Shown in pieces: positions 1-64,000 of a stretch of 64,000 nucleotides of DNA; the stretch's first letter is position 1, and every line of letters starts with the position of its first letter. The DNA lies in assembly GCA_902788085.1 (NCBI GenBank), contig CADAJB010000001.1, positions 5,241 to 69,240 on the forward strand. The letters are read 5' to 3'. The notes beneath the pieces were generated by a model. It had not been told where the DNA came from. It saw only the letters and a list, made by a program, of their open reading frames with translations, and did no database searches. The stretch comes from an uncultured Eubacteriales bacterium (lineage in GTDB: Bacteria > Bacillota > Clostridia > Christensenellales > UBA1242). The position numbers and the translations under genes are program-made.

Positions 1-18
1 GATAATACAACCAAAAAT

Positions 19-1536
19 ATGGAAGATATCGAGCGTGAGGCAAACAAACGCTTGCAAGCAATCAACGAAAACCTAGATAGACTTGATAAAGAATTGTCCG
101 AAAAGACAAACAAAGTTGAAATCAACTTTACTATGGGTCAAATTAAACAAGAGCGTGATAAAAAATCTACTCTTGAAAAAGATTTGGCAACAAGGTTAGA
201 AAAAGAAAAGACCGCACAAGACGCGTTAGATGTAGAAATACAAAAACGCAAAGAAAAGATAAACGAAGGCAAACACGATGTAGAAGTTGCCCTAAAAGCC
301 GAATACAACACATTTGCTGGCCGTTTATATGATGAGATTTATCAAAAAGTTGTTAATAGTTGTGCTGAAGATATTCACAAATATCAAATTCAAATTGACC
401 GTTTAAAGAACAAACTTTTAGAGTTTGATAAAGAATTAGATGTTCGCGACACCGCTATAAAAACAAAAGATATAGAAATAGAAAGTTTAAAACTAGAACT
501 TGCAAAGGGCAGCCAAGAAAAACCTTCTAAAAACAAAAAGAACAAAAACAAAGAAGCCGAATATTATATCGAGCCAAATGGAGAATATTCAAACCCTGTA
601 AACGAATCTTCTAACGAACAAAACCTTATGACAACCACCAGTGGTGTAGCCGATGGCGATTCAGTTAGTGATTATTCGCAATACTACGACGAAAATGGTA
701 ATGCAATAGATTATTCTAATGCACAAGAAGAGCCCGTTGATGATTCTATGTTCTACGACGAAAACGGAAACTTAATAGACTATTCGCAATACTACGACGA
801 ATTTGGTAACTTAAAACCAGAATATTCTACCGACCAAGACGAAGAACAACCCGCCGAAGAGGAAAACAACCATACATTAGACGAAGAAGCTAACACTTAC
901 GATGATGTTAAAGATATATATAACGAAGAATCCGAACAACCTGCCGATTCTATAACAACAAACGACTTATTAGACTTGCAAAAGCAAATTGCCGAAGAAA
1001 ATATAAAATTAAATCAACAACGCGAAGAGTTGCGCAATCAAATAGACCAAACATTAAATTCTATTGATAGCACACCTAAAAAGGCTGCAAAACCAGCAAA
1101 GAAAGAAACAAAATCTAAGGCAACCGCAGCAAAATCTACACCAAAAACAACAGCAAAAACTTCTACTAAAACAGCAAGCAAAAAAGAGCCAGCCAAAAAA
1201 GCCCCTACTAAAAAAACAGCCGAGAAGAAAGTAGAAGACAAGAAAAAGGTAGATAAAAAAGAGCCAGCAAAGAAAACCGATGCTAAAAAGCCTGCTGCTA
1301 AAAAGGCAACACCTAAAAAAGCAGAAGCAAAGCCTGCTGCAAAGAAAACAGCAAGCAAAAAGCCTGCAAAAAAAGACGATAAATCTAAAGATATAATTGC
1401 TTTAACTCGTCAAATAGACAACTTAAAACAAGAAGTTAAAACAGCCAAGGCACGCGGTGCAAGTGAAGAAGAAGTTGCAGCAATCAACACAAAGATTGCA
1501 GACATCTTAAAAGATTTGGCAAATGTAAAAAAATAA
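19..1536 (+). CDS. coiled-coil protein with acidic YYDENGN repeats and a Lys/Ala/Pro-rich histone-H1-like tail (possibly 5'-partial)
   Basis: 505-aa ORF. The frame stays open to the window edge upstream of ATG 19. Charged coiled-coil-like N-terminus, three Y(Y)DENGNxIDYS repeats, then about 110 aa of AKKP/KKTA repeats. Confidence 0.6.
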   Translation: MEDIEREANKRLQAINENLDRLDKELSEKTNKVEINFTMGQIKQERDKKSTLEKDLATRLEKEKTAQDALDVEIQKRKEKINEGKHDVEVALKAEYNTFAGRLYDEIYQKVVNSCAEDIHKYQIQIDRLKNKLLEFDKELDVRDTAIKTKDIEIESLKLELAKGSQEKPSKNKKNKNKEAEYYIEPNGEYSNPVNESSNEQNLMTTTSGVADGDSVSDYSQYYDENGNAIDYSNAQEEPVDDSMFYDENGNLIDYSQYYDEFGNLKPEYSTDQDEEQPAEEENNHTLDEEANTYDDVKDIYNEESEQPADSITTNDLLDLQKQIAEENIKLNQQREELRNQIDQTLNSIDSTPKKAAKPAKKETKSKATAAKSTPKTTAKTSTKTASKKEPAKKAPTKKTAEKKVEDKKKVDKKEPAKKTDAKKPAAKKATPKKAEAKPAAKKTASKKPAKKDDKSKDIIALTRQIDNLKQEVKTAKARGASEEEVAAINTKIADILKDLANVKK

Positions 1537-1540
1537 AATA

Positions 1541-1567
1541 AAAAAACTTGTATTTTGCAAGTTTTTT
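1541..1567. terminator. bidirectional intrinsic terminator between convergent genes
   Basis: AAAAAACTTGT-ATTTT-GCAAGTTTTTT hairpin flanked by an A-run and a T-run. It overlaps the stop of the minus-strand gene. Confidence 0.6.
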
Positions 1568-2247
1568 TATTTTGCTAAACTTAGCAGGCTAGATACTACA
1601 TTAAACTGTTTTGCAATATTTATTGTGTTAGTTGTTATAGTAGTGTTTTTAGTTGCTAAAATTTCGTTTTGCCTAGAATATAGATTATCGCTTAACCTTT
1701 TGCCTATAATATTATTTAGGTTGTTTGCTCGCATTGTGGTGGGCATACCAATATTTTGTAAAATAGAAACAGGTGTGTTTAAGTGTTCTAGTTTTATTTT
1801 TGCTTTTCTGGGTTTAAAGTTTTTTCGTTTTAAAATATTATTGCTATCTAATAAAATTATATTGTTGTTTTTATAAAGTATTTGTGCGGGCTTAAAACTG
1901 TTATTTTTCCCGTCTATGCTTTCTATTTTAAAATCTTGGCTTAATGTTATATCTTTTACAACATCTTTTCCTTTTGTTAAGTCGATTATTGTGTTGTTTA
2001 TAACTTCGCAAGTTTCAAAATTGTTTACGCTTAGTTTTGTATTGTTTTTTATTAGTAAACAATCGTTATTTAATTTGTAAATATTACGTATATTAATAAT
2101 ATACAAAACTTCGTTGTCGTCGTCGGTTATAACAAGATGAGTTATTTTTGTTAAATGTTTATTAAATACAGCATTTAAAACATAACCAACACTTTCGCAT
2201 TCGTATATACTAAATACTGGTAAACCTATTAAGTTTGTGTATTGCAT
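1567..2247 (-). CDS. PRC-barrel-like domain protein (hypothetical)
   Basis: 226-aa ORF. The N-terminus GLPVFSIYECESVGYVLNAVFN...ITHLVI resembles YlmC/YmxH-type PRC barrels. RBS AGGAGG upstream. Confidence 0.5.
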   Translation of the reverse strand: MQYTNLIGLPVFSIYECESVGYVLNAVFNKHLTKITHLVITDDDNEVLYIINIRNIYKLNNDCLLIKNNTKLSVNNFETCEVINNTIIDLTKGKDVVKDITLSQDFKIESIDGKNNSFKPAQILYKNNNIILLDSNNILKRKNFKPRKAKIKLEHLNTPVSILQNIGMPTTMRANNLNNIIGKRLSDNLYSRQNEILATKNTTITTNTINIAKQFNVVSSLLSLAK

Positions 2248-2327
2248 TTATTACCTCCTATCTTTTATAATTTATTTTATATACGGGCAAAAAATAAGTT
2301 TTGTTACTTAATATTTATGTCGAATTG

Positions 2328-2356
2328 TTGTAAGTTTTAAATTTTTGTGCTACAAT
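2328..2356 (+). promoter_or_regulatory. sigma-A-type promoter
   Basis: TTGTAA, 17 nt, TGc-TACAAT (extended -10), about 25 nt upstream of RBS GAAGGAGAG. Confidence 0.55.
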
Positions 2357-2381
2357 TACACACAAAGAAGGAGAGTAAGAT

Positions 2382-3437
2382 ATGGGATTTTTAGATTTAT
2401 TTAAACAAGACGAAACGCTTGCTTTGCCCGATAACTTTAATAATTCAATAATTTACCCGGTTTCTAACAATTATTATACCGTAAACATAGGGCAAAACAT
2501 ATCCATAAACGAGGGCTGGAATGCTGTTATTGTTGTAAAAGGTAAACCACAAGATATTTTGCCAGCGGGCAACCACCAACTTAGTATTTTTAATTTGCCT
2601 AACACTACTAGAATGTTAAAACTAAATCAAGGCAAAGTAAAAAAGAATGCCCAAACAGTTAATGTAGAACTTCCGCAAACTTTTAAGTGCGATTTATATT
2701 TTATAAACTTAAATCAAATTTCAAACTTTCCGTGGCATTCGGGTAGAGTGCCTATTAAAAGTAAATTATATGGCAGATATAAAGTAGGCTTAAAGGGTAT
2801 TTTGCAACTTAAAATTTTTGATAGCATAAAGTTTTTAAAATTATTGCTTTTAGAGCGTGGGCACATAAAAAAGGGGCAGGGCGAAAAAGTTTTAAGTGGG
2901 CTTATAAACGAAGAAGTGTACAACAGTATTTTGTTTAGTAGTTTTTACGGTCCACGCCAGTTTGCTGACACAAAAAACATTAATGAATTTTTATTAAATA
3001 AACTAAACGAAAATTTTAAACCCTATGGTTTGCAAATAGAAGAACTTTCTACCCAAGACGTAAAATTTTATGGTAAAGTTAATCAGCAACTTACTCGCGA
3101 AGACGAAGCATTTAAAAGCGGTTTTGTTAACGACCTAAATACCGACGATATATTAAACGATGGCAAAATAACCCTAGACGCAAACGCCGAAGCCGAAGCA
3201 CCAAAAAATTATTATCACCAAGACGATGTTGAACAACAAAATAATTTTAACGAGTACGAAGATGCCGAAACACAACCCGAGCGTCAAGTTATGCAATCGG
3301 TTAAAATAAAAGAAAGGTATAACAATATGCAAGATATTCAAAACGAAATTAACGACACCTTAGGTACAAGCACTAGCCGAATAGAAGTAACAGACGAAAA
3401 ACCAGTAAAAATAAAATTAAATAAAAAGGACAAATAA
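2382..3437 (+). CDS. SPFH/YdjI-like (virion-core-like) domain protein with acidic C-terminal tail
   Basis: 351-aa ORF. N-terminus MGFLDLFK... and overall pattern resemble COG4260/YdjI-type proteins. Strong RBS. Confidence 0.5.
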   Translation: MGFLDLFKQDETLALPDNFNNSIIYPVSNNYYTVNIGQNISINEGWNAVIVVKGKPQDILPAGNHQLSIFNLPNTTRMLKLNQGKVKKNAQTVNVELPQTFKCDLYFINLNQISNFPWHSGRVPIKSKLYGRYKVGLKGILQLKIFDSIKFLKLLLLERGHIKKGQGEKVLSGLINEEVYNSILFSSFYGPRQFADTKNINEFLLNKLNENFKPYGLQIEELSTQDVKFYGKVNQQLTREDEAFKSGFVNDLNTDDILNDGKITLDANAEAEAPKNYYHQDDVEQQNNFNEYEDAETQPERQVMQSVKIKERYNNMQDIQNEINDTLGTSTSRIEVTDEKPVKIKLNKKDK

Positions 3438-3438
3438 A

Positions 3439-3681
3439 ATGAAAAAACCCGAAAAAATAAAATTTGACCAAGATATGACAATAGGTCAGGCACTTATGCT
3501 AAACCCAAATGCCGAAGCGGTGTTTATGGGGTTTGGTATGCATTGCGTAGGCTGTTTTGTTTCGCAAATGGAAACAATAGGTGAAGCATGCGAAGTGCAT
3601 GGCGTAGATGTTAAAGAAGTTTTAAAACAATTAGACAATATGCCAGCAGATAAAGTTTTAGAGCCCACAGACTTTGAATAA
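3439..3681 (+). CDS. DUF1858 / hybrid-cluster-protein-associated redox disulfide domain protein
   Basis: 80 aa. Motif GFGMHCVGCF...ETIGEACEVHG is typical of this small family. Start lies 1 nt after the upstream stop (coupled). Confidence 0.7.
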   Translation: MKKPEKIKFDQDMTIGQALMLNPNAEAVFMGFGMHCVGCFVSQMETIGEACEVHGVDVKEVLKQLDNMPADKVLEPTDFE

Positions 3682-3701
3682 CCTTTTTAGGTTATTTTTT
3701 T
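3679..3701 (+). terminator. intrinsic terminator
   Basis: TAACCT-TTTT-AGGTTA followed by T7. Confidence 0.55.
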
Positions 3702-3774
3702 GTTAATAAGTGGAATAATTTGCACATATCCTTTTTAATTTACATAAATAATAGTTACAAAAAGGGGGAATATT

Positions 3775-4896
3775 ATGGCAAATAATCCAGAAAATTATTT
3801 AATAGCAGGTAACGACGAACACGGAATTAATCCGCCAACTTTGGGCAAACGCACACCACTTATGCCATATATAAATAGGCAAATTTATGAAAATGAGTGG
3901 AATTTTGCGGTTAAAAATGCGTTTTTAGCAGATTGCTTACGAATAGGCTTTTTTATTTTTGATGTAAAACCCAACAGGCAGGATGCTTCGGTTTCTAGCA
4001 GGGTAACTTTGGTAAATAGGGCGCAACCAAGTTGCGTAATAACTTTTGGGTATAACGCATTTGGCGACCCTAATGCATTTTCTAGCCCAAATGGTGTGGA
4101 GGTTTTTTATTCACCACTAAATGTTTATGCTCAGCGTAGCCAAGCATTAAGTAGTGCTGTGTATAACGAAATTTTAAATGCTACCAGCCTTAATGGTAGG
4201 GGCATAAAAACCTTAGATGTAGGTATGTTATCTAATGTGCGCACGGTTGCCACTTTAATAGAAGCGGGCTTTATGACTAACTTTAACGAAGCAAAACTTA
4301 TGTTAGACCCCGACCACATAAACACAGTTGGCAGGGCAACTTGTAAAGGCGTTTGTAACTATTTTAATGTTGAATATACACCAATAGACGAAATGAATTT
4401 TCCTACACTAAGAGTTGGCAGTAGGGGCAGGTTTGTAAGATATTTGCAGTTTGTACTAAAAACCGAAGGCTATGTTTTAGGTAGTGTTGATGGAATATTT
4501 GGCACCAACACACAAAACGCAGTAAAAGCCTTTCAACAGGCAAATGGTTTAACAGATGATGGAATAGTTGGGCGTAATACTTGGTATAAACTAAACAATT
4601 TATACCCAACAGCCCGCGTGTTAAAAAAGGGTAGTTATGGTGCAGAAGTAAAATATCTTCAACAAAAATTATATAGTTTTTTATATCCAGTTGGCACAAT
4701 AGACGGTATATTTGGAACTAACACCGAAAGGGCAGTAAAACAGTTTCAACAAGAAAATGGCCTAACACCAGACGGAATAGTGGGCAATAACACTTGGGAT
4801 TATTTAATGGATAGGGCTAATTCTAGACCTTTGCCAACACCTACTCAAAACAACAACAGTGAAGATAATTTTATCGAAAATAAAGCAATAGACTAA
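3775..4896 (+). CDS. N-acetylmuramoyl-L-alanine amidase (Amidase_3-like) with two PG_binding_1 repeats
   Basis: N-terminal HG..GKRTP...EW.F...GVEVFY...IEAGFMTN pattern. Two C-terminal repeats of DGIFGTNT..AVK.FQQ.NGLT.DGIVG.NTW. Confidence 0.8.
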   Translation: MANNPENYLIAGNDEHGINPPTLGKRTPLMPYINRQIYENEWNFAVKNAFLADCLRIGFFIFDVKPNRQDASVSSRVTLVNRAQPSCVITFGYNAFGDPNAFSSPNGVEVFYSPLNVYAQRSQALSSAVYNEILNATSLNGRGIKTLDVGMLSNVRTVATLIEAGFMTNFNEAKLMLDPDHINTVGRATCKGVCNYFNVEYTPIDEMNFPTLRVGSRGRFVRYLQFVLKTEGYVLGSVDGIFGTNTQNAVKAFQQANGLTDDGIVGRNTWYKLNNLYPTARVLKKGSYGAEVKYLQQKLYSFLYPVGTIDGIFGTNTERAVKQFQQENGLTPDGIVGNNTWDYLMDRANSRPLPTPTQNNNSEDNFIENKAID

Positions 4897-4958
4897 AAAA
4901 TTGTTGCAAAATGTCATATAAAGTGTTAGAATAATCATAATATGTATAGGAGGTAGTT

Positions 4959-5336
4959 ATGGCAGACGACAAGCAAGAAAGTGTTATAGATATGGATACA
5001 CCTGCACAAGAAAAAGAAAACAAACCAGCAGAAACAGTTAAAGTTGAAGAAAAAGAAACAACTCAAAAAGCAAAACCAGCCATTCAAATTAATGTTCCAT
5101 TTAACACATTAGTTATGATTTGTGCTATTGCTTCTATTGCTATTGCATTGCTTGCATCTTTCTTCTTAATTGTTGGTGCAAGTATGACATTAGTAAATGT
5201 ATTTAGATGCATTAACTTATTTGCATTGTGTGCAACTATTGCTTTATATCTTGTAGATTATATCAAAAACAAGAATTTTAGCGTAAACCCTGCATTTATT
5301 TGTATGGTATTAGCAATTATAGTTGCCGTATTCTAA
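4959..5336 (+). CDS. small membrane protein, charged N-terminus plus 3 predicted TM helices
   Basis: 125-aa ORF, RBS GGAGG, hydrophobic C-terminal two-thirds. Confidence 0.55.
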   Translation: MADDKQESVIDMDTPAQEKENKPAETVKVEEKETTQKAKPAIQINVPFNTLVMICAIASIAIALLASFFLIVGASMTLVNVFRCINLFALCATIALYLVDYIKNKNFSVNPAFICMVLAIIVAVF

Positions 5337-5345
5337 TTAAAAAAG

Positions 5346-5374
5346 AAAAAACCACGATTTTGTCGTGGTTTTTA
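5346..5374 (+). terminator. intrinsic terminator
   Basis: ACCACGA-TTTTG-TCGTGGT flanked by an A-run and a T-run. Confidence 0.75.
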
Positions 5375-5432
5375 TTATTTGCGTTTTTATAAAAAGTCAA
5401 TATACAATATTTTTTAGTTGTGTAAATAAATG

Positions 5433-5461
5433 TTGACTTTGTTGTTTTATTGTGGTATATT
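5433..5461 (+). promoter_or_regulatory. sigma-A-type promoter for tRNA-Arg
   Basis: TTGACT, 17 nt, TGg-TATATT. The tRNA 5' end lies 14 nt downstream. Confidence 0.65.
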
Positions 5462-5474
5462 CTTTATATTATTT

Positions 5475-5551
5475 GCAGCCGTAGCTCAGCTGGATAGAGC
5501 GACCGCCTCCTAAGCGGTAGGTCAGCAGTTCAAATCTGCTCGGTTGCACCA
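5475..5551 (+). tRNA. tRNA-Arg (anticodon CCU), encoded CCA
   Basis: Hand-folded cloverleaf: acceptor GCAGCCG/CGGTTGC, anticodon loop CT-CCT-AA, T-arm AGCAG-TTCAAAT-CTGCT, 3' ACCA. Confidence 0.9.
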
Positions 5552-5578
5552 AAAAAGCGCTTTTTGCGCTTTTTATTT
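5551..5578 (+). terminator. intrinsic terminator after tRNA-Arg
   Basis: AAAAAGCGC-TTTTT-GCGCTTTTT. Confidence 0.7.
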
Positions 5579-5684
5579 TTTATATTATTGACAATATTAT
5601 TTATTGAGTGTTTGCTTCGTTATATAAATAAGAAATTGCTGTTTTTTTATATAGTTTTTAATTTTGTGTTATTAAAGTAAAAAC

Positions 5685-5712
5685 AAAAAAGTTGTATTGC
5701 TACAACTTTTTT
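5685..5712. terminator. bidirectional hairpin terminating the minus-strand tRNA pair
   Basis: AAAAAAGTTGTA-TTGC-TACAACTTTTTT, immediately downstream of tRNA-Glu on the minus strand. Confidence 0.7.
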
Positions 5713-5717
5713 ATTAT

Positions 5718-5793
5718 TGGTGACTCCACCGGGATTCGAACCCGGGACTCCACCGTGAAAGGGTGGTGTCTTAGACCGCTTGACGATGGAGCC
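5718..5793 (-). tRNA. tRNA-Glu (anticodon UUC), encoded CCA
   Basis: Reverse complement GGCTCCATCGTCAAGCGG...CCACC-CTTTCAC-GGTGG...CCGGG-TTCGAAT-CCCGG-TGGAGTC-ACCA. Confidence 0.9.
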
Positions 5794-5796
5794 ACA

Positions 5797-5873
5797 TGGT
5801 AGCGATAAAAGGATTCGAACCTTTGACCTATCGGGTATGAACCGATCGCTCTAACCAGCTAAGCTATATCGCC
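5797..5873 (-). tRNA. tRNA with CAU anticodon (elongator Met, or Ile2 if lysidine-modified)
   Basis: Reverse complement GGCGATATAGCTTAGCTGGTTAGAGCG-ATCGG-TTCATAC-CCGAT...AAAGG-TTCGAAT-CCTTT-TATCGCT-ACCA. It lacks initiator features (no 3 G:C pairs next to the anticodon loop). Confidence 0.85.
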
Positions 5874-5899
5874 GCAAAGCCTTGCGGAAATGTAGGTTG

Positions 5900-5928
5900 A
5901 TTGTATCATATAAAAAGGTATTTGTCAA
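5900..5928 (-). promoter_or_regulatory. consensus sigma-A promoter for the tRNA-Met/tRNA-Glu pair
   Basis: Minus strand reads TTGACA, 17 nt, TACAAT, about 25 nt upstream of the tRNA 5' end. Confidence 0.7.
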
Positions 5929-6043
5929 TAAAAAAACAAATTATTTTAAATTAATTTAAAAAGTGTATTTATAATTAATAAAAATGGCAATATAAAGCTG
6001 CTGCAAAAATTTTGATTAAAAACTTTTAAAGTGGGGCATATAA

Positions 6044-6072
6044 TTGCAAAAATATAAAAGATGTGTTAAAAT
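6044..6072 (+). promoter_or_regulatory. sigma-A-type promoter for the tmk-holB-ricT operon
   Basis: TTGCAA, 17 nt, TGt-TAAAAT. Confidence 0.5.
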
Positions 6073-6098
6073 GTTTAGATAATTTAAGGTGGTGTGCT

Positions 6099-6725
6099 AT
6101 GAAAAAAGCTTTTTTTATATCTTTTGAAGGTATAGACGGAAGTGGAAAAACAACTCACACTCGCATTTTTTGCGAGTTTTTGCGCTCGATTGGTGCAGAT
6201 TTTATTTCCACTCGCGAGCCAGGTGGAACACCGTTAGGTGAAGATATTCGAAACTTTGCTTTAAAGAAATATAAAGATAAATCTGTAAAAGCCGAATTAT
6301 ATTTGTTTGAAGCATCTCGTGCCGAACACTTCGAAAAAGTAATACAACCCGCTTTAAATGAAGGCAAAATTGTGGTTATAGACCGCTTTTGTGACAGCAC
6401 GCTTGCTTATCAAGGCTATGGCAACAAAAACGACTTAGAGGCGGTTGAGTTTGTTGATGATTTTGCCACCAACAACACAAAGCCCGACCTAACTTTTTAT
6501 TTAGATATAGACCCACGCGAAGCCTTAGCGCGACGAATTGGGCGTTCTACTAATGATATAATAGAAGACCGCGGGCTTTTATACCAAGATATTGTAAGAA
6601 AAGGCTATTTAGAAATATATAACAAAAACAAACACAGAATAGTGCTAATAGATGCTAATCGTTCGGTTAGTGAAGTGGCTGACGAAATAAAAGATGTGTT
6701 TTTGCAAAGGATAAATAATGAATAA
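6099..6725 (+). CDS. tmk: thymidylate kinase
   Basis: MKKAFFISFEGIDGSGKTT P-loop, TREPGGT and DRF.DS motifs. ATG 6099 is preceded by AAGGTGG. The track's GTG 6063 start was rejected. Confidence 0.93.
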   Translation: MKKAFFISFEGIDGSGKTTHTRIFCEFLRSIGADFISTREPGGTPLGEDIRNFALKKYKDKSVKAELYLFEASRAEHFEKVIQPALNEGKIVVIDRFCDSTLAYQGYGNKNDLEAVEFVDDFATNNTKPDLTFYLDIDPREALARRIGRSTNDIIEDRGLLYQDIVRKGYLEIYNKNKHRIVLIDANRSVSEVADEIKDVFLQRINNE

Positions 6726-7686
6726 CATTCAATTTAAAAGTTCGGAAATTTATAAAGAAATAATAAACAATACTATGATGCACAGCATTATGCTAATAAG
6801 CAATGATACCGAAATGCTAGATATTTATGCAAATAACATTGTTAGCACAATGTTTTGTAAAGCCGAAGAAAAACCTTGTGGAGTATGCACCGAGTGTCAA
6901 AAAATTGCGCATAAAACAATGGTGGATGTATTAGAATATCCATTAAAAGGCGAAGTATTAAAATCTGACGAATTAAACAAACTTTTAGACACTGTTTTTG
7001 AACTACCTTTTGAGCACGATAAAAAAGTTTATATAATTAATAATTTTTCGAGTATTGATGCTTTAATGCAAAATAAATTGTTAAAAACATTAGAAGAGCC
7101 ACCTTCACACGCTTATTTTATATTAAAAGTAGATAATGAAAGTGTTGTTTTGCAAACCATAAAATCTAGATGCCAAAAAATAATGTTGCCAAAACTAGAT
7201 ACCATATCTTTGCAAGAATGTTTAAACAACTTAGGCGCAGACATAAAATTAGTGGACGAGGCAATGTCGTTTTGTGGTGGTTCACTTGCACAGGCAAAGC
7301 AATATATAAACAGCCCAAACTTTTTAAATAATGTAAACTTTTTATTAAATATGTTACAAAATTTAAAAAAATCGTGGCAAGTTGTAGATTATGCTAGTGT
7401 TTTATATACAAAAAAAGATGAAATTTTAGATATTTTACACATCTATTTAAAAATTTTGCAAGATTCTACTTACCTTGCACTAGGTCTTGATGATTTAATT
7501 ACTTTAAAAACACATACATCCGAGTTAAAGTTTATAGCAGAAGGTTATAGCCTAGATGCTATGTCCCAGATGATAAAAGATGTAAATTTAATATTAGAAA
7601 AGTTAGATAGACACTGCAATTTTAATTCGATTATAGATGAATTTTTATTAGGTATATTGGAGGATAAACACAAATGGCCAATATAG
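6718..7686 (+). CDS. holB: DNA polymerase III delta' subunit
   Basis: CGVCTEC zinc module, NKLLKTLEEPP, SRCQ sensor motif. 8-nt overlap with tmk. Confidence 0.88.
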   Translation: MNNIQFKSSEIYKEIINNTMMHSIMLISNDTEMLDIYANNIVSTMFCKAEEKPCGVCTECQKIAHKTMVDVLEYPLKGEVLKSDELNKLLDTVFELPFEHDKKVYIINNFSSIDALMQNKLLKTLEEPPSHAYFILKVDNESVVLQTIKSRCQKIMLPKLDTISLQECLNNLGADIKLVDEAMSFCGGSLAQAKQYINSPNFLNNVNFLLNMLQNLKKSWQVVDYASVLYTKKDEILDILHIYLKILQDSTYLALGLDDLITLKTHTSELKFIAEGYSLDAMSQMIKDVNLILEKLDRHCNFNSIIDEFLLGILEDKHKWPI

Positions 7687-8462
7687 TAAAAGTTGTTTTT
7701 TCGGTTGATACTTGCACTCATTCGGTGGAAGTTCCAAACACTATAAACAAAGGCGATAAAATTGTTGTAAAACTAGAAAACGGCAATGATATAGCCAAAG
7801 TAGTTACCACTTGTTTTGAAGGTAACCCCGACGAGCAAAACTTGACTTTTTTACGCGTTGCTACCGATTTAGATTTAGAAAAACAGCAACAAAAAGATAA
7901 AAACAACGCTTTAACAAAAGAAAAAGTAAAAAATATTATACAAAAACATAAAATTGACTTAAAATTAATAAAAGTGCACGAAAGTTTTGATAACAGCAAA
8001 ATTTTAGTGGTATATACAGCCCCCGAGCGCGTGGATTTTAGAGATTTAGTAAAAGAACTAGCAGGAGTATTTAAAACACATATCGAAATGCGTCAAATTA
8101 GCGACCGCGAATGTGCTTGCATTTTGGGGCTTATGGCTGAATGTGGGCAAGAGTTGTGTTGCCGAAGATTTTTATACGACCCTAAGGCAGTAACTATAAA
8201 AATGGCAAAAACCCAAGAAGTAGCACTAAACCCAAATAAAATAAATGGACTGTGCGGAAAACTTAGGTGTTGCTTAAATTATGAGTATGGGCAGTATAAA
8301 GAAATATTAGAAAAAATGCCCGAACTTAACAGCATTGTAAAAACGCCCGCAGGACAAGGTGCGGTTGTTTATAGAGATTTATTGCGCGAAAGGGTTAGTG
8401 TAAAGTTAGAAAACGAAGAAACGCAAGATTTTAATTTAACAGATATACAAAAAAGTGCATAG
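7674..8462 (+). CDS. ricT: PSP1-domain stage 0 sporulation/RNA-maturation protein YaaT (RicT)
   Basis: PSP1 C-terminal pattern with Cys cluster (CGQELCCRRFL...LCGKLRCCLNYE). Conserved position after holB. Confidence 0.85.
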   Translation: MANIVKVVFSVDTCTHSVEVPNTINKGDKIVVKLENGNDIAKVVTTCFEGNPDEQNLTFLRVATDLDLEKQQQKDKNNALTKEKVKNIIQKHKIDLKLIKVHESFDNSKILVVYTAPERVDFRDLVKELAGVFKTHIEMRQISDRECACILGLMAECGQELCCRRFLYDPKAVTIKMAKTQEVALNPNKINGLCGKLRCCLNYEYGQYKEILEKMPELNSIVKTPAGQGAVVYRDLLRERVSVKLENEETQDFNLTDIQKSA

Positions 8463-8481
8463 TATAGTGCTATGCACTTTT
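8451..8481. repeat. palindromic repeat-family copy acting as a bidirectional terminator
   Basis: AAAAGTGCATAG-TATAGTG-CTATGCACTTTT. It contains the ricT stop (AGT GCA TAG) and abuts the spmB stop. Confidence 0.75.
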
Positions 8482-8993
8482 TATATAATTTTACACAACA
8501 AACACCCAACTATTGCACCAACAAAACACGCAACTAAGGCAAGTGGAATTGCATACCACAGGCGCTTTATTTTAGTTTGACTAAAATATATTGTTGCAAT
8601 ATAAAAAATAGTTTCGCTACTGCCAACCAATACACAGCCACAGCGCGATATATAACTATCTGCGCCATATTTTATAAATAAGTCTTGCAAAGCACTTAAC
8701 CCGCCACTTCCACTAAAAGGTCGAATAAGTAAAAGTTGAGATAACTCGGGGGGTATTCCAAAAAAGTTTAAAACGGGTGATAGTATATTAGATAAAATAT
8801 CTACAAGCCCCGAAACTTTAAAAAGTTCTAGTGCAAAAAATATTGCAATAAGGTAAGGAAATAAATTATAGCAAAGTTCTAGGGCCTTTTTTGCACCAAG
8901 AACAAAAGAGGCATAACAATTTACCTTTTTTATTGTTGCATATATTATTAAAAAAAACAATAAAACGGGTATTATAAAAATGCTTGCATTCAA
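8481..8993 (-). CDS. spmB: spore maturation protein B (nucleoside-recognition/Gate domain)
   Basis: 170-aa polytopic membrane ORF, 4-nt overlap with the upstream spmA-like gene. Typical size and order. Confidence 0.75.
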   Translation of the reverse strand: MNASIFIIPVLLFFLIIYATIKKVNCYASFVLGAKKALELCYNLFPYLIAIFFALELFKVSGLVDILSNILSPVLNFFGIPPELSQLLLIRPFSGSGGLSALQDLFIKYGADSYISRCGCVLVGSSETIFYIATIYFSQTKIKRLWYAIPLALVACFVGAIVGCLLCKII

Positions 8994-9568
8994 TTTTTAT
9001 TACGCCCTTTAAAAAGTTTTTGCATAAACTTTACACCCAGCACACCCACAAGGGTAGAAACCGCGGTTGCTATGATGCTTGGCAATATTATATTAGTGGG
9101 TTCAAGGCTATTAAAAGATGCCCTAAGGCTTATAACAGTTGTGGGCAAAAGTTGTATGCTTGTTGCGTTTAAAATTAGCAACATTATCATTTGATGCGAT
9201 GCGGTTATAGAATGGTGGTTTTTGTCTAGTTGTTGCATTGCTTTTATTCCCATAGGTGTGCAGGCGTTGCCAAGACCTAACATATTAGAAGATAAATTTA
9301 GCGATATATAGTTTTTTGTTTGTTTATCTACATCACCAAAAAGCCACTTTATAATTGGCGAAAGAAGGTTAGATAACACTATATTTAATTTAGATTGTTC
9401 CACAATTTCTAAAATGCCTAACCAAATTGCGTATATACCCAAAAGTTTTATAAGCAGTTCTATGGCGTTTGTGCTAGATGTTATCATACTTTCTATAACG
9501 CTGTTTGGTGATTTAAAAAGCAAAAAAGCAATACTGCATACTATCATTAAAAACCATACTTTACGCAT
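8990..9568 (-). CDS. spmA: spore maturation protein A
   Basis: 192-aa membrane ORF. Motifs ...NMLGLGNA.TP.G..AM resemble SpmA. Confidence 0.75.
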   Translation of the reverse strand: MRKVWFLMIVCSIAFLLFKSPNSVIESMITSSTNAIELLIKLLGIYAIWLGILEIVEQSKLNIVLSNLLSPIIKWLFGDVDKQTKNYISLNLSSNMLGLGNACTPMGIKAMQQLDKNHHSITASHQMIMLLILNATSIQLLPTTVISLRASFNSLEPTNIILPSIIATAVSTLVGVLGVKFMQKLFKGRNKN

Positions 9569-9653
9569 ATTTTATACTATGTTTTTTACATTTATAATAT
9601 GAATACTTTACTATTTAGGCTTTTATTGATAAAATATTTTTAAGGAGAAAACT

Positions 9654-10436
9654 ATGCTAGATGTACACACACATTTAAACGATGACAAACTTTTTAATAA
9701 TTTAAACGAAGTGTTATATGATATAAAAAAGTGCAATGTCAAAAAAGTTATTGTGCCAAGTTGTGATAAAATTATGAATTTAAGGGTGCTAGAATTAATA
9801 AAAAACCCTGTTGTTTTTGGTGCGTTTGGTATTCACCCTAGCAATAGTGAAGAGTGGAACACCGAGATTGAACAATTAATTTTAAACAACTATAAAAACC
9901 CCAAAATTGTGGCAGTAGGCGAGATAGGCTTAGATAACCACTACTTAAATTCTAACATCCCTTTACAAAAAGAAGTTTTTTTAAAGCAGTTGGTATTGGC
10001 AGATAGTATAAAACTGCCAATAATTTTGCACTTGCGTGATGCGTGGGACGAGTTTTTTGATTTTTATAATAGCAACAAAAATTTATTTAACAATGGTGTT
10101 GATGTGCATTGTTTTGATGGCGATAAAACTATTGCAAAAAAATTATTAGATGCTGGGTTTTATATATCTTTAACTGCACTAAGTGTAGAAAATAAAGGTA
10201 GATTAAAAGAAATGATAGAGTATTTGCCATTAGATAGATTTATGGTGGAAACCGACAGCCCATATTTGTTGCCATATATTTACAAACACACCCAAGCATA
10301 TAATTCGCCAAAAAATGTAAATTATGTTGCCGAATGCGTGGCTAAATATAAAAATATAACAGTGCAACAGGTTGACGAAGTTACAACAAAAAATGCCTAC
10401 ACATTATTTAAAAAGTTGGGAGATTATAATGAATAA
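9654..10436 (+). CDS. tatD: TatD-family metal-dependent DNase/hydrolase (YabD-like)
   Basis: MLDVHTHL..., GEIGLD, ILHLRDA and ETDSPYL motifs. Confidence 0.88.
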   Translation: MLDVHTHLNDDKLFNNLNEVLYDIKKCNVKKVIVPSCDKIMNLRVLELIKNPVVFGAFGIHPSNSEEWNTEIEQLILNNYKNPKIVAVGEIGLDNHYLNSNIPLQKEVFLKQLVLADSIKLPIILHLRDAWDEFFDFYNSNKNLFNNGVDVHCFDGDKTIAKKLLDAGFYISLTALSVENKGRLKEMIEYLPLDRFMVETDSPYLLPYIYKHTQAYNSPKNVNYVAECVAKYKNITVQQVDEVTTKNAYTLFKKLGDYNE

Positions 10437-11256
10437 TTTGCAAAATAATAATTTTAAGTTTAAACATAGTCTTGGTCAAAATTTTATTAAAGACGAAGTT
10501 TTATTAAACAGCATTTTAGACGATGCAGATGTGACGGAAGATAGTTTAGTTTTAGAAATTGGTGCAGGGGCTGGGGCACTAACATCTAAACTTTGCGAAA
10601 GGGCAGTAAAGGGCAAGGTTGTTTCGGTGGAAATAGATAAAACACTAACTCCAATATTAAATAAAAAATTAGCCAAATTTAATAATATTAATTTAATTTT
10701 TGATGATATATTAAAACTTAACCCAAGTTTTATAAAACAAGAATTTAATAACAAGCCTTTTAAAGTTGTGGCCAATCTTCCTTATTATATAACAACCCCA
10801 ATTTTAGAATATTTGTTAAACAACGACTTTTTAATAACAGATATAACTGTTATGGTGCAGTTAGAGGTTGCACAGCGTTTAAGCGCCGATGTGGGCACCA
10901 AAAACTATGGTGCAATAACGGCAATTTTAAATATGTATGCAACAACACAAATAACGCAGGTTGTAGATAAAAAAATGTTTACGCCAATGCCTAAGGTAGA
11001 TTCGGCAATTTTGCATATTGTTTTAGATAAAAATTATAATATAGATAAAAAATATATAGCCGAAGTTATTAAAAAATGTTTTTTAATGCGCCGAAAAACT
11101 TTGCTAAACAACTTGTGCAGTGGTTTTAACCTAAATAAACAACAGGCGCAAAACATTATAGAAAACGACTTAAAGCGTGATATAAAAATTAGGGCAGAAA
11201 TGTTAGATTTAAACGATTTTATAAAACTAGCAGACATTTTAAAGAAGTTGAATTAA
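10429..11256 (+). CDS. rsmA: 16S rRNA (adenine1518/1519-N6)-dimethyltransferase
   Basis: HSLGQNFI, EIGAGAGALT (SAM site) and NLPYYITTPI motifs. ATG 10429 overlaps the tatD stop (ATGAATAA). Confidence 0.92.
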   Translation: MNNLQNNNFKFKHSLGQNFIKDEVLLNSILDDADVTEDSLVLEIGAGAGALTSKLCERAVKGKVVSVEIDKTLTPILNKKLAKFNNINLIFDDILKLNPSFIKQEFNNKPFKVVANLPYYITTPILEYLLNNDFLITDITVMVQLEVAQRLSADVGTKNYGAITAILNMYATTQITQVVDKKMFTPMPKVDSAILHIVLDKNYNIDKKYIAEVIKKCFLMRRKTLLNNLCSGFNLNKQQAQNIIENDLKRDIKIRAEMLDLNDFIKLADILKKLN

Positions 11257-11377
11257 AGGCCTATTTTATAGGTTTTTTATTTTAATAAAAATATTTTTAA
11301 AAAGCATTATTATGCTTTTTTTATTTTTTATACTCAATTTTAAAAGTTTTAGAATATATATAATAAAAGGAGTGATT

Positions 11378-12136
11378 ATGAAAACAAGAACTATAATTTT
11401 AACTGGTCAAGATAAAGAAAAAACATATACGGCTGTTTTAACACTAAATGGCGAAGATGATTTGTTTTGTGATTTAACTGCATACAATTTACCCGCAGAA
11501 AATTTATATACTGTGGTGTTAAAAGTAGGAAATAGTTATTATATGGGCAATAATATAAATTTAAGCATTAACTATCACTTTATTTTTAATAACGCAAACA
11601 TAAATCAAGATATAAGCGTTGTTGTTTTTGATGCTCAACAAGAAGTTGTTTATTTAAAAAATAATATTACATCCGATGCAGTGCAAGACTTAGTTCAATA
11701 TAACAAAAATCAAAATTTAGATAAAACATCTGTGCAAACGGCATCTACCGAAGAATTAAAACAAGAAGTTACAACACAAGAAGATAATGGTGACGAAAAC
11801 TTTTTTAATTCTATAAAAGTGCAATTAGACGAGATGTTTAAAAATAATCCTAATTGTATTGAAGTTGAAAACTTAATTAAAAACTCAAAATGGGTAAGTG
11901 TTCAAGAAGAAAATGAAGACAACACGCATTATATACTAGGCAAAATATTTGATGAAAATAACAACATTAAATATGTGTGCTATGGTGTGCCAGCGGTTAA
12001 TAAAGAAGAAGTAAATAATATAGATACAAACTTGTGTCAGTGGTTGCCACTAAACCCCGATGATGAAAATTCGGCAGGGTATTATATTATGTATCAAAAT
12101 GCAATAACGGGCGAAACAGTAAAATTTAGTGCATAG
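11378..12136 (+). CDS. hypothetical protein
   Basis: ATG 11378 is preceded by AAAGGAG. C-terminal YVCYGVP...WLPLNP...GYYIMYQNAITGE block. The stop codon lies inside a repeat palindrome. Confidence 0.6.
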   Translation: MKTRTIILTGQDKEKTYTAVLTLNGEDDLFCDLTAYNLPAENLYTVVLKVGNSYYMGNNINLSINYHFIFNNANINQDISVVVFDAQQEVVYLKNNITSDAVQDLVQYNKNQNLDKTSVQTASTEELKQEVTTQEDNGDENFFNSIKVQLDEMFKNNPNCIEVENLIKNSKWVSVQEENEDNTHYILGKIFDENNNIKYVCYGVPAVNKEEVNNIDTNLCQWLPLNPDDENSAGYYIMYQNAITGETVKFSA

Positions 12137-12225
12137 TATAGTACTATGCACTTTTTGTTTGTTACATAAATAAAAACGGCAGGTACTATGCACTTGTGTT
12201 TTTTTGATTTTGCGCATAGTTTGTT
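12128..12225. repeat. composite copy of the dispersed palindromic repeat family
   Basis: AGTGCATAGTA-TAG-TACTATGCACT perfect hairpin, then GGTACTATGCACTTGTG(T)n...TTTTGCGCATAGTTT, which matches the left halves of the 45508 and 51845 copies. Confidence 0.8.
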
Positions 12226-12476
12226 AAGTTAGAAACCGTTTCTCTGTTTTTTTGCAAAATATTAGCAGTTTTGGTGTAGTTATATTTAGTTGTGCTTGAA
12301 AGGTGGTAATTAGTTTGATTTTGTGCCTTTGTGTTAGTGTTTAACCACCCCGAAATGTTTAGTTTTGGCAAAAGTTCTAACAAAGATAAAATGTTGTTTT
12401 GGCTATTGTTTGTGCTTTTTGTTTTTGGGGTGGCAGTATTGTCATAATAAGCACTAGTAACGACAAATTTTTTCAT
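12186..12476 (-). CDS. orphan Asn/Thr/Gln-rich small protein (doubtful)
   Basis: 96-aa ORF with a weak RBS (AAGGG). The last 15 codons read into the repeat and end AGT GCA TAG. Confidence 0.3.
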   Translation of the reverse strand: MKKFVVTSAYYDNTATPKTKSTNNSQNNILSLLELLPKLNISGWLNTNTKAQNQTNYHLSSTTKYNYTKTANILQKNRETVSNLTNYAQNQKNTSA

Positions 12477-12505
12477 TTTTATACCCTTTTATTACTAATA
12501 ATTAA

Positions 12506-12534
12506 TTGACGAAAAATTGTTTTAGTGGTATTAT
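12506..12534 (+). promoter_or_regulatory. sigma-A-type promoter
   Basis: TTGACG, 17 nt, TGg-TATTAT. Confidence 0.6.
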
Positions 12535-12589
12535 ATGACACAATGACAAAATATGTGTTTGTTGCAAAAATTAAAGGAGTATTTGCTAA

Positions 12590-14026
12590 ATGAAATCTAA
12601 AACAATAAATACTAATATTTTTAAAAGCATAATATTTGCATTTGTTTTGATGCTAGGGGTAGTGTTTGGCTTTTCGGCGTGCGGAACAAATGTTGGCTTT
12701 GATGATGGCCCTACTAGCACCGATGTAGTTATAGGCAATGGAACATCAGCCCTTATGTATGGCAATTATGCTTACTATGTAAATGGCTATGTTGCAAACA
12801 GTGATGTTGGTAACACCAACACTTATGGCAAAGTTACTTATGGGGCAGTGTATCGCACAAAACTTGTTAATGGCAAAGTTGTTGAAAAAGAAAAAGAATT
12901 AGACGAAGACGGTAACGAAAAGTTTGATAAAACCCAAGCAATTTTAAATACTGGCATTTTAGTTTCTAAAATTTGTGGTTACGAAAAAACACAGTTGTAC
13001 ATTTTTGATAACTACTTATACTACACAACACCGGGCAACCAAGTATCTAAAGACGGAACAATAGAAAACGACCACATAGATTTTTGCCGTATAAAAATAG
13101 ATGGGCACACTCGTGGCGAAAAGTTGTTTACAAGCAGTTCTACAATTTCTAGCATTTCGTATTATATGTACAAATACAACAACAGGGCATATCTTGTTGT
13201 AAAAGACGGCGAAGTTTTAAAGATTGGTGAATGCACCGAAAGTAATTTTAAGTTAGAAACATTAGATGAGGGTAGTTATAAAATTGGCAGTATTGCACCA
13301 ACAAAATACACTCGCAGCAACGATGTTGTTGATGCCCTAGATAGTGCAGTTTACTTTACTTATACAAACGATGATATAAGAGATGGAAATCTACTAGCCA
13401 AATACGATTTATCTACACGCAAAATAACCACTCTTTCTAACATCAACGAAAACAGTTTTACTTTAATTGCTTCGGTTGGTGGAAAACTTTACTACAATAA
13501 AAAAGCATTTTTAGCACCAGGCACAAGTGGCGAATATCTTTACTACAACACAATGGGCGAAAATTATGTTGCAACCGAAAAGCAGTTATCTTTTAATGCA
13601 TACACCGCAAGCAATATCACACCATATAATGCAGAAAGTATTGGTGCTTTTATAAGTGACGGCAGCAATGTTTATAAGTTTAATGCCGACGGCACACAAA
13701 CAAAATTTATAGAAGGAAATGCCACAGTTATAGCACAAAGGGGAAGTTATGTATTTTATACACTAAATAATGTGCTATACAAAAAACTTATATCTGGCAC
13801 TGACGCACAAGAAATTGTTACTTTATCTTCTAGTGATGCAACAAAAAACACTTTAAGTGTTGTATCTGGCACACAAGTATTCTACCTACAAGAATACACA
13901 AACACCGCAGGAACATCATATTATATGCACTACATTGATACATCTATAGAAGAAGATGACCAAATATATAATCACTTTATTGGCGTATTAGCCGAAAAAG
14001 ATTATTTAGACGAACCAACAGAATAA
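12590..14026 (+). CDS. lipoprotein with beta-propeller-like (DUF5050-type) Y-rich repeats
   Basis: Signal peptide plus lipobox FGFSAC. Recurrent blades: GNYAYYVNG, DNYLYYTTP, AVYFTYTN, GGKLYYNK, GSYVFYTLN, GTQVFYLQE. Confidence 0.65.
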   Translation: MKSKTINTNIFKSIIFAFVLMLGVVFGFSACGTNVGFDDGPTSTDVVIGNGTSALMYGNYAYYVNGYVANSDVGNTNTYGKVTYGAVYRTKLVNGKVVEKEKELDEDGNEKFDKTQAILNTGILVSKICGYEKTQLYIFDNYLYYTTPGNQVSKDGTIENDHIDFCRIKIDGHTRGEKLFTSSSTISSISYYMYKYNNRAYLVVKDGEVLKIGECTESNFKLETLDEGSYKIGSIAPTKYTRSNDVVDALDSAVYFTYTNDDIRDGNLLAKYDLSTRKITTLSNINENSFTLIASVGGKLYYNKKAFLAPGTSGEYLYYNTMGENYVATEKQLSFNAYTASNITPYNAESIGAFISDGSNVYKFNADGTQTKFIEGNATVIAQRGSYVFYTLNNVLYKKLISGTDAQEIVTLSSSDATKNTLSVVSGTQVFYLQEYTNTAGTSYYMHYIDTSIEEDDQIYNHFIGVLAEKDYLDEPTE

Positions 14027-14050
14027 AGCGAGCAATCGCTTTTTTCTTTT
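14026..14050 (+). terminator. intrinsic terminator
   Basis: AAGCGA-GCAA-TCGCTT followed by a T-run. Confidence 0.65.
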
Positions 14051-14109
14051 TGTATATTAAAAACTATGTTTTTATTTTGTAAAAATTTGTAAAAAATAGT
14101 ATATTTATT

Positions 14110-14138
14110 TTGACTTTATTTGCACAAAATATTATACT
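14110..14138 (+). promoter_or_regulatory. sigma-A-type promoter
   Basis: TTGACT, 17 nt, TATACT. Confidence 0.6.
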
Positions 14139-14181
14139 AGATAGATAGTATTTTTGTATTTGTATTGGAGGTAGCAAATAT

Positions 14182-17100
14182 ATGAATAAAGCATCCGTAA
14201 TGAATGCTGTTACTGTCGCCGCTTATGCCGCTATGGCTGTTTATGCACTAGTTGTTGTGGTGGTGTTGGGGTTGTTAGTAACAGGTGGCTTTAATAAATT
14301 TAATGGTGTAGCCGAAGCGCTTAAATTTGATAGCATAGCAGTTAGCATATCCGATAATGAAGGCTCGGCAAAACTATCAATAGTTAGCAATAATTCTACC
14401 ACATCACTAAACACCATTAGTGGCGGTTTTAGTTATAACGACCCAAGCAATCCAATAACACTAAAACTAGAGCTGCGTGATTCGGCAGAAGTTGATGCAA
14501 AAACTATAACCCCCGATAAAGCCATTATAGAAATTCCTAGCACAGTTACATTAGGGCAGAGTTTTGAAATAAAAGCAATTAAAGATGCTGATGGTTTTAA
14601 TAAGGGCGGAGATTGTTATATTCACGCTTTTTCGGAAAACGATGAAATGCGTGCAACACCTATTCACATTTTTGTAGATGTGCCAATTCAAAGTGCAACA
14701 TTAATGTATTATAATGTTAGCGACAACCTAAACGAAAACTATAAACGCATAGAAACAACAACCAACGGTGACAAAACAATAACAACAACTTTATTTTATA
14801 ACACATATACCGACTACCTAAATAAAACAAATGCAATAGTTCCACTTAACCGCGAACAAATAAATGACGGCGAAAGCAAAAAATATATTGAAAAACAATT
14901 AACTTGTGTTAAAAACGATAAATTTAAACTTTATGTTCAAGTTTACCCCGAAAGAGCGTTAAACCCACACTCTATAAAAACAATGAAGTCTAGTGTAATT
15001 TTAAACAACTTAGATTCGGCAGGGTTAGCAAATGTTTGCACACTTCTTGCTGATGCATACTCTAATGTTAGTGGCAACGAAGAAGCAATAGAAAGTTATG
15101 TAGAAGTGTTTGCAACTACTTGGGCAAAACTTGGTTTAAACGGCTTATCTAACTTAGATGGTTTAATCAACAAAGAAAAAATAAATCAGGCAGTTGCAAA
15201 AATTAGGGGCATAGATGCTGCTGCAATTTGGCAATACTACACACAAAATTTAGGCGCACAAATAACTTTTAACAATAAAGAAATTAGTTTTGAAACACCT
15301 ATGCGTTCGATTGCCGAAGTTAATGCAGATAATATTTTAGAGATAAAACAAACCCCACAAGACAACCAATCACTTATTGATGTAGATGTTCAGGCAGTAT
15401 ATGGTGCATCTTTGGGAAATGTAAAACTATTTAGCCAAAGCATTAGCACCGAAACAAATGTAAATGTTAACGAAGTTTCTAACTTTGTAATAAAAGATGC
15501 TTATTTCGAAGGTTTAACTTTTGATGCAGATATAACAAAAGCGGGTGTTTCGGGCAGATTGTCAGTTCCTTTAAATGTAGGTGCTAGCCGTTTAATAGTT
15601 AGCGCACAACAGTTATCTAGCCAAGATATTCAAAAATTATTGCAATCTACTTCAAATGACTATACCCAAGCCGAACTAAATAATGCGGTAAACCTAGGCA
15701 TTGTTATTCAAACATCGGGCAACAACCCACAAAGCAATCCATATCCGTTAATTAGTGAAATGAAAAATCTTGTGCTAACACAAGTATCAACCAACGAAAG
15801 TGTTTTGCCACTTACAATAACACCCGACACTACTTTGGGCGACAACAATATTATTTGGTTGGTTACACCAAATAGACGCCTAGAAGATGGCGAAGGGCTA
15901 AGTTTGTCGTTATCTTTAACACAAGAAATTAAAGTAGAAAACTTAAATGCTACCGACAGTGCCAACTTAGGTTCGGGCGAGTTTATATATTCCGAAGAAA
16001 ACGATTGCTTTAACAATGTTAAATATAAAAGTGCAGATAGCACTATTGCGCAAAAGACATCTACTGTTAAAGAGTTAGGTTTTACTATTGAAATAAAAAC
16101 ACCTGCTTTGCAATACCAAAAACAAGTAAATTTAAAAATAGAAAAGCACGACTACGATGGTGGTAACACCAACTACGAAATAAACGGGCAACCAACTGGT
16201 TATGTTAATGTTAACAGCCTTATAACAAGCGTAGATGGTGTAGAAGGTGCTGTGTTTAACCCATTAAATTATACTTATGGCAAAATTGTGTATTTTGCTA
16301 GTTATGAAGGCGAAAAACCAATAGATAAAAATGTTATAAATGTAACAAGCAATACCGAAGGCACACAATTTTATGGTCAACTTTTATATAGTTTTGCAAC
16401 TGCAAATCCTAATGATATTTACAACTATATTCAAGGTATGGGGGCGGGCAGTGTAATAGTTACGCCATATCTTGTTATGACCGAACGCAAAAATGGCGAA
16501 GAGTATGCAATAGATAACAGTTACAACAAGATTGAAAATTTAGCCGAAGCCGAATTATCTAGGTTTGTTCAAGTGCGAAAATATGATTCTATTTTAGTAA
16601 CAGTTACCGAAGAAATAACAAAATTCCACTACTATACAAATTCTAACTTTAAAGCCGAAAACGAGTATTTAGGTGCAACAGATGATAAGTTTTTTGCAAC
16701 TGGTGCTAGCAATATGCTAACTTTTTATATTCGTGCAAATTCTAACCTTGCTTTGCCTGGTGGTGCCGAAGAGTATTCAAAACTAGGTTATGTATATAAC
16801 TATAAAGTTTGGGTAGGAAGCAATGAAGTAAACAGCGAAGTTATTTTAGAATATCCCGAAAAAATAGTTAACACAGGTGATACTCAAAGTGTTGTAAGCA
16901 AGCAGTTTGATAGCAACGAAGGCATAAACTATATGGCAATAAACTTGGCTGTAAACCCATTAAAAATAAAAGGCAACAAAACATATACAATTAAGTGGTA
17001 TCAAGGCAACACCGAAGTGCCTAATAGTACATTAGAAATTAATGCAAAAGATTATTATGGCGACGCAACTTCTATGTCGTTTAAGAGTGACGAATTGTTA

Positions 17101-17970
17101 ACCGAAAAAGAAGATGCATATAAAGCAACATTTACACCAAACGAAAACGGTAATAGGGGCGAATATAAAGTTAAGTGGACAGACAGTCAAAGTACTTACG
17201 AAAAATTTAATTTACCAAGTTTATATTGCATAGAAAAACAACCAACCGAAGGCGAAACTTGGAACTATATTCAATCTAAGGTTTACCTAAGTCAATGTCA
17301 AATAAATGTATATGTTGACGAATCGCAAAATCAAATAGTGCAATACATACCAAATTATGACCCATCATACTATTGGTTGTTAAAAGATGGCGCTAATTAT
17401 CGTAAAAGCACTAACGCACTAACAAATTCGGAAGCAGGGCATATACTAACATATAGTTTAGAAGATGATAAAAACTGCTTATACATAAAAGCAAGTTTGC
17501 CAACCGAAAAAGAAGGGCTTAGTGTGGCTGGTATTGTTGTAAGTTATACATATAAATCCGAAATTGTTGACTTGCCAGCAGGTACTGTTGTGGCAAATTG
17601 TGATTATCTATTAAAACTAGACTGGCCAGTAAGTTTTGTGTATGGCACACCAGATAACTGGACCCTTACAGGCAACACAATAAATGCCTCTATTAAATAC
17701 CTAACTGCTACTTATGCCGATGGCGAAACTGTTGTATTAACACCTGATGTATCTGTTAAAACAACGGGTATAACTGGCGGAGATAACGGAGTTTATGGCA
17801 CAGATAAAGTAGATTTTAGTTTGGGCTATAATGGCACACCTACACAACTAGAAAACTTAGATAAAATAGAGTTTAACCGCAATGTAAAACTATTGTTTAC
17901 AATTTTGGGCAGTAGTGGTACAGCAGTAGATAATACTTATGTAGGTACAGTAACAGTATCAAAAGCATAA
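14182..17970 (+). CDS. large N-terminally membrane-anchored surface protein (hypothetical)
   Basis: 1262-aa ORF, RBS GGAGG, one N-terminal TM helix (AVTVAAYAAMAVYALVVVVVLGLLV). The rest is hydrophilic and beta-rich. No LPXTG and no recognisable catalytic motif. Confidence 0.7.
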   Translation: MNKASVMNAVTVAAYAAMAVYALVVVVVLGLLVTGGFNKFNGVAEALKFDSIAVSISDNEGSAKLSIVSNNSTTSLNTISGGFSYNDPSNPITLKLELRDSAEVDAKTITPDKAIIEIPSTVTLGQSFEIKAIKDADGFNKGGDCYIHAFSENDEMRATPIHIFVDVPIQSATLMYYNVSDNLNENYKRIETTTNGDKTITTTLFYNTYTDYLNKTNAIVPLNREQINDGESKKYIEKQLTCVKNDKFKLYVQVYPERALNPHSIKTMKSSVILNNLDSAGLANVCTLLADAYSNVSGNEEAIESYVEVFATTWAKLGLNGLSNLDGLINKEKINQAVAKIRGIDAAAIWQYYTQNLGAQITFNNKEISFETPMRSIAEVNADNILEIKQTPQDNQSLIDVDVQAVYGASLGNVKLFSQSISTETNVNVNEVSNFVIKDAYFEGLTFDADITKAGVSGRLSVPLNVGASRLIVSAQQLSSQDIQKLLQSTSNDYTQAELNNAVNLGIVIQTSGNNPQSNPYPLISEMKNLVLTQVSTNESVLPLTITPDTTLGDNNIIWLVTPNRRLEDGEGLSLSLSLTQEIKVENLNATDSANLGSGEFIYSEENDCFNNVKYKSADSTIAQKTSTVKELGFTIEIKTPALQYQKQVNLKIEKHDYDGGNTNYEINGQPTGYVNVNSLITSVDGVEGAVFNPLNYTYGKIVYFASYEGEKPIDKNVINVTSNTEGTQFYGQLLYSFATANPNDIYNYIQGMGAGSVIVTPYLVMTERKNGEEYAIDNSYNKIENLAEAELSRFVQVRKYDSILVTVTEEITKFHYYTNSNFKAENEYLGATDDKFFATGASNMLTFYIRANSNLALPGGAEEYSKLGYVYNYKVWVGSNEVNSEVILEYPEKIVNTGDTQSVVSKQFDSNEGINYMAINLAVNPLKIKGNKTYTIKWYQGNTEVPNSTLEINAKDYYGDATSMSFKSDELLTEKEDAYKATFTPNENGNRGEYKVKWTDSQSTYEKFNLPSLYCIEKQPTEGETWNYIQSKVYLSQCQINVYVDESQNQIVQYIPNYDPSYYWLLKDGANYRKSTNALTNSEAGHILTYSLEDDKNCLYIKASLPTEKEGLSVAGIVVSYTYKSEIVDLPAGTVVANCDYLLKLDWPVSFVYGTPDNWTLTGNTINASIKYLTATYADGETVVLTPDVSVKTTGITGGDNGVYGTDKVDFSLGYNGTPTQLENLDKIEFNRNVKLLFTILGSSGTAVDNTYVGTVTVSKA

Positions 17971-17987
17971 TTGTTTAGGAGGAATAA

Positions 17988-18752
17988 ATGCCAAAAACAA
18001 TCACCACAAAAAACAAAATACAACCTATTATTAAAAAGGTTTATAAAAACTTGGGCGTATCTACATTAGATAACACGCCTAAGCCAAAACCAGATGGTAG
18101 TATTTTAGATTATTTAAAGGCAGAATTTTTTAATAAAAACCCAAACGCTAATAATAGCACGGGCGCAGGCTTTTTTAGACCCGATATTGTAGATATAAGC
18201 ATAGAAGACCAAAATATATATTTTAACCTAATGAAAAATATGTTTACCGACCTTAATGTAAACAAGCCTAAAATGTCGATAGAAGAGTATTCTAGGTCGT
18301 ATTACGACTTGTTAGAATCTGTTACCGAAATGGCAGTTTGTGGCTGTGTGCCTGCTATGGACTATTTGTGTTTTATATATAAAAAAGGTGTAGATGATGT
18401 TATGTCTATAAACCTTACCCGTGCGCACGAGTGGGGAATGCTTGCTATAGCTGGTGGGTCGAAGTTGTCGGTTGACCGTTTGCGTATGTTTTTAGACCCC
18501 GTTTATAAATATATTACGCAAAATGGTTTAGTAAAAAATATTATTAAAAATCATTCTCTTGAAAACGAAGACGATTTAATTAATTTTGTGGCGTACTCGT
18601 TTGCAAATATCTTTAATGAAAAACGCGGTTTAACTTTGGGGTATATGTCTAAAAAGAACATTATATCTAGCGAGAGTTTTCAGATGTTTTTAAAAGAAAC
18701 TGCAACCACTCGAGAAGAATGCTTGCCTTTACTAAAAAAATATATTGCATAA
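17988..18752 (+). CDS. hypothetical protein, possible Sel1-like repeat
   Basis: 254 aa, RBS AGGAGG, 17 nt after the upstream stop (operonic). Segment AVCGCVPAMDYLCFIYKKG.G...N...A.EW...AA..G resembles SLR repeats. Confidence 0.55.
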   Translation: MPKTITTKNKIQPIIKKVYKNLGVSTLDNTPKPKPDGSILDYLKAEFFNKNPNANNSTGAGFFRPDIVDISIEDQNIYFNLMKNMFTDLNVNKPKMSIEEYSRSYYDLLESVTEMAVCGCVPAMDYLCFIYKKGVDDVMSINLTRAHEWGMLAIAGGSKLSVDRLRMFLDPVYKYITQNGLVKNIIKNHSLENEDDLINFVAYSFANIFNEKRGLTLGYMSKKNIISSESFQMFLKETATTREECLPLLKKYIA

Positions 18753-18782
18753 AAAAAAAGAGTTAGTTTAACTCTTTTTTGT
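18751..18782. terminator. bidirectional intrinsic terminator
   Basis: A9-GAGTTA-GTT-TAACTC-T6 between convergent genes. Confidence 0.7.
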
Positions 18783-19607
18783 TTTATATTTTAATATCAT
18801 TTTTTCTAGTTCACAGGCTTGGTTATATACAATTTTTAATACATCATCTTCTGTTTCGGTTGTTCTGGCACGCATCATAATTTCGTAGTCTAGGTTGATT
18901 TCTCGTGGCACTTTTGCTAGTTTTTGTGCAATTAAATTCCAGTTGATTGTGCCATACTTGTTTATTGTGTGCATATCTAAATTAAAAGGATTTACATTTA
19001 CTTTTTTTAATTGCTCTTCGGTTGCGTTGATACCATAATTATCGTGTAAGTGCAAGCAAATAAGCTTGTCGGCAAAAAGTGTTAAATAATCGGTATTGGG
19101 GTCAAAAGCATTATTGTGCCCACTATCATAGCAGAATAATAAATAATCGTTTTTAATATTTTCAAATGTTTTAAAAAAGCATTCGGCATCATTTATGTTT
19201 TCTATTGCCAAAGGTATATCAACCTTTTTGCAAACTTTTAATATTCTTTCTAATCTTTCATATCCTATAGGGTTTGCGTTGCCCGATAAATGCACCACAA
19301 CACATTTAAAACCATATTTTTTGGCGGTTAAAACATCTTTTTTAAGCAGTTTTTCTAGTTTGTTGCCCATTTTGCAGTCTTGCCAAAAATACGGCAAAAG
19401 ATTTGCGCTATATTGCATGTGCAAACTGCTGTGCTTTATGCCATTCTTTTTAAAATAGTTTATTTGTTGTTTTAATGAAGCGTTTTGTTTGTTAAATTTT
19501 GGGTCGGGCGAGGTTATAACGCAATCAAAGCCTGCTTCTTTTATTTTTTGTGCCCTTATTTTGGGGTCGGATTTAAAACCATAATAAAACGAAATACCTT
19601 TTAGCAT
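18768..19607 (-). CDS. xylose-isomerase-like TIM-barrel protein (sugar phosphate isomerase/epimerase family)
   Basis: 279 aa. Pattern VVHLSG...IENI...DSGH...LHLHDN is typical of the AP_endonuc_2 fold. Confidence 0.7.
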   Translation of the reverse strand: MLKGISFYYGFKSDPKIRAQKIKEAGFDCVITSPDPKFNKQNASLKQQINYFKKNGIKHSSLHMQYSANLLPYFWQDCKMGNKLEKLLKKDVLTAKKYGFKCVVVHLSGNANPIGYERLERILKVCKKVDIPLAIENINDAECFFKTFENIKNDYLLFCYDSGHNNAFDPNTDYLTLFADKLICLHLHDNYGINATEEQLKKVNVNPFNLDMHTINKYGTINWNLIAQKLAKVPREINLDYEIMMRARTTETEDDVLKIVYNQACELEKMILKYKTKKS

Positions 19608-19728
19608 AAAAAACTCCTTTAAGCCATTATAAAAAGTATAATTTTAAATGTCAAACAAAAAGATAAATATATTATTGTGTGTATAATTTTTATGTGTTTT
19701 ATTATAATAAAAAAATAAAGGGGTAAAA

Positions 19729-20238
19729 ATGCAAAATTATAAAGGACAAGTAAGGCGGGTAGATGAACTTGGGCGAGTAGTTATACCAAAAGAAATACGC
19801 TTTGCCTTAAACATACATTCGGGCAGTTTGTTAGAGTTTTTTTGCGACCAGCAAAATAGCACCATAAGTTTAGAAAAATACGAGCCCGTTAAACAAATAA
19901 CTAACTATGCAATAAACTGTATGCAGGCTTTAAAAGATTTTTTAGATGTTGGTTTTTTATTGTGTGATAATTCTAGTGTTGTTTGGGCAATAAATTTACC
20001 CAAAAGCGAGTATGTTGGGCAAAAATTAAACACTATTGCATTAAACGAAAGTTATAAATTAAATAACTTAAATAATGTAAATATTTTACAGCAAAAAAGT
20101 GTTTTGAAAAATGTTGTTTTGCCTATAAAAAATAATGGCGATGTGTGGGGAAGTATTGTTTTAATAGGTGATGTAACTACCGAAGTTTTAAGCAGTGCAA
20201 AAACAGTGTGTAAAATAATTTCTAATTATATAATATAA
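19729..20238 (+). CDS. spoVT: stage V sporulation protein T (AbrB-type N-terminal domain plus GAF-like C-terminal domain)
   Basis: N-terminus GQVRRVDELGRVVIPKEIR...L is a SpoVT/AbrB swapped-hairpin domain. 169 aa. Confidence 0.8.
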   Translation: MQNYKGQVRRVDELGRVVIPKEIRFALNIHSGSLLEFFCDQQNSTISLEKYEPVKQITNYAINCMQALKDFLDVGFLLCDNSSVVWAINLPKSEYVGQKLNTIALNESYKLNNLNNVNILQQKSVLKNVVLPIKNNGDVWGSIVLIGDVTTEVLSSAKTVCKIISNYII

Positions 20239-20240
20239 AC

Positions 20241-20270
20241 AAAAAAAGATATGGTTTACATATCTTTTTT
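20241..20270. terminator. bidirectional intrinsic terminator
   Basis: A7-GATATG-GTTTA-CATATC-T6. Confidence 0.7.
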
Positions 20271-20272
20271 GC

Positions 20273-20656
20273 TTATGAAAATTCACCGTAGTGTACATTG
20301 CGTGATTTACGCTCAGATTCAACTAGGTCCATAATTAGTGACCTAACTTTATTAGGGTCTTTAACACGCAAAAGTGTTAGTTCGGGGCAACTAGCATCAC
20401 TAGAATGAACCCTTATGTTTCCTACACCCCAAAATTTATTTGAAAAAGATGCAAAAACACTAATATCATCAACCCTAAACAAGTTAACTTCTTCTACTTT
20501 GCTGGTAAAAAAGCCTATATCTTGTATTAATTTTACCCATTGACCAGGCTTGCGGATAAGATAATAGCGTGTAAAACTTAATGGTAACCCACAAAATCTT
20601 TTACGGTCTTTCCAAATTAGTTGGACATCAGGCCCAAAACTGCTTATGTCTGCCAT
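20273..20656 (-). CDS. bacterial PH-domain (bPH_2/YdbS-like) protein
   Basis: 127 aa. Pattern Y.I....V....G.F......V.L.R..D........W..G.I is typical of bPH domains. Confidence 0.55.
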   Translation of the reverse strand: MADISSFGPDVQLIWKDRKRFCGLPLSFTRYYLIRKPGQWVKLIQDIGFFTSKVEEVNLFRVDDISVFASFSNKFWGVGNIRVHSSDASCPELTLLRVKDPNKVRSLIMDLVESERKSRNVHYGEFS

Positions 20657-20730
20657 AATGTTCTCCTTATTTTTTATAGGTATATTATAACTAAAATATT
20701 GTTGTTTGTAAATTATATTTATTTAATTTT

Positions 20731-21174
20731 TTAATTTATTTCTACTTCGCCATTTTCTTTTATGGTTAGGGTATCACCAGTTTTTACAGCGTTTAAAAAG
20801 TCATCGCCTAAGTTGTCTATTGCGATAACATTGCTATCTTCCCAAATTTTTGCAAGGGTTATACCGCTTAGTGCCAACGAATCTATTGTTTTGCTAAACA
20901 AAAATGCGCTAGGGTTAATTTTCATTTGACAAATTGTTTGAATAACCAAACCACCAGTAGTCGAACCTATTGTCATAGGTAAGCACAAAATTTTACCAGT
21001 TAAAACTTTGCCATATACATCGGGGTTGTTTTGGTCGCTTCCTATAATTTTTTTAGCATTTTTTAATGCACTTTTTTGAAAGGTTGCCAAAGTGTTTAAT
21101 CCGTTATGCGATACAACGGCTTCGGCGGTTAGGTTGCCACCAGCAATAACACGCCCTTTAAAAGTTTTTTTCAT
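20731..21174 (-). CDS. aconitase X swivel-domain subunit (DUF126)
   Basis: 147 aa. G.A.AEAVVS...GKIL..P...GST.G pattern. 1 nt after the DUF521 gene. Confidence 0.75.
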   Translation of the reverse strand: MKKTFKGRVIAGGNLTAEAVVSHNGLNTLATFQKSALKNAKKIIGSDQNNPDVYGKVLTGKILCLPMTIGSTTGGLVIQTICQMKINPSAFLFSKTIDSLALSGITLAKIWEDSNVIAIDNLGDDFLNAVKTGDTLTIKENGEVEIN

Positions 21175-21175
21175 A

Positions 21176-22468
21176 TTATTTCTCCTTTTTGCCTGTAATT
21201 ATATCTAAAATTTGTGCTTCGGTGTAAAAGCGTGCGCTTGTGTATGTTCGAAGTTTGTTACTGCAAGTTATAATTGGCTTTTTGCCTGCTATTGGGTTGT
21301 TCATATACATAAGTGGGCAAATGCAACTAAGGTGCGCGCCTGTTTCTAGTAATTGTAAATACTCTGGGGTGTTAGAAAATGCCTCTAAAACCGCAGGGCT
21401 TGTTGTGAATATTGTTCTAACACTAAGTTTTTGTTGATTGTTTTGTTTTAAACCTTGTGTAACTTTGTGTGTCCAGTCTATTAGTTGTTCTACTGATAGG
21501 TGTGGGCAACCTATAAAGCACATATATGGTTTTGCATCCATGTTTTTCCATAAAATTGGGTAGTTTTTATAAACTTGTTCTAATACTTTGTCGGTTATAA
21601 TTAATTTTTTAGCACCAGTTGCAATCATTTTTAAACCGTTCTTTTTAGCCTCGGGGGTTAGATTTTGAACATGATATAATCCAACCGCACCATTGCTTGC
21701 ACTAGCAGCACCCATATCTTTTAGATAAGAAATTGCTTTGTCGTTTAATTCTTTGCCTAAATATTTATCTAGACCTTTTATAAATGGTACACCATCACCA
21801 ACTGTTAAGCCAATGGCACTACCCAAAATTTGTGCATCGGGTAGAGATGTGGTTTTTAGTTCTACCACCCAGTTTGCAAGACGATTTTCGTCTAACAATA
21901 ATCCAAATTCGGGTACTTTACCAACAATGCAACCAAAAAGGTCTATCATACCACTGTTTCGGTTGCAACGGGCACCCAAAACCGAGTTTGCAAAAACAAC
22001 AGCACTACTTTCTGCCCAAGATAAAATGTCACCATATTTAGGGGTGTTGCCCATTTCGGGTAAATAGCAAGTACAACTAAAATCGTTATTTTTTGTTAAA
22101 CCAACCTTTTTTAGTTGCTCTTCATAACGGGCTTGTTGCCCATACATAATTTTACTAAATATTAATTTGTTTAAAAGATTGCATTTTACATTTTTATAAT
22201 CTATTGGGCGAGGGTCGGCGGTAAATTTCCATTTAGCAGCAATACCAGCGTTTATAATTTCGTCCATTATGCGATAAAGTGGTTTTATAAGACTGATACC
22301 AAACGAAGTAACCAAATGCCCTTCGTGTGTTATAGGCACCATTCGTTTTGCGCCTGCAAGTTCACCAAACATAACAAGTGTATTCATAATTTTTGCCATA
22401 GTTGGCCCTTGTGCGCCGTTTAGAATATCTTTTTCTTCTTTTGTTAATTTCATTTTTATTTTTTCCAT
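21176..22468 (-). CDS. aconitase X catalytic subunit (DUF521)
   Basis: 430 aa. N-terminus LTKEEKDILNGAQGP...M and conserved Cys positions of the AcnX family. Confidence 0.75.
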   Translation of the reverse strand: MEKIKMKLTKEEKDILNGAQGPTMAKIMNTLVMFGELAGAKRMVPITHEGHLVTSFGISLIKPLYRIMDEIINAGIAAKWKFTADPRPIDYKNVKCNLLNKLIFSKIMYGQQARYEEQLKKVGLTKNNDFSCTCYLPEMGNTPKYGDILSWAESSAVVFANSVLGARCNRNSGMIDLFGCIVGKVPEFGLLLDENRLANWVVELKTTSLPDAQILGSAIGLTVGDGVPFIKGLDKYLGKELNDKAISYLKDMGAASASNGAVGLYHVQNLTPEAKKNGLKMIATGAKKLIITDKVLEQVYKNYPILWKNMDAKPYMCFIGCPHLSVEQLIDWTHKVTQGLKQNNQQKLSVRTIFTTSPAVLEAFSNTPEYLQLLETGAHLSCICPLMYMNNPIAGKKPIITCSNKLRTYTSARFYTEAQILDIITGKKEK

Positions 22469-22480
22469 ATTAAAAACTCC

Positions 22481-24739
22481 TTATATAGTGCGTGCACGAC
22501 GATATGCCGATTTTGTTGCAGGCCAAACTTTACCTGGGGTAATAGAATCACCAACATTATAAATTTCGGGTGCTACATTTTGTGTTACTAAATCGTTATA
22601 TAATTGATTGTTTGGTTTTGTGCCAATAGCAATTATAACTAAATCGGCGTTTATTGTTTGTTTTTGCATTTTTTGTTTAACCTTTGGTGCTAGTGGGTTG
22701 TTGATGTTTTCGGGAAGTAAAGGTTGCCAAGTGTTGTAAGGGTCGGGCACGGTTGGGCTGATGTTTTTATCAATTTCTACACCATTATTTAAAATTTTTG
22801 TAACAGTAGATAAGTTGTGTATTTTTACACCTGCCTTTTGCAAGTAGTGCATAATGTGTCCGCGGTTTGCGGTGCAACTTTGTGACATAACAGCGCCAGT
22901 CATTTCTATAATATCTACATCAATGCCATACTCATATTTTAAGTAGTATGCGGTTTCGCAGCCACTATCTCCGCCACCAATTATAACTATGTGTTTTTTG
23001 TCTTTTAATAGTTTTGGGTTGTTTAATGCTTGTGTAACAGTAACAACATTCTTGTTTTCAATGCCTTCAATTTTTGGTTTTATAATATTGCTACCTGTTG
23101 CGGTGATAATAACATCGTATTTGCCTTGTTTTAGGTTTGTGATGTTAGCAGGGGTGTGAAGATATAATGTAAAGTTTTTATTTTTTTGTAAAGTTTTAAC
23201 TTGATTAGTTAAATATTCTACATAGTTTTTTAGTTCATACTTAATTTGTGGTACGCTTGCAGGAATTAAAGTTCCACCAAGCGATGTGCTTGCTTCGTAT
23301 AAATCTACGATATGTCCTCTTAAAAGAAGTGTTTTTGCGGCAGTTATACCAGCAGGACCAGCCCCAACTACGGCTATGCGTTTTTGTTTTTCGGCCTTAG
23401 GCATTTCTTGCGAGAATACATCTTCGAATGCTGTGCGTGGGTTTACGGCACATTGTGGGTGTCCACCTTCTACAAACTCTTTTATGCAGGCTTCGTGGCA
23501 ACCAATGCAAGGGCGAATGTTTTTTGTATCTCCGCGGTATGCCTTATTTGCCCATTCGGCATCGGCAAGAAGTGGACGGGCAAGCATTATCATATCACAC
23601 ATATTATCGCGCAAGGCTTGTTCGGCAAAGTCGGGGTAACCAAGTTTTCCAACAGCCACAACAGGCACAGGCAAGCCCATGTTAGATACAACTTTGTGCT
23701 TAGCAAAATAATCTTTTACAATTTTACTTATATCTAAAAAGCAACCACTAGGCATACTGCTAGGTGGGTGAGGTAGCCACCAGTTATCATAGCAACCTAA
23801 ATCTACATCAAACATATCAACGCCCGCTGCCACAAGGTTTTTCATATAATCTAGGGTTTGGGCAATAGTACGCTCGTTTTTAAACTTTTTAAGGCTTTTT
23901 ATTTTAGTAAGTTTGTCTTTATATGTGGCATTTAGTGCTAGCGATAAATCTATACGATACATAATAGGGTATTTAGGTCCAACTCGCTTGCGAATTTCTT
24001 GTACGGTTTTTATACCAAAAGTTTGATAGTTTGCATACTTGCTAAGTTTTCGTCTGTTAAAAGCGGGGTTGGTTAGTTGTTCTAACAAATAGCCTTCGTG
24101 CCCGTGAAGATATACACCATCTAAGCCACACGCTTTTGCGTCGGCACTTGCTTGACCAAAGCGTTTTATAAGTTTGTTTAGTTTGCAATCACTTAGCCTT
24201 TTGCAAGGTATTTGCGGAATGTAAAAGTTTGGGTTCCACGAAGCGCTAACAGGTAGTTTTAACTGTGTAAGTAGGCATTGTGGGTTGCCCACGCGCCCAA
24301 GACCTGCGGTTAGTTGAATAAAAATTTTACTATCGTATGCGTGCACACTTTGTGCAAGTTCGCGCCAGCCCGACATAACTGTTCGGGTGCGGTCTATACG
24401 AGGGAAATACGAAAGTTTGCCAAGTTCGGTTACGGTGCTATCTATGCCGTGGCTAATTGGTATAAGCCCTGTTGTTATAAGCCCCGTGCCACCTTTTGCG
24501 CGCTCGGCTAAATAACTTATCATCATTTGGTTTGGTCGCCCTGTTTCTTCTGCCATATTAATGTTGCCCATAGGCCCCATAACAATGCGGTTTTTTACTT
24601 TAACCCCGTTTATTTGTATTGGGCTAAATAGTGCAGTGTAAGGGTAAAGTTTAGATGTCATTTTAGGTGCAACAAAGTTGTGTTGCCACCAGTTTCCAAA
24701 CTGGTTTTCTAGTGTATCTAAAATTTTATCGTTACTCAT
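22481..24739 (-). CDS. 2-enoate reductase / 2,4-dienoyl-CoA-reductase-family flavoprotein (OYE TIM barrel, 4Fe-4S site, FAD/NAD(P) domain)
   Basis: OYE motifs (KNRIVMGPM, DGVYLHGHEGYLL.QL). Cys cluster CIGCHEACIKEF...QCAVNP. Two Rossmann motifs (VVGAGPAG, IIGGGDSG). ATG 24739 has GGAGG 7 nt upstream, so the track start 24820 was rejected. Confidence 0.85.
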   Translation of the reverse strand: MSNDKILDTLENQFGNWWQHNFVAPKMTSKLYPYTALFSPIQINGVKVKNRIVMGPMGNINMAEETGRPNQMMISYLAERAKGGTGLITTGLIPISHGIDSTVTELGKLSYFPRIDRTRTVMSGWRELAQSVHAYDSKIFIQLTAGLGRVGNPQCLLTQLKLPVSASWNPNFYIPQIPCKRLSDCKLNKLIKRFGQASADAKACGLDGVYLHGHEGYLLEQLTNPAFNRRKLSKYANYQTFGIKTVQEIRKRVGPKYPIMYRIDLSLALNATYKDKLTKIKSLKKFKNERTIAQTLDYMKNLVAAGVDMFDVDLGCYDNWWLPHPPSSMPSGCFLDISKIVKDYFAKHKVVSNMGLPVPVVAVGKLGYPDFAEQALRDNMCDMIMLARPLLADAEWANKAYRGDTKNIRPCIGCHEACIKEFVEGGHPQCAVNPRTAFEDVFSQEMPKAEKQKRIAVVGAGPAGITAAKTLLLRGHIVDLYEASTSLGGTLIPASVPQIKYELKNYVEYLTNQVKTLQKNKNFTLYLHTPANITNLKQGKYDVIITATGSNIIKPKIEGIENKNVVTVTQALNNPKLLKDKKHIVIIGGGDSGCETAYYLKYEYGIDVDIIEMTGAVMSQSCTANRGHIMHYLQKAGVKIHNLSTVTKILNNGVEIDKNISPTVPDPYNTWQPLLPENINNPLAPKVKQKMQKQTINADLVIIAIGTKPNNQLYNDLVTQNVAPEIYNVGDSITPGKVWPATKSAYRRARTI

Positions 24740-25044
24740 TAAAAATCCTCCATTTTTTGATTTACAAAAAGTATATCTAATAAAAAATAAAAACACAACT
24801 AAAAAAGTGTTTTTTGGCATTATTTTTATAATTTTATTTTTTATTTATTTAAATAAAAATAAATTGTAATTATTTGTTATTTTTAGTGCTATTTTGTTTG
24901 CTTTTTATTGCATTATTTAATAAAATTAAATAGTATTAATTTTTAGGTAAGATAGTGTCAAAAATTATACGCAATATATACAAAAATTAAATAAAAACTT
25001 ACAAAAAGTAACAAACTAAATTGTATAAAAAATAGGGGTAAAAA

Positions 25045-28000
25045 ATGAAAAACAAAATAGCAATTTTTAGTTTAATGTTGGTTGCCTTTTTGGGTGGCAT
25101 TTTTGGCTTTGCCGGTTGTGGCGATAAATACCAAAATTTGTCTATTGAGTTAAAGGGCGCAAACATTGTTGAAGAAGAAGATGGCAGTAAGTATATAGAC
25201 ATAAGTTTTGATGAATCTGACCCTACAAAAAATGTTATAGAATTTAGCGCAACAATTTTGGGTTATACCGAAGATATGGTTAAAACTATGAAGTTGTCTG
25301 TTCCGCAAGATAAGGCGGTTATAAATTCTACAAGGACTAGGGGCGACACTACAACATTTAATGTTACAATTTTAACCTCGGGTATTATTCCGGTTGTTGT
25401 TTATTCTAACGAAACACACAAGGTAAGTGCTAGCCTAAAAATTAGGTCGCTTTTGCCTACAAGTGCAATTGAAGACAATAATGCCACGCTTACATTTATG
25501 CGACCAACCATACAAGAAAATAGCAAAAAATATTTACTAAACGACGAACAAATTGTAAAGTTTACCCCAACATATTCTAGCGTTCGTGCGGTTAAATACG
25601 AAATACAAAACATTCAAGGCGTTAGCATTGAAGAAGAAAATGGTTTAAGTTATATTGTGGTAGATAACAATGCGGTTTTGGGTATGTTGCCAATAACTGT
25701 TACTTCGTTGCGTGCAGTTAGCGGAAGCAGTGAATATGCCGAAGATTTAACCGATGAACAAAAAGAAAAACTATCTACCACGGTTTATGCATTAATTTAT
25801 GATTCTAGTTGGGGGTTAGATGTATATAACACTCAGTTTGAAGACGGAATACAAACACTAAAACTTTCTTCTAAGGCTGGGCAATACACAGTTAACCAAA
25901 GACTTGCTAGTTTTGGTCAAACAAAAACTGCGGTAGATTTATCTAGTGTTGGTAACTTGCATGCGGTGTATTTTGCAAATACAAACAATAAAAATATTTG
26001 CTATGTAGAAGAAAATGATGGTGCTTTTGATATATATTCGGCAAGCAGGGGTAGTGCAAGTTTAACTTTTGGTGTAGATTTATATTATGTACCAAACTAT
26101 ACAGGCAATGGCAATGTTGCAAACCTAAACGATTATAAAAAAGTTCTTTCTTACGAAAAGCAAATTGATGTTGAAGTAATAGACACCCCAACATACATTC
26201 AACTTACAAACGCTAATGGCATAACATCTAACACAAACGCAACAATTAGTATTTACGAACAACAAAAAGATGGCGACGGTGAAGATGCTCAAATTGTGTA
26301 CGGAAAGGATGCTTATATTAGTGTAAATGTTACGCCATTAACTTTACCAGATGCATATAAAAGGTTTACCTTAGACCTAAGGGCAAGAAACGATAATGGT
26401 GATATAGACGAAGGCTATACCAACAGGGCAAAAGAAATTGTAACTTTATATTATTATAGCCAAAATAATGTTGTTGTGCCAATCAACTTAAACGATGATA
26501 TAACAGACATTATATCAAGTGGTGTAAATGGTACAAAAATTTATATTGCCTTTAATGCAACTTCGGCAGATATAATAACAAGTGTAGAGTTGGTTGTAAA
26601 AACTTTACAAATAACAGATGTAGATGACACTTTAACAAGTATTGTTACTTGCAATTTTAAAGATAGTGTAATAAGCATAGATGATATAAACACCAATGGC
26701 TTTAGCATTATTCACGAAGTAGAAGATGTTAAATATGCATACATTTCTATGGACGACAGTCAAAACGGGGTTGCTTGCGCGGTTAAATATACCACTAAAA
26801 CTTATGACAGTAGTTCTAGTGTTACACCCGAGGCAAACCAATCGTTTATTGTAAACACTTCTAACAATAGTGAAGAAGTTGTGCGCATAATAACACAAGA
26901 CAATTCAAACAAGTTTGTTTTATACCCACGCGCGCAAGGTAGTGTAGAAGTTAGTGTTACTTCCGAAAATAATATAACTTACAAATTTATTGTAAGAGTT
27001 ATAAAAAGCGCACAAAGTTTTAGCATAAATTATGAACAATCTACTGGAAAAACTGGTGAAGTTACACGCTATAACGGAGAGATTGCAGAAGATGACGAAA
27101 TATCTCAGCCAAGCAGTATATTAAACTATGGTTTAAAAACAATGTATTTGCAAGCAGATTCTAGAATTAGGTTAAACGCAGTTGCAAATCCAACAGGTGC
27201 AGATATTATTGCCACAAATCAACCATATACTATTTATAAAATACAAGGTGAATACACCAGTGGTATAAGCATAACCCAAGATAACACTAGTGGTGAAAGT
27301 GTTATATACCTAAACGCTAAAAAAGCAGGCGAGTATAATGTTGTGTGTGTTGCAAGCACTTTTGTAAAAGACGAAAATGGTATTTATAACATAAGCAGTA
27401 TAAACCGTGGCTTTAAAGTTTATGTGTTTAACAAAATTGAAGGTGTTGTTTGGACTATAAACAACGAAGAGTTTTATGTTCCCGAAAACGACAATACATT
27501 AGTTTACGAAATATATGATAACGACTCGGTTGCTTTTGATAAGCAAAACACTTTCCCTTATAATGATGCCGCATATTATTTAAACCAAATGGGTTTACAA
27601 AGTTTTATGAGTGCGGGTCAGCCACACTTAAATGCCTCGGCTTTAAGTTCTAAAGAATTATATATTAGTTTTTACGCAAGACCTTATGGTACTAATAGGC
27701 AAGTGCCAAACTATATAAACAGCGAAACAAGCACATCAAGCCAAATTCCTACCGATAGCACACAGGCAGTAAGTTATCATTATAGTATAGACTATGCAAG
27801 TGGAATTCCTAACAAACTTGCTAGCATTATAAATGTTGGTACCGATTCGCAAGAGTACACCGAAAACGATAGTACACAACTTTATTCGCCATATAATATT
27901 TGGATGGGCTTTACATCTGTTTTAGATGATTCTGCAAAAGAATATGTATATGAATATAAAATTAGTGTAATTATAACACAAGCCAATACTATACAAAAAA

Positions 28001-31000
28001 CATCAGTATTTACTTTGCGTATTATTCAGCCAGTAAGAAGTGAATATGTAGATACTGTTGACGAAATTAATTTAGAGTATGGTGGTTTAAACACGCCAAG
28101 CACAGCATTAAACATTAGTGTTCAACCAAATAATGTTTATGACGCAAGGTGGGTATATAGTTTGGGCGGACAAGGTTTAAGTGTTTCGCTTATAAACGAA
28201 GTTAAGGGTATAAAAGACGGTATAGTTAATTCGGTTTTAGATAACGGCATTATTAGGTTCGACCCAAATACTATGCAGTTATCTATTAGCCCGGATTATA
28301 CTGGGAGTAATGCAGATACTTCTATAACATTCTACGCGCTAGATTCTATTGCTCTTCTTCGTGATGTTTCTACCGATGTTTATACTTTTGGCACAGCAGG
28401 TGGGCAACCTGTATTTGTGGCTACTGATGGTACTAACATACTAGGTTATACGGCAAAACTACCTATATTTAAAACTATTAATGTACATATAAATAGTGGT
28501 GAATCACCAAACAGCCCATTTGTTATAAAAACTGCCAACGAATTTAAAAACTTTATAACAAACATCTATAACGGCAACACATACGAAGGGCAATACATAA
28601 AAGTAGAAAACGATATATACGGCATTAATATACCAGCAGGTTTAAACACAAATGGGTGGTTTAGTGGTGTATTGTTTGCAGATAATAAAACAACTTTGCA
28701 CTTTTTAAGTGCACCATTAAATTTGTTTGGTAAAATAAAAAATGGTAGCATTAATAATATTGATTTTGTGTTTAGCAACGCTTTTGAAAGTGTTTTAACA
28801 GAATGTCCTGATACTCAAGGAAATAAAGTTGGTATTTTGGCTTCGATTATAGTTAATGATTATTTAACACCAACACAAAAAGCCGAATGCTATTATTTAA
28901 ACACACAAACAAATGCTTACGAAGAAGTGCAACCGTTAAATTATAGCACAATTATTTATAACCACATCTTTAATAATGTATCTGTATCTTTAAATAACAA
29001 TGTTATAATAAACACACAAAATAATGCTCACTTAAAATTTGGTGTTATAGCAGGAAATGCGGTTGGTGCCGAATTTAATAATTGCGAAGTAAACTTGCAA
29101 AGTGATGTTGCTTATAATGAATTATATGGTGTTATTGTATCTGCTGAAATTGGCTCATCTCTTAACTTTGTATCTGGCTTTATTGGTGTAGGAAATAAAT
29201 TATTAGATGACGAAAACAATGCTTGCGAAGTAAGTAATGTTATAACTAATTGTGTAGTGCGTATGTATGGCAATAACGCTATTATATCTAACTGGACCGC
29301 GGCAGGCTTTATAGCATCGGCGTGGGGTGGTGTAGATTTAAGTTATAGTTATGTGCTTGCCTACGATAAAACACAACCAAATATACAAGCAAAGATGATT
29401 GCGGGATTGGTTGTTTTACAAAACGGTTCAGCTGAATGTCTAATAAAAGTTAACCATTGTTTTGTAAGTGCTAATATTTATAGCACGGTTGGTGCAAATA
29501 GTATTGCTGCGTTAATTCAATATAACTATTCAAGCCAAAGCGGAACACCTGACATAGTTGAAAATAATGTTTCTTACAATTTTGTTAATGTAGTAACATC
29601 TAACACCGATATAGCTTTAATATTCTTTCAAAATGACATAGGTCCAGCGTATATTAACAAAGATAGTTTATTAAATAAATCTTATGCTAATATAGTAGAA
29701 AATGGCGTGGCTAATACTACAACTTACGGCTTAGATTTTGATAACTTAGATAGCAACTTTACAACCCTTTACCCAAGTTATAACAATGGTTTGCCATTAT
29801 TGACTAGGGTAGATGGCTCGTTGTTATACGACAACATTTTGCCAGAAATTAACTGCAACATTTTAGCCGAAACAGTTTTGGCGTATGATAGTTTAAATCA
29901 ACCAATTTTAGATAGCCAAAGAATTATATTAGATGCAAACACCACATACGCATTAAAAGACTTAATAGATACCACAAACTTTAACGCATACCCAGTTGCT
30001 CTTGTAAGAAATTATAGTAGTTATGATGTAACAATTACACAAAACACTTACTTTAATGTAGGCAATACAACTATAAAATTTAACAAAGCAGGCGAGTATT
30101 TATTAACCCTTGTTTCGCAACAAGATAGTTCGTTAAAGCAAGTATTAAAATTTTTGGTAAAATCGGATACTTCTAATGTAAAACTTTATACCGAAAGTAA
30201 CGGAGAGGATGTCGAGTTGTCTAGCGGTAAAGAAGTGCTTGTTTACAAAAACGAAACATACAGCGTAAATGTATTAGATATGCCAAATGATGTTAGCGAA
30301 ATTGCATACATAAGATATATAACAGACAACAAAGATGCCATAGTATTTAGCACCACTCAGCCAATAGAATGGGTAGAAAACGGAAGCGAATATTATGTAG
30401 ATATTCCTATGAGCGTAGCACACACTATAAAAATGATAGATAACGCTACAATTAGTTATAAATATGTATTAAAATATGTTTACAATTATACCGAAGAAGT
30501 TGCGGGCGAAACAATAAACAAAACCGCAAACTATCAAGATATTGTTTACAACAAAACCGACGAGCACGGGGTTGATGTATTTACATTTAATGTTAAAATT
30601 GTGCCTAATGTTAGTTTAAACATTAATAGTGCCGACTTATATACAAGTGACGAATTATTATTTGTTGTTACTGCCGACATTATAGACGCACCAAAATTTA
30701 ACTATAATGGCGATTATATAAACAACCTATCTGCGCCAATAACCAATCAAGTTGTGGTAGATGGTAAAACATTATATACATACACTTACTACATAACAGT
30801 GAAAGACTTATACAAACAAATAACACAAAATGTTAGTCAAGTTATAGATGTTATATACAACGACGAAGTTTTATCTAGTTTAAACATAACCATAATGCCA
30901 ACACCTATTGCAAGTATTCTTCCTTTGTTCTACTACAACGGGCAAGATGCATTAATTGATGATACTTCACGCAGTTCGCACACAATCATTCCGGGTGGCG

Positions 31001-34000
31001 AGGGCATATTAAAACTAGAAGTTACACCAAGTTATGCTAATTACGATTATATTGAAGTTTATTCTACCGAATTGCAAAACACTACAATATTCTTTACACA
31101 ATATTATAAAAATGGCAATAGTTATGTAGAAATTCCTAATGGTTCTAGTTATAGTGCAGACGGAAAGTTGTTATTGCAAAAACTAACCGGCATAAAAGCA
31201 CAAGGCAAATATTTTGATGGAACTTATTATATAAGCACATATCTTCCAACAAGTGTAAAAGAAGATGTAAACTGCTTCTACATTAAAATAACACCAAAAT
31301 TAAACAATGGGCAAGAAGTTATAGATGCATTTAGTACTGTTGACTATGCGGTATATCCGGGCTTTGTTTCGACTGTTGAATTAAAAGATGTAAAAACAGC
31401 CAAAACTGATGACAATAAATATTTAATAGTAGCCAACCAAACATTTGCATTTAACTTAAATTTAAGTTTGCGCAATGCTAGGGTAAACATAACAACATCT
31501 AATAGTGCAGTTACAATTTATAGTGATGCAGAATGCACTAGCGAAATTAGTGCCGACTATGTAAACAACAAAACCTTATCACAAGAAGTTACACTATATG
31601 CAAAAGTGGGTAGTGGTGTAACAAAAGATGAAGAAATAAGGTTAAATATTCAAGTTTATCAAGATGGTCAACTTGTAGGCAACGATGTTTATACATTTAT
31701 TGTTGCAAACGAGATAATAACAGACTATCACATAGTTTGGAATAAAGACGAAACAACAGGCATAGTAACAATGTCTGATGAGTTAACTATTGGCACAAAC
31801 TCGTACACACAACTAATTATGTATTATAATAATGGTGTAAGTGCCGACTATATTGCTTGGAATAAAATCAACTTTGTAACAAACAACTTTAATGCATGGT
31901 TGTTTGAAACTAAAAACCTAGAAGCGCAAGCATATACTTACTTTACTGCCGACAAATACGGCGAAGAAAACAAAAACTGGCGTTTAATTGGTAATGATGT
32001 GGTTTCGGGCTTAACCTTAACTGTAAAAGCATATATTTACTATAACACAGCAGGCGAGTTGCAAATAAGTACAGAATTGCCAAACGACCCACATGAATAT
32101 AAATATGTTCAAACAATTAACTACAACATAACCTTAAATGTGGTGGTAGATAGCACCGAAGAAAAACCTTTGCACATAGATAGTGTAGAAGACTTTAAAA
32201 AGTTAAATGGCAAAACTGGTCAATACTATATGCTAACTAACGATTTAGTGTTAGATAACTGGGAGCCATTCGAATTAAATGTGGCAAACCTAGACTTTAA
32301 CAACCACAAAGTTGTATTGCGCAGTCTTAACTTAACATCACAAAAAACTGCAACTTCAACAAACATTAGTGCTGGTTTGTTTACAAGCATTGGTGTTAAT
32401 ACAGTTGTTAAAAACCTAATTTTAGATGTATCTATGCTTGTTTATGTAGATGCATTAGATAAATCTGTTGTAGATTTTGGTTTTGTTGCTGGTATAAACC
32501 AAGGTATTATTTATAATGTAGATGTAGTTGCATTTAAAGATATAAAAGTAAATACTTCGCAAGGTGAAAAAGCAATAGACTGGATAGACTTGTTTAACTA
32601 CAAACAAAATAACGACCAAACAGATAGTTTAGGTTTAGAAAGTGCAACCCTTGACGATAGTGCACTAGGTAGTACACAAGATACATTTAATTATTTAGAT
32701 GACCGTTTAGTTTCGGCTAACACAAAATCTATATTTAATCAATTAAAATATAATGACGAAGAAAATAAACAGCAATCGCCTATTAGTGTGTTTATATTAA
32801 CAGGTGGCTATGCCACAACACTAAATAGTTTAACAACACACATTGGTGGAATTGCAGGTACAAACAACGGCTTTATTACAAACGCTAGGGTGGGCAGAAG
32901 TGGCAACATTGTTGTTAATGGCAGTGTGGTAACACTTGATGAAGTTTTAGGCAACGAAGCAACATCATTTAACCTATATGCTGGTGGAAATGTGGCAGGG
33001 CTTGTTGGGTTAAACACTAATGTAATTTCTAGCAGTTATTTTGCAAACGGTTATGTTATAAACTCTACAAACGCAAGTGCAAGCAGCACAAAAACTGCAG
33101 GTTTGGTTGCCGAACAAAACGCAATGGGTCGTGTATATGGTTGTTATGTTCAGGGTGGCATTAATACCCAAAACAACGACACAATGGCCACAAACGGCGG
33201 TGTTAAATCGCAAGGCACGGTTGCAGGGCTTGTTCATACAAACGATGGTGTAATAGAAAATAGTTTAAGCAACATTCCACTTTACAGTAGTATGGGTGTA
33301 GGTGGGTTAGTTTACACAAATAGCAAAAATGGTAAAATAAACACAAGCATTTCGTTAAGTAAAGTTCAATCTACAAACTCGCTTGTTAATGGCTTATTTG
33401 TAGGTGTAGATACAAAACAAGACTTGCAAAACTTTGGTAGTGTAACAAACAGTTATTATTTAATTCAAGATACCATTATTCAACACCCAGCCGAACAGGC
33501 AATAGGCCTAGATATTAATCAATTAGGCAACGCATCTAAATATCTATATGGCTTCTCTTTATATGATAAAGAACAACTAGAACCAGACCTAGATATAGAT
33601 AGTTTTGTATGGCAAATTTACCCTAAAACACAGATGGTGGGTGAGGGCACAGATACACACGAAGTAACAAGTGCAACCTTTAACCTTATTGCAGCCAACA
33701 AAATAACTTATGGCTTGCGTGATGAAAATGCAAACTACTTATTAAAAGAAGAAGATTGCGGTTGGGGTGATAAAAACAACCCAATAGTTCTTGCAAACGC
33801 CGAAGACTTTAACAGATATTTTGGCGAAGACACTATATATTATAGCGATAAATACTTCCGCATTGTTGCAGATATAGACTTTAACGAATTTAACAACTTC
33901 CCAATATATTCATACAAAAAAGTACTTGAAAATACTCACTTGCAAGGTAACGGTTTAGATGTTAAAAACCTAAGCTTTAACACCGAGGGCGGAGATAATT

Positions 34001-37000
34001 CAAGTTTATCAATAGGTTTGTTTAGTGCTGTTAAAAATTCGGTTGTTTCGGGGTTGAATATAAAACTTCTTAATGGCATTTTAGCGGGTGACTTTAAACA
34101 AGTTGGTGCTTTGACTGGCGAAATAACAGAAAGTAGTATATCTAATATAAACATCAGCGGTACAGAAAATAGCAGTATTATAGGTTATAATATGTCGGGT
34201 GGTCTTGCTGGTGTAATAAAAAATAGTAGTTTAAGCAATATTGTTTCTGGTGTGTCGGTATCAAGTTCGTACATAGCAGCATCTAGTGGCGAAAATAAAT
34301 ACAGCATTTCTACATACTCGGCAGAAAACACTGCCACAAACAAACAATGCAGTTATGCGGGCGGAATTGCTGGTATTATAGACGAAGAAAGCACAGCCGA
34401 ATTTTTGGTTGTAGATAACGCTAAAATTACAATCAGCGCCGAACATTCTGGTGGTTTAGTTGGTTATTTAGGTGCAAAAAGTACTTTAACAAACAGCAAG
34501 TTTGTTTTAGCCGACCCAAGCAAAGAAAACGCCCAACTAATAACCAGTACAAACTTTGTTGCTGGTGGGTTAGTTGCTGAAAACTTAGGTAAAATTAAAT
34601 ATAGTTATGTAGATTATAACCAAGATGTTCAAAAAGCGTTAGACACCCAAGCATTAAGTTCTACCGATGTAAACAACACTTTGGGCAACCTAGATATATT
34701 TGCAAGTTCTAATAGCATAGCAATTGGTGGTTTGGTAGGTTTAAACTTTGGTGGTAGCATTTTAGATAGTTATACTCGTGCCGAAGTTGTATCTAAAAAA
34801 GCGCACATTGCTGGTGGTTTAATTGGTATTGCAACTAATACATTAATAACAAGTGTAGATACTAGTCAAACCATAAGTGGTTTGCTAGCTTATTCAGACA
34901 ATAGCGAAAGCGGTTTAATAAAATATGCTGTTTCTGATATAGACCGTGTTTATACTACATCATTTGTATATGCAAAACAAGCAGTTGGTGGATTAATTGG
35001 TTACTTAAATGGTCAAGTTTATACTAATACCGAAACAACAATAGTTGCAGTAAACAAAATGCCACAAACAACTGCATACAACTATAATAATGTTGCATAC
35101 AAAGGTAACACAATAGGTTATTATCGTACAACATCTAAAAAAGATATATTTGTTGTAAAAATTCAAGGTCAAGAAGAAGCCGCATATTCTAACAGCAAAT
35201 ATGGTATTTTTGCTGTAAATAAAGGCGGAACAAATAAAGAATTAGCCTTTGAATACGAAATAGGCAATTTAGCGCCATCTAACCAGTTATATACTAACTT
35301 CTTAGAAGGGTATTCGGTATCTTACCTAGATACAATACAAAAAGATACAATTATATTTAACGGTTTGGCAATGCAAGAAGAAAATGTTTGGGCAGTAGAT
35401 ACCACAAAAACCGAAAGCATAATGCCAACTTTGCGTACCAACAATGTTGTATATACGGTAGATATAAAAACAAAAGAAGATTGGGTAAAACTACAACAGG
35501 CTTATGGTGCAGTTTCTACATACAATTTGATAGATAATTTAACCATAGATGACGAAAACAACATAATTTATAACACATTCGAAACATTTAATGCTAAAAA
35601 TGTTGTATTGCAAGGCAACGAACACACGGTTTATGTAAATGTTACACAAAACTTTACACCATTATTTGGTGATGCCGAAGGTTTGACATTAAATAATGTT
35701 AAGTTTGTATTTAATGTAACTCAAAATCCAACAAACGCAATAAAATCGTTGTTATGTAATAGTGCAATTAATTGTTCGTTTAACAATGTAGAAATAGAAA
35801 TTAAAAACACCCTAACCTTGCTAGCAGGCACAACAACATTTGGTTGTTTTGTAGGCCAAGTTAAAGATAAAGTTTCTATATACAACTGCAAGGTAAGTGG
35901 CACAATTAATTTTAATGGTGCTTATGCAAACGAAATTCGTTTTGGTGGGTTGATTGGTGATTTATCTTATGCAACCACCCAGCAAAACATATCTAGCATA
36001 AACTCTAACAATTATGGCAACCTTACACTAAATTTAAGCGCAACATTTAATGGCACAACATATATAGGTGGATTAGTTGGTTATATAAGCGGACAACATA
36101 CTGTACGCGGTGTAATAAATAATACATCTAATATGGTGCTAAACATAAAACAAAACTCTACAATAACCGCTAATGCAGACTTATTTATGGGTGGTATTGC
36201 GGGGTATGTAGATAGTGCAAGTTTTAGTAATATATCAGTTTCAAACAAAGGCACATACACAATAACTGGTAGTGCAAATGCAAACATAGGTGGTGCTTTT
36301 GGTAAACTATCAGGCATAGCAAAAGCCAACAACATTGTGGTAAAAAACGGTGGCGAATATAACCTAACTATGCAAGTAGTTACAAACTTTGGTGGTGTTG
36401 CTGGTTTGTTTGATGCCCAAACTAATGCCGAAATTGGATTTAGTACAGTTGAAGCAGACTTTATAATAACAAACACAAATACAGCAAATGTGGGTGTATT
36501 TGTTGGTAAGTTAAATTCAACAGCCGATAAAACCAATGTTATTAATGCGGTTATTGCAATGGGCGACTTAACCCTAACACCTCAGGCAAACCTAAATGCT
36601 GGTGGTTTGGTTGGTATTATAGATAGCACCAAAAAGGCGTATATTAATAATAGTGCGGTTTATAGCACAATTAATATACAAAATGGTGCAAATAATATTG
36701 ATATAAACATAGGTGGTTTTGCGGGTGTAAGACAAAGTGGCACGCTTGAAATTAATAATAGTGTTGCTTATGGTGCTATTTATAGTAAATACACAGGCAC
36801 AAGCGATGACAATAATGTGTTTAACCTTGCTGGTGCTGTTGGTGCTATTCAAGGCGAAATGCTAAAACTATGTATTATAGGTACAGCAATTATTTATAAA
36901 AACAACAACCTTATAAATGTTGATGCTATCACAAACGATATTGCAACAAATAGTGTAAGGTTAACAAAAGTATATTATGTACCTAATATGGTAGGTCAGT

Positions 37001-39153
37001 TTAGTATTTACGAAAGTGCTATAATGCTAAGTTTAAACGACTTAACAAATAGCGATAAGTGGTTGCAAGAAAATTCTGCACGCACAAACCCTACTAGATT
37101 TGCTATACCATCGATTACAAGTCAAGAAACACAAACTTTATATAGTTATTTTGCTGTATCAAATGTTATTGTAAATAGCATTACAGACAACGCAAAAACA
37201 AGGTTTATAGAAATTAATAATCTAGAATTAATTGGCAACAATACCGAAGAAGGTGCTATTGTTAGATTAGCAAGCACAACATATAACACAACAAATAGCA
37301 TAACCTTAAACGATAATATTGCAAGATTAGTTGCCGATAACGCCGAAGTAACAACCAGCACAAACTTGTTTACACAAATTCCACAAGAAATGTTAATTAG
37401 TGGTATTAAGTTAAAACTTAATAATAATAAATTGTCTAAAACAATAAATAACGCGTTTGGTTTGTTGGCAAACGAAAATAGTGGTTTAGTGTTTGATTGT
37501 GGACTTGGCAGTATTATAGACGAAGACATACAAGATGACGCACACTATGTATTTACCGAACAAAAATTTGAAGAGAATAGTAGCAGTTTTGTAAACTACT
37601 ATGATGCACCAAACTGGACTGTTTTAGAGTTAGATATAGGCGCTGGTGCAAGTGTAGGTGGTTTGGTTGGTAACAACCTAGGGCAAGTAAATGGCTGTTA
37701 TGCTTATGCCGACTTTGTGTTTACTAATACTGCAAATAATACAAGTTTTGGTGGGTTAGTAGGTACAAACTCTATTTTAACAAATAGTTACATTATAGGT
37801 AGGCAAGTATATACCATAAACACATCTAACTTAGGTAAAGTATTTAACGCAAGCGGAAATGCAGTTAAAGATTGTGTATCTTATGTTGTATATTATGTAG
37901 AAAATGGTGATGTTGAAGTTAAAAACACAATTTTAGAAAGCGGAAACACACTATCTGCTATTTGGAAAACTATTAGTGCATATAACTATGGTATTAGTAT
38001 GTTTACAAGATATTATAACAACGAAGATATAAAATTAGCATACTACACAGGTGACGGACTTGCAAACCCTTACGAAATTATAGATTATATGCAACTATAT
38101 AGTTATTTAATAGACAACCCAGATGTAGATGTTGCTTTAGTTAAAAATGTTTTTGTAACAAACAACTCGTGTATTGCTAGGCAAACTAAACAACCAACTA
38201 TTGGCGCGTTGTTTAATGGTAATGGCAAAAACTTGTATGTAAAATCTTATACACAAGACATACGAACAAACGAAGTAGTTTATACAATATTTAATGATGT
38301 GTTAAATACCGCAGATGTATATAACCTAAACTTAATAATAGGCGAACAAACAATACAAACCCCAGAACCTAACAAAAAGTTGTATTTTGGTGGCTTTGCC
38401 CTAGATTGTAAAGGTTCGGTTAAAAATGTTTATGCATACAGCATACGCTCTTCAACAGCAACAGGAAGCGAAAACAAAATAACCCTAAAAGCAACAGCAT
38501 CAAGCGAAAACTATGCAGGTGGATTATTTGCAAAATTTAGCGCAAATATGCTTCAAAAATGCATAATTAAAGTTAACTTTGTTTTGGCAAATGATAGTGA
38601 AGAAATAAATATGGGTGCTGCTATTGGAATGATTAATAGTAAGTCGTTAAGTATTTACAACTGCAAAGTAGATACATTTATTGGTTATCTTGCGGGTGGT
38701 TTTACAAAACCAACAAGTGTTTCGGGCAGTATATTAAACATTTATGATTGTTATACCACATACAAGGTGTTAACAGGTGGCACATTAAACGAAACTAAAA
38801 CACAATACAACGGTATAACCCTTTACCCAAGTGGTGAAAATGAAAGAGCATACTTTACATTTGTAAACGATTATAACGATAAATCAACAAGTAAGAAAAA
38901 CTCGGTAAATGTATTTAATTCATACTATTTAATTGAAGACATCAATAATATAGTATATGCTTGTGCTTACAACTCGACGGGGCAAGCAGTAAATGGTGCA
39001 CCAGCATTTGCTGTAAAAGATTTAAGTGATTTAACACAATATGACGAATTGATGGACGCATATCTAAATAGTGGCAACTATATAAAAGTATTAGGTGGAT
39101 ACCCAATATTAAAATTAGATAGCACGCAACAAGAGAATACATCGGGTGAATAA
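25045..39153 (+). CDS. giant surface lipoprotein (4702 aa) with Ig-like N-terminal region and five GLUG-motif beta-helix modules
   Basis: Uninterrupted 14,109-nt ORF. Signal peptide plus lipobox GFAGC. More than 25 GGL(V/I)G.N.G.I..(S/C)Y-type motifs. Confidence 0.85.
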   Translation: MKNKIAIFSLMLVAFLGGIFGFAGCGDKYQNLSIELKGANIVEEEDGSKYIDISFDESDPTKNVIEFSATILGYTEDMVKTMKLSVPQDKAVINSTRTRGDTTTFNVTILTSGIIPVVVYSNETHKVSASLKIRSLLPTSAIEDNNATLTFMRPTIQENSKKYLLNDEQIVKFTPTYSSVRAVKYEIQNIQGVSIEEENGLSYIVVDNNAVLGMLPITVTSLRAVSGSSEYAEDLTDEQKEKLSTTVYALIYDSSWGLDVYNTQFEDGIQTLKLSSKAGQYTVNQRLASFGQTKTAVDLSSVGNLHAVYFANTNNKNICYVEENDGAFDIYSASRGSASLTFGVDLYYVPNYTGNGNVANLNDYKKVLSYEKQIDVEVIDTPTYIQLTNANGITSNTNATISIYEQQKDGDGEDAQIVYGKDAYISVNVTPLTLPDAYKRFTLDLRARNDNGDIDEGYTNRAKEIVTLYYYSQNNVVVPINLNDDITDIISSGVNGTKIYIAFNATSADIITSVELVVKTLQITDVDDTLTSIVTCNFKDSVISIDDINTNGFSIIHEVEDVKYAYISMDDSQNGVACAVKYTTKTYDSSSSVTPEANQSFIVNTSNNSEEVVRIITQDNSNKFVLYPRAQGSVEVSVTSENNITYKFIVRVIKSAQSFSINYEQSTGKTGEVTRYNGEIAEDDEISQPSSILNYGLKTMYLQADSRIRLNAVANPTGADIIATNQPYTIYKIQGEYTSGISITQDNTSGESVIYLNAKKAGEYNVVCVASTFVKDENGIYNISSINRGFKVYVFNKIEGVVWTINNEEFYVPENDNTLVYEIYDNDSVAFDKQNTFPYNDAAYYLNQMGLQSFMSAGQPHLNASALSSKELYISFYARPYGTNRQVPNYINSETSTSSQIPTDSTQAVSYHYSIDYASGIPNKLASIINVGTDSQEYTENDSTQLYSPYNIWMGFTSVLDDSAKEYVYEYKISVIITQANTIQKTSVFTLRIIQPVRSEYVDTVDEINLEYGGLNTPSTALNISVQPNNVYDARWVYSLGGQGLSVSLINEVKGIKDGIVNSVLDNGIIRFDPNTMQLSISPDYTGSNADTSITFYALDSIALLRDVSTDVYTFGTAGGQPVFVATDGTNILGYTAKLPIFKTINVHINSGESPNSPFVIKTANEFKNFITNIYNGNTYEGQYIKVENDIYGINIPAGLNTNGWFSGVLFADNKTTLHFLSAPLNLFGKIKNGSINNIDFVFSNAFESVLTECPDTQGNKVGILASIIVNDYLTPTQKAECYYLNTQTNAYEEVQPLNYSTIIYNHIFNNVSVSLNNNVIINTQNNAHLKFGVIAGNAVGAEFNNCEVNLQSDVAYNELYGVIVSAEIGSSLNFVSGFIGVGNKLLDDENNACEVSNVITNCVVRMYGNNAIISNWTAAGFIASAWGGVDLSYSYVLAYDKTQPNIQAKMIAGLVVLQNGSAECLIKVNHCFVSANIYSTVGANSIAALIQYNYSSQSGTPDIVENNVSYNFVNVVTSNTDIALIFFQNDIGPAYINKDSLLNKSYANIVENGVANTTTYGLDFDNLDSNFTTLYPSYNNGLPLLTRVDGSLLYDNILPEINCNILAETVLAYDSLNQPILDSQRIILDANTTYALKDLIDTTNFNAYPVALVRNYSSYDVTITQNTYFNVGNTTIKFNKAGEYLLTLVSQQDSSLKQVLKFLVKSDTSNVKLYTESNGEDVELSSGKEVLVYKNETYSVNVLDMPNDVSEIAYIRYITDNKDAIVFSTTQPIEWVENGSEYYVDIPMSVAHTIKMIDNATISYKYVLKYVYNYTEEVAGETINKTANYQDIVYNKTDEHGVDVFTFNVKIVPNVSLNINSADLYTSDELLFVVTADIIDAPKFNYNGDYINNLSAPITNQVVVDGKTLYTYTYYITVKDLYKQITQNVSQVIDVIYNDEVLSSLNITIMPTPIASILPLFYYNGQDALIDDTSRSSHTIIPGGEGILKLEVTPSYANYDYIEVYSTELQNTTIFFTQYYKNGNSYVEIPNGSSYSADGKLLLQKLTGIKAQGKYFDGTYYISTYLPTSVKEDVNCFYIKITPKLNNGQEVIDAFSTVDYAVYPGFVSTVELKDVKTAKTDDNKYLIVANQTFAFNLNLSLRNARVNITTSNSAVTIYSDAECTSEISADYVNNKTLSQEVTLYAKVGSGVTKDEEIRLNIQVYQDGQLVGNDVYTFIVANEIITDYHIVWNKDETTGIVTMSDELTIGTNSYTQLIMYYNNGVSADYIAWNKINFVTNNFNAWLFETKNLEAQAYTYFTADKYGEENKNWRLIGNDVVSGLTLTVKAYIYYNTAGELQISTELPNDPHEYKYVQTINYNITLNVVVDSTEEKPLHIDSVEDFKKLNGKTGQYYMLTNDLVLDNWEPFELNVANLDFNNHKVVLRSLNLTSQKTATSTNISAGLFTSIGVNTVVKNLILDVSMLVYVDALDKSVVDFGFVAGINQGIIYNVDVVAFKDIKVNTSQGEKAIDWIDLFNYKQNNDQTDSLGLESATLDDSALGSTQDTFNYLDDRLVSANTKSIFNQLKYNDEENKQQSPISVFILTGGYATTLNSLTTHIGGIAGTNNGFITNARVGRSGNIVVNGSVVTLDEVLGNEATSFNLYAGGNVAGLVGLNTNVISSSYFANGYVINSTNASASSTKTAGLVAEQNAMGRVYGCYVQGGINTQNNDTMATNGGVKSQGTVAGLVHTNDGVIENSLSNIPLYSSMGVGGLVYTNSKNGKINTSISLSKVQSTNSLVNGLFVGVDTKQDLQNFGSVTNSYYLIQDTIIQHPAEQAIGLDINQLGNASKYLYGFSLYDKEQLEPDLDIDSFVWQIYPKTQMVGEGTDTHEVTSATFNLIAANKITYGLRDENANYLLKEEDCGWGDKNNPIVLANAEDFNRYFGEDTIYYSDKYFRIVADIDFNEFNNFPIYSYKKVLENTHLQGNGLDVKNLSFNTEGGDNSSLSIGLFSAVKNSVVSGLNIKLLNGILAGDFKQVGALTGEITESSISNINISGTENSSIIGYNMSGGLAGVIKNSSLSNIVSGVSVSSSYIAASSGENKYSISTYSAENTATNKQCSYAGGIAGIIDEESTAEFLVVDNAKITISAEHSGGLVGYLGAKSTLTNSKFVLADPSKENAQLITSTNFVAGGLVAENLGKIKYSYVDYNQDVQKALDTQALSSTDVNNTLGNLDIFASSNSIAIGGLVGLNFGGSILDSYTRAEVVSKKAHIAGGLIGIATNTLITSVDTSQTISGLLAYSDNSESGLIKYAVSDIDRVYTTSFVYAKQAVGGLIGYLNGQVYTNTETTIVAVNKMPQTTAYNYNNVAYKGNTIGYYRTTSKKDIFVVKIQGQEEAAYSNSKYGIFAVNKGGTNKELAFEYEIGNLAPSNQLYTNFLEGYSVSYLDTIQKDTIIFNGLAMQEENVWAVDTTKTESIMPTLRTNNVVYTVDIKTKEDWVKLQQAYGAVSTYNLIDNLTIDDENNIIYNTFETFNAKNVVLQGNEHTVYVNVTQNFTPLFGDAEGLTLNNVKFVFNVTQNPTNAIKSLLCNSAINCSFNNVEIEIKNTLTLLAGTTTFGCFVGQVKDKVSIYNCKVSGTINFNGAYANEIRFGGLIGDLSYATTQQNISSINSNNYGNLTLNLSATFNGTTYIGGLVGYISGQHTVRGVINNTSNMVLNIKQNSTITANADLFMGGIAGYVDSASFSNISVSNKGTYTITGSANANIGGAFGKLSGIAKANNIVVKNGGEYNLTMQVVTNFGGVAGLFDAQTNAEIGFSTVEADFIITNTNTANVGVFVGKLNSTADKTNVINAVIAMGDLTLTPQANLNAGGLVGIIDSTKKAYINNSAVYSTINIQNGANNIDINIGGFAGVRQSGTLEINNSVAYGAIYSKYTGTSDDNNVFNLAGAVGAIQGEMLKLCIIGTAIIYKNNNLINVDAITNDIATNSVRLTKVYYVPNMVGQFSIYESAIMLSLNDLTNSDKWLQENSARTNPTRFAIPSITSQETQTLYSYFAVSNVIVNSITDNAKTRFIEINNLELIGNNTEEGAIVRLASTTYNTTNSITLNDNIARLVADNAEVTTSTNLFTQIPQEMLISGIKLKLNNNKLSKTINNAFGLLANENSGLVFDCGLGSIIDEDIQDDAHYVFTEQKFEENSSSFVNYYDAPNWTVLELDIGAGASVGGLVGNNLGQVNGCYAYADFVFTNTANNTSFGGLVGTNSILTNSYIIGRQVYTINTSNLGKVFNASGNAVKDCVSYVVYYVENGDVEVKNTILESGNTLSAIWKTISAYNYGISMFTRYYNNEDIKLAYYTGDGLANPYEIIDYMQLYSYLIDNPDVDVALVKNVFVTNNSCIARQTKQPTIGALFNGNGKNLYVKSYTQDIRTNEVVYTIFNDVLNTADVYNLNLIIGEQTIQTPEPNKKLYFGGFALDCKGSVKNVYAYSIRSSTATGSENKITLKATASSENYAGGLFAKFSANMLQKCIIKVNFVLANDSEEINMGAAIGMINSKSLSIYNCKVDTFIGYLAGGFTKPTSVSGSILNIYDCYTTYKVLTGGTLNETKTQYNGITLYPSGENERAYFTFVNDYNDKSTSKKNSVNVFNSYYLIEDINNIVYACAYNSTGQAVNGAPAFAVKDLSDLTQYDELMDAYLNSGNYIKVLGGYPILKLDSTQQENTSGE

Positions 39154-39160
39154 AAAACAA

Positions 39161-39190
39161 AAAAATCTCAACAATTAGTTGGGATTTTTT
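39161..39190. terminator. bidirectional intrinsic terminator
   Basis: AAATCTCAAC-AATTA-GTTGGGATTT flanked by an A-run and a T-run, between the giant gene and lepB. Confidence 0.7.
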
Positions 39191-39193
39191 GTT

Positions 39194-39928
39194 TTAAAAG
39201 TTTAAGTTAAATTGTAAAAGCGTGGCAATAATATCGTGCCATATTGTGTTGTCATAAATTATTTTATCTACAACGCCCAGCATGCGTATTTGGTCTAGTG
39301 GGCCAACATAGCGCGAGTCTAAACTATTGTTTCGGTTGTCACCCATAAAAAAGTAATAGCCTTGTGGTATGGTTATATAACCATCACTATCGCGTGGGCA
39401 TTTTATATACCAGTTAGTTTGTTTGTTAAATGTTTCTACAACATATTTATCGGTATCGGGGTTTATATAATCTTCTTCTAATTTTACACCATTGCGCCAA
39501 ACTTCGTTTTTGTTGGTTTCTTCGTTGTGTATAATTTTTAATTTATCACCACCAACAGCAATAATGCGCTTTACTATTAGTTTTGTGTTTTGTGCATCAA
39601 ATGTAACCAAACCCTTTGTGTTTATAATAACAATGTCTTTATAACTAGGTTTTGTAAACTTGTTTACAAGCACTATATCTTTTTGCCCCGAATACTGTCC
39701 CGTTTCGGTAGAGTTTAGGTTTGGGCACATAGATGCACCTGCAATAATTTTTGCAAAATGCGAATTTAGGTATATATAGCAGTTTAATATAACAGCCAAT
39801 GCTAAAAGTAGGGCAACAACTTTTGCCCATAGGGTATATCTTTTATATTCGGGTTTAAAAATACTGCCTTTGGGGTCTTTTATTTTTAACACTTTATACC
39901 GCCTTTTATATAGTGCATAGTACTGCAT
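39194..39928 (-). CDS. lepB: signal peptidase I (bacterial P-type, S26A)
   Basis: GASMCPNL (Ser box), KRIIAVGGDKL (Lys box), GDNRNNSLDSRY. Alternative start GTG 39889 with AAAGGCGG RBS. Confidence 0.88.
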   Translation of the reverse strand: MQYYALYKRRYKVLKIKDPKGSIFKPEYKRYTLWAKVVALLLALAVILNCYIYLNSHFAKIIAGASMCPNLNSTETGQYSGQKDIVLVNKFTKPSYKDIVIINTKGLVTFDAQNTKLIVKRIIAVGGDKLKIIHNEETNKNEVWRNGVKLEEDYINPDTDKYVVETFNKQTNWYIKCPRDSDGYITIPQGYYFFMGDNRNNSLDSRYVGPLDQIRMLGVVDKIIYDNTIWHDIIATLLQFNLNF

Positions 39929-39935
39929 AGTACCC
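39912..39935. repeat. tandem half-units of the repeat family
   Basis: AGTGCATAGTAC-TGCATAGTACCC. 20 nt are identical (reverse complement) to 53219-53238. Confidence 0.7.
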
Positions 39936-39946
39936 TTAATAAATTA

Positions 39947-39975
39947 ATATTATCATTTTTTTATATGTTTTACAA
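39947..39975 (-). promoter_or_regulatory. sigma-A-type promoter for lepB
   Basis: Minus strand reads TTGTAA, 17 nt, TGa-TAATAT. Confidence 0.5.
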
Positions 39976-39987
39976 CTAAAAATAGTT

Positions 39988-40015
39988 ATAAAAAAATAAA
40001 AGGGTAGTTATACCC
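39988..40015 (-). terminator. intrinsic terminator after ppa
   Basis: Minus strand reads GGGTA-TAAC-TACCC followed by TTTTATTTTTTT. Confidence 0.5.
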
Positions 40016-40035
40016 AATTATTGACAAAAAATTTT

Positions 40036-40566
40036 TTATCTATCGTATTCTGCATCATAGTTGTATAAACTATCTTGAATAATCTTTAATGCACGCTCTT
40101 TGCCTTCTATACCTGTTATTTCGGTCTTTTTGTTTTGAAGGTCTTTGTAGTGCTCAAAAAAGTGTTTCATTTCGTCAAATGTGTGTTGTGGCAAGTCTTT
40201 TAGGCTTTCTACATTCTTTAAGAATGGGTCGCTAGTAGCAACTGCAACTATTTTTTCGTCTGCTTCGCCATCGTCTATCATGTTAATAATTCCAATAGGT
40301 TTTGCTTCAACCAAAACACCACTGTTTAGTGGTTCGGTGGTTATAACTAAAACATCTAGTGGGTCGCCGTCGCCACCTAATGTGCGAGGTATAAACCCAT
40401 AGTTAGCAGGGTAAACCATACTTGTGCTTAATAGTCTGTCAAAAATAACCAAGCCTGTTTCTTTATCTAACTCGTATTTAACTTTGCCACCTTTTTGAAT
40501 TTCTATAAATGCAACAAATTTTTCGGGTTTTATACGGCTTTTTTCAATGTCGTGAAAAATGTTCAT
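40036..40566 (-). CDS. ppa: inorganic pyrophosphatase, family I
   Basis: Motifs YELDKETG, YP.NYGFIP.T...DGDPLDVLV and DDGE.D.KI. Confidence 0.93.
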   Translation of the reverse strand: MNIFHDIEKSRIKPEKFVAFIEIQKGGKVKYELDKETGLVIFDRLLSTSMVYPANYGFIPRTLGGDGDPLDVLVITTEPLNSGVLVEAKPIGIINMIDDGEADEKIVAVATSDPFLKNVESLKDLPQHTFDEMKHFFEHYKDLQNKKTEITGIEGKERALKIIQDSLYNYDAEYDR

Positions 40567-40654
40567 TTGTATCTCCTTTTATGTAATATTTAAGTATTTT
40601 AGCACAAGTTTTTGTTTTGTGCAACTAAAAATAGTTCTTTGTTTGTTTATATAT

Positions 40655-40683
40655 TTGACAAAATACACAAATTTGGTCATACT
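40655..40683 (+). promoter_or_regulatory. sigma-A-type promoter
   Basis: TTGACA, 17 nt, CATACT. Confidence 0.55.
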
Positions 40684-40706
40684 AATAACAAATGCGGGAG
40701 GATATT

Positions 40707-43700
40707 ATGTCTAAAAAGAAAAAACAAAAAGGTAAACAAAATAAGTGGTCTAGGGCAAAAAAAGCGTGGGCTGGTGCTAAAAAGGTTGGCGGAGCTGCTA
40801 AAAAAGTAGGTGGTGCTGTTAAAAAAGAAGCACTAGATTTAGCAATTGAGCCAATAGGCACTATTTATAGACACGCAACAAAAGATATACCAAATGCTGT
40901 AAATGCAGGTGCAAATGTGGCAGAAAAAGCTGGCTCAAAGGGTATAGATGCAGTAGAAGAGTTTGCACTAACAAGGTTTTGGGCAGAAACTAAGGGTGAT
41001 AAAGCAAACGGCAAACTTTTTGAATTTGTTTTAGATAATCAGTCTTTAAGCGGAAGGTCTAAAAGTAGACTTAAAAAAGCAATACAAAATGGCGCAAAAG
41101 TTGTATTTTTATCTAGTAAAGATGCCGATGTCGCTAAAAAAGACATTGAAGCATTAGGCGTTGCTTTGGGTGTGGAAGGTTTAACAAACAGCGACCCAAG
41201 ATATTTTCTTGCGTGTGACAACGGCGCAACAATTTTAAGTAGTGTATCGGGCGACTTTAAAGACGCTAAGGGCATAGACCTAATGGCAGTAGAAAACCAA
41301 AACAATGGTTTGGCAAAGTTTGATAGTGACGGCTTGCCTGTTGTAAAAACAGCCACAGCACCTGCTGCGTGGCGTAGTGGTGCAGGTATAATAGAAAGCC
41401 TAGAAAGTTTTAAAACTCAAAATTCGAATGTTGACTATAAAGCAGAAGCAAAAACAATAACAATAAAAGTAACAGATAACCGCGCTTTGCCTGATGCATT
41501 GGGGCTTGCTAATAATATTATAAAAACCTTGCCACTAAGCCCTTCCGAGTTAAGTAAATATGGTATAGGTTTAACACTTGACGGAAATATTCAAATTAGG
41601 CCACTAGACCAAACTTCTGTAAACGCCGAATTTACAGTTCGTAAAATGGCGGGCATTAAAGGGCAAAATGTTCGTCGCTCGGTAAGTTGTGCTGCACAAG
41701 TTAGTCAAAATATGCCACTAGATACATTTATGTCTAGATTTGTAAAAAACAGAACAACAGGCGAAGTTTATACCACAGAAGAAGCCAAACAAAGTGGTTT
41801 GTTGCACAACCTTGCTGCTAGTATGTTTGTGCCACAAATTGATATGCTTGCATCTAACTCGGCAACAAATGACGGTTCGTGGCTTGCAAGAACAACATTA
41901 AAAAACCGCAAAGATATGCAACTTTTAAACGATATGTATGCCGACTATGTATATATGGTTGCAAGGCGAAGCACAAGTGTGCAAACGGCCGCTTCGAATA
42001 TAGGTTTGGTTGTTACTAATGCAATGATGACAATGTATGATATGCCAGCGCTTGCAAAAAATAAAAATGCAATAAGTTATTCAAAATTTTTAAAAGCACA
42101 AGAAACAGGTGATACTGCTACAATTAGCGCTTTTCAAAGTCAGGCAAGTGATTATTGTGGGCCAACGGCAAGTAATGTAGTGCAGTTTTTAATGTCTGTA
42201 CCAGCAGAATATAAGGTATATCCAACACACAAAGGTTTTGTTGGCAGGTTTTTCTATGGTATTAGCGGAAAGTCTAGAATGCCAGACGAAATAGATAAAC
42301 AAGCAACTAAAAAAGCAGGCAAAGAAAGTGATGTTGTAAAGGTAAAAAGGTTAGATACTTATTTAAATCAACAGGCCAGCGTTGTTCAAGAATTGGTGGC
42401 ATATTCTACCGAGTTAACTAAACTAGAAAACACTAAATTGCGCGCACAAGAAGGAAACGATTTTACCGAGTTCTTAGAAAAAGTTCAAAAAGATATACAA
42501 AACGGTGCAACACAAGAGCAAGTGTTTGAAAAGGTTACCGAGTATATAAACAGCCGAGATTTACAGGCAAAGGCAGCAGCATCTAATAATAATCAAGCAA
42601 ATGCAAATGCTAATTCTAACAACAATAATAACAATAGCAATAACAACAACAATCAACAAAACGCAAACCAAGCATATATACAACAAGAAGTTTTGCGTCA
42701 AAATATTAGGGCAAGTAGGGCGCTTATTGCTAACATAGCAGATAGTGTTAGCCCCGAAGATTTAGCATCTAACCCAACATATATATATCTAAACAATGTG
42801 TTATCTTGGGAACAAGAACAACTTACAGAGTTGCAAAATACACAAGGTGTAGTAGATAAAGCCCCAGATGGCTCTAAAATTAATAAAAAAGAGTTGCAAG
42901 ATGGTTTGTATTATAGTGCTGCAAACACTAAGGTTATAATTTGCAACGACCGTGCACAAAAAATTGCTGCAAGTCAAGGAAAATCTGATGCTGTGTTGCT
43001 AGATACTTTTAATGTACCCGAAACCATAAAAAATAGCAGTGCATATCAACAAGCACAGGCTTATACTAAAAAGGGTATAGAAGATGTAGATTTAACCAAC
43101 ATCACCGACCCAAAAGTTCATAACTCGTTTGACGATTTAAACAATCAGTTAACCAGTTTTATAGATAGTGATAAAACATCTAAAAAAGGCTTTAAACTAG
43201 ACGAAAATTATAGTATGGTTGCCACAGTTGTAACACACAACTTAGAAGCAAACAACTTAGATATGCTAGAAACAGTAAAGAAGGCTGTTCACCCTAAAAA
43301 AGAGCAAAAAGAAGAAGAAACAGACAAAGAAGATAACAAAAAAGAAGAAAAGAACGACAAAGAAGAAGAGAACAACAAAGACAATGAAGAAGAAGATGTT
43401 GCCGAATATCAACGCGGTGCTTTGTTTAGAAAATTATGTATAAACCCTAATGTAGATAACTATCGTCGCAGTCGTAATTTTATGGCAGCCACTGTGGCTA
43501 ATGCAAGGCTATATATGGATAAAAATGGTTTAGCAAATAGCACAGAATACGAAATCTTTAATAAAATGGCTTCAAAATGGATGTCAACAGTGGGGGCGGA
43601 AAATCTTCCTACAATACGCGGGGGGAAAGATAGAGATAAAGAGGTAGAGCAGTTAAATATTGCGTGGGCTGAATTAGAAAAACAATATGCCTCTAACCCC

Positions 43701-44780
43701 GAAGCGTTAACAAAAGCCCAACAATTATGGACATTATGTACTGTTCAATCCGAAAACACAGCATTAAAATATCGAAAAGAAAAATCTAGTGCTAGAATGG
43801 TTAAATTAACTACGCAACAAAAAGTTGATTTTATAATGCAACACGGCAAATTTAATATGCAGCAAAAACAAATAGAAGCCCTTGTTAATGCTAAAAACGA
43901 AAAAGATGTAGATAGAATAATAAATAATGTAAGGGCATCTAATCGTAAACTAGATAACCAATATAAAGCCGAAAAAGCCAAACTAAAAGGTGAAGAAGTA
44001 AAAGAACAAGAGGTAAAAGAAAAAGCACCTAAAAAGCAAACTGCTAAAAAAGAACAAAAAACAGCAAAACGCACAGGTGGGCTTGATGACTTTATGGATT
44101 TAGGTGATAATGTAGCACCAAAAACAGATAAAAAGCAAGCAAAGAAGAAAACTACAACCAAAAAAGCGCCAAAGAAAGAAAAGCCAAAAACGACATTAGA
44201 TGATTTTTCAGAAGAAAAGAACGCTGAGGTTAAGGTTGACAATGAAGCGTGGGCAAGTATTGGTAAACAACAGTTTATAATGCAACAAAATATTGCAAAT
44301 ATTGATAACATTTTAAATGTTATGCCAAATAAGAATGACCCAGAATACAAAAAACTAGAAAGTCAAAAAGAAGAAATTAATAAAAAATTTACACAAAGCA
44401 TATTAAAAGAAGGTCCTTGTGTAAAATATATGTCAAAAGCCGAAGGGCAAGAGATTGCACAGGCTATTGAAGCGGTAAATACAAGTTCATACAACTCGTA
44501 TGTAAATGCAACAAATAAAGGCGAAAAATTAGAAACAGTTGCAATCCCCGAAAATCAACAAATGCGCATTATTAAATTGTTGCAAACTAAAAAGCCAGAG
44601 GAATTAGCACCCGAAGATAAAGTTTTATACGAAAGTTTAAAACCGGTTGTTAGTATGGCAGTAGAAGCGAAAAAGCAAAAAGCATTAAAAGATAAACAAG
44701 AGTTCGAGGCAAATAAAAAAGCCGACCAAACGCTAAAAGATATTGCCGAAAATGGTGATGCAGCGGCTTTGAGTAAATAA
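40707..44780 (+). CDS. large low-complexity charged protein (hypothetical, no signal peptide)
   Basis: ATG 40707 has GGGAGG 5 nt upstream. 1357 aa. Basic KKVGGAAKKVGGAVKK N-terminus, poly-Asn tract, Lys/Glu-rich and Lys/Ala/Pro/Thr-rich segments, coiled-coil-like stretches. Confidence 0.7.
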   Translation: MSKKKKQKGKQNKWSRAKKAWAGAKKVGGAAKKVGGAVKKEALDLAIEPIGTIYRHATKDIPNAVNAGANVAEKAGSKGIDAVEEFALTRFWAETKGDKANGKLFEFVLDNQSLSGRSKSRLKKAIQNGAKVVFLSSKDADVAKKDIEALGVALGVEGLTNSDPRYFLACDNGATILSSVSGDFKDAKGIDLMAVENQNNGLAKFDSDGLPVVKTATAPAAWRSGAGIIESLESFKTQNSNVDYKAEAKTITIKVTDNRALPDALGLANNIIKTLPLSPSELSKYGIGLTLDGNIQIRPLDQTSVNAEFTVRKMAGIKGQNVRRSVSCAAQVSQNMPLDTFMSRFVKNRTTGEVYTTEEAKQSGLLHNLAASMFVPQIDMLASNSATNDGSWLARTTLKNRKDMQLLNDMYADYVYMVARRSTSVQTAASNIGLVVTNAMMTMYDMPALAKNKNAISYSKFLKAQETGDTATISAFQSQASDYCGPTASNVVQFLMSVPAEYKVYPTHKGFVGRFFYGISGKSRMPDEIDKQATKKAGKESDVVKVKRLDTYLNQQASVVQELVAYSTELTKLENTKLRAQEGNDFTEFLEKVQKDIQNGATQEQVFEKVTEYINSRDLQAKAAASNNNQANANANSNNNNNNSNNNNNQQNANQAYIQQEVLRQNIRASRALIANIADSVSPEDLASNPTYIYLNNVLSWEQEQLTELQNTQGVVDKAPDGSKINKKELQDGLYYSAANTKVIICNDRAQKIAASQGKSDAVLLDTFNVPETIKNSSAYQQAQAYTKKGIEDVDLTNITDPKVHNSFDDLNNQLTSFIDSDKTSKKGFKLDENYSMVATVVTHNLEANNLDMLETVKKAVHPKKEQKEEETDKEDNKKEEKNDKEEENNKDNEEEDVAEYQRGALFRKLCINPNVDNYRRSRNFMAATVANARLYMDKNGLANSTEYEIFNKMASKWMSTVGAENLPTIRGGKDRDKEVEQLNIAWAELEKQYASNPEALTKAQQLWTLCTVQSENTALKYRKEKSSARMVKLTTQQKVDFIMQHGKFNMQQKQIEALVNAKNEKDVDRIINNVRASNRKLDNQYKAEKAKLKGEEVKEQEVKEKAPKKQTAKKEQKTAKRTGGLDDFMDLGDNVAPKTDKKQAKKKTTTKKAPKKEKPKTTLDDFSEEKNAEVKVDNEAWASIGKQQFIMQQNIANIDNILNVMPNKNDPEYKKLESQKEEINKKFTQSILKEGPCVKYMSKAEGQEIAQAIEAVNTSSYNSYVNATNKGEKLETVAIPENQQMRIIKLLQTKKPEELAPEDKVLYESLKPVVSMAVEAKKQKALKDKQEFEANKKADQTLKDIAENGDAAALSK

Positions 44781-44806
44781 AAAGAGAGAGAAGTTCTCTC
44801 TTTTTT
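44781..44806. terminator. bidirectional intrinsic terminator
   Basis: AAAGAGAGAG-AAGTT-CTCTCTTTTT, 10-bp stem. Confidence 0.75.
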
Positions 44807-44808
44807 AT

Positions 44809-45426
44809 TTATAGTTCTTCGTTTATGGTGTTTATCATTTTTGATTTTAAAATAAGTTTTACCGATTCGCGCTTTGCGTTACAAAGTGGACATTCGTCCC
44901 AAGGTTCGGTGCCGGTTGCCATATAACCACAATCGGCGCAAACCCAAGTAACAGGTTGGTCCTTTTTATATAGTGTGTTGGTAGAAAGTTGTTCGTATAG
45001 TTCGTTAAATATTTGTTTGTGATATTCTTCTACATTTTTAACCATTAAAAATAGTTCGGCAATTTCTAAAAAGCCTTCTTCTTTGGCGGTTTTTGCAAAC
45101 TCTATATACATTTCGGCTTCTTTTTCTTCATCAATGCCTGCAAGTTTTAGGTTTTGCTCTAAATCCCACTTTTCTCTAAAAGGAAACCCAGCCTCAATAT
45201 CTATATTATTTATTGTTTCGCCTTTGTTGCCTTGTTGAATAAAAGTATAAAACATTCGTGCGTGGTTAAATTCTTGATAAACAATTTCGTCTATAATATC
45301 GGCTATGTTTTTATAACCGTTATAGCGTGCACCATACTCTATAAATTCATATCTTGTTCGTGCCTGACACTCACTTGCATAAGCGCGGGCTAGGTTGGTT
45401 AAAGTTTTTGTTCCTGTTAATTTCAT
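44809..45426 (-). CDS. rbr: rubrerythrin (diiron ferritin-like domain plus C-terminal rubredoxin-like CxxC...CxxC)
   Basis: E..A...Y and EF.H diiron motifs. C-terminal CADCGY...CPLC. Confidence 0.88.
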   Translation of the reverse strand: MKLTGTKTLTNLARAYASECQARTRYEFIEYGARYNGYKNIADIIDEIVYQEFNHARMFYTFIQQGNKGETINNIDIEAGFPFREKWDLEQNLKLAGIDEEKEAEMYIEFAKTAKEEGFLEIAELFLMVKNVEEYHKQIFNELYEQLSTNTLYKKDQPVTWVCADCGYMATGTEPWDECPLCNAKRESVKLILKSKMINTINEEL

Positions 45427-45507
45427 ATTAAAACTCCTTTTTGTTTATAGTTTTATTATTTGCAAATGTTAAATTATTATGTAAACTATTTATATAATTT
45501 AGGCAAG

Positions 45508-45619
45508 GGTACTATGCACTTGTGTTTTTAAGTTTTGCGAATAGTTTTGCGCATGGTACCATACATATTGCAAAAGAGTGGTGTAGTACTATGCGGTTTA
45601 AATTTTAGTGCATAGTACC
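45508..45619. repeat. full-length MITE/REP-like element with perfect 13-bp terminal inverted repeats
   Basis: GGTACTATGCACT at 45508-45520 is the exact reverse complement of AGTGCATAGTACC at 45607-45619. The interior matches the 12182 and 51845 copies. Confidence 0.8.
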
Positions 45620-45728
45620 TAATTTTTATAAAAAAAAGATATTATAGTGGGCAAGTATATTATTTTTGTTTAAAAATTGTTGTGTTTACACAAAATAAAA
45701 TAAAGTTGCTAAAATTGTAATATTTTAT

Positions 45729-45757
45729 TTGTCTTTTAATTTTAAATTTGTTATATT
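45729..45757 (+). promoter_or_regulatory. sigma-A-type promoter of the sipW-like operon
   Basis: TTGTCT, 17 nt, TGt-TATATT, followed by the ATAAGTAGTTATTT box shared with 49768-49781. Confidence 0.55.
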
Positions 45758-45797
45758 ATAAGTAGTTATTTATTTTATAAATAATAAGGGGGTTAGT

Positions 45798-46655
45798 ATG
45801 GCTACAAACAAAGATGATGCGCAAAAGCGTCAGTTTATTGTTCAAGAACAAGAAAAATTAGATACTGTTTCTGTCGTAGAAGACCCTAATGCCCCAAAAC
45901 GAAAAACAAAAAAACAAGTCTTTACCGAAAGTTTAAACAGCGCAGATATAACAAAAGATTCGTTTAAAATGCGAGATTATAAGCAAAGGCTTTATCAAGA
46001 GTTTATGAATGATTGCTCGCTTGCACAAATTGGCACATCGCCATGGTCAACTTTTTTAAATGTTTTAAACATTGTTATTGTATCGCTAGTGTTGCTTATA
46101 TCTGTGGCGGTGTCTGTTGGAATGATGTTAGGGTTTAAACCCGATGTTGTTGTTACTGATTCGATGGAGCCAACCATTCCAGTAAACAGTTTGGTTGTTG
46201 TTCAGCCAGTTGAATGGGAAGATATTCAGGTGGGCGACCATATAAGTTATTACCTTAAAAAAGAAGGGCAGGTTATTAACTATATTCACCGTGTTTCTGC
46301 CAAAGGTAGCGATTATTTAATTATGGTGGGTGATAACCCTTCCGCTTCGGGCATACGCGATATAATTTCGAAAGACTGCATACAAGGGCGTGAGGTTTTT
46401 GTTGTGCCTTTTGTTGGTGGCGTGTTTGTTTGGGTAAAAAATAATTCAATTCTTGCATTTATGATATTGTTTACTTTGGTTATTGGTTTGTTGCTTGTTA
46501 GAAAAATTATTGATGTAAATCATGTAAATATTGCGTTCGCCGAATACGTAAAGCGTCGAGTGGATTTTGAACAACAAATGGAAACCCAAGAAGACTTAGA
46601 GCGAACAAGCAGCAAAAAAGATGCACTTGATGCTATTTTAAAGAAAAGATACTAA
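45798..46655 (+). CDS. sipW: signal peptidase I, ER/archaeal type (SipW-like, S26B) with long N- and C-terminal extensions
   Basis: TM helix followed by VVTDSMEPTIP (Ser box), IHRV (His box) and GDNP..S..D. Second TM near the C-terminus. 285 aa, versus about 190 aa recalled for B. subtilis SipW. Confidence 0.8.
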   Translation: MATNKDDAQKRQFIVQEQEKLDTVSVVEDPNAPKRKTKKQVFTESLNSADITKDSFKMRDYKQRLYQEFMNDCSLAQIGTSPWSTFLNVLNIVIVSLVLLISVAVSVGMMLGFKPDVVVTDSMEPTIPVNSLVVVQPVEWEDIQVGDHISYYLKKEGQVINYIHRVSAKGSDYLIMVGDNPSASGIRDIISKDCIQGREVFVVPFVGGVFVWVKNNSILAFMILFTLVIGLLLVRKIIDVNHVNIAFAEYVKRRVDFEQQMETQEDLERTSSKKDALDAILKKRY

Positions 46656-46664
46656 GGGGGAATT

Positions 46665-48053
46665 ATGAAAAGCAGTTTTGTGTTTGTTTCTAAAACAATC
46701 TTTATAACAGCCTGCTTATTAGCATTTTTTGCTTGTGTTTCTGCCTTTGGTGTTGCTTATGCATACTTTGCTGGGCAGTATAGTGTAGAAAAAGAATATA
46801 ATGTTGCCACTATGTCGTCAAAGGCATATACAAGCGTTTTAAGTGGAAATAATGTTAGCATTAGCAACGAATATGTTTCTAATACTACAATAAGCCCAGG
46901 CGCAAGTTTAACACTTACTATTAAAAACACTAGTCAAGTAGATAAAGTGTTGTTGCGTGTTGCTTATGGTGTAAAAGTGGGCACAACAGATACCAATACT
47001 ACCGACTACGCAATTAATCTTATAGATAGCGCAGTTTATACAAAAGTTAATACCACGCAAGATAACGCAGGATTTACAATACTAGAAAATGGTTGGTTTT
47101 ATTATAATGCCACTTTACAACAAAACGAATTTGCGCCTTTTGCAACTTTTAGCAATACCGGAAGTGGTGCAATACACATTCAACTTAACATCGAAGTAGT
47201 TCAGGCATCACTAGATGTTGCGCAAAATTATTGGAACTATCACTCGGGTTATAGCAAAGAAACAATAGGTGACCCCGATTCAGTTGATGGTATAGATATG
47301 ACGGGCAATAACCAAAATGCAATAAATGGTATATCAGTATTTATTCCGGATAACCAAAATTGGAAAGCCGCTACATCAGCAAACAGCCTAGATGCACCTT
47401 TTGTGTTGGGGCAAAACACAACCACAATTAGCACTCTTACAGGTGATGGAACAAACGACTGTATGCGTGTTTATAACAATAGCGGAAACCCAATAATTTT
47501 GGCGTTGCGTGTTTATGTGCAGTTGGTGGCACAAAACAGCCAATGGGCAAATCCTACCGGAGATTTTTATAACACTTCTGTTAGGTTAAACTTTACAAAC
47601 AATTCAAACTGGATAGATATACGCGATAACGCAACAGCGTTCACTTTTGACAGCACTTCTAGTGCACATTATGTAGCATTTTTATACAACCAGTTAGTTA
47701 TGCCAGGCGAGTCAGTTTTGGGGTTAACTAATTTAGTAAACATTATAAACGCACCAGCCAGCATATCCGAAACTTATTCGTTCCACTTTGTTTGTGAGGT
47801 TTTGGGTTATAACGCTAGCGAATCTTCGTGGGTAGATAATTATTTAGCAATGGGTGATGGAACAAACCCCGAAGGCTCGGGCAGTATAAATATTGGTATA
47901 AACCGTGTACCTTTATATTATAACTATACAACAACAAATGCTTCTAGCCCTGTTTATTCTTCACAATTAGTTGATGGCAAATACACAAACCGCGCACAGT
48001 TCTATTCGAAATATGCTATTTGGTATAATATAATTTCGGGGTCTTTAACATAA
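46665..48053 (+). CDS. secreted TasA/camelysin-like protein with SipW-cognate signal peptide (large member)
   Basis: The N-terminal hydrophobic segment ends in GVAYAYFAGQ. ISPGASLTLTIKNTS and FYYN...IEVVQAS resemble TasA-family strands. 462 aa. Confidence 0.65.
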   Translation: MKSSFVFVSKTIFITACLLAFFACVSAFGVAYAYFAGQYSVEKEYNVATMSSKAYTSVLSGNNVSISNEYVSNTTISPGASLTLTIKNTSQVDKVLLRVAYGVKVGTTDTNTTDYAINLIDSAVYTKVNTTQDNAGFTILENGWFYYNATLQQNEFAPFATFSNTGSGAIHIQLNIEVVQASLDVAQNYWNYHSGYSKETIGDPDSVDGIDMTGNNQNAINGISVFIPDNQNWKAATSANSLDAPFVLGQNTTTISTLTGDGTNDCMRVYNNSGNPIILALRVYVQLVAQNSQWANPTGDFYNTSVRLNFTNNSNWIDIRDNATAFTFDSTSSAHYVAFLYNQLVMPGESVLGLTNLVNIINAPASISETYSFHFVCEVLGYNASESSWVDNYLAMGDGTNPEGSGSINIGINRVPLYYNYTTTNASSPVYSSQLVDGKYTNRAQFYSKYAIWYNIISGSLT

Positions 48054-48064
48054 TGGAGGAAAAA

Positions 48065-48607
48065 ATGAAAAAAAGCACAGCAACAAGAAATGTGTTTATA
48101 TTGGCAATAATTTCGTGTGCACTACTTGTTTTTTGTTGTGTTGGTGTTATATTTGCCTCGTTTTATGACTATCGCGCGGGGTCTTCGGGGCCACATCAAA
48201 TAAACAAACTTGGGTATGTAGAAATAACTACTAATGTAAATAATGATGTTGTTTTATACCCAGGGTGCTCTTACGATTATAACTTTAATATAACAAATTC
48301 GGTAAACGGCGGGCAAAACGGAACTTTGCCAATAGTTATCACCGATGTTAGTGTAGTTAATATTAGTTATCAAAACGCAAAAGGTGATGTAGTGGTGTTA
48401 AATAATGATGTTGTTACATATTCCATAACTTCTTATACAACCACCGCCATAGCGTCAAATGGCACAGGCGTAGTGCAGGGAAGTTTGCAAGTAAAACCAT
48501 CTGCCACTTACAACACGATGGTAGATATAGATAGTTCTAGTTATTTAACTAATAAATCTACAAAAGTATTTGTTACATTATTATTTAAAGTTTCCGAAGC
48601 AATTTAA
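48065..48607 (+). CDS. small secreted protein with degenerate SipW-type signal (FASFYDYRAG)
   Basis: ATG 48065 has GGAGG 5 nt upstream. TM segment followed by LYPGCSYDYNFNITN. 180 aa. Confidence 0.6.
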   Translation: MKKSTATRNVFILAIISCALLVFCCVGVIFASFYDYRAGSSGPHQINKLGYVEITTNVNNDVVLYPGCSYDYNFNITNSVNGGQNGTLPIVITDVSVVNISYQNAKGDVVVLNNDVVTYSITSYTTTAIASNGTGVVQGSLQVKPSATYNTMVDIDSSSYLTNKSTKVFVTLLFKVSEAI

Positions 48608-48685
48608 CAAAAATTTACACATTTAAAAAACTGTATATCAAACTAAAAATTTTGAAAAATTTTGTATAAATATGCCTAAAATCGT

Positions 48686-48713
48686 TTTGTAAAAAAATTT
48701 TGTTCTGCTATAA
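48686..48713 (+). promoter_or_regulatory. sigma-A-type promoter for the 48860 gene
   Basis: TTGTAA, 16 nt, TGc-TATAAT. Confidence 0.5.
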
Positions 48714-48717
48714 TAAA

Positions 48718-48759
48718 GGTATGTGATTTGCATAACAACACATACTTTTATTTGTTTTT
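48718..48759 (+). promoter_or_regulatory. 5'-proximal hairpin plus U-tract in the leader (attenuator or 5' stabiliser)
   Basis: GTATGTG...CACATAC stem with inner TTG/CAA pairs, then TTTTATTTGTTTTTG. About 100 nt upstream of the start codon. Confidence 0.35.
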
Positions 48760-48859
48760 GTTGTATGAATACTTTTTTATATACCGCTTAAACTAAATAG
48801 AAGTAGTGCTGCTATATGATTACTGCTTTATATTTTAATTATATTATGGAGATAGAAAT

Positions 48860-55886: not shown

Positions 55887-57695
55887 ATGCAATTAACAAG
55901 CAAAAAACTTATGAAAATGTGGCGTGATTTTTGGACGCAAAACGGACACGCCGAAATTAAAGGTGCTTCGCTTATTCCGCAAGATAACACCGTGCTATTT
56001 ACAACAGCAGGTATGCAACCTTTAATTCCGTATTTAATGGGGCAACCACACCCACTAGGCAACAAACTTTTTGATATTCAACCTTGCCTTCGCACTAATG
56101 ATATAGACGAAGTAGGCGATAACCGCCACCACACAATGTTTTTTATGTTAGGAAATTGGAGTTTAGGTGCATACTTTAAAAAAGAAGCAATACAATGGAG
56201 TTTTAAGTTTTTAACAGACAAAAACTATTTAAACATTCCAACCAACCGTTTGGCTGTTACTGTTTTTGCTGGCGACGAAACTTCACCACGCGACGAAACT
56301 GCTAGCAAACTTTGGCAAGAACAAGGTTTAAAGCCAGAACAAATTTTTTACTTTCCTAAAAAAGATAACTGGTGGGAAATGGGCGGTGGTGTAGGTCCTT
56401 GTGGCCCTGATACCGAAATTTTTTATGATACAGGCAAACCAGCGTGCAGTAAAGACTGCAACCCAAGTTGTGATTGCGGTAAGTGGGTAGAAATTTGGAA
56501 TAATGTATTTATGGAATTTAATGTTGCACAAAAAGGAGCAAAACCCGAAAAACTTCCAAAGCAAAATGTAGATACGGGTATGGGTTTAGAGCGTGTTGTT
56601 AGTGTGTTAAATGGTTTTGACAGCACTTATCAAAACGATTGCTTTGTTGATGCAATTTCTACACTAGAAAAAGCATCTAACAAAAAGTTTGATTTTACAC
56701 AAGATAGCGGAAGAGATTTTTGCATTATTTGTGACCACATTCGTGCAAGTGTATTTTTGCTTGGCGATGCACAACCAACAACACCTAGCAATGTTGGGCA
56801 AGGCTATGTTTTGCGCAGGCTTATAAGGCGTGCGGTAAATTGCACACGCAACCTAGAAATTGATGCAAAAATTTTATTAGATGTTGCCCAAAACTTTATA
56901 GATTTTTATGCAGAAGAATTTCCTAAATTTGTAGAAACCAAACAATTTATATTAGACGAACTACAAAAAGAGATAAATAAGTTTTTAGATGCTTTGCAAG
57001 GTGGTTTAAAAGAATTTAACCGCATAATTGCCGAAAAACCACAAGGTTATGTAATAGACGGCGTAACAGCGTTTAGGTTGTTTGATACATTTGGTTTTCC
57101 GTTAGAACTAACCATAGACCTAGCAAAAAAACACGGAATAAGTATAGATAAACAAGGCTTTTTAGAAGCAATGAAAAAACATCAACAACTAAGCCGTGAT
57201 AACTCGGGTGCTATGTTTAAAGGTGGTGTAGCAGTTGCAAACAACAGCGAAGAAGCATTAAGACTTGCACGCTTGCACACAGCCACACATCTAATGCTTG
57301 CTGCACTACGCAAAGTTGTGGGCAGTTATGTAGAACAACGCGGAAGCAACATAACCCCCGAACGATTAAGGTTTGACTTTGTGTGCGACCACAAACTTAC
57401 CCCCGAAGAGTTAGCGCAAGTTAGTGATTTAGTTAATCAAGCAATAAAAGCAAACGCCACAGTTGTTTGCGAAAAAATGACAGTAGAGCAGGCTAAAAAT
57501 TCGGGCGCTATTGGTATATTTGATAACAAGTACGGCAACGAAGTTACAGTTTATACTATGGGCGAGTTTAGTAAAGAAATTTGTGGCGGACCACACGCCA
57601 AAACAACGGGTGAATTAAAGCAATTTAAAATTTTAAAAGAAGAAAGCAGCAGTAGCGGTGTACGCCGAATAAAAGCAACAATTATAGATAATTAG
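55887..57695 (+). CDS. alaS: alanine--tRNA ligase, short form (602 aa, no C-Ala domain)
   Basis: Class IIc motifs (FTTAGM, RHHT.FFMLGNWS, GMGLER). Editing-domain HTATHLM and CGGPH. ORF ends about 35 aa after CGGPH. Confidence 0.85.
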   Translation: MQLTSKKLMKMWRDFWTQNGHAEIKGASLIPQDNTVLFTTAGMQPLIPYLMGQPHPLGNKLFDIQPCLRTNDIDEVGDNRHHTMFFMLGNWSLGAYFKKEAIQWSFKFLTDKNYLNIPTNRLAVTVFAGDETSPRDETASKLWQEQGLKPEQIFYFPKKDNWWEMGGGVGPCGPDTEIFYDTGKPACSKDCNPSCDCGKWVEIWNNVFMEFNVAQKGAKPEKLPKQNVDTGMGLERVVSVLNGFDSTYQNDCFVDAISTLEKASNKKFDFTQDSGRDFCIICDHIRASVFLLGDAQPTTPSNVGQGYVLRRLIRRAVNCTRNLEIDAKILLDVAQNFIDFYAEEFPKFVETKQFILDELQKEINKFLDALQGGLKEFNRIIAEKPQGYVIDGVTAFRLFDTFGFPLELTIDLAKKHGISIDKQGFLEAMKKHQQLSRDNSGAMFKGGVAVANNSEEALRLARLHTATHLMLAALRKVVGSYVEQRGSNITPERLRFDFVCDHKLTPEELAQVSDLVNQAIKANATVVCEKMTVEQAKNSGAIGIFDNKYGNEVTVYTMGEFSKEICGGPHAKTTGELKQFKILKEESSSSGVRRIKATIIDN

Positions 57696-57724
57696 TTGAT
57701 TTACCTTAAAATTTTTAGTATAAT
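57696..57724 (+). promoter_or_regulatory. sigma-A consensus-like promoter
   Basis: TTGATT, 17 nt, TATAAT. Confidence 0.6.
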
Positions 57725-57747
57725 TTACAAAAATTTAGGAGTTTTTT

Positions 57748-59316
57748 ATGAATGTTTTTCTTAATATTCTAAAATATGGCTTGGTAGTAGTGCTAGCAAT
57801 AGTTGGCTTGTTTATAATAGCGTGCGGATGTCTAGTTCTATTTCCGGGTGCAAACATATTTGGTTTAAGTTATGTTAGTTTTGATAACAAACCAGTTTTA
57901 ACTCAATATTATTTATACGAAGACCCTTATGTGTCGTCAGATAAAATTAAAGTTGACGCGGGTATGTTTAATGTAAATGTAAAAATTGTAAACGAAGACA
58001 AAATTACAAATGGTGCTACACATCTTTCGGCGCAGTTAAACAGAAACTTAACAGGTTTTGTTATTGGCGAAGATGCCGACAAAAAGATAGAACTTGTAGG
58101 GAATCAAGTAACTGACGGTGAAGATAAAGTTTTAAGTTTAAAAATAACACAACCACAAAAAGGTTGGTTGTTTCCAACAAGTTGCGAGTTGTCTTTGTTA
58201 GTTCCTAAAAGCGCATTAAACGAAAAAGAGTTGGTTATAAACACCACTAGCGGAAGCATAGTTATTGGTAACGACCCAGTTTATAACGAAGCCAAAGAAA
58301 ACACTACAACATTTATAGACATTAAGTCTTTAAATGCTACAACACAAAAAGGTGATGTAACTTTGGGCTGTGTAAACTTTTTGCAGCCACTAAACATTAC
58401 ACAAGAAAGTGGAACAATTACTTCTAAGATAGATTTAGGTGTAGATGCTACTTTATCGCAAACCAAAGGTTTTGGAAACATTAAACTAAAAAATGTAGGT
58501 ACCGAAACAAACCCTAAAAATTTAGTTATAAAATCTATTTGGAATAGTGCGGTAAACATAGGCACAATTTATGGCGATGTTGTTGCAGGTGATATAAAAG
58601 GCGGAAATATCAAAATAGATACAATTTCGGGTGATGGGCAAATAACCAACGATTATGCCGATGTAACAATAAAAAGTATTCACAAAAACCTAATTTATAC
58701 AGCAAACGAAGGCGCGCTTAACATAACCGAAGTTTTGGGTAAAATTAATGTAACACAAAAAAGTGGTAGTGTAAAAATTATCAACCTTGGCAACAACGGA
58801 AGCGCATACTTACAAGAAATAACTACAGTAAATGCAGGTGTAGAAGTTAGCAAACTTCACAACAATGTTTTAGTAAAAGCCGAAAAAGGCGAAGTTAAAA
58901 TTTCGGGTTGTCCAGATGACACTACACCAGCACAAATAACTGTAAATGCAAAAGATAGCAAAATAAACTTATACAAAGTAAATGGTAGTGTAAACTATAC
59001 TTGCGACGAGGGCAATTCCGCTATTTATGTAGAATATGATAAACTTGTTGGTTTAAACAACTTTAAAAACCAAATAGGTGCGGTGGATATATTAATGCCA
59101 CTAGAAAGCACAACACCTATGTGGTTAAGTTGGCAAACAAACAATCAAGCCAACATAAAACTATATAGTTTTGAAAGTGTTAAAAAGTTAAGTTCCGAAG
59201 TTGACGGAGCAACCGAGAACGGAGTTGCAGTTAATGGTGCAACTGCTTCGACAGTCGAAAAATTAAACATCATAACAAAATTGGGTAAAATAAGCATAAC
59301 CCGTAAAAGCGCATAA
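57748..59316 (+). CDS. membrane-anchored beta-helix repeat protein (DUF4097/putative adhesin-like)
   Basis: N-terminal TM helix. Repeated short beta-strand units (SGSIVIGN, KGDVTLG, SGTITSKI, GGNIKIDTISGDGQI, SGSVKIIN, KGEVKISG). Confidence 0.6.
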   Translation: MNVFLNILKYGLVVVLAIVGLFIIACGCLVLFPGANIFGLSYVSFDNKPVLTQYYLYEDPYVSSDKIKVDAGMFNVNVKIVNEDKITNGATHLSAQLNRNLTGFVIGEDADKKIELVGNQVTDGEDKVLSLKITQPQKGWLFPTSCELSLLVPKSALNEKELVINTTSGSIVIGNDPVYNEAKENTTTFIDIKSLNATTQKGDVTLGCVNFLQPLNITQESGTITSKIDLGVDATLSQTKGFGNIKLKNVGTETNPKNLVIKSIWNSAVNIGTIYGDVVAGDIKGGNIKIDTISGDGQITNDYADVTIKSIHKNLIYTANEGALNITEVLGKINVTQKSGSVKIINLGNNGSAYLQEITTVNAGVEVSKLHNNVLVKAEKGEVKISGCPDDTTPAQITVNAKDSKINLYKVNGSVNYTCDEGNSAIYVEYDKLVGLNNFKNQIGAVDILMPLESTTPMWLSWQTNNQANIKLYSFESVKKLSSEVDGATENGVAVNGATASTVEKLNIITKLGKISITRKSA

Positions 59317-59320
59317 ACAA

Positions 59321-59347
59321 AAGGAGTAGCAAAAACTACTTCTTTTT
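59321..59347 (+). terminator. intrinsic terminator
   Basis: AAGGAGTAG-CAAAAA-CTACTTCTT followed by a T-run. Confidence 0.65.
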
Positions 59348-59382
59348 ATTATATTTAAACAACATTTTTAATATATTATTTT

Positions 59383-60087
59383 ATGACAATACTAGCCTTA
59401 AAAAATAATTTATTAAAAATTTTTTGTTATCTGTTTATTTTTACTATTTTATTGTATAGCAATATGTTGATTAGTATAAACCCAGCGCAAGCAGTGCCAA
59501 AACCTAGTTTTACAGTAGTTTTAGATGCAGGGCACGGCGGAATTGATACGGGGTGCACGGGCGTAAACACTGGCATAACCGAAAGCGAAATAACACTAAA
59601 AATAACAAACAAAGTGCAAGGTTATTTAACTGCATTGGGTATAAATGTGGTTCAAACCCGAACAAATATGGACGGGCTTTATGGCACTTTTGCTAGTGGT
59701 TTTAAAATGCGCGATTTAGAAAAACGCAAGCAAATAATTTTAAATAGCAACGCCGACTTAGTAGTAAGCATTCACTTAAATTCGTTTACCGATGCAACAG
59801 CACACGGGGCACAAGTGTTTTATAAAATTGATAATATGGTTAGCAAAAACCTAGCACAAGACATTCAATCTTTATTTTTAAAAAACTTGTATAAAGCGCG
59901 TAGTACTGCACAAAAAGGTGATTTTTATATACTAAACTGCACTGATGTTAGTGGAATTTTAATAGAATGTGGGTTTTTATCTAACCCCGAAGAAGAAAAA
60001 CTTTTAACATCTAACGATTATTTACAAAAAATATCTTACAATATTTCAATAGGAATACTAAATTTCTTTAATTTAGTTAAGTTCTAA
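59383..60087 (+). CDS. cwlD: germination-specific N-acetylmuramoyl-L-alanine amidase CwlD-like
   Basis: Signal/TM then VVLDAGHGGIDTG, SIHLNS, GAQVFY and IECGFLSNPEE motifs. 234 aa, CwlD size. Confidence 0.8.
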   Translation: MTILALKNNLLKIFCYLFIFTILLYSNMLISINPAQAVPKPSFTVVLDAGHGGIDTGCTGVNTGITESEITLKITNKVQGYLTALGINVVQTRTNMDGLYGTFASGFKMRDLEKRKQIILNSNADLVVSIHLNSFTDATAHGAQVFYKIDNMVSKNLAQDIQSLFLKNLYKARSTAQKGDFYILNCTDVSGILIECGFLSNPEEEKLLTSNDYLQKISYNISIGILNFFNLVKF

Positions 60088-60111
60088 ATTTTATTTAATA
60101 ACCCAAAAAGG

Positions 60112-60141
60112 TTGATTTTAGGGTTTAGTTTGTGCTATAAT
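60112..60141 (+). promoter_or_regulatory. sigma-A-type promoter placed for a leaderless mrnC transcript
   Basis: TTGATT, 18 nt, TGc-TATAAT. The ATG starts 7 nt after the -10 element, and no SD is present. Confidence 0.4.
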
Positions 60142-60147
60142 AAAAAA

Positions 60148-60540
60148 ATGGAAAAGTATAGCGTACAACAAGTTAATTTAATGTCAACCGATGCATTAGC
60201 CTATATAGGAGATGCTTATTTTACTTTGCGTTGCAGGTTAGAAGTATTGCAACATCACAACGCAAAACCAGCAAAACTTCATTTAACTGTTACAAACCTA
60301 GTTAATGCACACGCGCAAAGCGAGTTTTTAGATAAAATTACACCTAATTTAACCGAAGAAGAGCAAGATGTAGTAAGACGCGCCCGCAATAGCCCTACAA
60401 CAACAAAATCTAAAAACTATGGCTTAGCAGAATATAAGCGTGCCACAAGTTTTGAAGCACTATTAGGTTTTTTGTATTTAACCAACCATAATAGGCTAGA
60501 AGAAATTATAAAATTAGTTTTGTTGGGGGTAGAATTATGA
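60148..60540 (+). CDS. mrnC: mini-ribonuclease III
   Basis: DALAYIGDAYF...R (RNase III signature-like). N-terminus and length fit Mini-III. Conserved position before rlmB. Confidence 0.85.
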   Translation: MEKYSVQQVNLMSTDALAYIGDAYFTLRCRLEVLQHHNAKPAKLHLTVTNLVNAHAQSEFLDKITPNLTEEEQDVVRRARNSPTTTKSKNYGLAEYKRATSFEALLGFLYLTNHNRLEEIIKLVLLGVEL

Positions 60541-61259
60541 TTATATATGGCAAAAATGCAATAACCGAAAGTTTGCGTGCAAACAAGGCTGTGTTTAACT
60601 TATATGTTTTAGAAAGTTTTGAAAACAAACCAAGTGAAATTTTAAGTTTGGCGCACAAACAACACATAAAAGTTAGTTTTGTAGATAAAAACAAACTTTT
60701 TGAATTATGTAAATCTAACCACCATCAAGGCTATGTTGCCGAAATGGAAGATTATAAATATTGCGAAGTAGAAGATATCTTCGAACTAGCAAAACAAAAG
60801 GGCGAGCAACCCTTTATAGTTATGTTAGATGGTGTAGAAGACCCACACAACCTTGGCAGCATTTTACGGGTTTGCGAATGTGCAGGTGTGCACGGTGTAA
60901 TTATACCAAAATTTAGGGCTTGCCCTATAAACGAAACCGTTGCAAAAACAAGTGCGGGGGCACTAACACATATTTTAATATCGCGTGTATCTAACTTAAA
61001 TAACACAATTCAAAAACTAAAAAAATTAGGCGTTTGGGTGTTTGCGGTAGAACTAGGTGGAACAGATTTATACAAGCAAAATCTGCAAGGTGATTTGTGT
61101 TTGGTTATTGGCAGCGAAGGGGACGGAATAGCGCCACTTGTAAAAAAGAATTGTGATGGTGTTTTAACACTACCACTTTTTGGGCAAGTTAATTCGCTTA
61201 ATGCAAGTGTAGCGTGTGGTATAGCGGTTTTTGAAGCAGTACGACAAAGGAGAAAATAG
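60537..61259 (+). CDS. rlmB: 23S rRNA (guanosine-2'-O)-methyltransferase, TrmH/SpoU family (RlmB/YacO-like)
   Basis: SpoU motifs DGV.DPHNLG.ILR, LVIGSEG.G and SLN.S.A. ATGA overlap with mrnC. Confidence 0.88.
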   Translation: MIIYGKNAITESLRANKAVFNLYVLESFENKPSEILSLAHKQHIKVSFVDKNKLFELCKSNHHQGYVAEMEDYKYCEVEDIFELAKQKGEQPFIVMLDGVEDPHNLGSILRVCECAGVHGVIIPKFRACPINETVAKTSAGALTHILISRVSNLNNTIQKLKKLGVWVFAVELGGTDLYKQNLQGDLCLVIGSEGDGIAPLVKKNCDGVLTLPLFGQVNSLNASVACGIAVFEAVRQRRK

Positions 61260-61262
61260 GTT

Positions 61263-61871
61263 ATGGCGCAAGAAAAAACTACCGAGCGTATGTTGCTTTT
61301 GCGTGCTAGGGCAGGCGATAATGTGGCACTAGAAGAACTATTAAATAGTTATAGGCCTATGGTCAATCGTATAGCGCGCGGGTATTTTTTAAATAATGGC
61401 GACGAAGACGATTTGTCGCAAGAGGGTATGATAGGGCTTTATAAGGCATTTTTAACTTATGATATATCGGGTGATGTAAGTTTTAATACATTTGCATATA
61501 TTTGCATAAAAAGGCAAGTTATGCAGGCGGTGCGCAGTAGTTTGTCTGCAAAAAATGCACCACTTAACAATTATTTAAGCATTGACCCATTTGGCAGTAT
61601 TAATGTGGGCGGGGTGGCAGAAGAAGACGAAACCGAGTTTTGTATTCCTAGCGACACCCTAACCCCCGAAGATAGTGTAATTAAAAAAGAAAGCCTAAAC
61701 GAGTTAAGTAATAAAATAAAAGCAGCGTTATCGGATTATGAATACAAAGTGTTATCTCTTTATTTAAAAGGTTTTTCATATAAACAAATATCTTCAGCGC
61801 TTGACAAAAACACAAAAAGCGTGGATAATGCTATAGAGCGAATAAAAGACAAGTTGCAGTTTTTGCATTAA
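61263..61871 (+). CDS. sigH: RNA polymerase sporulation sigma factor SigH
   Basis: Region 2 DLSQEGMIGLYKA. Region 4 HTH near the C-terminus. Position after rlmB as in Bacillus. Confidence 0.82.
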   Translation: MAQEKTTERMLLLRARAGDNVALEELLNSYRPMVNRIARGYFLNNGDEDDLSQEGMIGLYKAFLTYDISGDVSFNTFAYICIKRQVMQAVRSSLSAKNAPLNNYLSIDPFGSINVGGVAEEDETEFCIPSDTLTPEDSVIKKESLNELSNKIKAALSDYEYKVLSLYLKGFSYKQISSALDKNTKSVDNAIERIKDKLQFLH

Positions 61872-61882
61872 AAGGAGTTTTT

Positions 61883-62983
61883 ATGTATTTGGCATTATAT
61901 CGTAAATTTAGGCCAGCAACATTCCAAAGTATTATTGGTCAGCAACACATAACAACTACATTAAAAAACCAAATATTTAACCAGCAAATAGGGCACGCAT
62001 ATCTATTTTGTGGTAGCCGTGGTACAGGTAAAACAAGTTGTGCCAAGGTTTTTGCAAGGGCTATAAACTGCCTTTCACCACTAAAAGACGGTTCGCCTTG
62101 TGGAGAGTGCGAAGTGTGCAAAAAATTGCAACAATCTAATAATATAGATATATTCGAGATTGATGCAGCCAGCAATAATGGTGTTGACGAAATACGAGAT
62201 TTGCGCGAAAAGATTAAGTATGCACCAACTGTTGGTAAGTATAAAGTTTATATAATAGACGAAGTGCATATGCTTTCGGCTGGGGCTTTTAATGCTTTGC
62301 TTAAAACCCTTGAAGAGCCACCTGCACACGCTGTGTTTATTTTGGCTACTACCGAAGTTCATAAACTTCCGGCAACCATACTTTCACGCGTTATGCGTTT
62401 TGACTTTAAACTTATTAGCACACAAGATATAGCGCAAAATATTTCTAACATTTTTGATAAAAGCAATATAAAATATCAGCCAAGTGCCGTAGGGCTTATT
62501 GCTAGTGCAGGCGAAGGCAGTATGCGTGATGCGTTGTCTATTGCAGATATGTGTGCAAGTTTTTGCAACAATAATATAACATACGACGGTGTTATAGAAG
62601 TTTTGGGCATAAGCAATAAAGAAACAATATTTACACTAATTAGTTCTATCTTAAATCAAGATATACAAAAGTTTTTTGTCGAGTTTAATAAAGTTGTGGC
62701 TATGGGTAAAAACCTATCTGTAATATCTAGTGACTTAACAAAAGGTTTTCGCGATTTGTTGGTTATAAAATCTTGTGGAAAAGATAGTGGACTTATAGAC
62801 TATAAGCCCGAACTATTAGATAAAATGGCGGAACTAGCAAGCGGTGTTAGTACATTAAAGATTAATAAGGCATTACAAGCATTTAGCAAAATAGAAACCG
62901 AGTTAAAGTATGCAACAAACCCACAATTATTAATAGAAACAACTGCGTTAGGGTTACTTGACGAAGAAGTAAAAAAAAACTGA
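61883..62983 (+). CDS. dnaX: DNA polymerase III gamma-like product of dnaX (0-frame, 366 aa)
   Basis: MYLALYRKFRP..F..IIGQ, GSRGTGKTS, a Zn module with four Cys (CLSP...GSPCGECEVC), DEVHMLS and LKTLEEPP motifs. Ends GTA AAA AAA AAC TGA. Confidence 0.9.
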   Translation: MYLALYRKFRPATFQSIIGQQHITTTLKNQIFNQQIGHAYLFCGSRGTGKTSCAKVFARAINCLSPLKDGSPCGECEVCKKLQQSNNIDIFEIDAASNNGVDEIRDLREKIKYAPTVGKYKVYIIDEVHMLSAGAFNALLKTLEEPPAHAVFILATTEVHKLPATILSRVMRFDFKLISTQDIAQNISNIFDKSNIKYQPSAVGLIASAGEGSMRDALSIADMCASFCNNNITYDGVIEVLGISNKETIFTLISSILNQDIQKFFVEFNKVVAMGKNLSVISSDLTKGFRDLLVIKSCGKDSGLIDYKPELLDKMAELASGVSTLKINKALQAFSKIETELKYATNPQLLIETTALGLLDEEVKKN

Positions 62984-63333
62984 TTAATGCATATAAACAT
63001 AAAGAATTAAAAACACAAGAAACCCCGCGCACAATTTGGGGTAAGGTTTTGCATTGTTTAAAAGAAAAGCAGTTGTACGAACTTCATTCTATGTGTATAA
63101 ACTTAGATAAAGTAAGTGTAAACTCTAATCAGTTTATAATAGCGGTTTATCAGCAAAATATATTTGATATATTGCAAAACAATAAAGATTTGGTTGCAAG
63201 TTTTAATCAACTTGGGTATAATTATAATATAAGGGTAGTGTTAGCCCAATCACCACAAGATAAACTTAACGAAAAGTTATCTAAAATTTATGAAATATTA
63301 GGTTATAACACAAAAATAGAATTAGGAGATTAA
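62962..63333 (+). other. dnaX: tau-like C-terminal segment of dnaX in the -1 frame (reached by frameshift or slippage at A9, or split by a homopolymer error)
   Basis: The -1 frame is open from 62962 through the A9 run (62971-62979) to stop 63331-63333. No well-spaced RBS or ATG of its own. Sequence TIWGKVLHCLKEK...FIIAVYQQNIFDIL... resembles the DnaX C-terminal domain. Confidence 0.6.
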
Positions 63334-63338
63334 TTATT

Positions 63339-63662
63339 ATGGCAGGTTTTAATGGTTTTGGTGGCGGCGGAAATATGCAACAACTTATCCGTCAAGCACA
63401 AAAGTTGCAAGAACAAATGGAAAAAGATAAAGAAGCACTCGAAAACTCGGTTGTTAATGCATCTAGCGGGGGCGGAATGGTAGAAGTAAAAATGAACGGT
63501 AAACGCGAAATTGTTGCACTTAATATAAAACCCGAAGCAGTTGACCCCGAAGATGTAGAAATGTTAGAAGATTTAATTATGGCGTGCATAAATGATGCAA
63601 ACCGTCAAATAGACGAATTAGCACAAAAAATTATGCCAAATATTCCAGGGGGAATGTTTTAG
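63339..63662 (+). CDS. ybaB: YbaB/EbfC nucleoid-associated protein
   Basis: NMQQLIRQAQKLQEQMEK...GGGMVEVKMNGK.E...I. 107 aa, between dnaX and recR. Confidence 0.92.
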   Translation: MAGFNGFGGGGNMQQLIRQAQKLQEQMEKDKEALENSVVNASSGGGMVEVKMNGKREIVALNIKPEAVDPEDVEMLEDLIMACINDANRQIDELAQKIMPNIPGGMF

Positions 63663-64000
63663 TTGAAAAATTTTATTTTACCTATCGAAAAATTAATAGC
63701 CGAGTTTTCGCATTTGCCAGGTGTGGGTAGAAAAACAGCCACAAGGTATGCATATAGCATAATTAATAAAGATATGCAAGGAGTGCAAGATTTTGCTAGT
63801 GCTTTGTTAGAAGCCAAAAGGCTAGTAAAATATTGTAGTGTATGTGGCAACTTTACAGATAGTGATATTTGCGAAGTATGTAAAAAAGGCGACCGAAAGT
63901 TAGTTTGTGTGGTTGCCGAACCAAAAGATATTTTGGCTTTTGAAAAAGTACGCGAATATAATGGAACATATCATGTATTGCACGGTTTGTTAAGCCCAAT
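63663..64000 (+). CDS. recR: recombination protein RecR (3'-truncated by window end; TTG start)
   Basis: My own translation: LKNFILPIEKLIAEFSHLPGVGRKTATRYAY (HhH), CSVCGNFTDSDICEVC (Zn finger), VCVVAEPKDILAFEK...YHVLHG (Toprim). Not in the ORF track because it runs off the window. Confidence 0.88.
   Translation, partial: MKNFILPIEKLIAEFSHLPGVGRKTATRYAYSIINKDMQGVQDFASALLEAKRLVKYCSVCGNFTDSDICEVCKKGDRKLVCVVAEPKDILAFEKVREYNGTYHVLHGLLSP

Follow-up and report, generated by a model that had tools for sequence, protein, structure and literature searches.

A 4,702-residue predicted lipoprotein with six GLUG-type beta-helix modules, a candidate surface fibre of an uncultured Clostridia bacterium

Introduction

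What use does an uncultured, endospore-forming Clostridia bacterium have for a single polypeptide of 4,702 residues? In the window analysed here, a stretch of 64 kb (64,000 nucleotides) from an uncultured member of the Eubacteriales, one forward-strand reading frame at 25045–39153 runs for 4,702 codons without a stop and takes up 22% of the sequence. Purifying selection keeps it intact and, together with its share of the window, this suggests that the organism invests heavily in its product; in uncultured bacteria the targets of attachment are often set by surface proteins of very great size. The family to which the protein belongs is currently nameless in the databases, and a domain map of it is now supplied (Table 1). 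A sequence-only reading had described the product as a lipoprotein with Ig-like and GLUG-like parts, possibly an adhesin or binding fibre, in a monoderm spore-former; the last attribution agrees with the gene content of the window, which carries a GerA/B/C operon and CwlD-, SleB- and SpoVT-like genes.

Results

Table 1. Features of the giant gene and of the protein that it encodes (positions in the window)
Feature	Position	Strand	Residues	Remarks
Candidate sigma-A-type promoter	24898..24926	+		TTGCTT, 17 nt, TAAAAT; presumed function
Ribosome-binding site AGGGG	25034..25038	+		6 nt before ATG; read from sequence
Giant ORF	25045..39153	+	4,702 aa plus stop codon	Intact in seven assemblies; dN/dS 0.093 vs L003
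Signal peptide with lipobox	25045..25119	+	1-25	Lipidated Cys25 predicted; PS51257-type pattern
Array of about seven predicted Ig-like beta-sandwich domains	25120..27489	+	26-~815	AlphaFold2 and Foldseek
Family-specific region	27490..28506	+	816-1154	pLDDT <50; negative in GLUG profile comparison
M1	28507..29829	+	1155-1595	Degenerate turns; hhalign 97.2%, E 3e-11; N-cap matched by family HMM
Middle region	29830..32154	+	1596-2370	Zero GLUG turns; GLUG profile controls 0.1%
M2	32155..33714	+	2371-2890	hhalign 98.0%, E 2e-13
M3	33760..35454	+	2906-3470	Pfam GLUG above threshold; hhalign 99.6%
M4	35518..37134	+	3492-4030	hhalign 96.1%, E 4e-9; six GG-turns; Pfam GLUG below threshold (E 0.33)
M5	37192..38049	+	4050-4335	Weakest call; hhalign 86%, E 5e-6; two GGLVG turns; Pfam GLUG E 0.038
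M6	38062..39150	+	4340-4702	Distal end; hhalign 97.2%, E 4e-11
Bidirectional intrinsic terminator	39154..39195	.		Common to giant gene and convergent S26 signal-peptidase gene; hairpin with flanking A-run and T-run

The giant gene is intact and under purifying selection. Its ATG is the first possible start in a stop-to-stop frame that opens at 25042, and at the locus of an orthologue of ~40% identity (L002) AGGAG stands at the position equivalent to the AGGGG of the window. Seven independent assemblies, all free of frameshifts, contain the protein in intact form (4,698-4,702 aa, 98.7-99.9% identity), which upholds the earlier claim of a single uninterrupted ORF; the length variation among them consists of one in-frame indel of 4 aa only, and the dN/dS between strains is 0.093. 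Colinear and syntenic full-length orthologues occur in two other species (4,567 and 4,614-4,627 aa, ~40% identity). The sequence-only reading had named a collapse of repeats during assembly as a way in which the ORF could be spurious, but this is unlikely because the gene has neither tandem repeats nor long direct DNA repeats (repeat search) and the self-similarity of the protein is weak: self-BLAST gave three weak pairs only and, for the regions outside the helices, no pair of sequence windows reached an hhalign probability of at least 70%. A distant relative on a ruminant metagenome contig (L001) is split across three reading frames, which could speak for an artefact or a decaying pseudogene. 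For the window locus, however, the reading as an assembly artefact or pseudogene is refuted by the seven intact copies, the dN/dS, the lack of collapsible repeats and the full-length orthologues, and we regard it as next to impossible.

Between species the giant protein is 38-42% identical, compared with 80-90% for the neighbouring housekeeping genes, and this divergence is unevenly spread: M2 is the most conserved part (55-63% identity to the orthologues vs ~40% overall) and contains many invariant Asp, Glu, His, Lys and Arg residues, and M6 is the fastest-evolving (16-30%). Moreover, the differences between strains form a mosaic, suggesting that intragenic recombination has taken place in the gene. 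Fast divergence, a most divergent M6 and mosaic differences between strains make up, as judged by sequence comparison, a pattern that one expects of proteins exposed at the surface. The family is fast-evolving and tiny; the searches located it in ENA, Logan and NCBI assemblies alone, with no relatives among one-genome-per-species contigs (two scans) or JGI metagenome contigs (one scan), and with no paralogue within the 64-kb window. A sequence identical to the protein of the window is present in a 15-billion-protein collection, and an exact look-up of it among gene positions returned no match.

As the neighbouring gene upstream is divergent and the one downstream, encoding an S26 signal peptidase kept in synteny, is convergent, the giant gene is monocistronic, in line with what had been proposed. 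That proposal also placed strong bidirectional terminators on both flanks, and here only the downstream half stood: the hairpin at 39154-39195 has a folding energy of -16.3 kcal/mol (z -7.0) on the + strand and -12.5 kcal/mol (z -4.9) on the - strand, whereas the one upstream is weak (-5 to -6 kcal/mol, z about -1). Because the upstream gene is divergent, the region before the giant gene is taken as a promoter region and not as a terminator. The candidate promoter found there keeps both hexamers between the window and the L002 locus, with a variable spacer and variable surroundings; its -35 box is weak (3/6) and it looks sigma-A-like, not sporulation-specific. Regarding the S26 signal peptidase, a role as the dedicated processing enzyme of the giant protein is unsupported, since the lipobox points to signal peptidase II; its synteny says little because the genomes compared are so close.

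The N-terminus (MKNKIAIFSLMLVAFLGGIFGFAG, followed by Cys25) satisfies the PROSITE PS51257 lipobox rule, which places the Cys at position 15-35 behind a basic and a hydrophobic region, its layout being MKNK, a hydrophobic stretch and FAG directly before Cys25. The signal, in which Cys25 lies within L-x-G-C-[GA]-D-K-Y, is kept in every homologue with an intact N-terminus (n=6, including the protein of the window), so the earlier assignment of a signal peptide and lipobox fits; the orthologues have kept the lipobox, whose absence from them had been given as grounds for dropping that assignment. The PS51257 regular expression matches the giant protein and all five other intact N-termini (P0125, P0140, P0127, P0129 and P0130), in which Cys25 is invariant and four of which have the canonical L-[VSTA]-G-C form. 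No hydrophobic segment other than the signal peptide occurs in the protein. These features suggest that the giant protein is probably lipid-anchored to the membrane. Neither lgt nor lsp is encoded within the window. Attachment by sortase was rejected, as a scan of the giant protein for LPXTG-like signals ([LS]Px[TA][GANS]) found none and there is no hydrophobic C-terminal tail; motif scans, Pfam and NCBIfam likewise gave no sorting signal, SLH or catalytic domain, as had been stated, and protease, toxin and CAZyme signatures were absent as well. A lipobox was found in 17 of 119 GLUG family hits, and on this comparison it appears unremarkable in itself on a GLUG protein, the unusual aspects being the size and the array of six modules.

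The first ~1,150 residues had been read as serial Ig-like units, and this holds, as a prediction, up to about residue 815. The AlphaFold2 model of aa 26-1190 (six-row alignment, mean pLDDT 61.8) is all-beta, with pLDDT of 70-85 up to ~aa 815 and below 50 in aa 816-1154, and Foldseek matched it to Ig-domain arrays with E values of 1e-20 to 1e-9, including those of NUP210, the S-layer proteins SbsB, Sap, EA1 and SbsC, titin, cadherins and an RTX adhesin. In the segment scan this array had zero Pfam hits, and the number of domains given in Table 1 is an estimate from the strand pattern. The resemblance to S-layer arrays would also fit a structural component of the envelope or of the spore surface, such as an S-layer-like lattice, a wall-spanning element that acts as a ruler, or a protein of the exosporium or forespore membrane, in an organism that is a spore-former and has the SpoVT-like regulator 5 kb upstream of the giant gene in conserved synteny. 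However, Ig-like arrays are generic (titin and cadherins came up in the same search), SLH, CWB2 and other wall-binding domains are absent according to Pfam and NCBIfam, the candidate promoter is of the sigma-A type and not sporulation-specific, and lattice proteins are usually far smaller, so that a structural role of this kind seems to us unlikely. An S-layer protein in the strict sense was rejected, as without SLH or CWB2 the generic Ig-like array fold is the sole resemblance.

Six GLUG-type right-handed beta-helix modules follow, M1 at aa 1155-1595 and M2-M6 at aa 2371-4702. Pfam GLUG (PF07581) was detected in the segment aa 2921-3490 with 42.5 bits against a cut-off of 20.5 (E 5.8e-11, three stretches), that is, in M3, and only when the protein was scanned in segments, the whole-protein scan having missed it; a true domain hit therefore exists for the GLUG motif suspected earlier, in one module, the other five of the six being below threshold. 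Searches of PDB sequences with the giant protein and with the orthologue profile gave zero matches, and the fold evidence for the GLUG modules comes from the model of M3 only (aa 2906-3500; pLDDT 70.8, pTM 0.79). Its top Foldseek match was 3n6z (E 2.6e-5), followed by 7uvl, 6xja, 6xjb and 7uvk, which brings in the NTD2 beta-helix of the pneumococcal and Gemella IgA1 proteases, and next in rank came beta-helix adhesins (L. reuteri SRRP) and lyases. The family profile matched 3n6z with an E value of 6e-33. Furthermore, on an independent GLUG profile, from which the giant protein and its close relatives had been left out, the six modules scored hhalign probabilities of 86-99.6%, compared with 0.1-0.4% for five control segments, and by this profile comparison all six are assigned to the GLUG beta-helix family, M5 being a marginal member (86.0%). 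Common to the six are the family N-cap, GGLVG-type turns and a C-cap (W...YP.L). The turn GG[LIVFA][VIAL][GA] was observed 16 times, with about 0.3 expected from composition, always within aa 2601-4236, and a scan with a relaxed motif placed 25 of its 26 hits within the six modules (2,714 aa in total). The earlier view of long GLUG-like beta-helices is thus borne out by Pfam, predicted fold and profile-profile comparison, but not its corollary that such turns dominate the remainder of the protein, as aa 1596-2370 has none. This middle region gave zero Pfam and zero motif hits, and our guess would be a beta-rich spacer; aa 816-1154 had neither a Pfam nor a PDB match. Together these two regions, family-specific and with no detectable homologues, leave ~1,100 aa with no fold match.

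The GLUG beta-helix is known as the gating domain NTD2 of M26 IgA1 proteases (PMC9637739), and the C-terminal end of the giant protein is its most variable part, as in polymorphic toxins; an enzyme of the M26 type or the delivery arm of such a toxin could be envisaged from these two facts. Neither HExxH nor HxxEH occurs anywhere in the protein, though, and Peptidase_M26 had zero hits in any segment at E <=10, while the last 363 aa form a GLUG module terminating in the family C-cap motif GGYPILKLD, and the next gene is the convergent, syntenic S26 signal peptidase and not an immunity gene. At the sequence level both ideas are refuted, and we consider them very improbable.

Right-handed beta-helices underlie pectate, alginate and fucoidan lyases, GH28 and GH87 enzymes and phage tailspike depolymerases. 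Each of these turns up among the weaker structural matches, and M2 combines the highest conservation with its many invariant acidic and basic residues. One or more modules, most likely M2, might act on dietary, host or microbial glycans as a lyase, hydrolase or depolymerase of polysaccharides; the protein would then be a membrane-tethered multi-enzyme in which the Ig-like domains serve as spacers. However, the best matches in sequence and structure are non-catalytic GLUG beta-helices (3n6z and the IgA1-protease NTD2), those of the M3 model to enzymes are weak (E 0.015 or worse, TM-score <=0.33), and no segment matched any lyase, hydrolase or generic Beta_helix entry of Pfam or NCBIfam even at E <=10. 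We hold a multi-enzyme to be a doubtful alternative.

Discussion

We propose, with fair but not high confidence, that the giant protein is an N-terminally lipid-anchored, wall-spanning, adhesin-like binding fibre, a cell-surface megaprotein of an endospore-forming Clostridia bacterium. It would be exported by Sec, after which Cys25 would receive its lipid and signal peptidase II would cleave off the signal peptide, so that the N-terminus stays fixed to the cytoplasmic membrane on its outer side. The Ig-like array, lying nearest the membrane, and the spacer regions may form a stalk through and beyond the peptidoglycan, and the six GLUG-type modules would make up a distal binding part, whose ligand on a host, particle or cell surface would probably be a glycan or glycoprotein. 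In this scheme it is lipidation, surface exposure, extended shape and binding function that we infer.

It may be observed, against an adhesin fibre, that the conservation of M2 and its invariant charged residues could belong to an active site as well, and that beta-helices are common enzyme scaffolds, with lyases and tailspike depolymerases among the structural matches.

Several known systems share parts of this architecture. The closest in fold are the GLUG beta-helices of PF07581, the IgA1-protease NTD2 (6xja, 7uvl, 7uvk) and B. ovatus BACOVA_03286 (3n6z), which the M3 fold and the family profile match best and whose Pfam model M3 passes. IgA1 protease structures show a single GLUG beta-helix domain, NTD2 (PMC9637739), whereas here six highly diverged modules stand in tandem, and the giant protein has neither the M26 catalytic domain nor HExxH or LPXTG. 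In the case of Apilactobacillus kunkeei, Giant1-5 are extracellular beta-solenoid proteins of 3,000-8,000 aa for which intragenic recombination has been reported (PMC12863079). Like these and the L. reuteri SRRP (5nxk), the protein described here would be a very large Firmicute surface protein with beta-solenoids and a long stalk, fast divergence and intragenic recombination between strains. However, Giant1-5 and SRRP have a Sec/SPI signal and a lone beta-solenoid at the distal N-terminal end, and they attach to the wall C-terminally (SH3b-like or LPXTG), while the polarity appears opposite here, the lipid anchor being predicted at the N-terminus and the six beta-helices lying towards the other end; moreover, serine-rich or near-identical repeats are absent and sequence homology to them was undetected. 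The N-terminal ~800 aa, a predicted string of beta-sandwiches, recall the giant Ig-repeat adhesins (RTX, PDB 6xi1) and the S-layer Ig arrays (SbsB, Sap, EA1), although the Ig-like domains of the giant protein are mutually dissimilar in sequence and unlike any Pfam Ig family, and it has no SLH, RTX or type I secretion signal. Finally, the beta-helices of chlamydial Pmp proteins and autotransporters have GGA(I/L/V) and FxxN repeats (PMC11166332); there too, a surface adhesin is formed by a long parallel beta-helix whose every coil carries a short glycine-rich tetrapeptide. The likeness is drawn as an analogy, and the Pmp/autotransporter proteins come from diderms and have a C-terminal beta-barrel.

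Most likely, then, the giant protein is an unusually big but recognisable kind of bacterial surface protein, and it reveals neither a new mechanism nor a new kind of system. We see a slim chance that it is instead a distinct, lineage-restricted surface organelle of Gram-positive bacteria, a lipid-anchored fibre made of one polypeptide that crosses the wall and measures on the order of 100 nm, in which the strongly conserved inner M2 would serve in catalysis or as a receptor site and the fast-evolving distal modules would provide variable specificity; if so, it would be a combined enzyme and adhesin machine of a polarity opposite to that of all characterised giant Firmicute adhesins, and aa 816-1154 and 1596-2370 could harbour new folds. 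With the adhesin-like fibre, which we prefer, the ligand, if found, could explain how members of a Clostridia lineage, so far represented solely by metagenome-assembled genomes, attach in their niche. In either case the protein exemplifies an arrangement in which six GLUG beta-helices stand in tandem on a putative lipid anchor, and it illustrates that a whole-protein Pfam scan can overlook GLUG in such giants.

Results

The giant ORF is a real gene

The giant ORF runs without stops in a single frame of the window from 25045 to 39153 (+ strand; 4,702 codons). Its ATG at 25045 is the earliest possible start, the stop-to-stop frame beginning at 25042, and its G+C content (32-35%) is the same as that of the flanks. 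As neither tandem repeats nor long direct repeats were found in it, repeat collapse in the assembly is no concern. Three lines of evidence establish that this is a real gene. In the 90%-identity cluster of the protein there are seven full-length copies, each from an independent assembly (ENA, NCBI or Logan); they are 98.7-99.9% identical and 4,698 or 4,702 aa long, the sole length difference being an in-frame 4-aa indel (VKIQ, aa 3371-3374; window 35155-35166). Comparison with L003, the locus of a same-species strain, gave 64.5 synonymous and 22.5 non-synonymous differences (dN/dS 0.093). Furthermore, orthologues of ~40% identity are colinear with the protein across about 4,300 aligned residues, in loci with the gene order of the window (see table). 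An artefact therefore has a practically negligible probability.

The N-terminus reads MKNKIAIFSLMLVAFLGGIFGFAG directly before C25, a lipobox under the PROSITE rule PS51257, and this cysteine is kept in 6/6 N-terminally intact homologues in the context L-x-G-C-[GA]-D-K-Y. As the check for frameshifts was negative and the orthologues retain the lipobox, the two sequence-based objections that the sequence-only reading had named against itself, a broken frame and a lipobox missing from orthologues, do not hold.

Only seven of 1.84 billion representative proteins were matched in a full HMMER search with aa 1-1190: the giant protein itself, four fragments and two full-length relatives of 4,567 and 4,614 aa, the complete N-terminus of the latter being present in a 4,627-aa cluster-mate. 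The gene was absent from all species representatives of the genome collection searched. A further relative, on contig L001 (ENA XIEF21-1_SAMN15829944 scaffold_42780, 1-6572), is colinear with aa 2504-4642 at 39-57% identity and is spread over three reading frames, reflecting either faulty assembly or the decay of this copy in its organism. The contig name XIEF21-1 presumably points to a ruminant gut MAG study.

Features of the window, the giant protein and the compared loci
Feature	Position	Remark
Ribosome-binding site AGGGG	6 nt upstream of the giant-gene ATG	
M1	aa 1155-1595	hhalign probability 97.2%
M2	aa 2371-2890	hhalign probability 98.0%
M3	aa 2906-3470	hhalign probability 99.6%
M4	aa 3492-4030	hhalign probability 96.1%
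M5	aa 4050-4335	hhalign probability 86.0%
M6	aa 4340-4702	hhalign probability 97.2%
Five control segments	elsewhere in the giant protein	hhalign probability 0.1-0.4%
OYE-type/pyridine-nucleotide oxidoreductase	shared gene order 1	divergent from giant gene
Giant gene	shared gene order 2	
S26 signal peptidase	shared gene order 3	convergent with giant gene
Inorganic pyrophosphatase	shared gene order 4	
Large lysine-rich orphan protein	shared gene order 5	
bPH-domain protein		90% identity, window vs L002 species
Pyrophosphatase		88% identity, window vs L002 species
OYE-type oxidoreductase		80% identity, window vs L002 species
Giant protein		38-42% identity, window vs L002 species
GerA/GerB/GerC-type germinant-receptor operon	51948-55712 (-)	
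CwlD-like amidase	59383-60087	+
SleB-like peptidoglycan-binding repeat protein	3775-4896	+
SpoVT-like regulator	19729-20238	+

Transcription unit

The giant gene is monocistronic, as proposed from sequence alone, because its upstream neighbour is divergent, on the opposite strand, and its downstream neighbour convergent. The divergent gene likely starts at 24739, which gives the 752-aa form called in L003 and in L002, the locus of a ~40%-identity orthologue (Logan SRR17704075_6909). Strong bidirectional terminators had been proposed on both flanks, and folding energies and z-scores retain the downstream one only. The hairpin at 39154-39195, bordered by an A-run and, at its opposite end, a T-run, is a true bidirectional terminator (+ strand: -16.3 kcal/mol, z -7.0; - strand: -12.5 kcal/mol, z -4.9), whereas the upstream candidate folds weakly (-5 to -6 kcal/mol, z about -1) and lies inside the divergent promoter region. 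In the alignment with the orthologue locus, TTGCTT-17 nt-TAAAAT (24898-24926) is conserved amid otherwise variable sequence and is a candidate sigma-A-type promoter.

Six GLUG beta-helix modules

The whole protein had no matches in Pfam or NCBIfam. When scanned in nine segments, aa 2921-3490 matched Pfam GLUG (PF07581; E 5.8e-11, 42.5 bits, cut-off 20.5), two later segments matched it below threshold, and no other Pfam domain appeared. The 4,702-aa hmmscan had missed GLUG even at E <=1, and giant proteins may thus need scanning in pieces. A profile built from module M3 and its relatives retrieved 780 proteins from Bacteroidales, Planctomycetota, Firmicutes and archaea, nearly all annotated as GLUG and many also with the M26 IgA1-protease N-terminal region. 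The family consensus comprises an N-cap (P-Y-x-I ... D-I-D-L ... F-x-G-x-F-D-G-N-G), GGLVG coils and a C-cap (W ... Y-P-x-L).

The AlphaFold2 model of M3 (aa 2906-3500; 105-row alignment) is a succession of short strands (pLDDT 70.8, pTM 0.79), and the 4-aa indel separating the 4,702- and 4,698-aa alleles sits in a low-confidence stretch of it. Its best Foldseek match was the B. ovatus 'putative IgA1 protease' 3n6z, followed by pneumococcal and Gemella IgA1 proteases and, at lower ranks, by fucoidan lyase, L. reuteri SRRP, pectate lyases and tailspikes; a viral structure library gave the same picture. The GLUG-family profile also matched 3n6z (E 6e-33) and the IgA1-protease residues corresponding to NTD2, a beta-helix gating domain (PMC9637739). 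Finally, orthologue sub-alignments were compared by hhalign with a GLUG profile of 100 rows, cleared of the giant protein and its close relatives, with the module and control results given in the table. M1-M6 together span 2,714 aa (58% of the protein) and contain 25/26 matches of a looser turn-motif scan; the strict turn GG[LIVFA][VIAL][GA] occurs 16 times against about 0.3 expected from composition, always within aa 2601-4236. All three tests made (Pfam match, predicted M3 fold and hhalign of all six modules) place the giant protein in the GLUG beta-helix family, which bears out the GLUG-like helices first read from the sequence.

In family tests the protein fitted neither an M26 protease, a sortase substrate, an S-layer protein nor a polymorphic toxin, and a whole-protein motif scan found no second hydrophobic segment, LPXTG-like motif or HExxH. 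An M26-like protease or toxin, despite the IgA1-protease matches, is very improbable.

N-terminal array

The model of aa 26-1190 (six-row alignment) is all-beta, with pLDDT 70-85 up to about aa 815 and <50 beyond. In line with the serial Ig-like units proposed earlier, it resembles Ig-like arrays of NUP210, the S-layer proteins SbsB, Sap and EA1, titin, cadherins and an RTX adhesin. The strand pattern of the model suggests about seven such domains, among which no mutual similarity was detected. No fold is assigned to aa 816-1154 and 1596-2370.

Divergence and recombination

Conservation relative to orthologues is highest in M2 (55-63% identity) and lowest at aa 1200-1400 and in M6 (16-30%). 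Within the species (window 25045-39153 vs L003 10001-24109), aa 1-1154 showed 43 codon differences (38 synonymous, 5 non-synonymous), aa 1155-2905 only 3 synonymous and 0 non-synonymous, and M3-M6 (aa 2906-4702) 40 (23 and 17). Nucleotide divergence was 0.62% in the giant gene vs 0.18% in the 10 kb upstream, about 3.4-fold. This mosaic suggests intragenic recombination together with weaker constraint at the distal end.

Discussion

An intact, selected gene with a conserved lipobox, a predicted Ig-like array and six GLUG beta-helices is established here, and the sequence-only reading is supported overall. We consider that a lipid-anchored, distally binding adhesin-like fibre is probably the best description of its product. 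The protein would be exported by Sec and lipidated at Cys25, which would tether it to the outer face of the membrane; a stalk made of the Ig-like array and spacers would cross the wall, with the beta-helix modules presented at the distal end for binding. Taking about 4 nm for each Ig domain and a rise of about 0.48 nm for each beta-helix coil, we estimate that the extended protein could reach a length on the order of 100 nm. Signatures of catalysis or of another mode of anchoring were not found; an enzyme array, which the conserved charged residues of M2 keep alive, seems unlikely, and we give equally little weight to a structural component of the envelope or spore surface. The rapid divergence seen at the distal tip and the suggested recombination between strains are traits of exposed adhesins, as exemplified by the beta-solenoid Giant1-5 proteins of A. 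kunkeei (PMC12863079).

The proteins closest in proposed function are the giant Firmicute adhesins (SRRPs and A. kunkeei Giants), which share the plan of beta-solenoid plus stalk. However, the polarity is reversed here, with an N-terminal lipid anchor instead of a C-terminal wall anchor, and there are six beta-helices instead of one. GLUG proteins with a lipobox have precedents (17/119 family proteins among the matches listed carry one); the novelty therefore lies in the scale, the six-module array and about 2,000 aa of family-specific sequence, whose homologues were detectable only in three species-level clusters.

The germination and spore genes of the window (see table), together with RicT, support an endospore-forming Firmicute, the kind of host already proposed from the sequence. 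The closest named relatives of the alanyl-tRNA synthetase are 'Clostridia bacterium' MAGs (69-83% identity), and a giant-protein fragment labelled Christensenellales is 42% identical to M3. This synthetase (55887-57695, +) has only 602 aa, with the catalytic domain and the second additional domain, whereas typical bacterial enzymes have about 870 aa. As at least 120 Clostridia/Firmicutes MAG relatives among the matches listed are similarly short (about 592-629 aa), this looks like a lineage trait. Beyond a tRNA cluster at 5475-5873 (Arg-CCT, +; Glu-TTC and Met-CAT, -), the Rfam scan of the whole window gave no family at gathering score.

In L002 (32008-33704 and beyond), a further very large gene begins 8 kb downstream of the giant gene; its product is called at 2,601 aa, and it extends past the end of the fetched locus and has no counterpart at the equivalent window position. 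The 1,362-aa orphan at 40692-44780 (+), rich in lysine, glutamate and asparagine, starts with an asparagine run and KKxGGA repeats, has no Pfam match and is just 21-26% identical to its syntenic 1,539-aa L002 counterpart. At 45798-49663 (+), another signal-peptidase homologue, a weak one of S26/S24-like type (285 aa; 22.7 bits, cut-off 22.9), precedes three ORFs on the same strand (462, 184 and 267 aa) that lack a family match, an arrangement that may recall sipW-tasA-type operons in layout alone. Finally, a 1,262-aa protein with an N-terminal membrane anchor (14182-17970, +) had no Pfam match, even when its halves were scanned; it is syntenic in L002 at 41% identity vs 80-90% for housekeeping neighbours, and may represent another rapidly evolving surface protein of this lineage.
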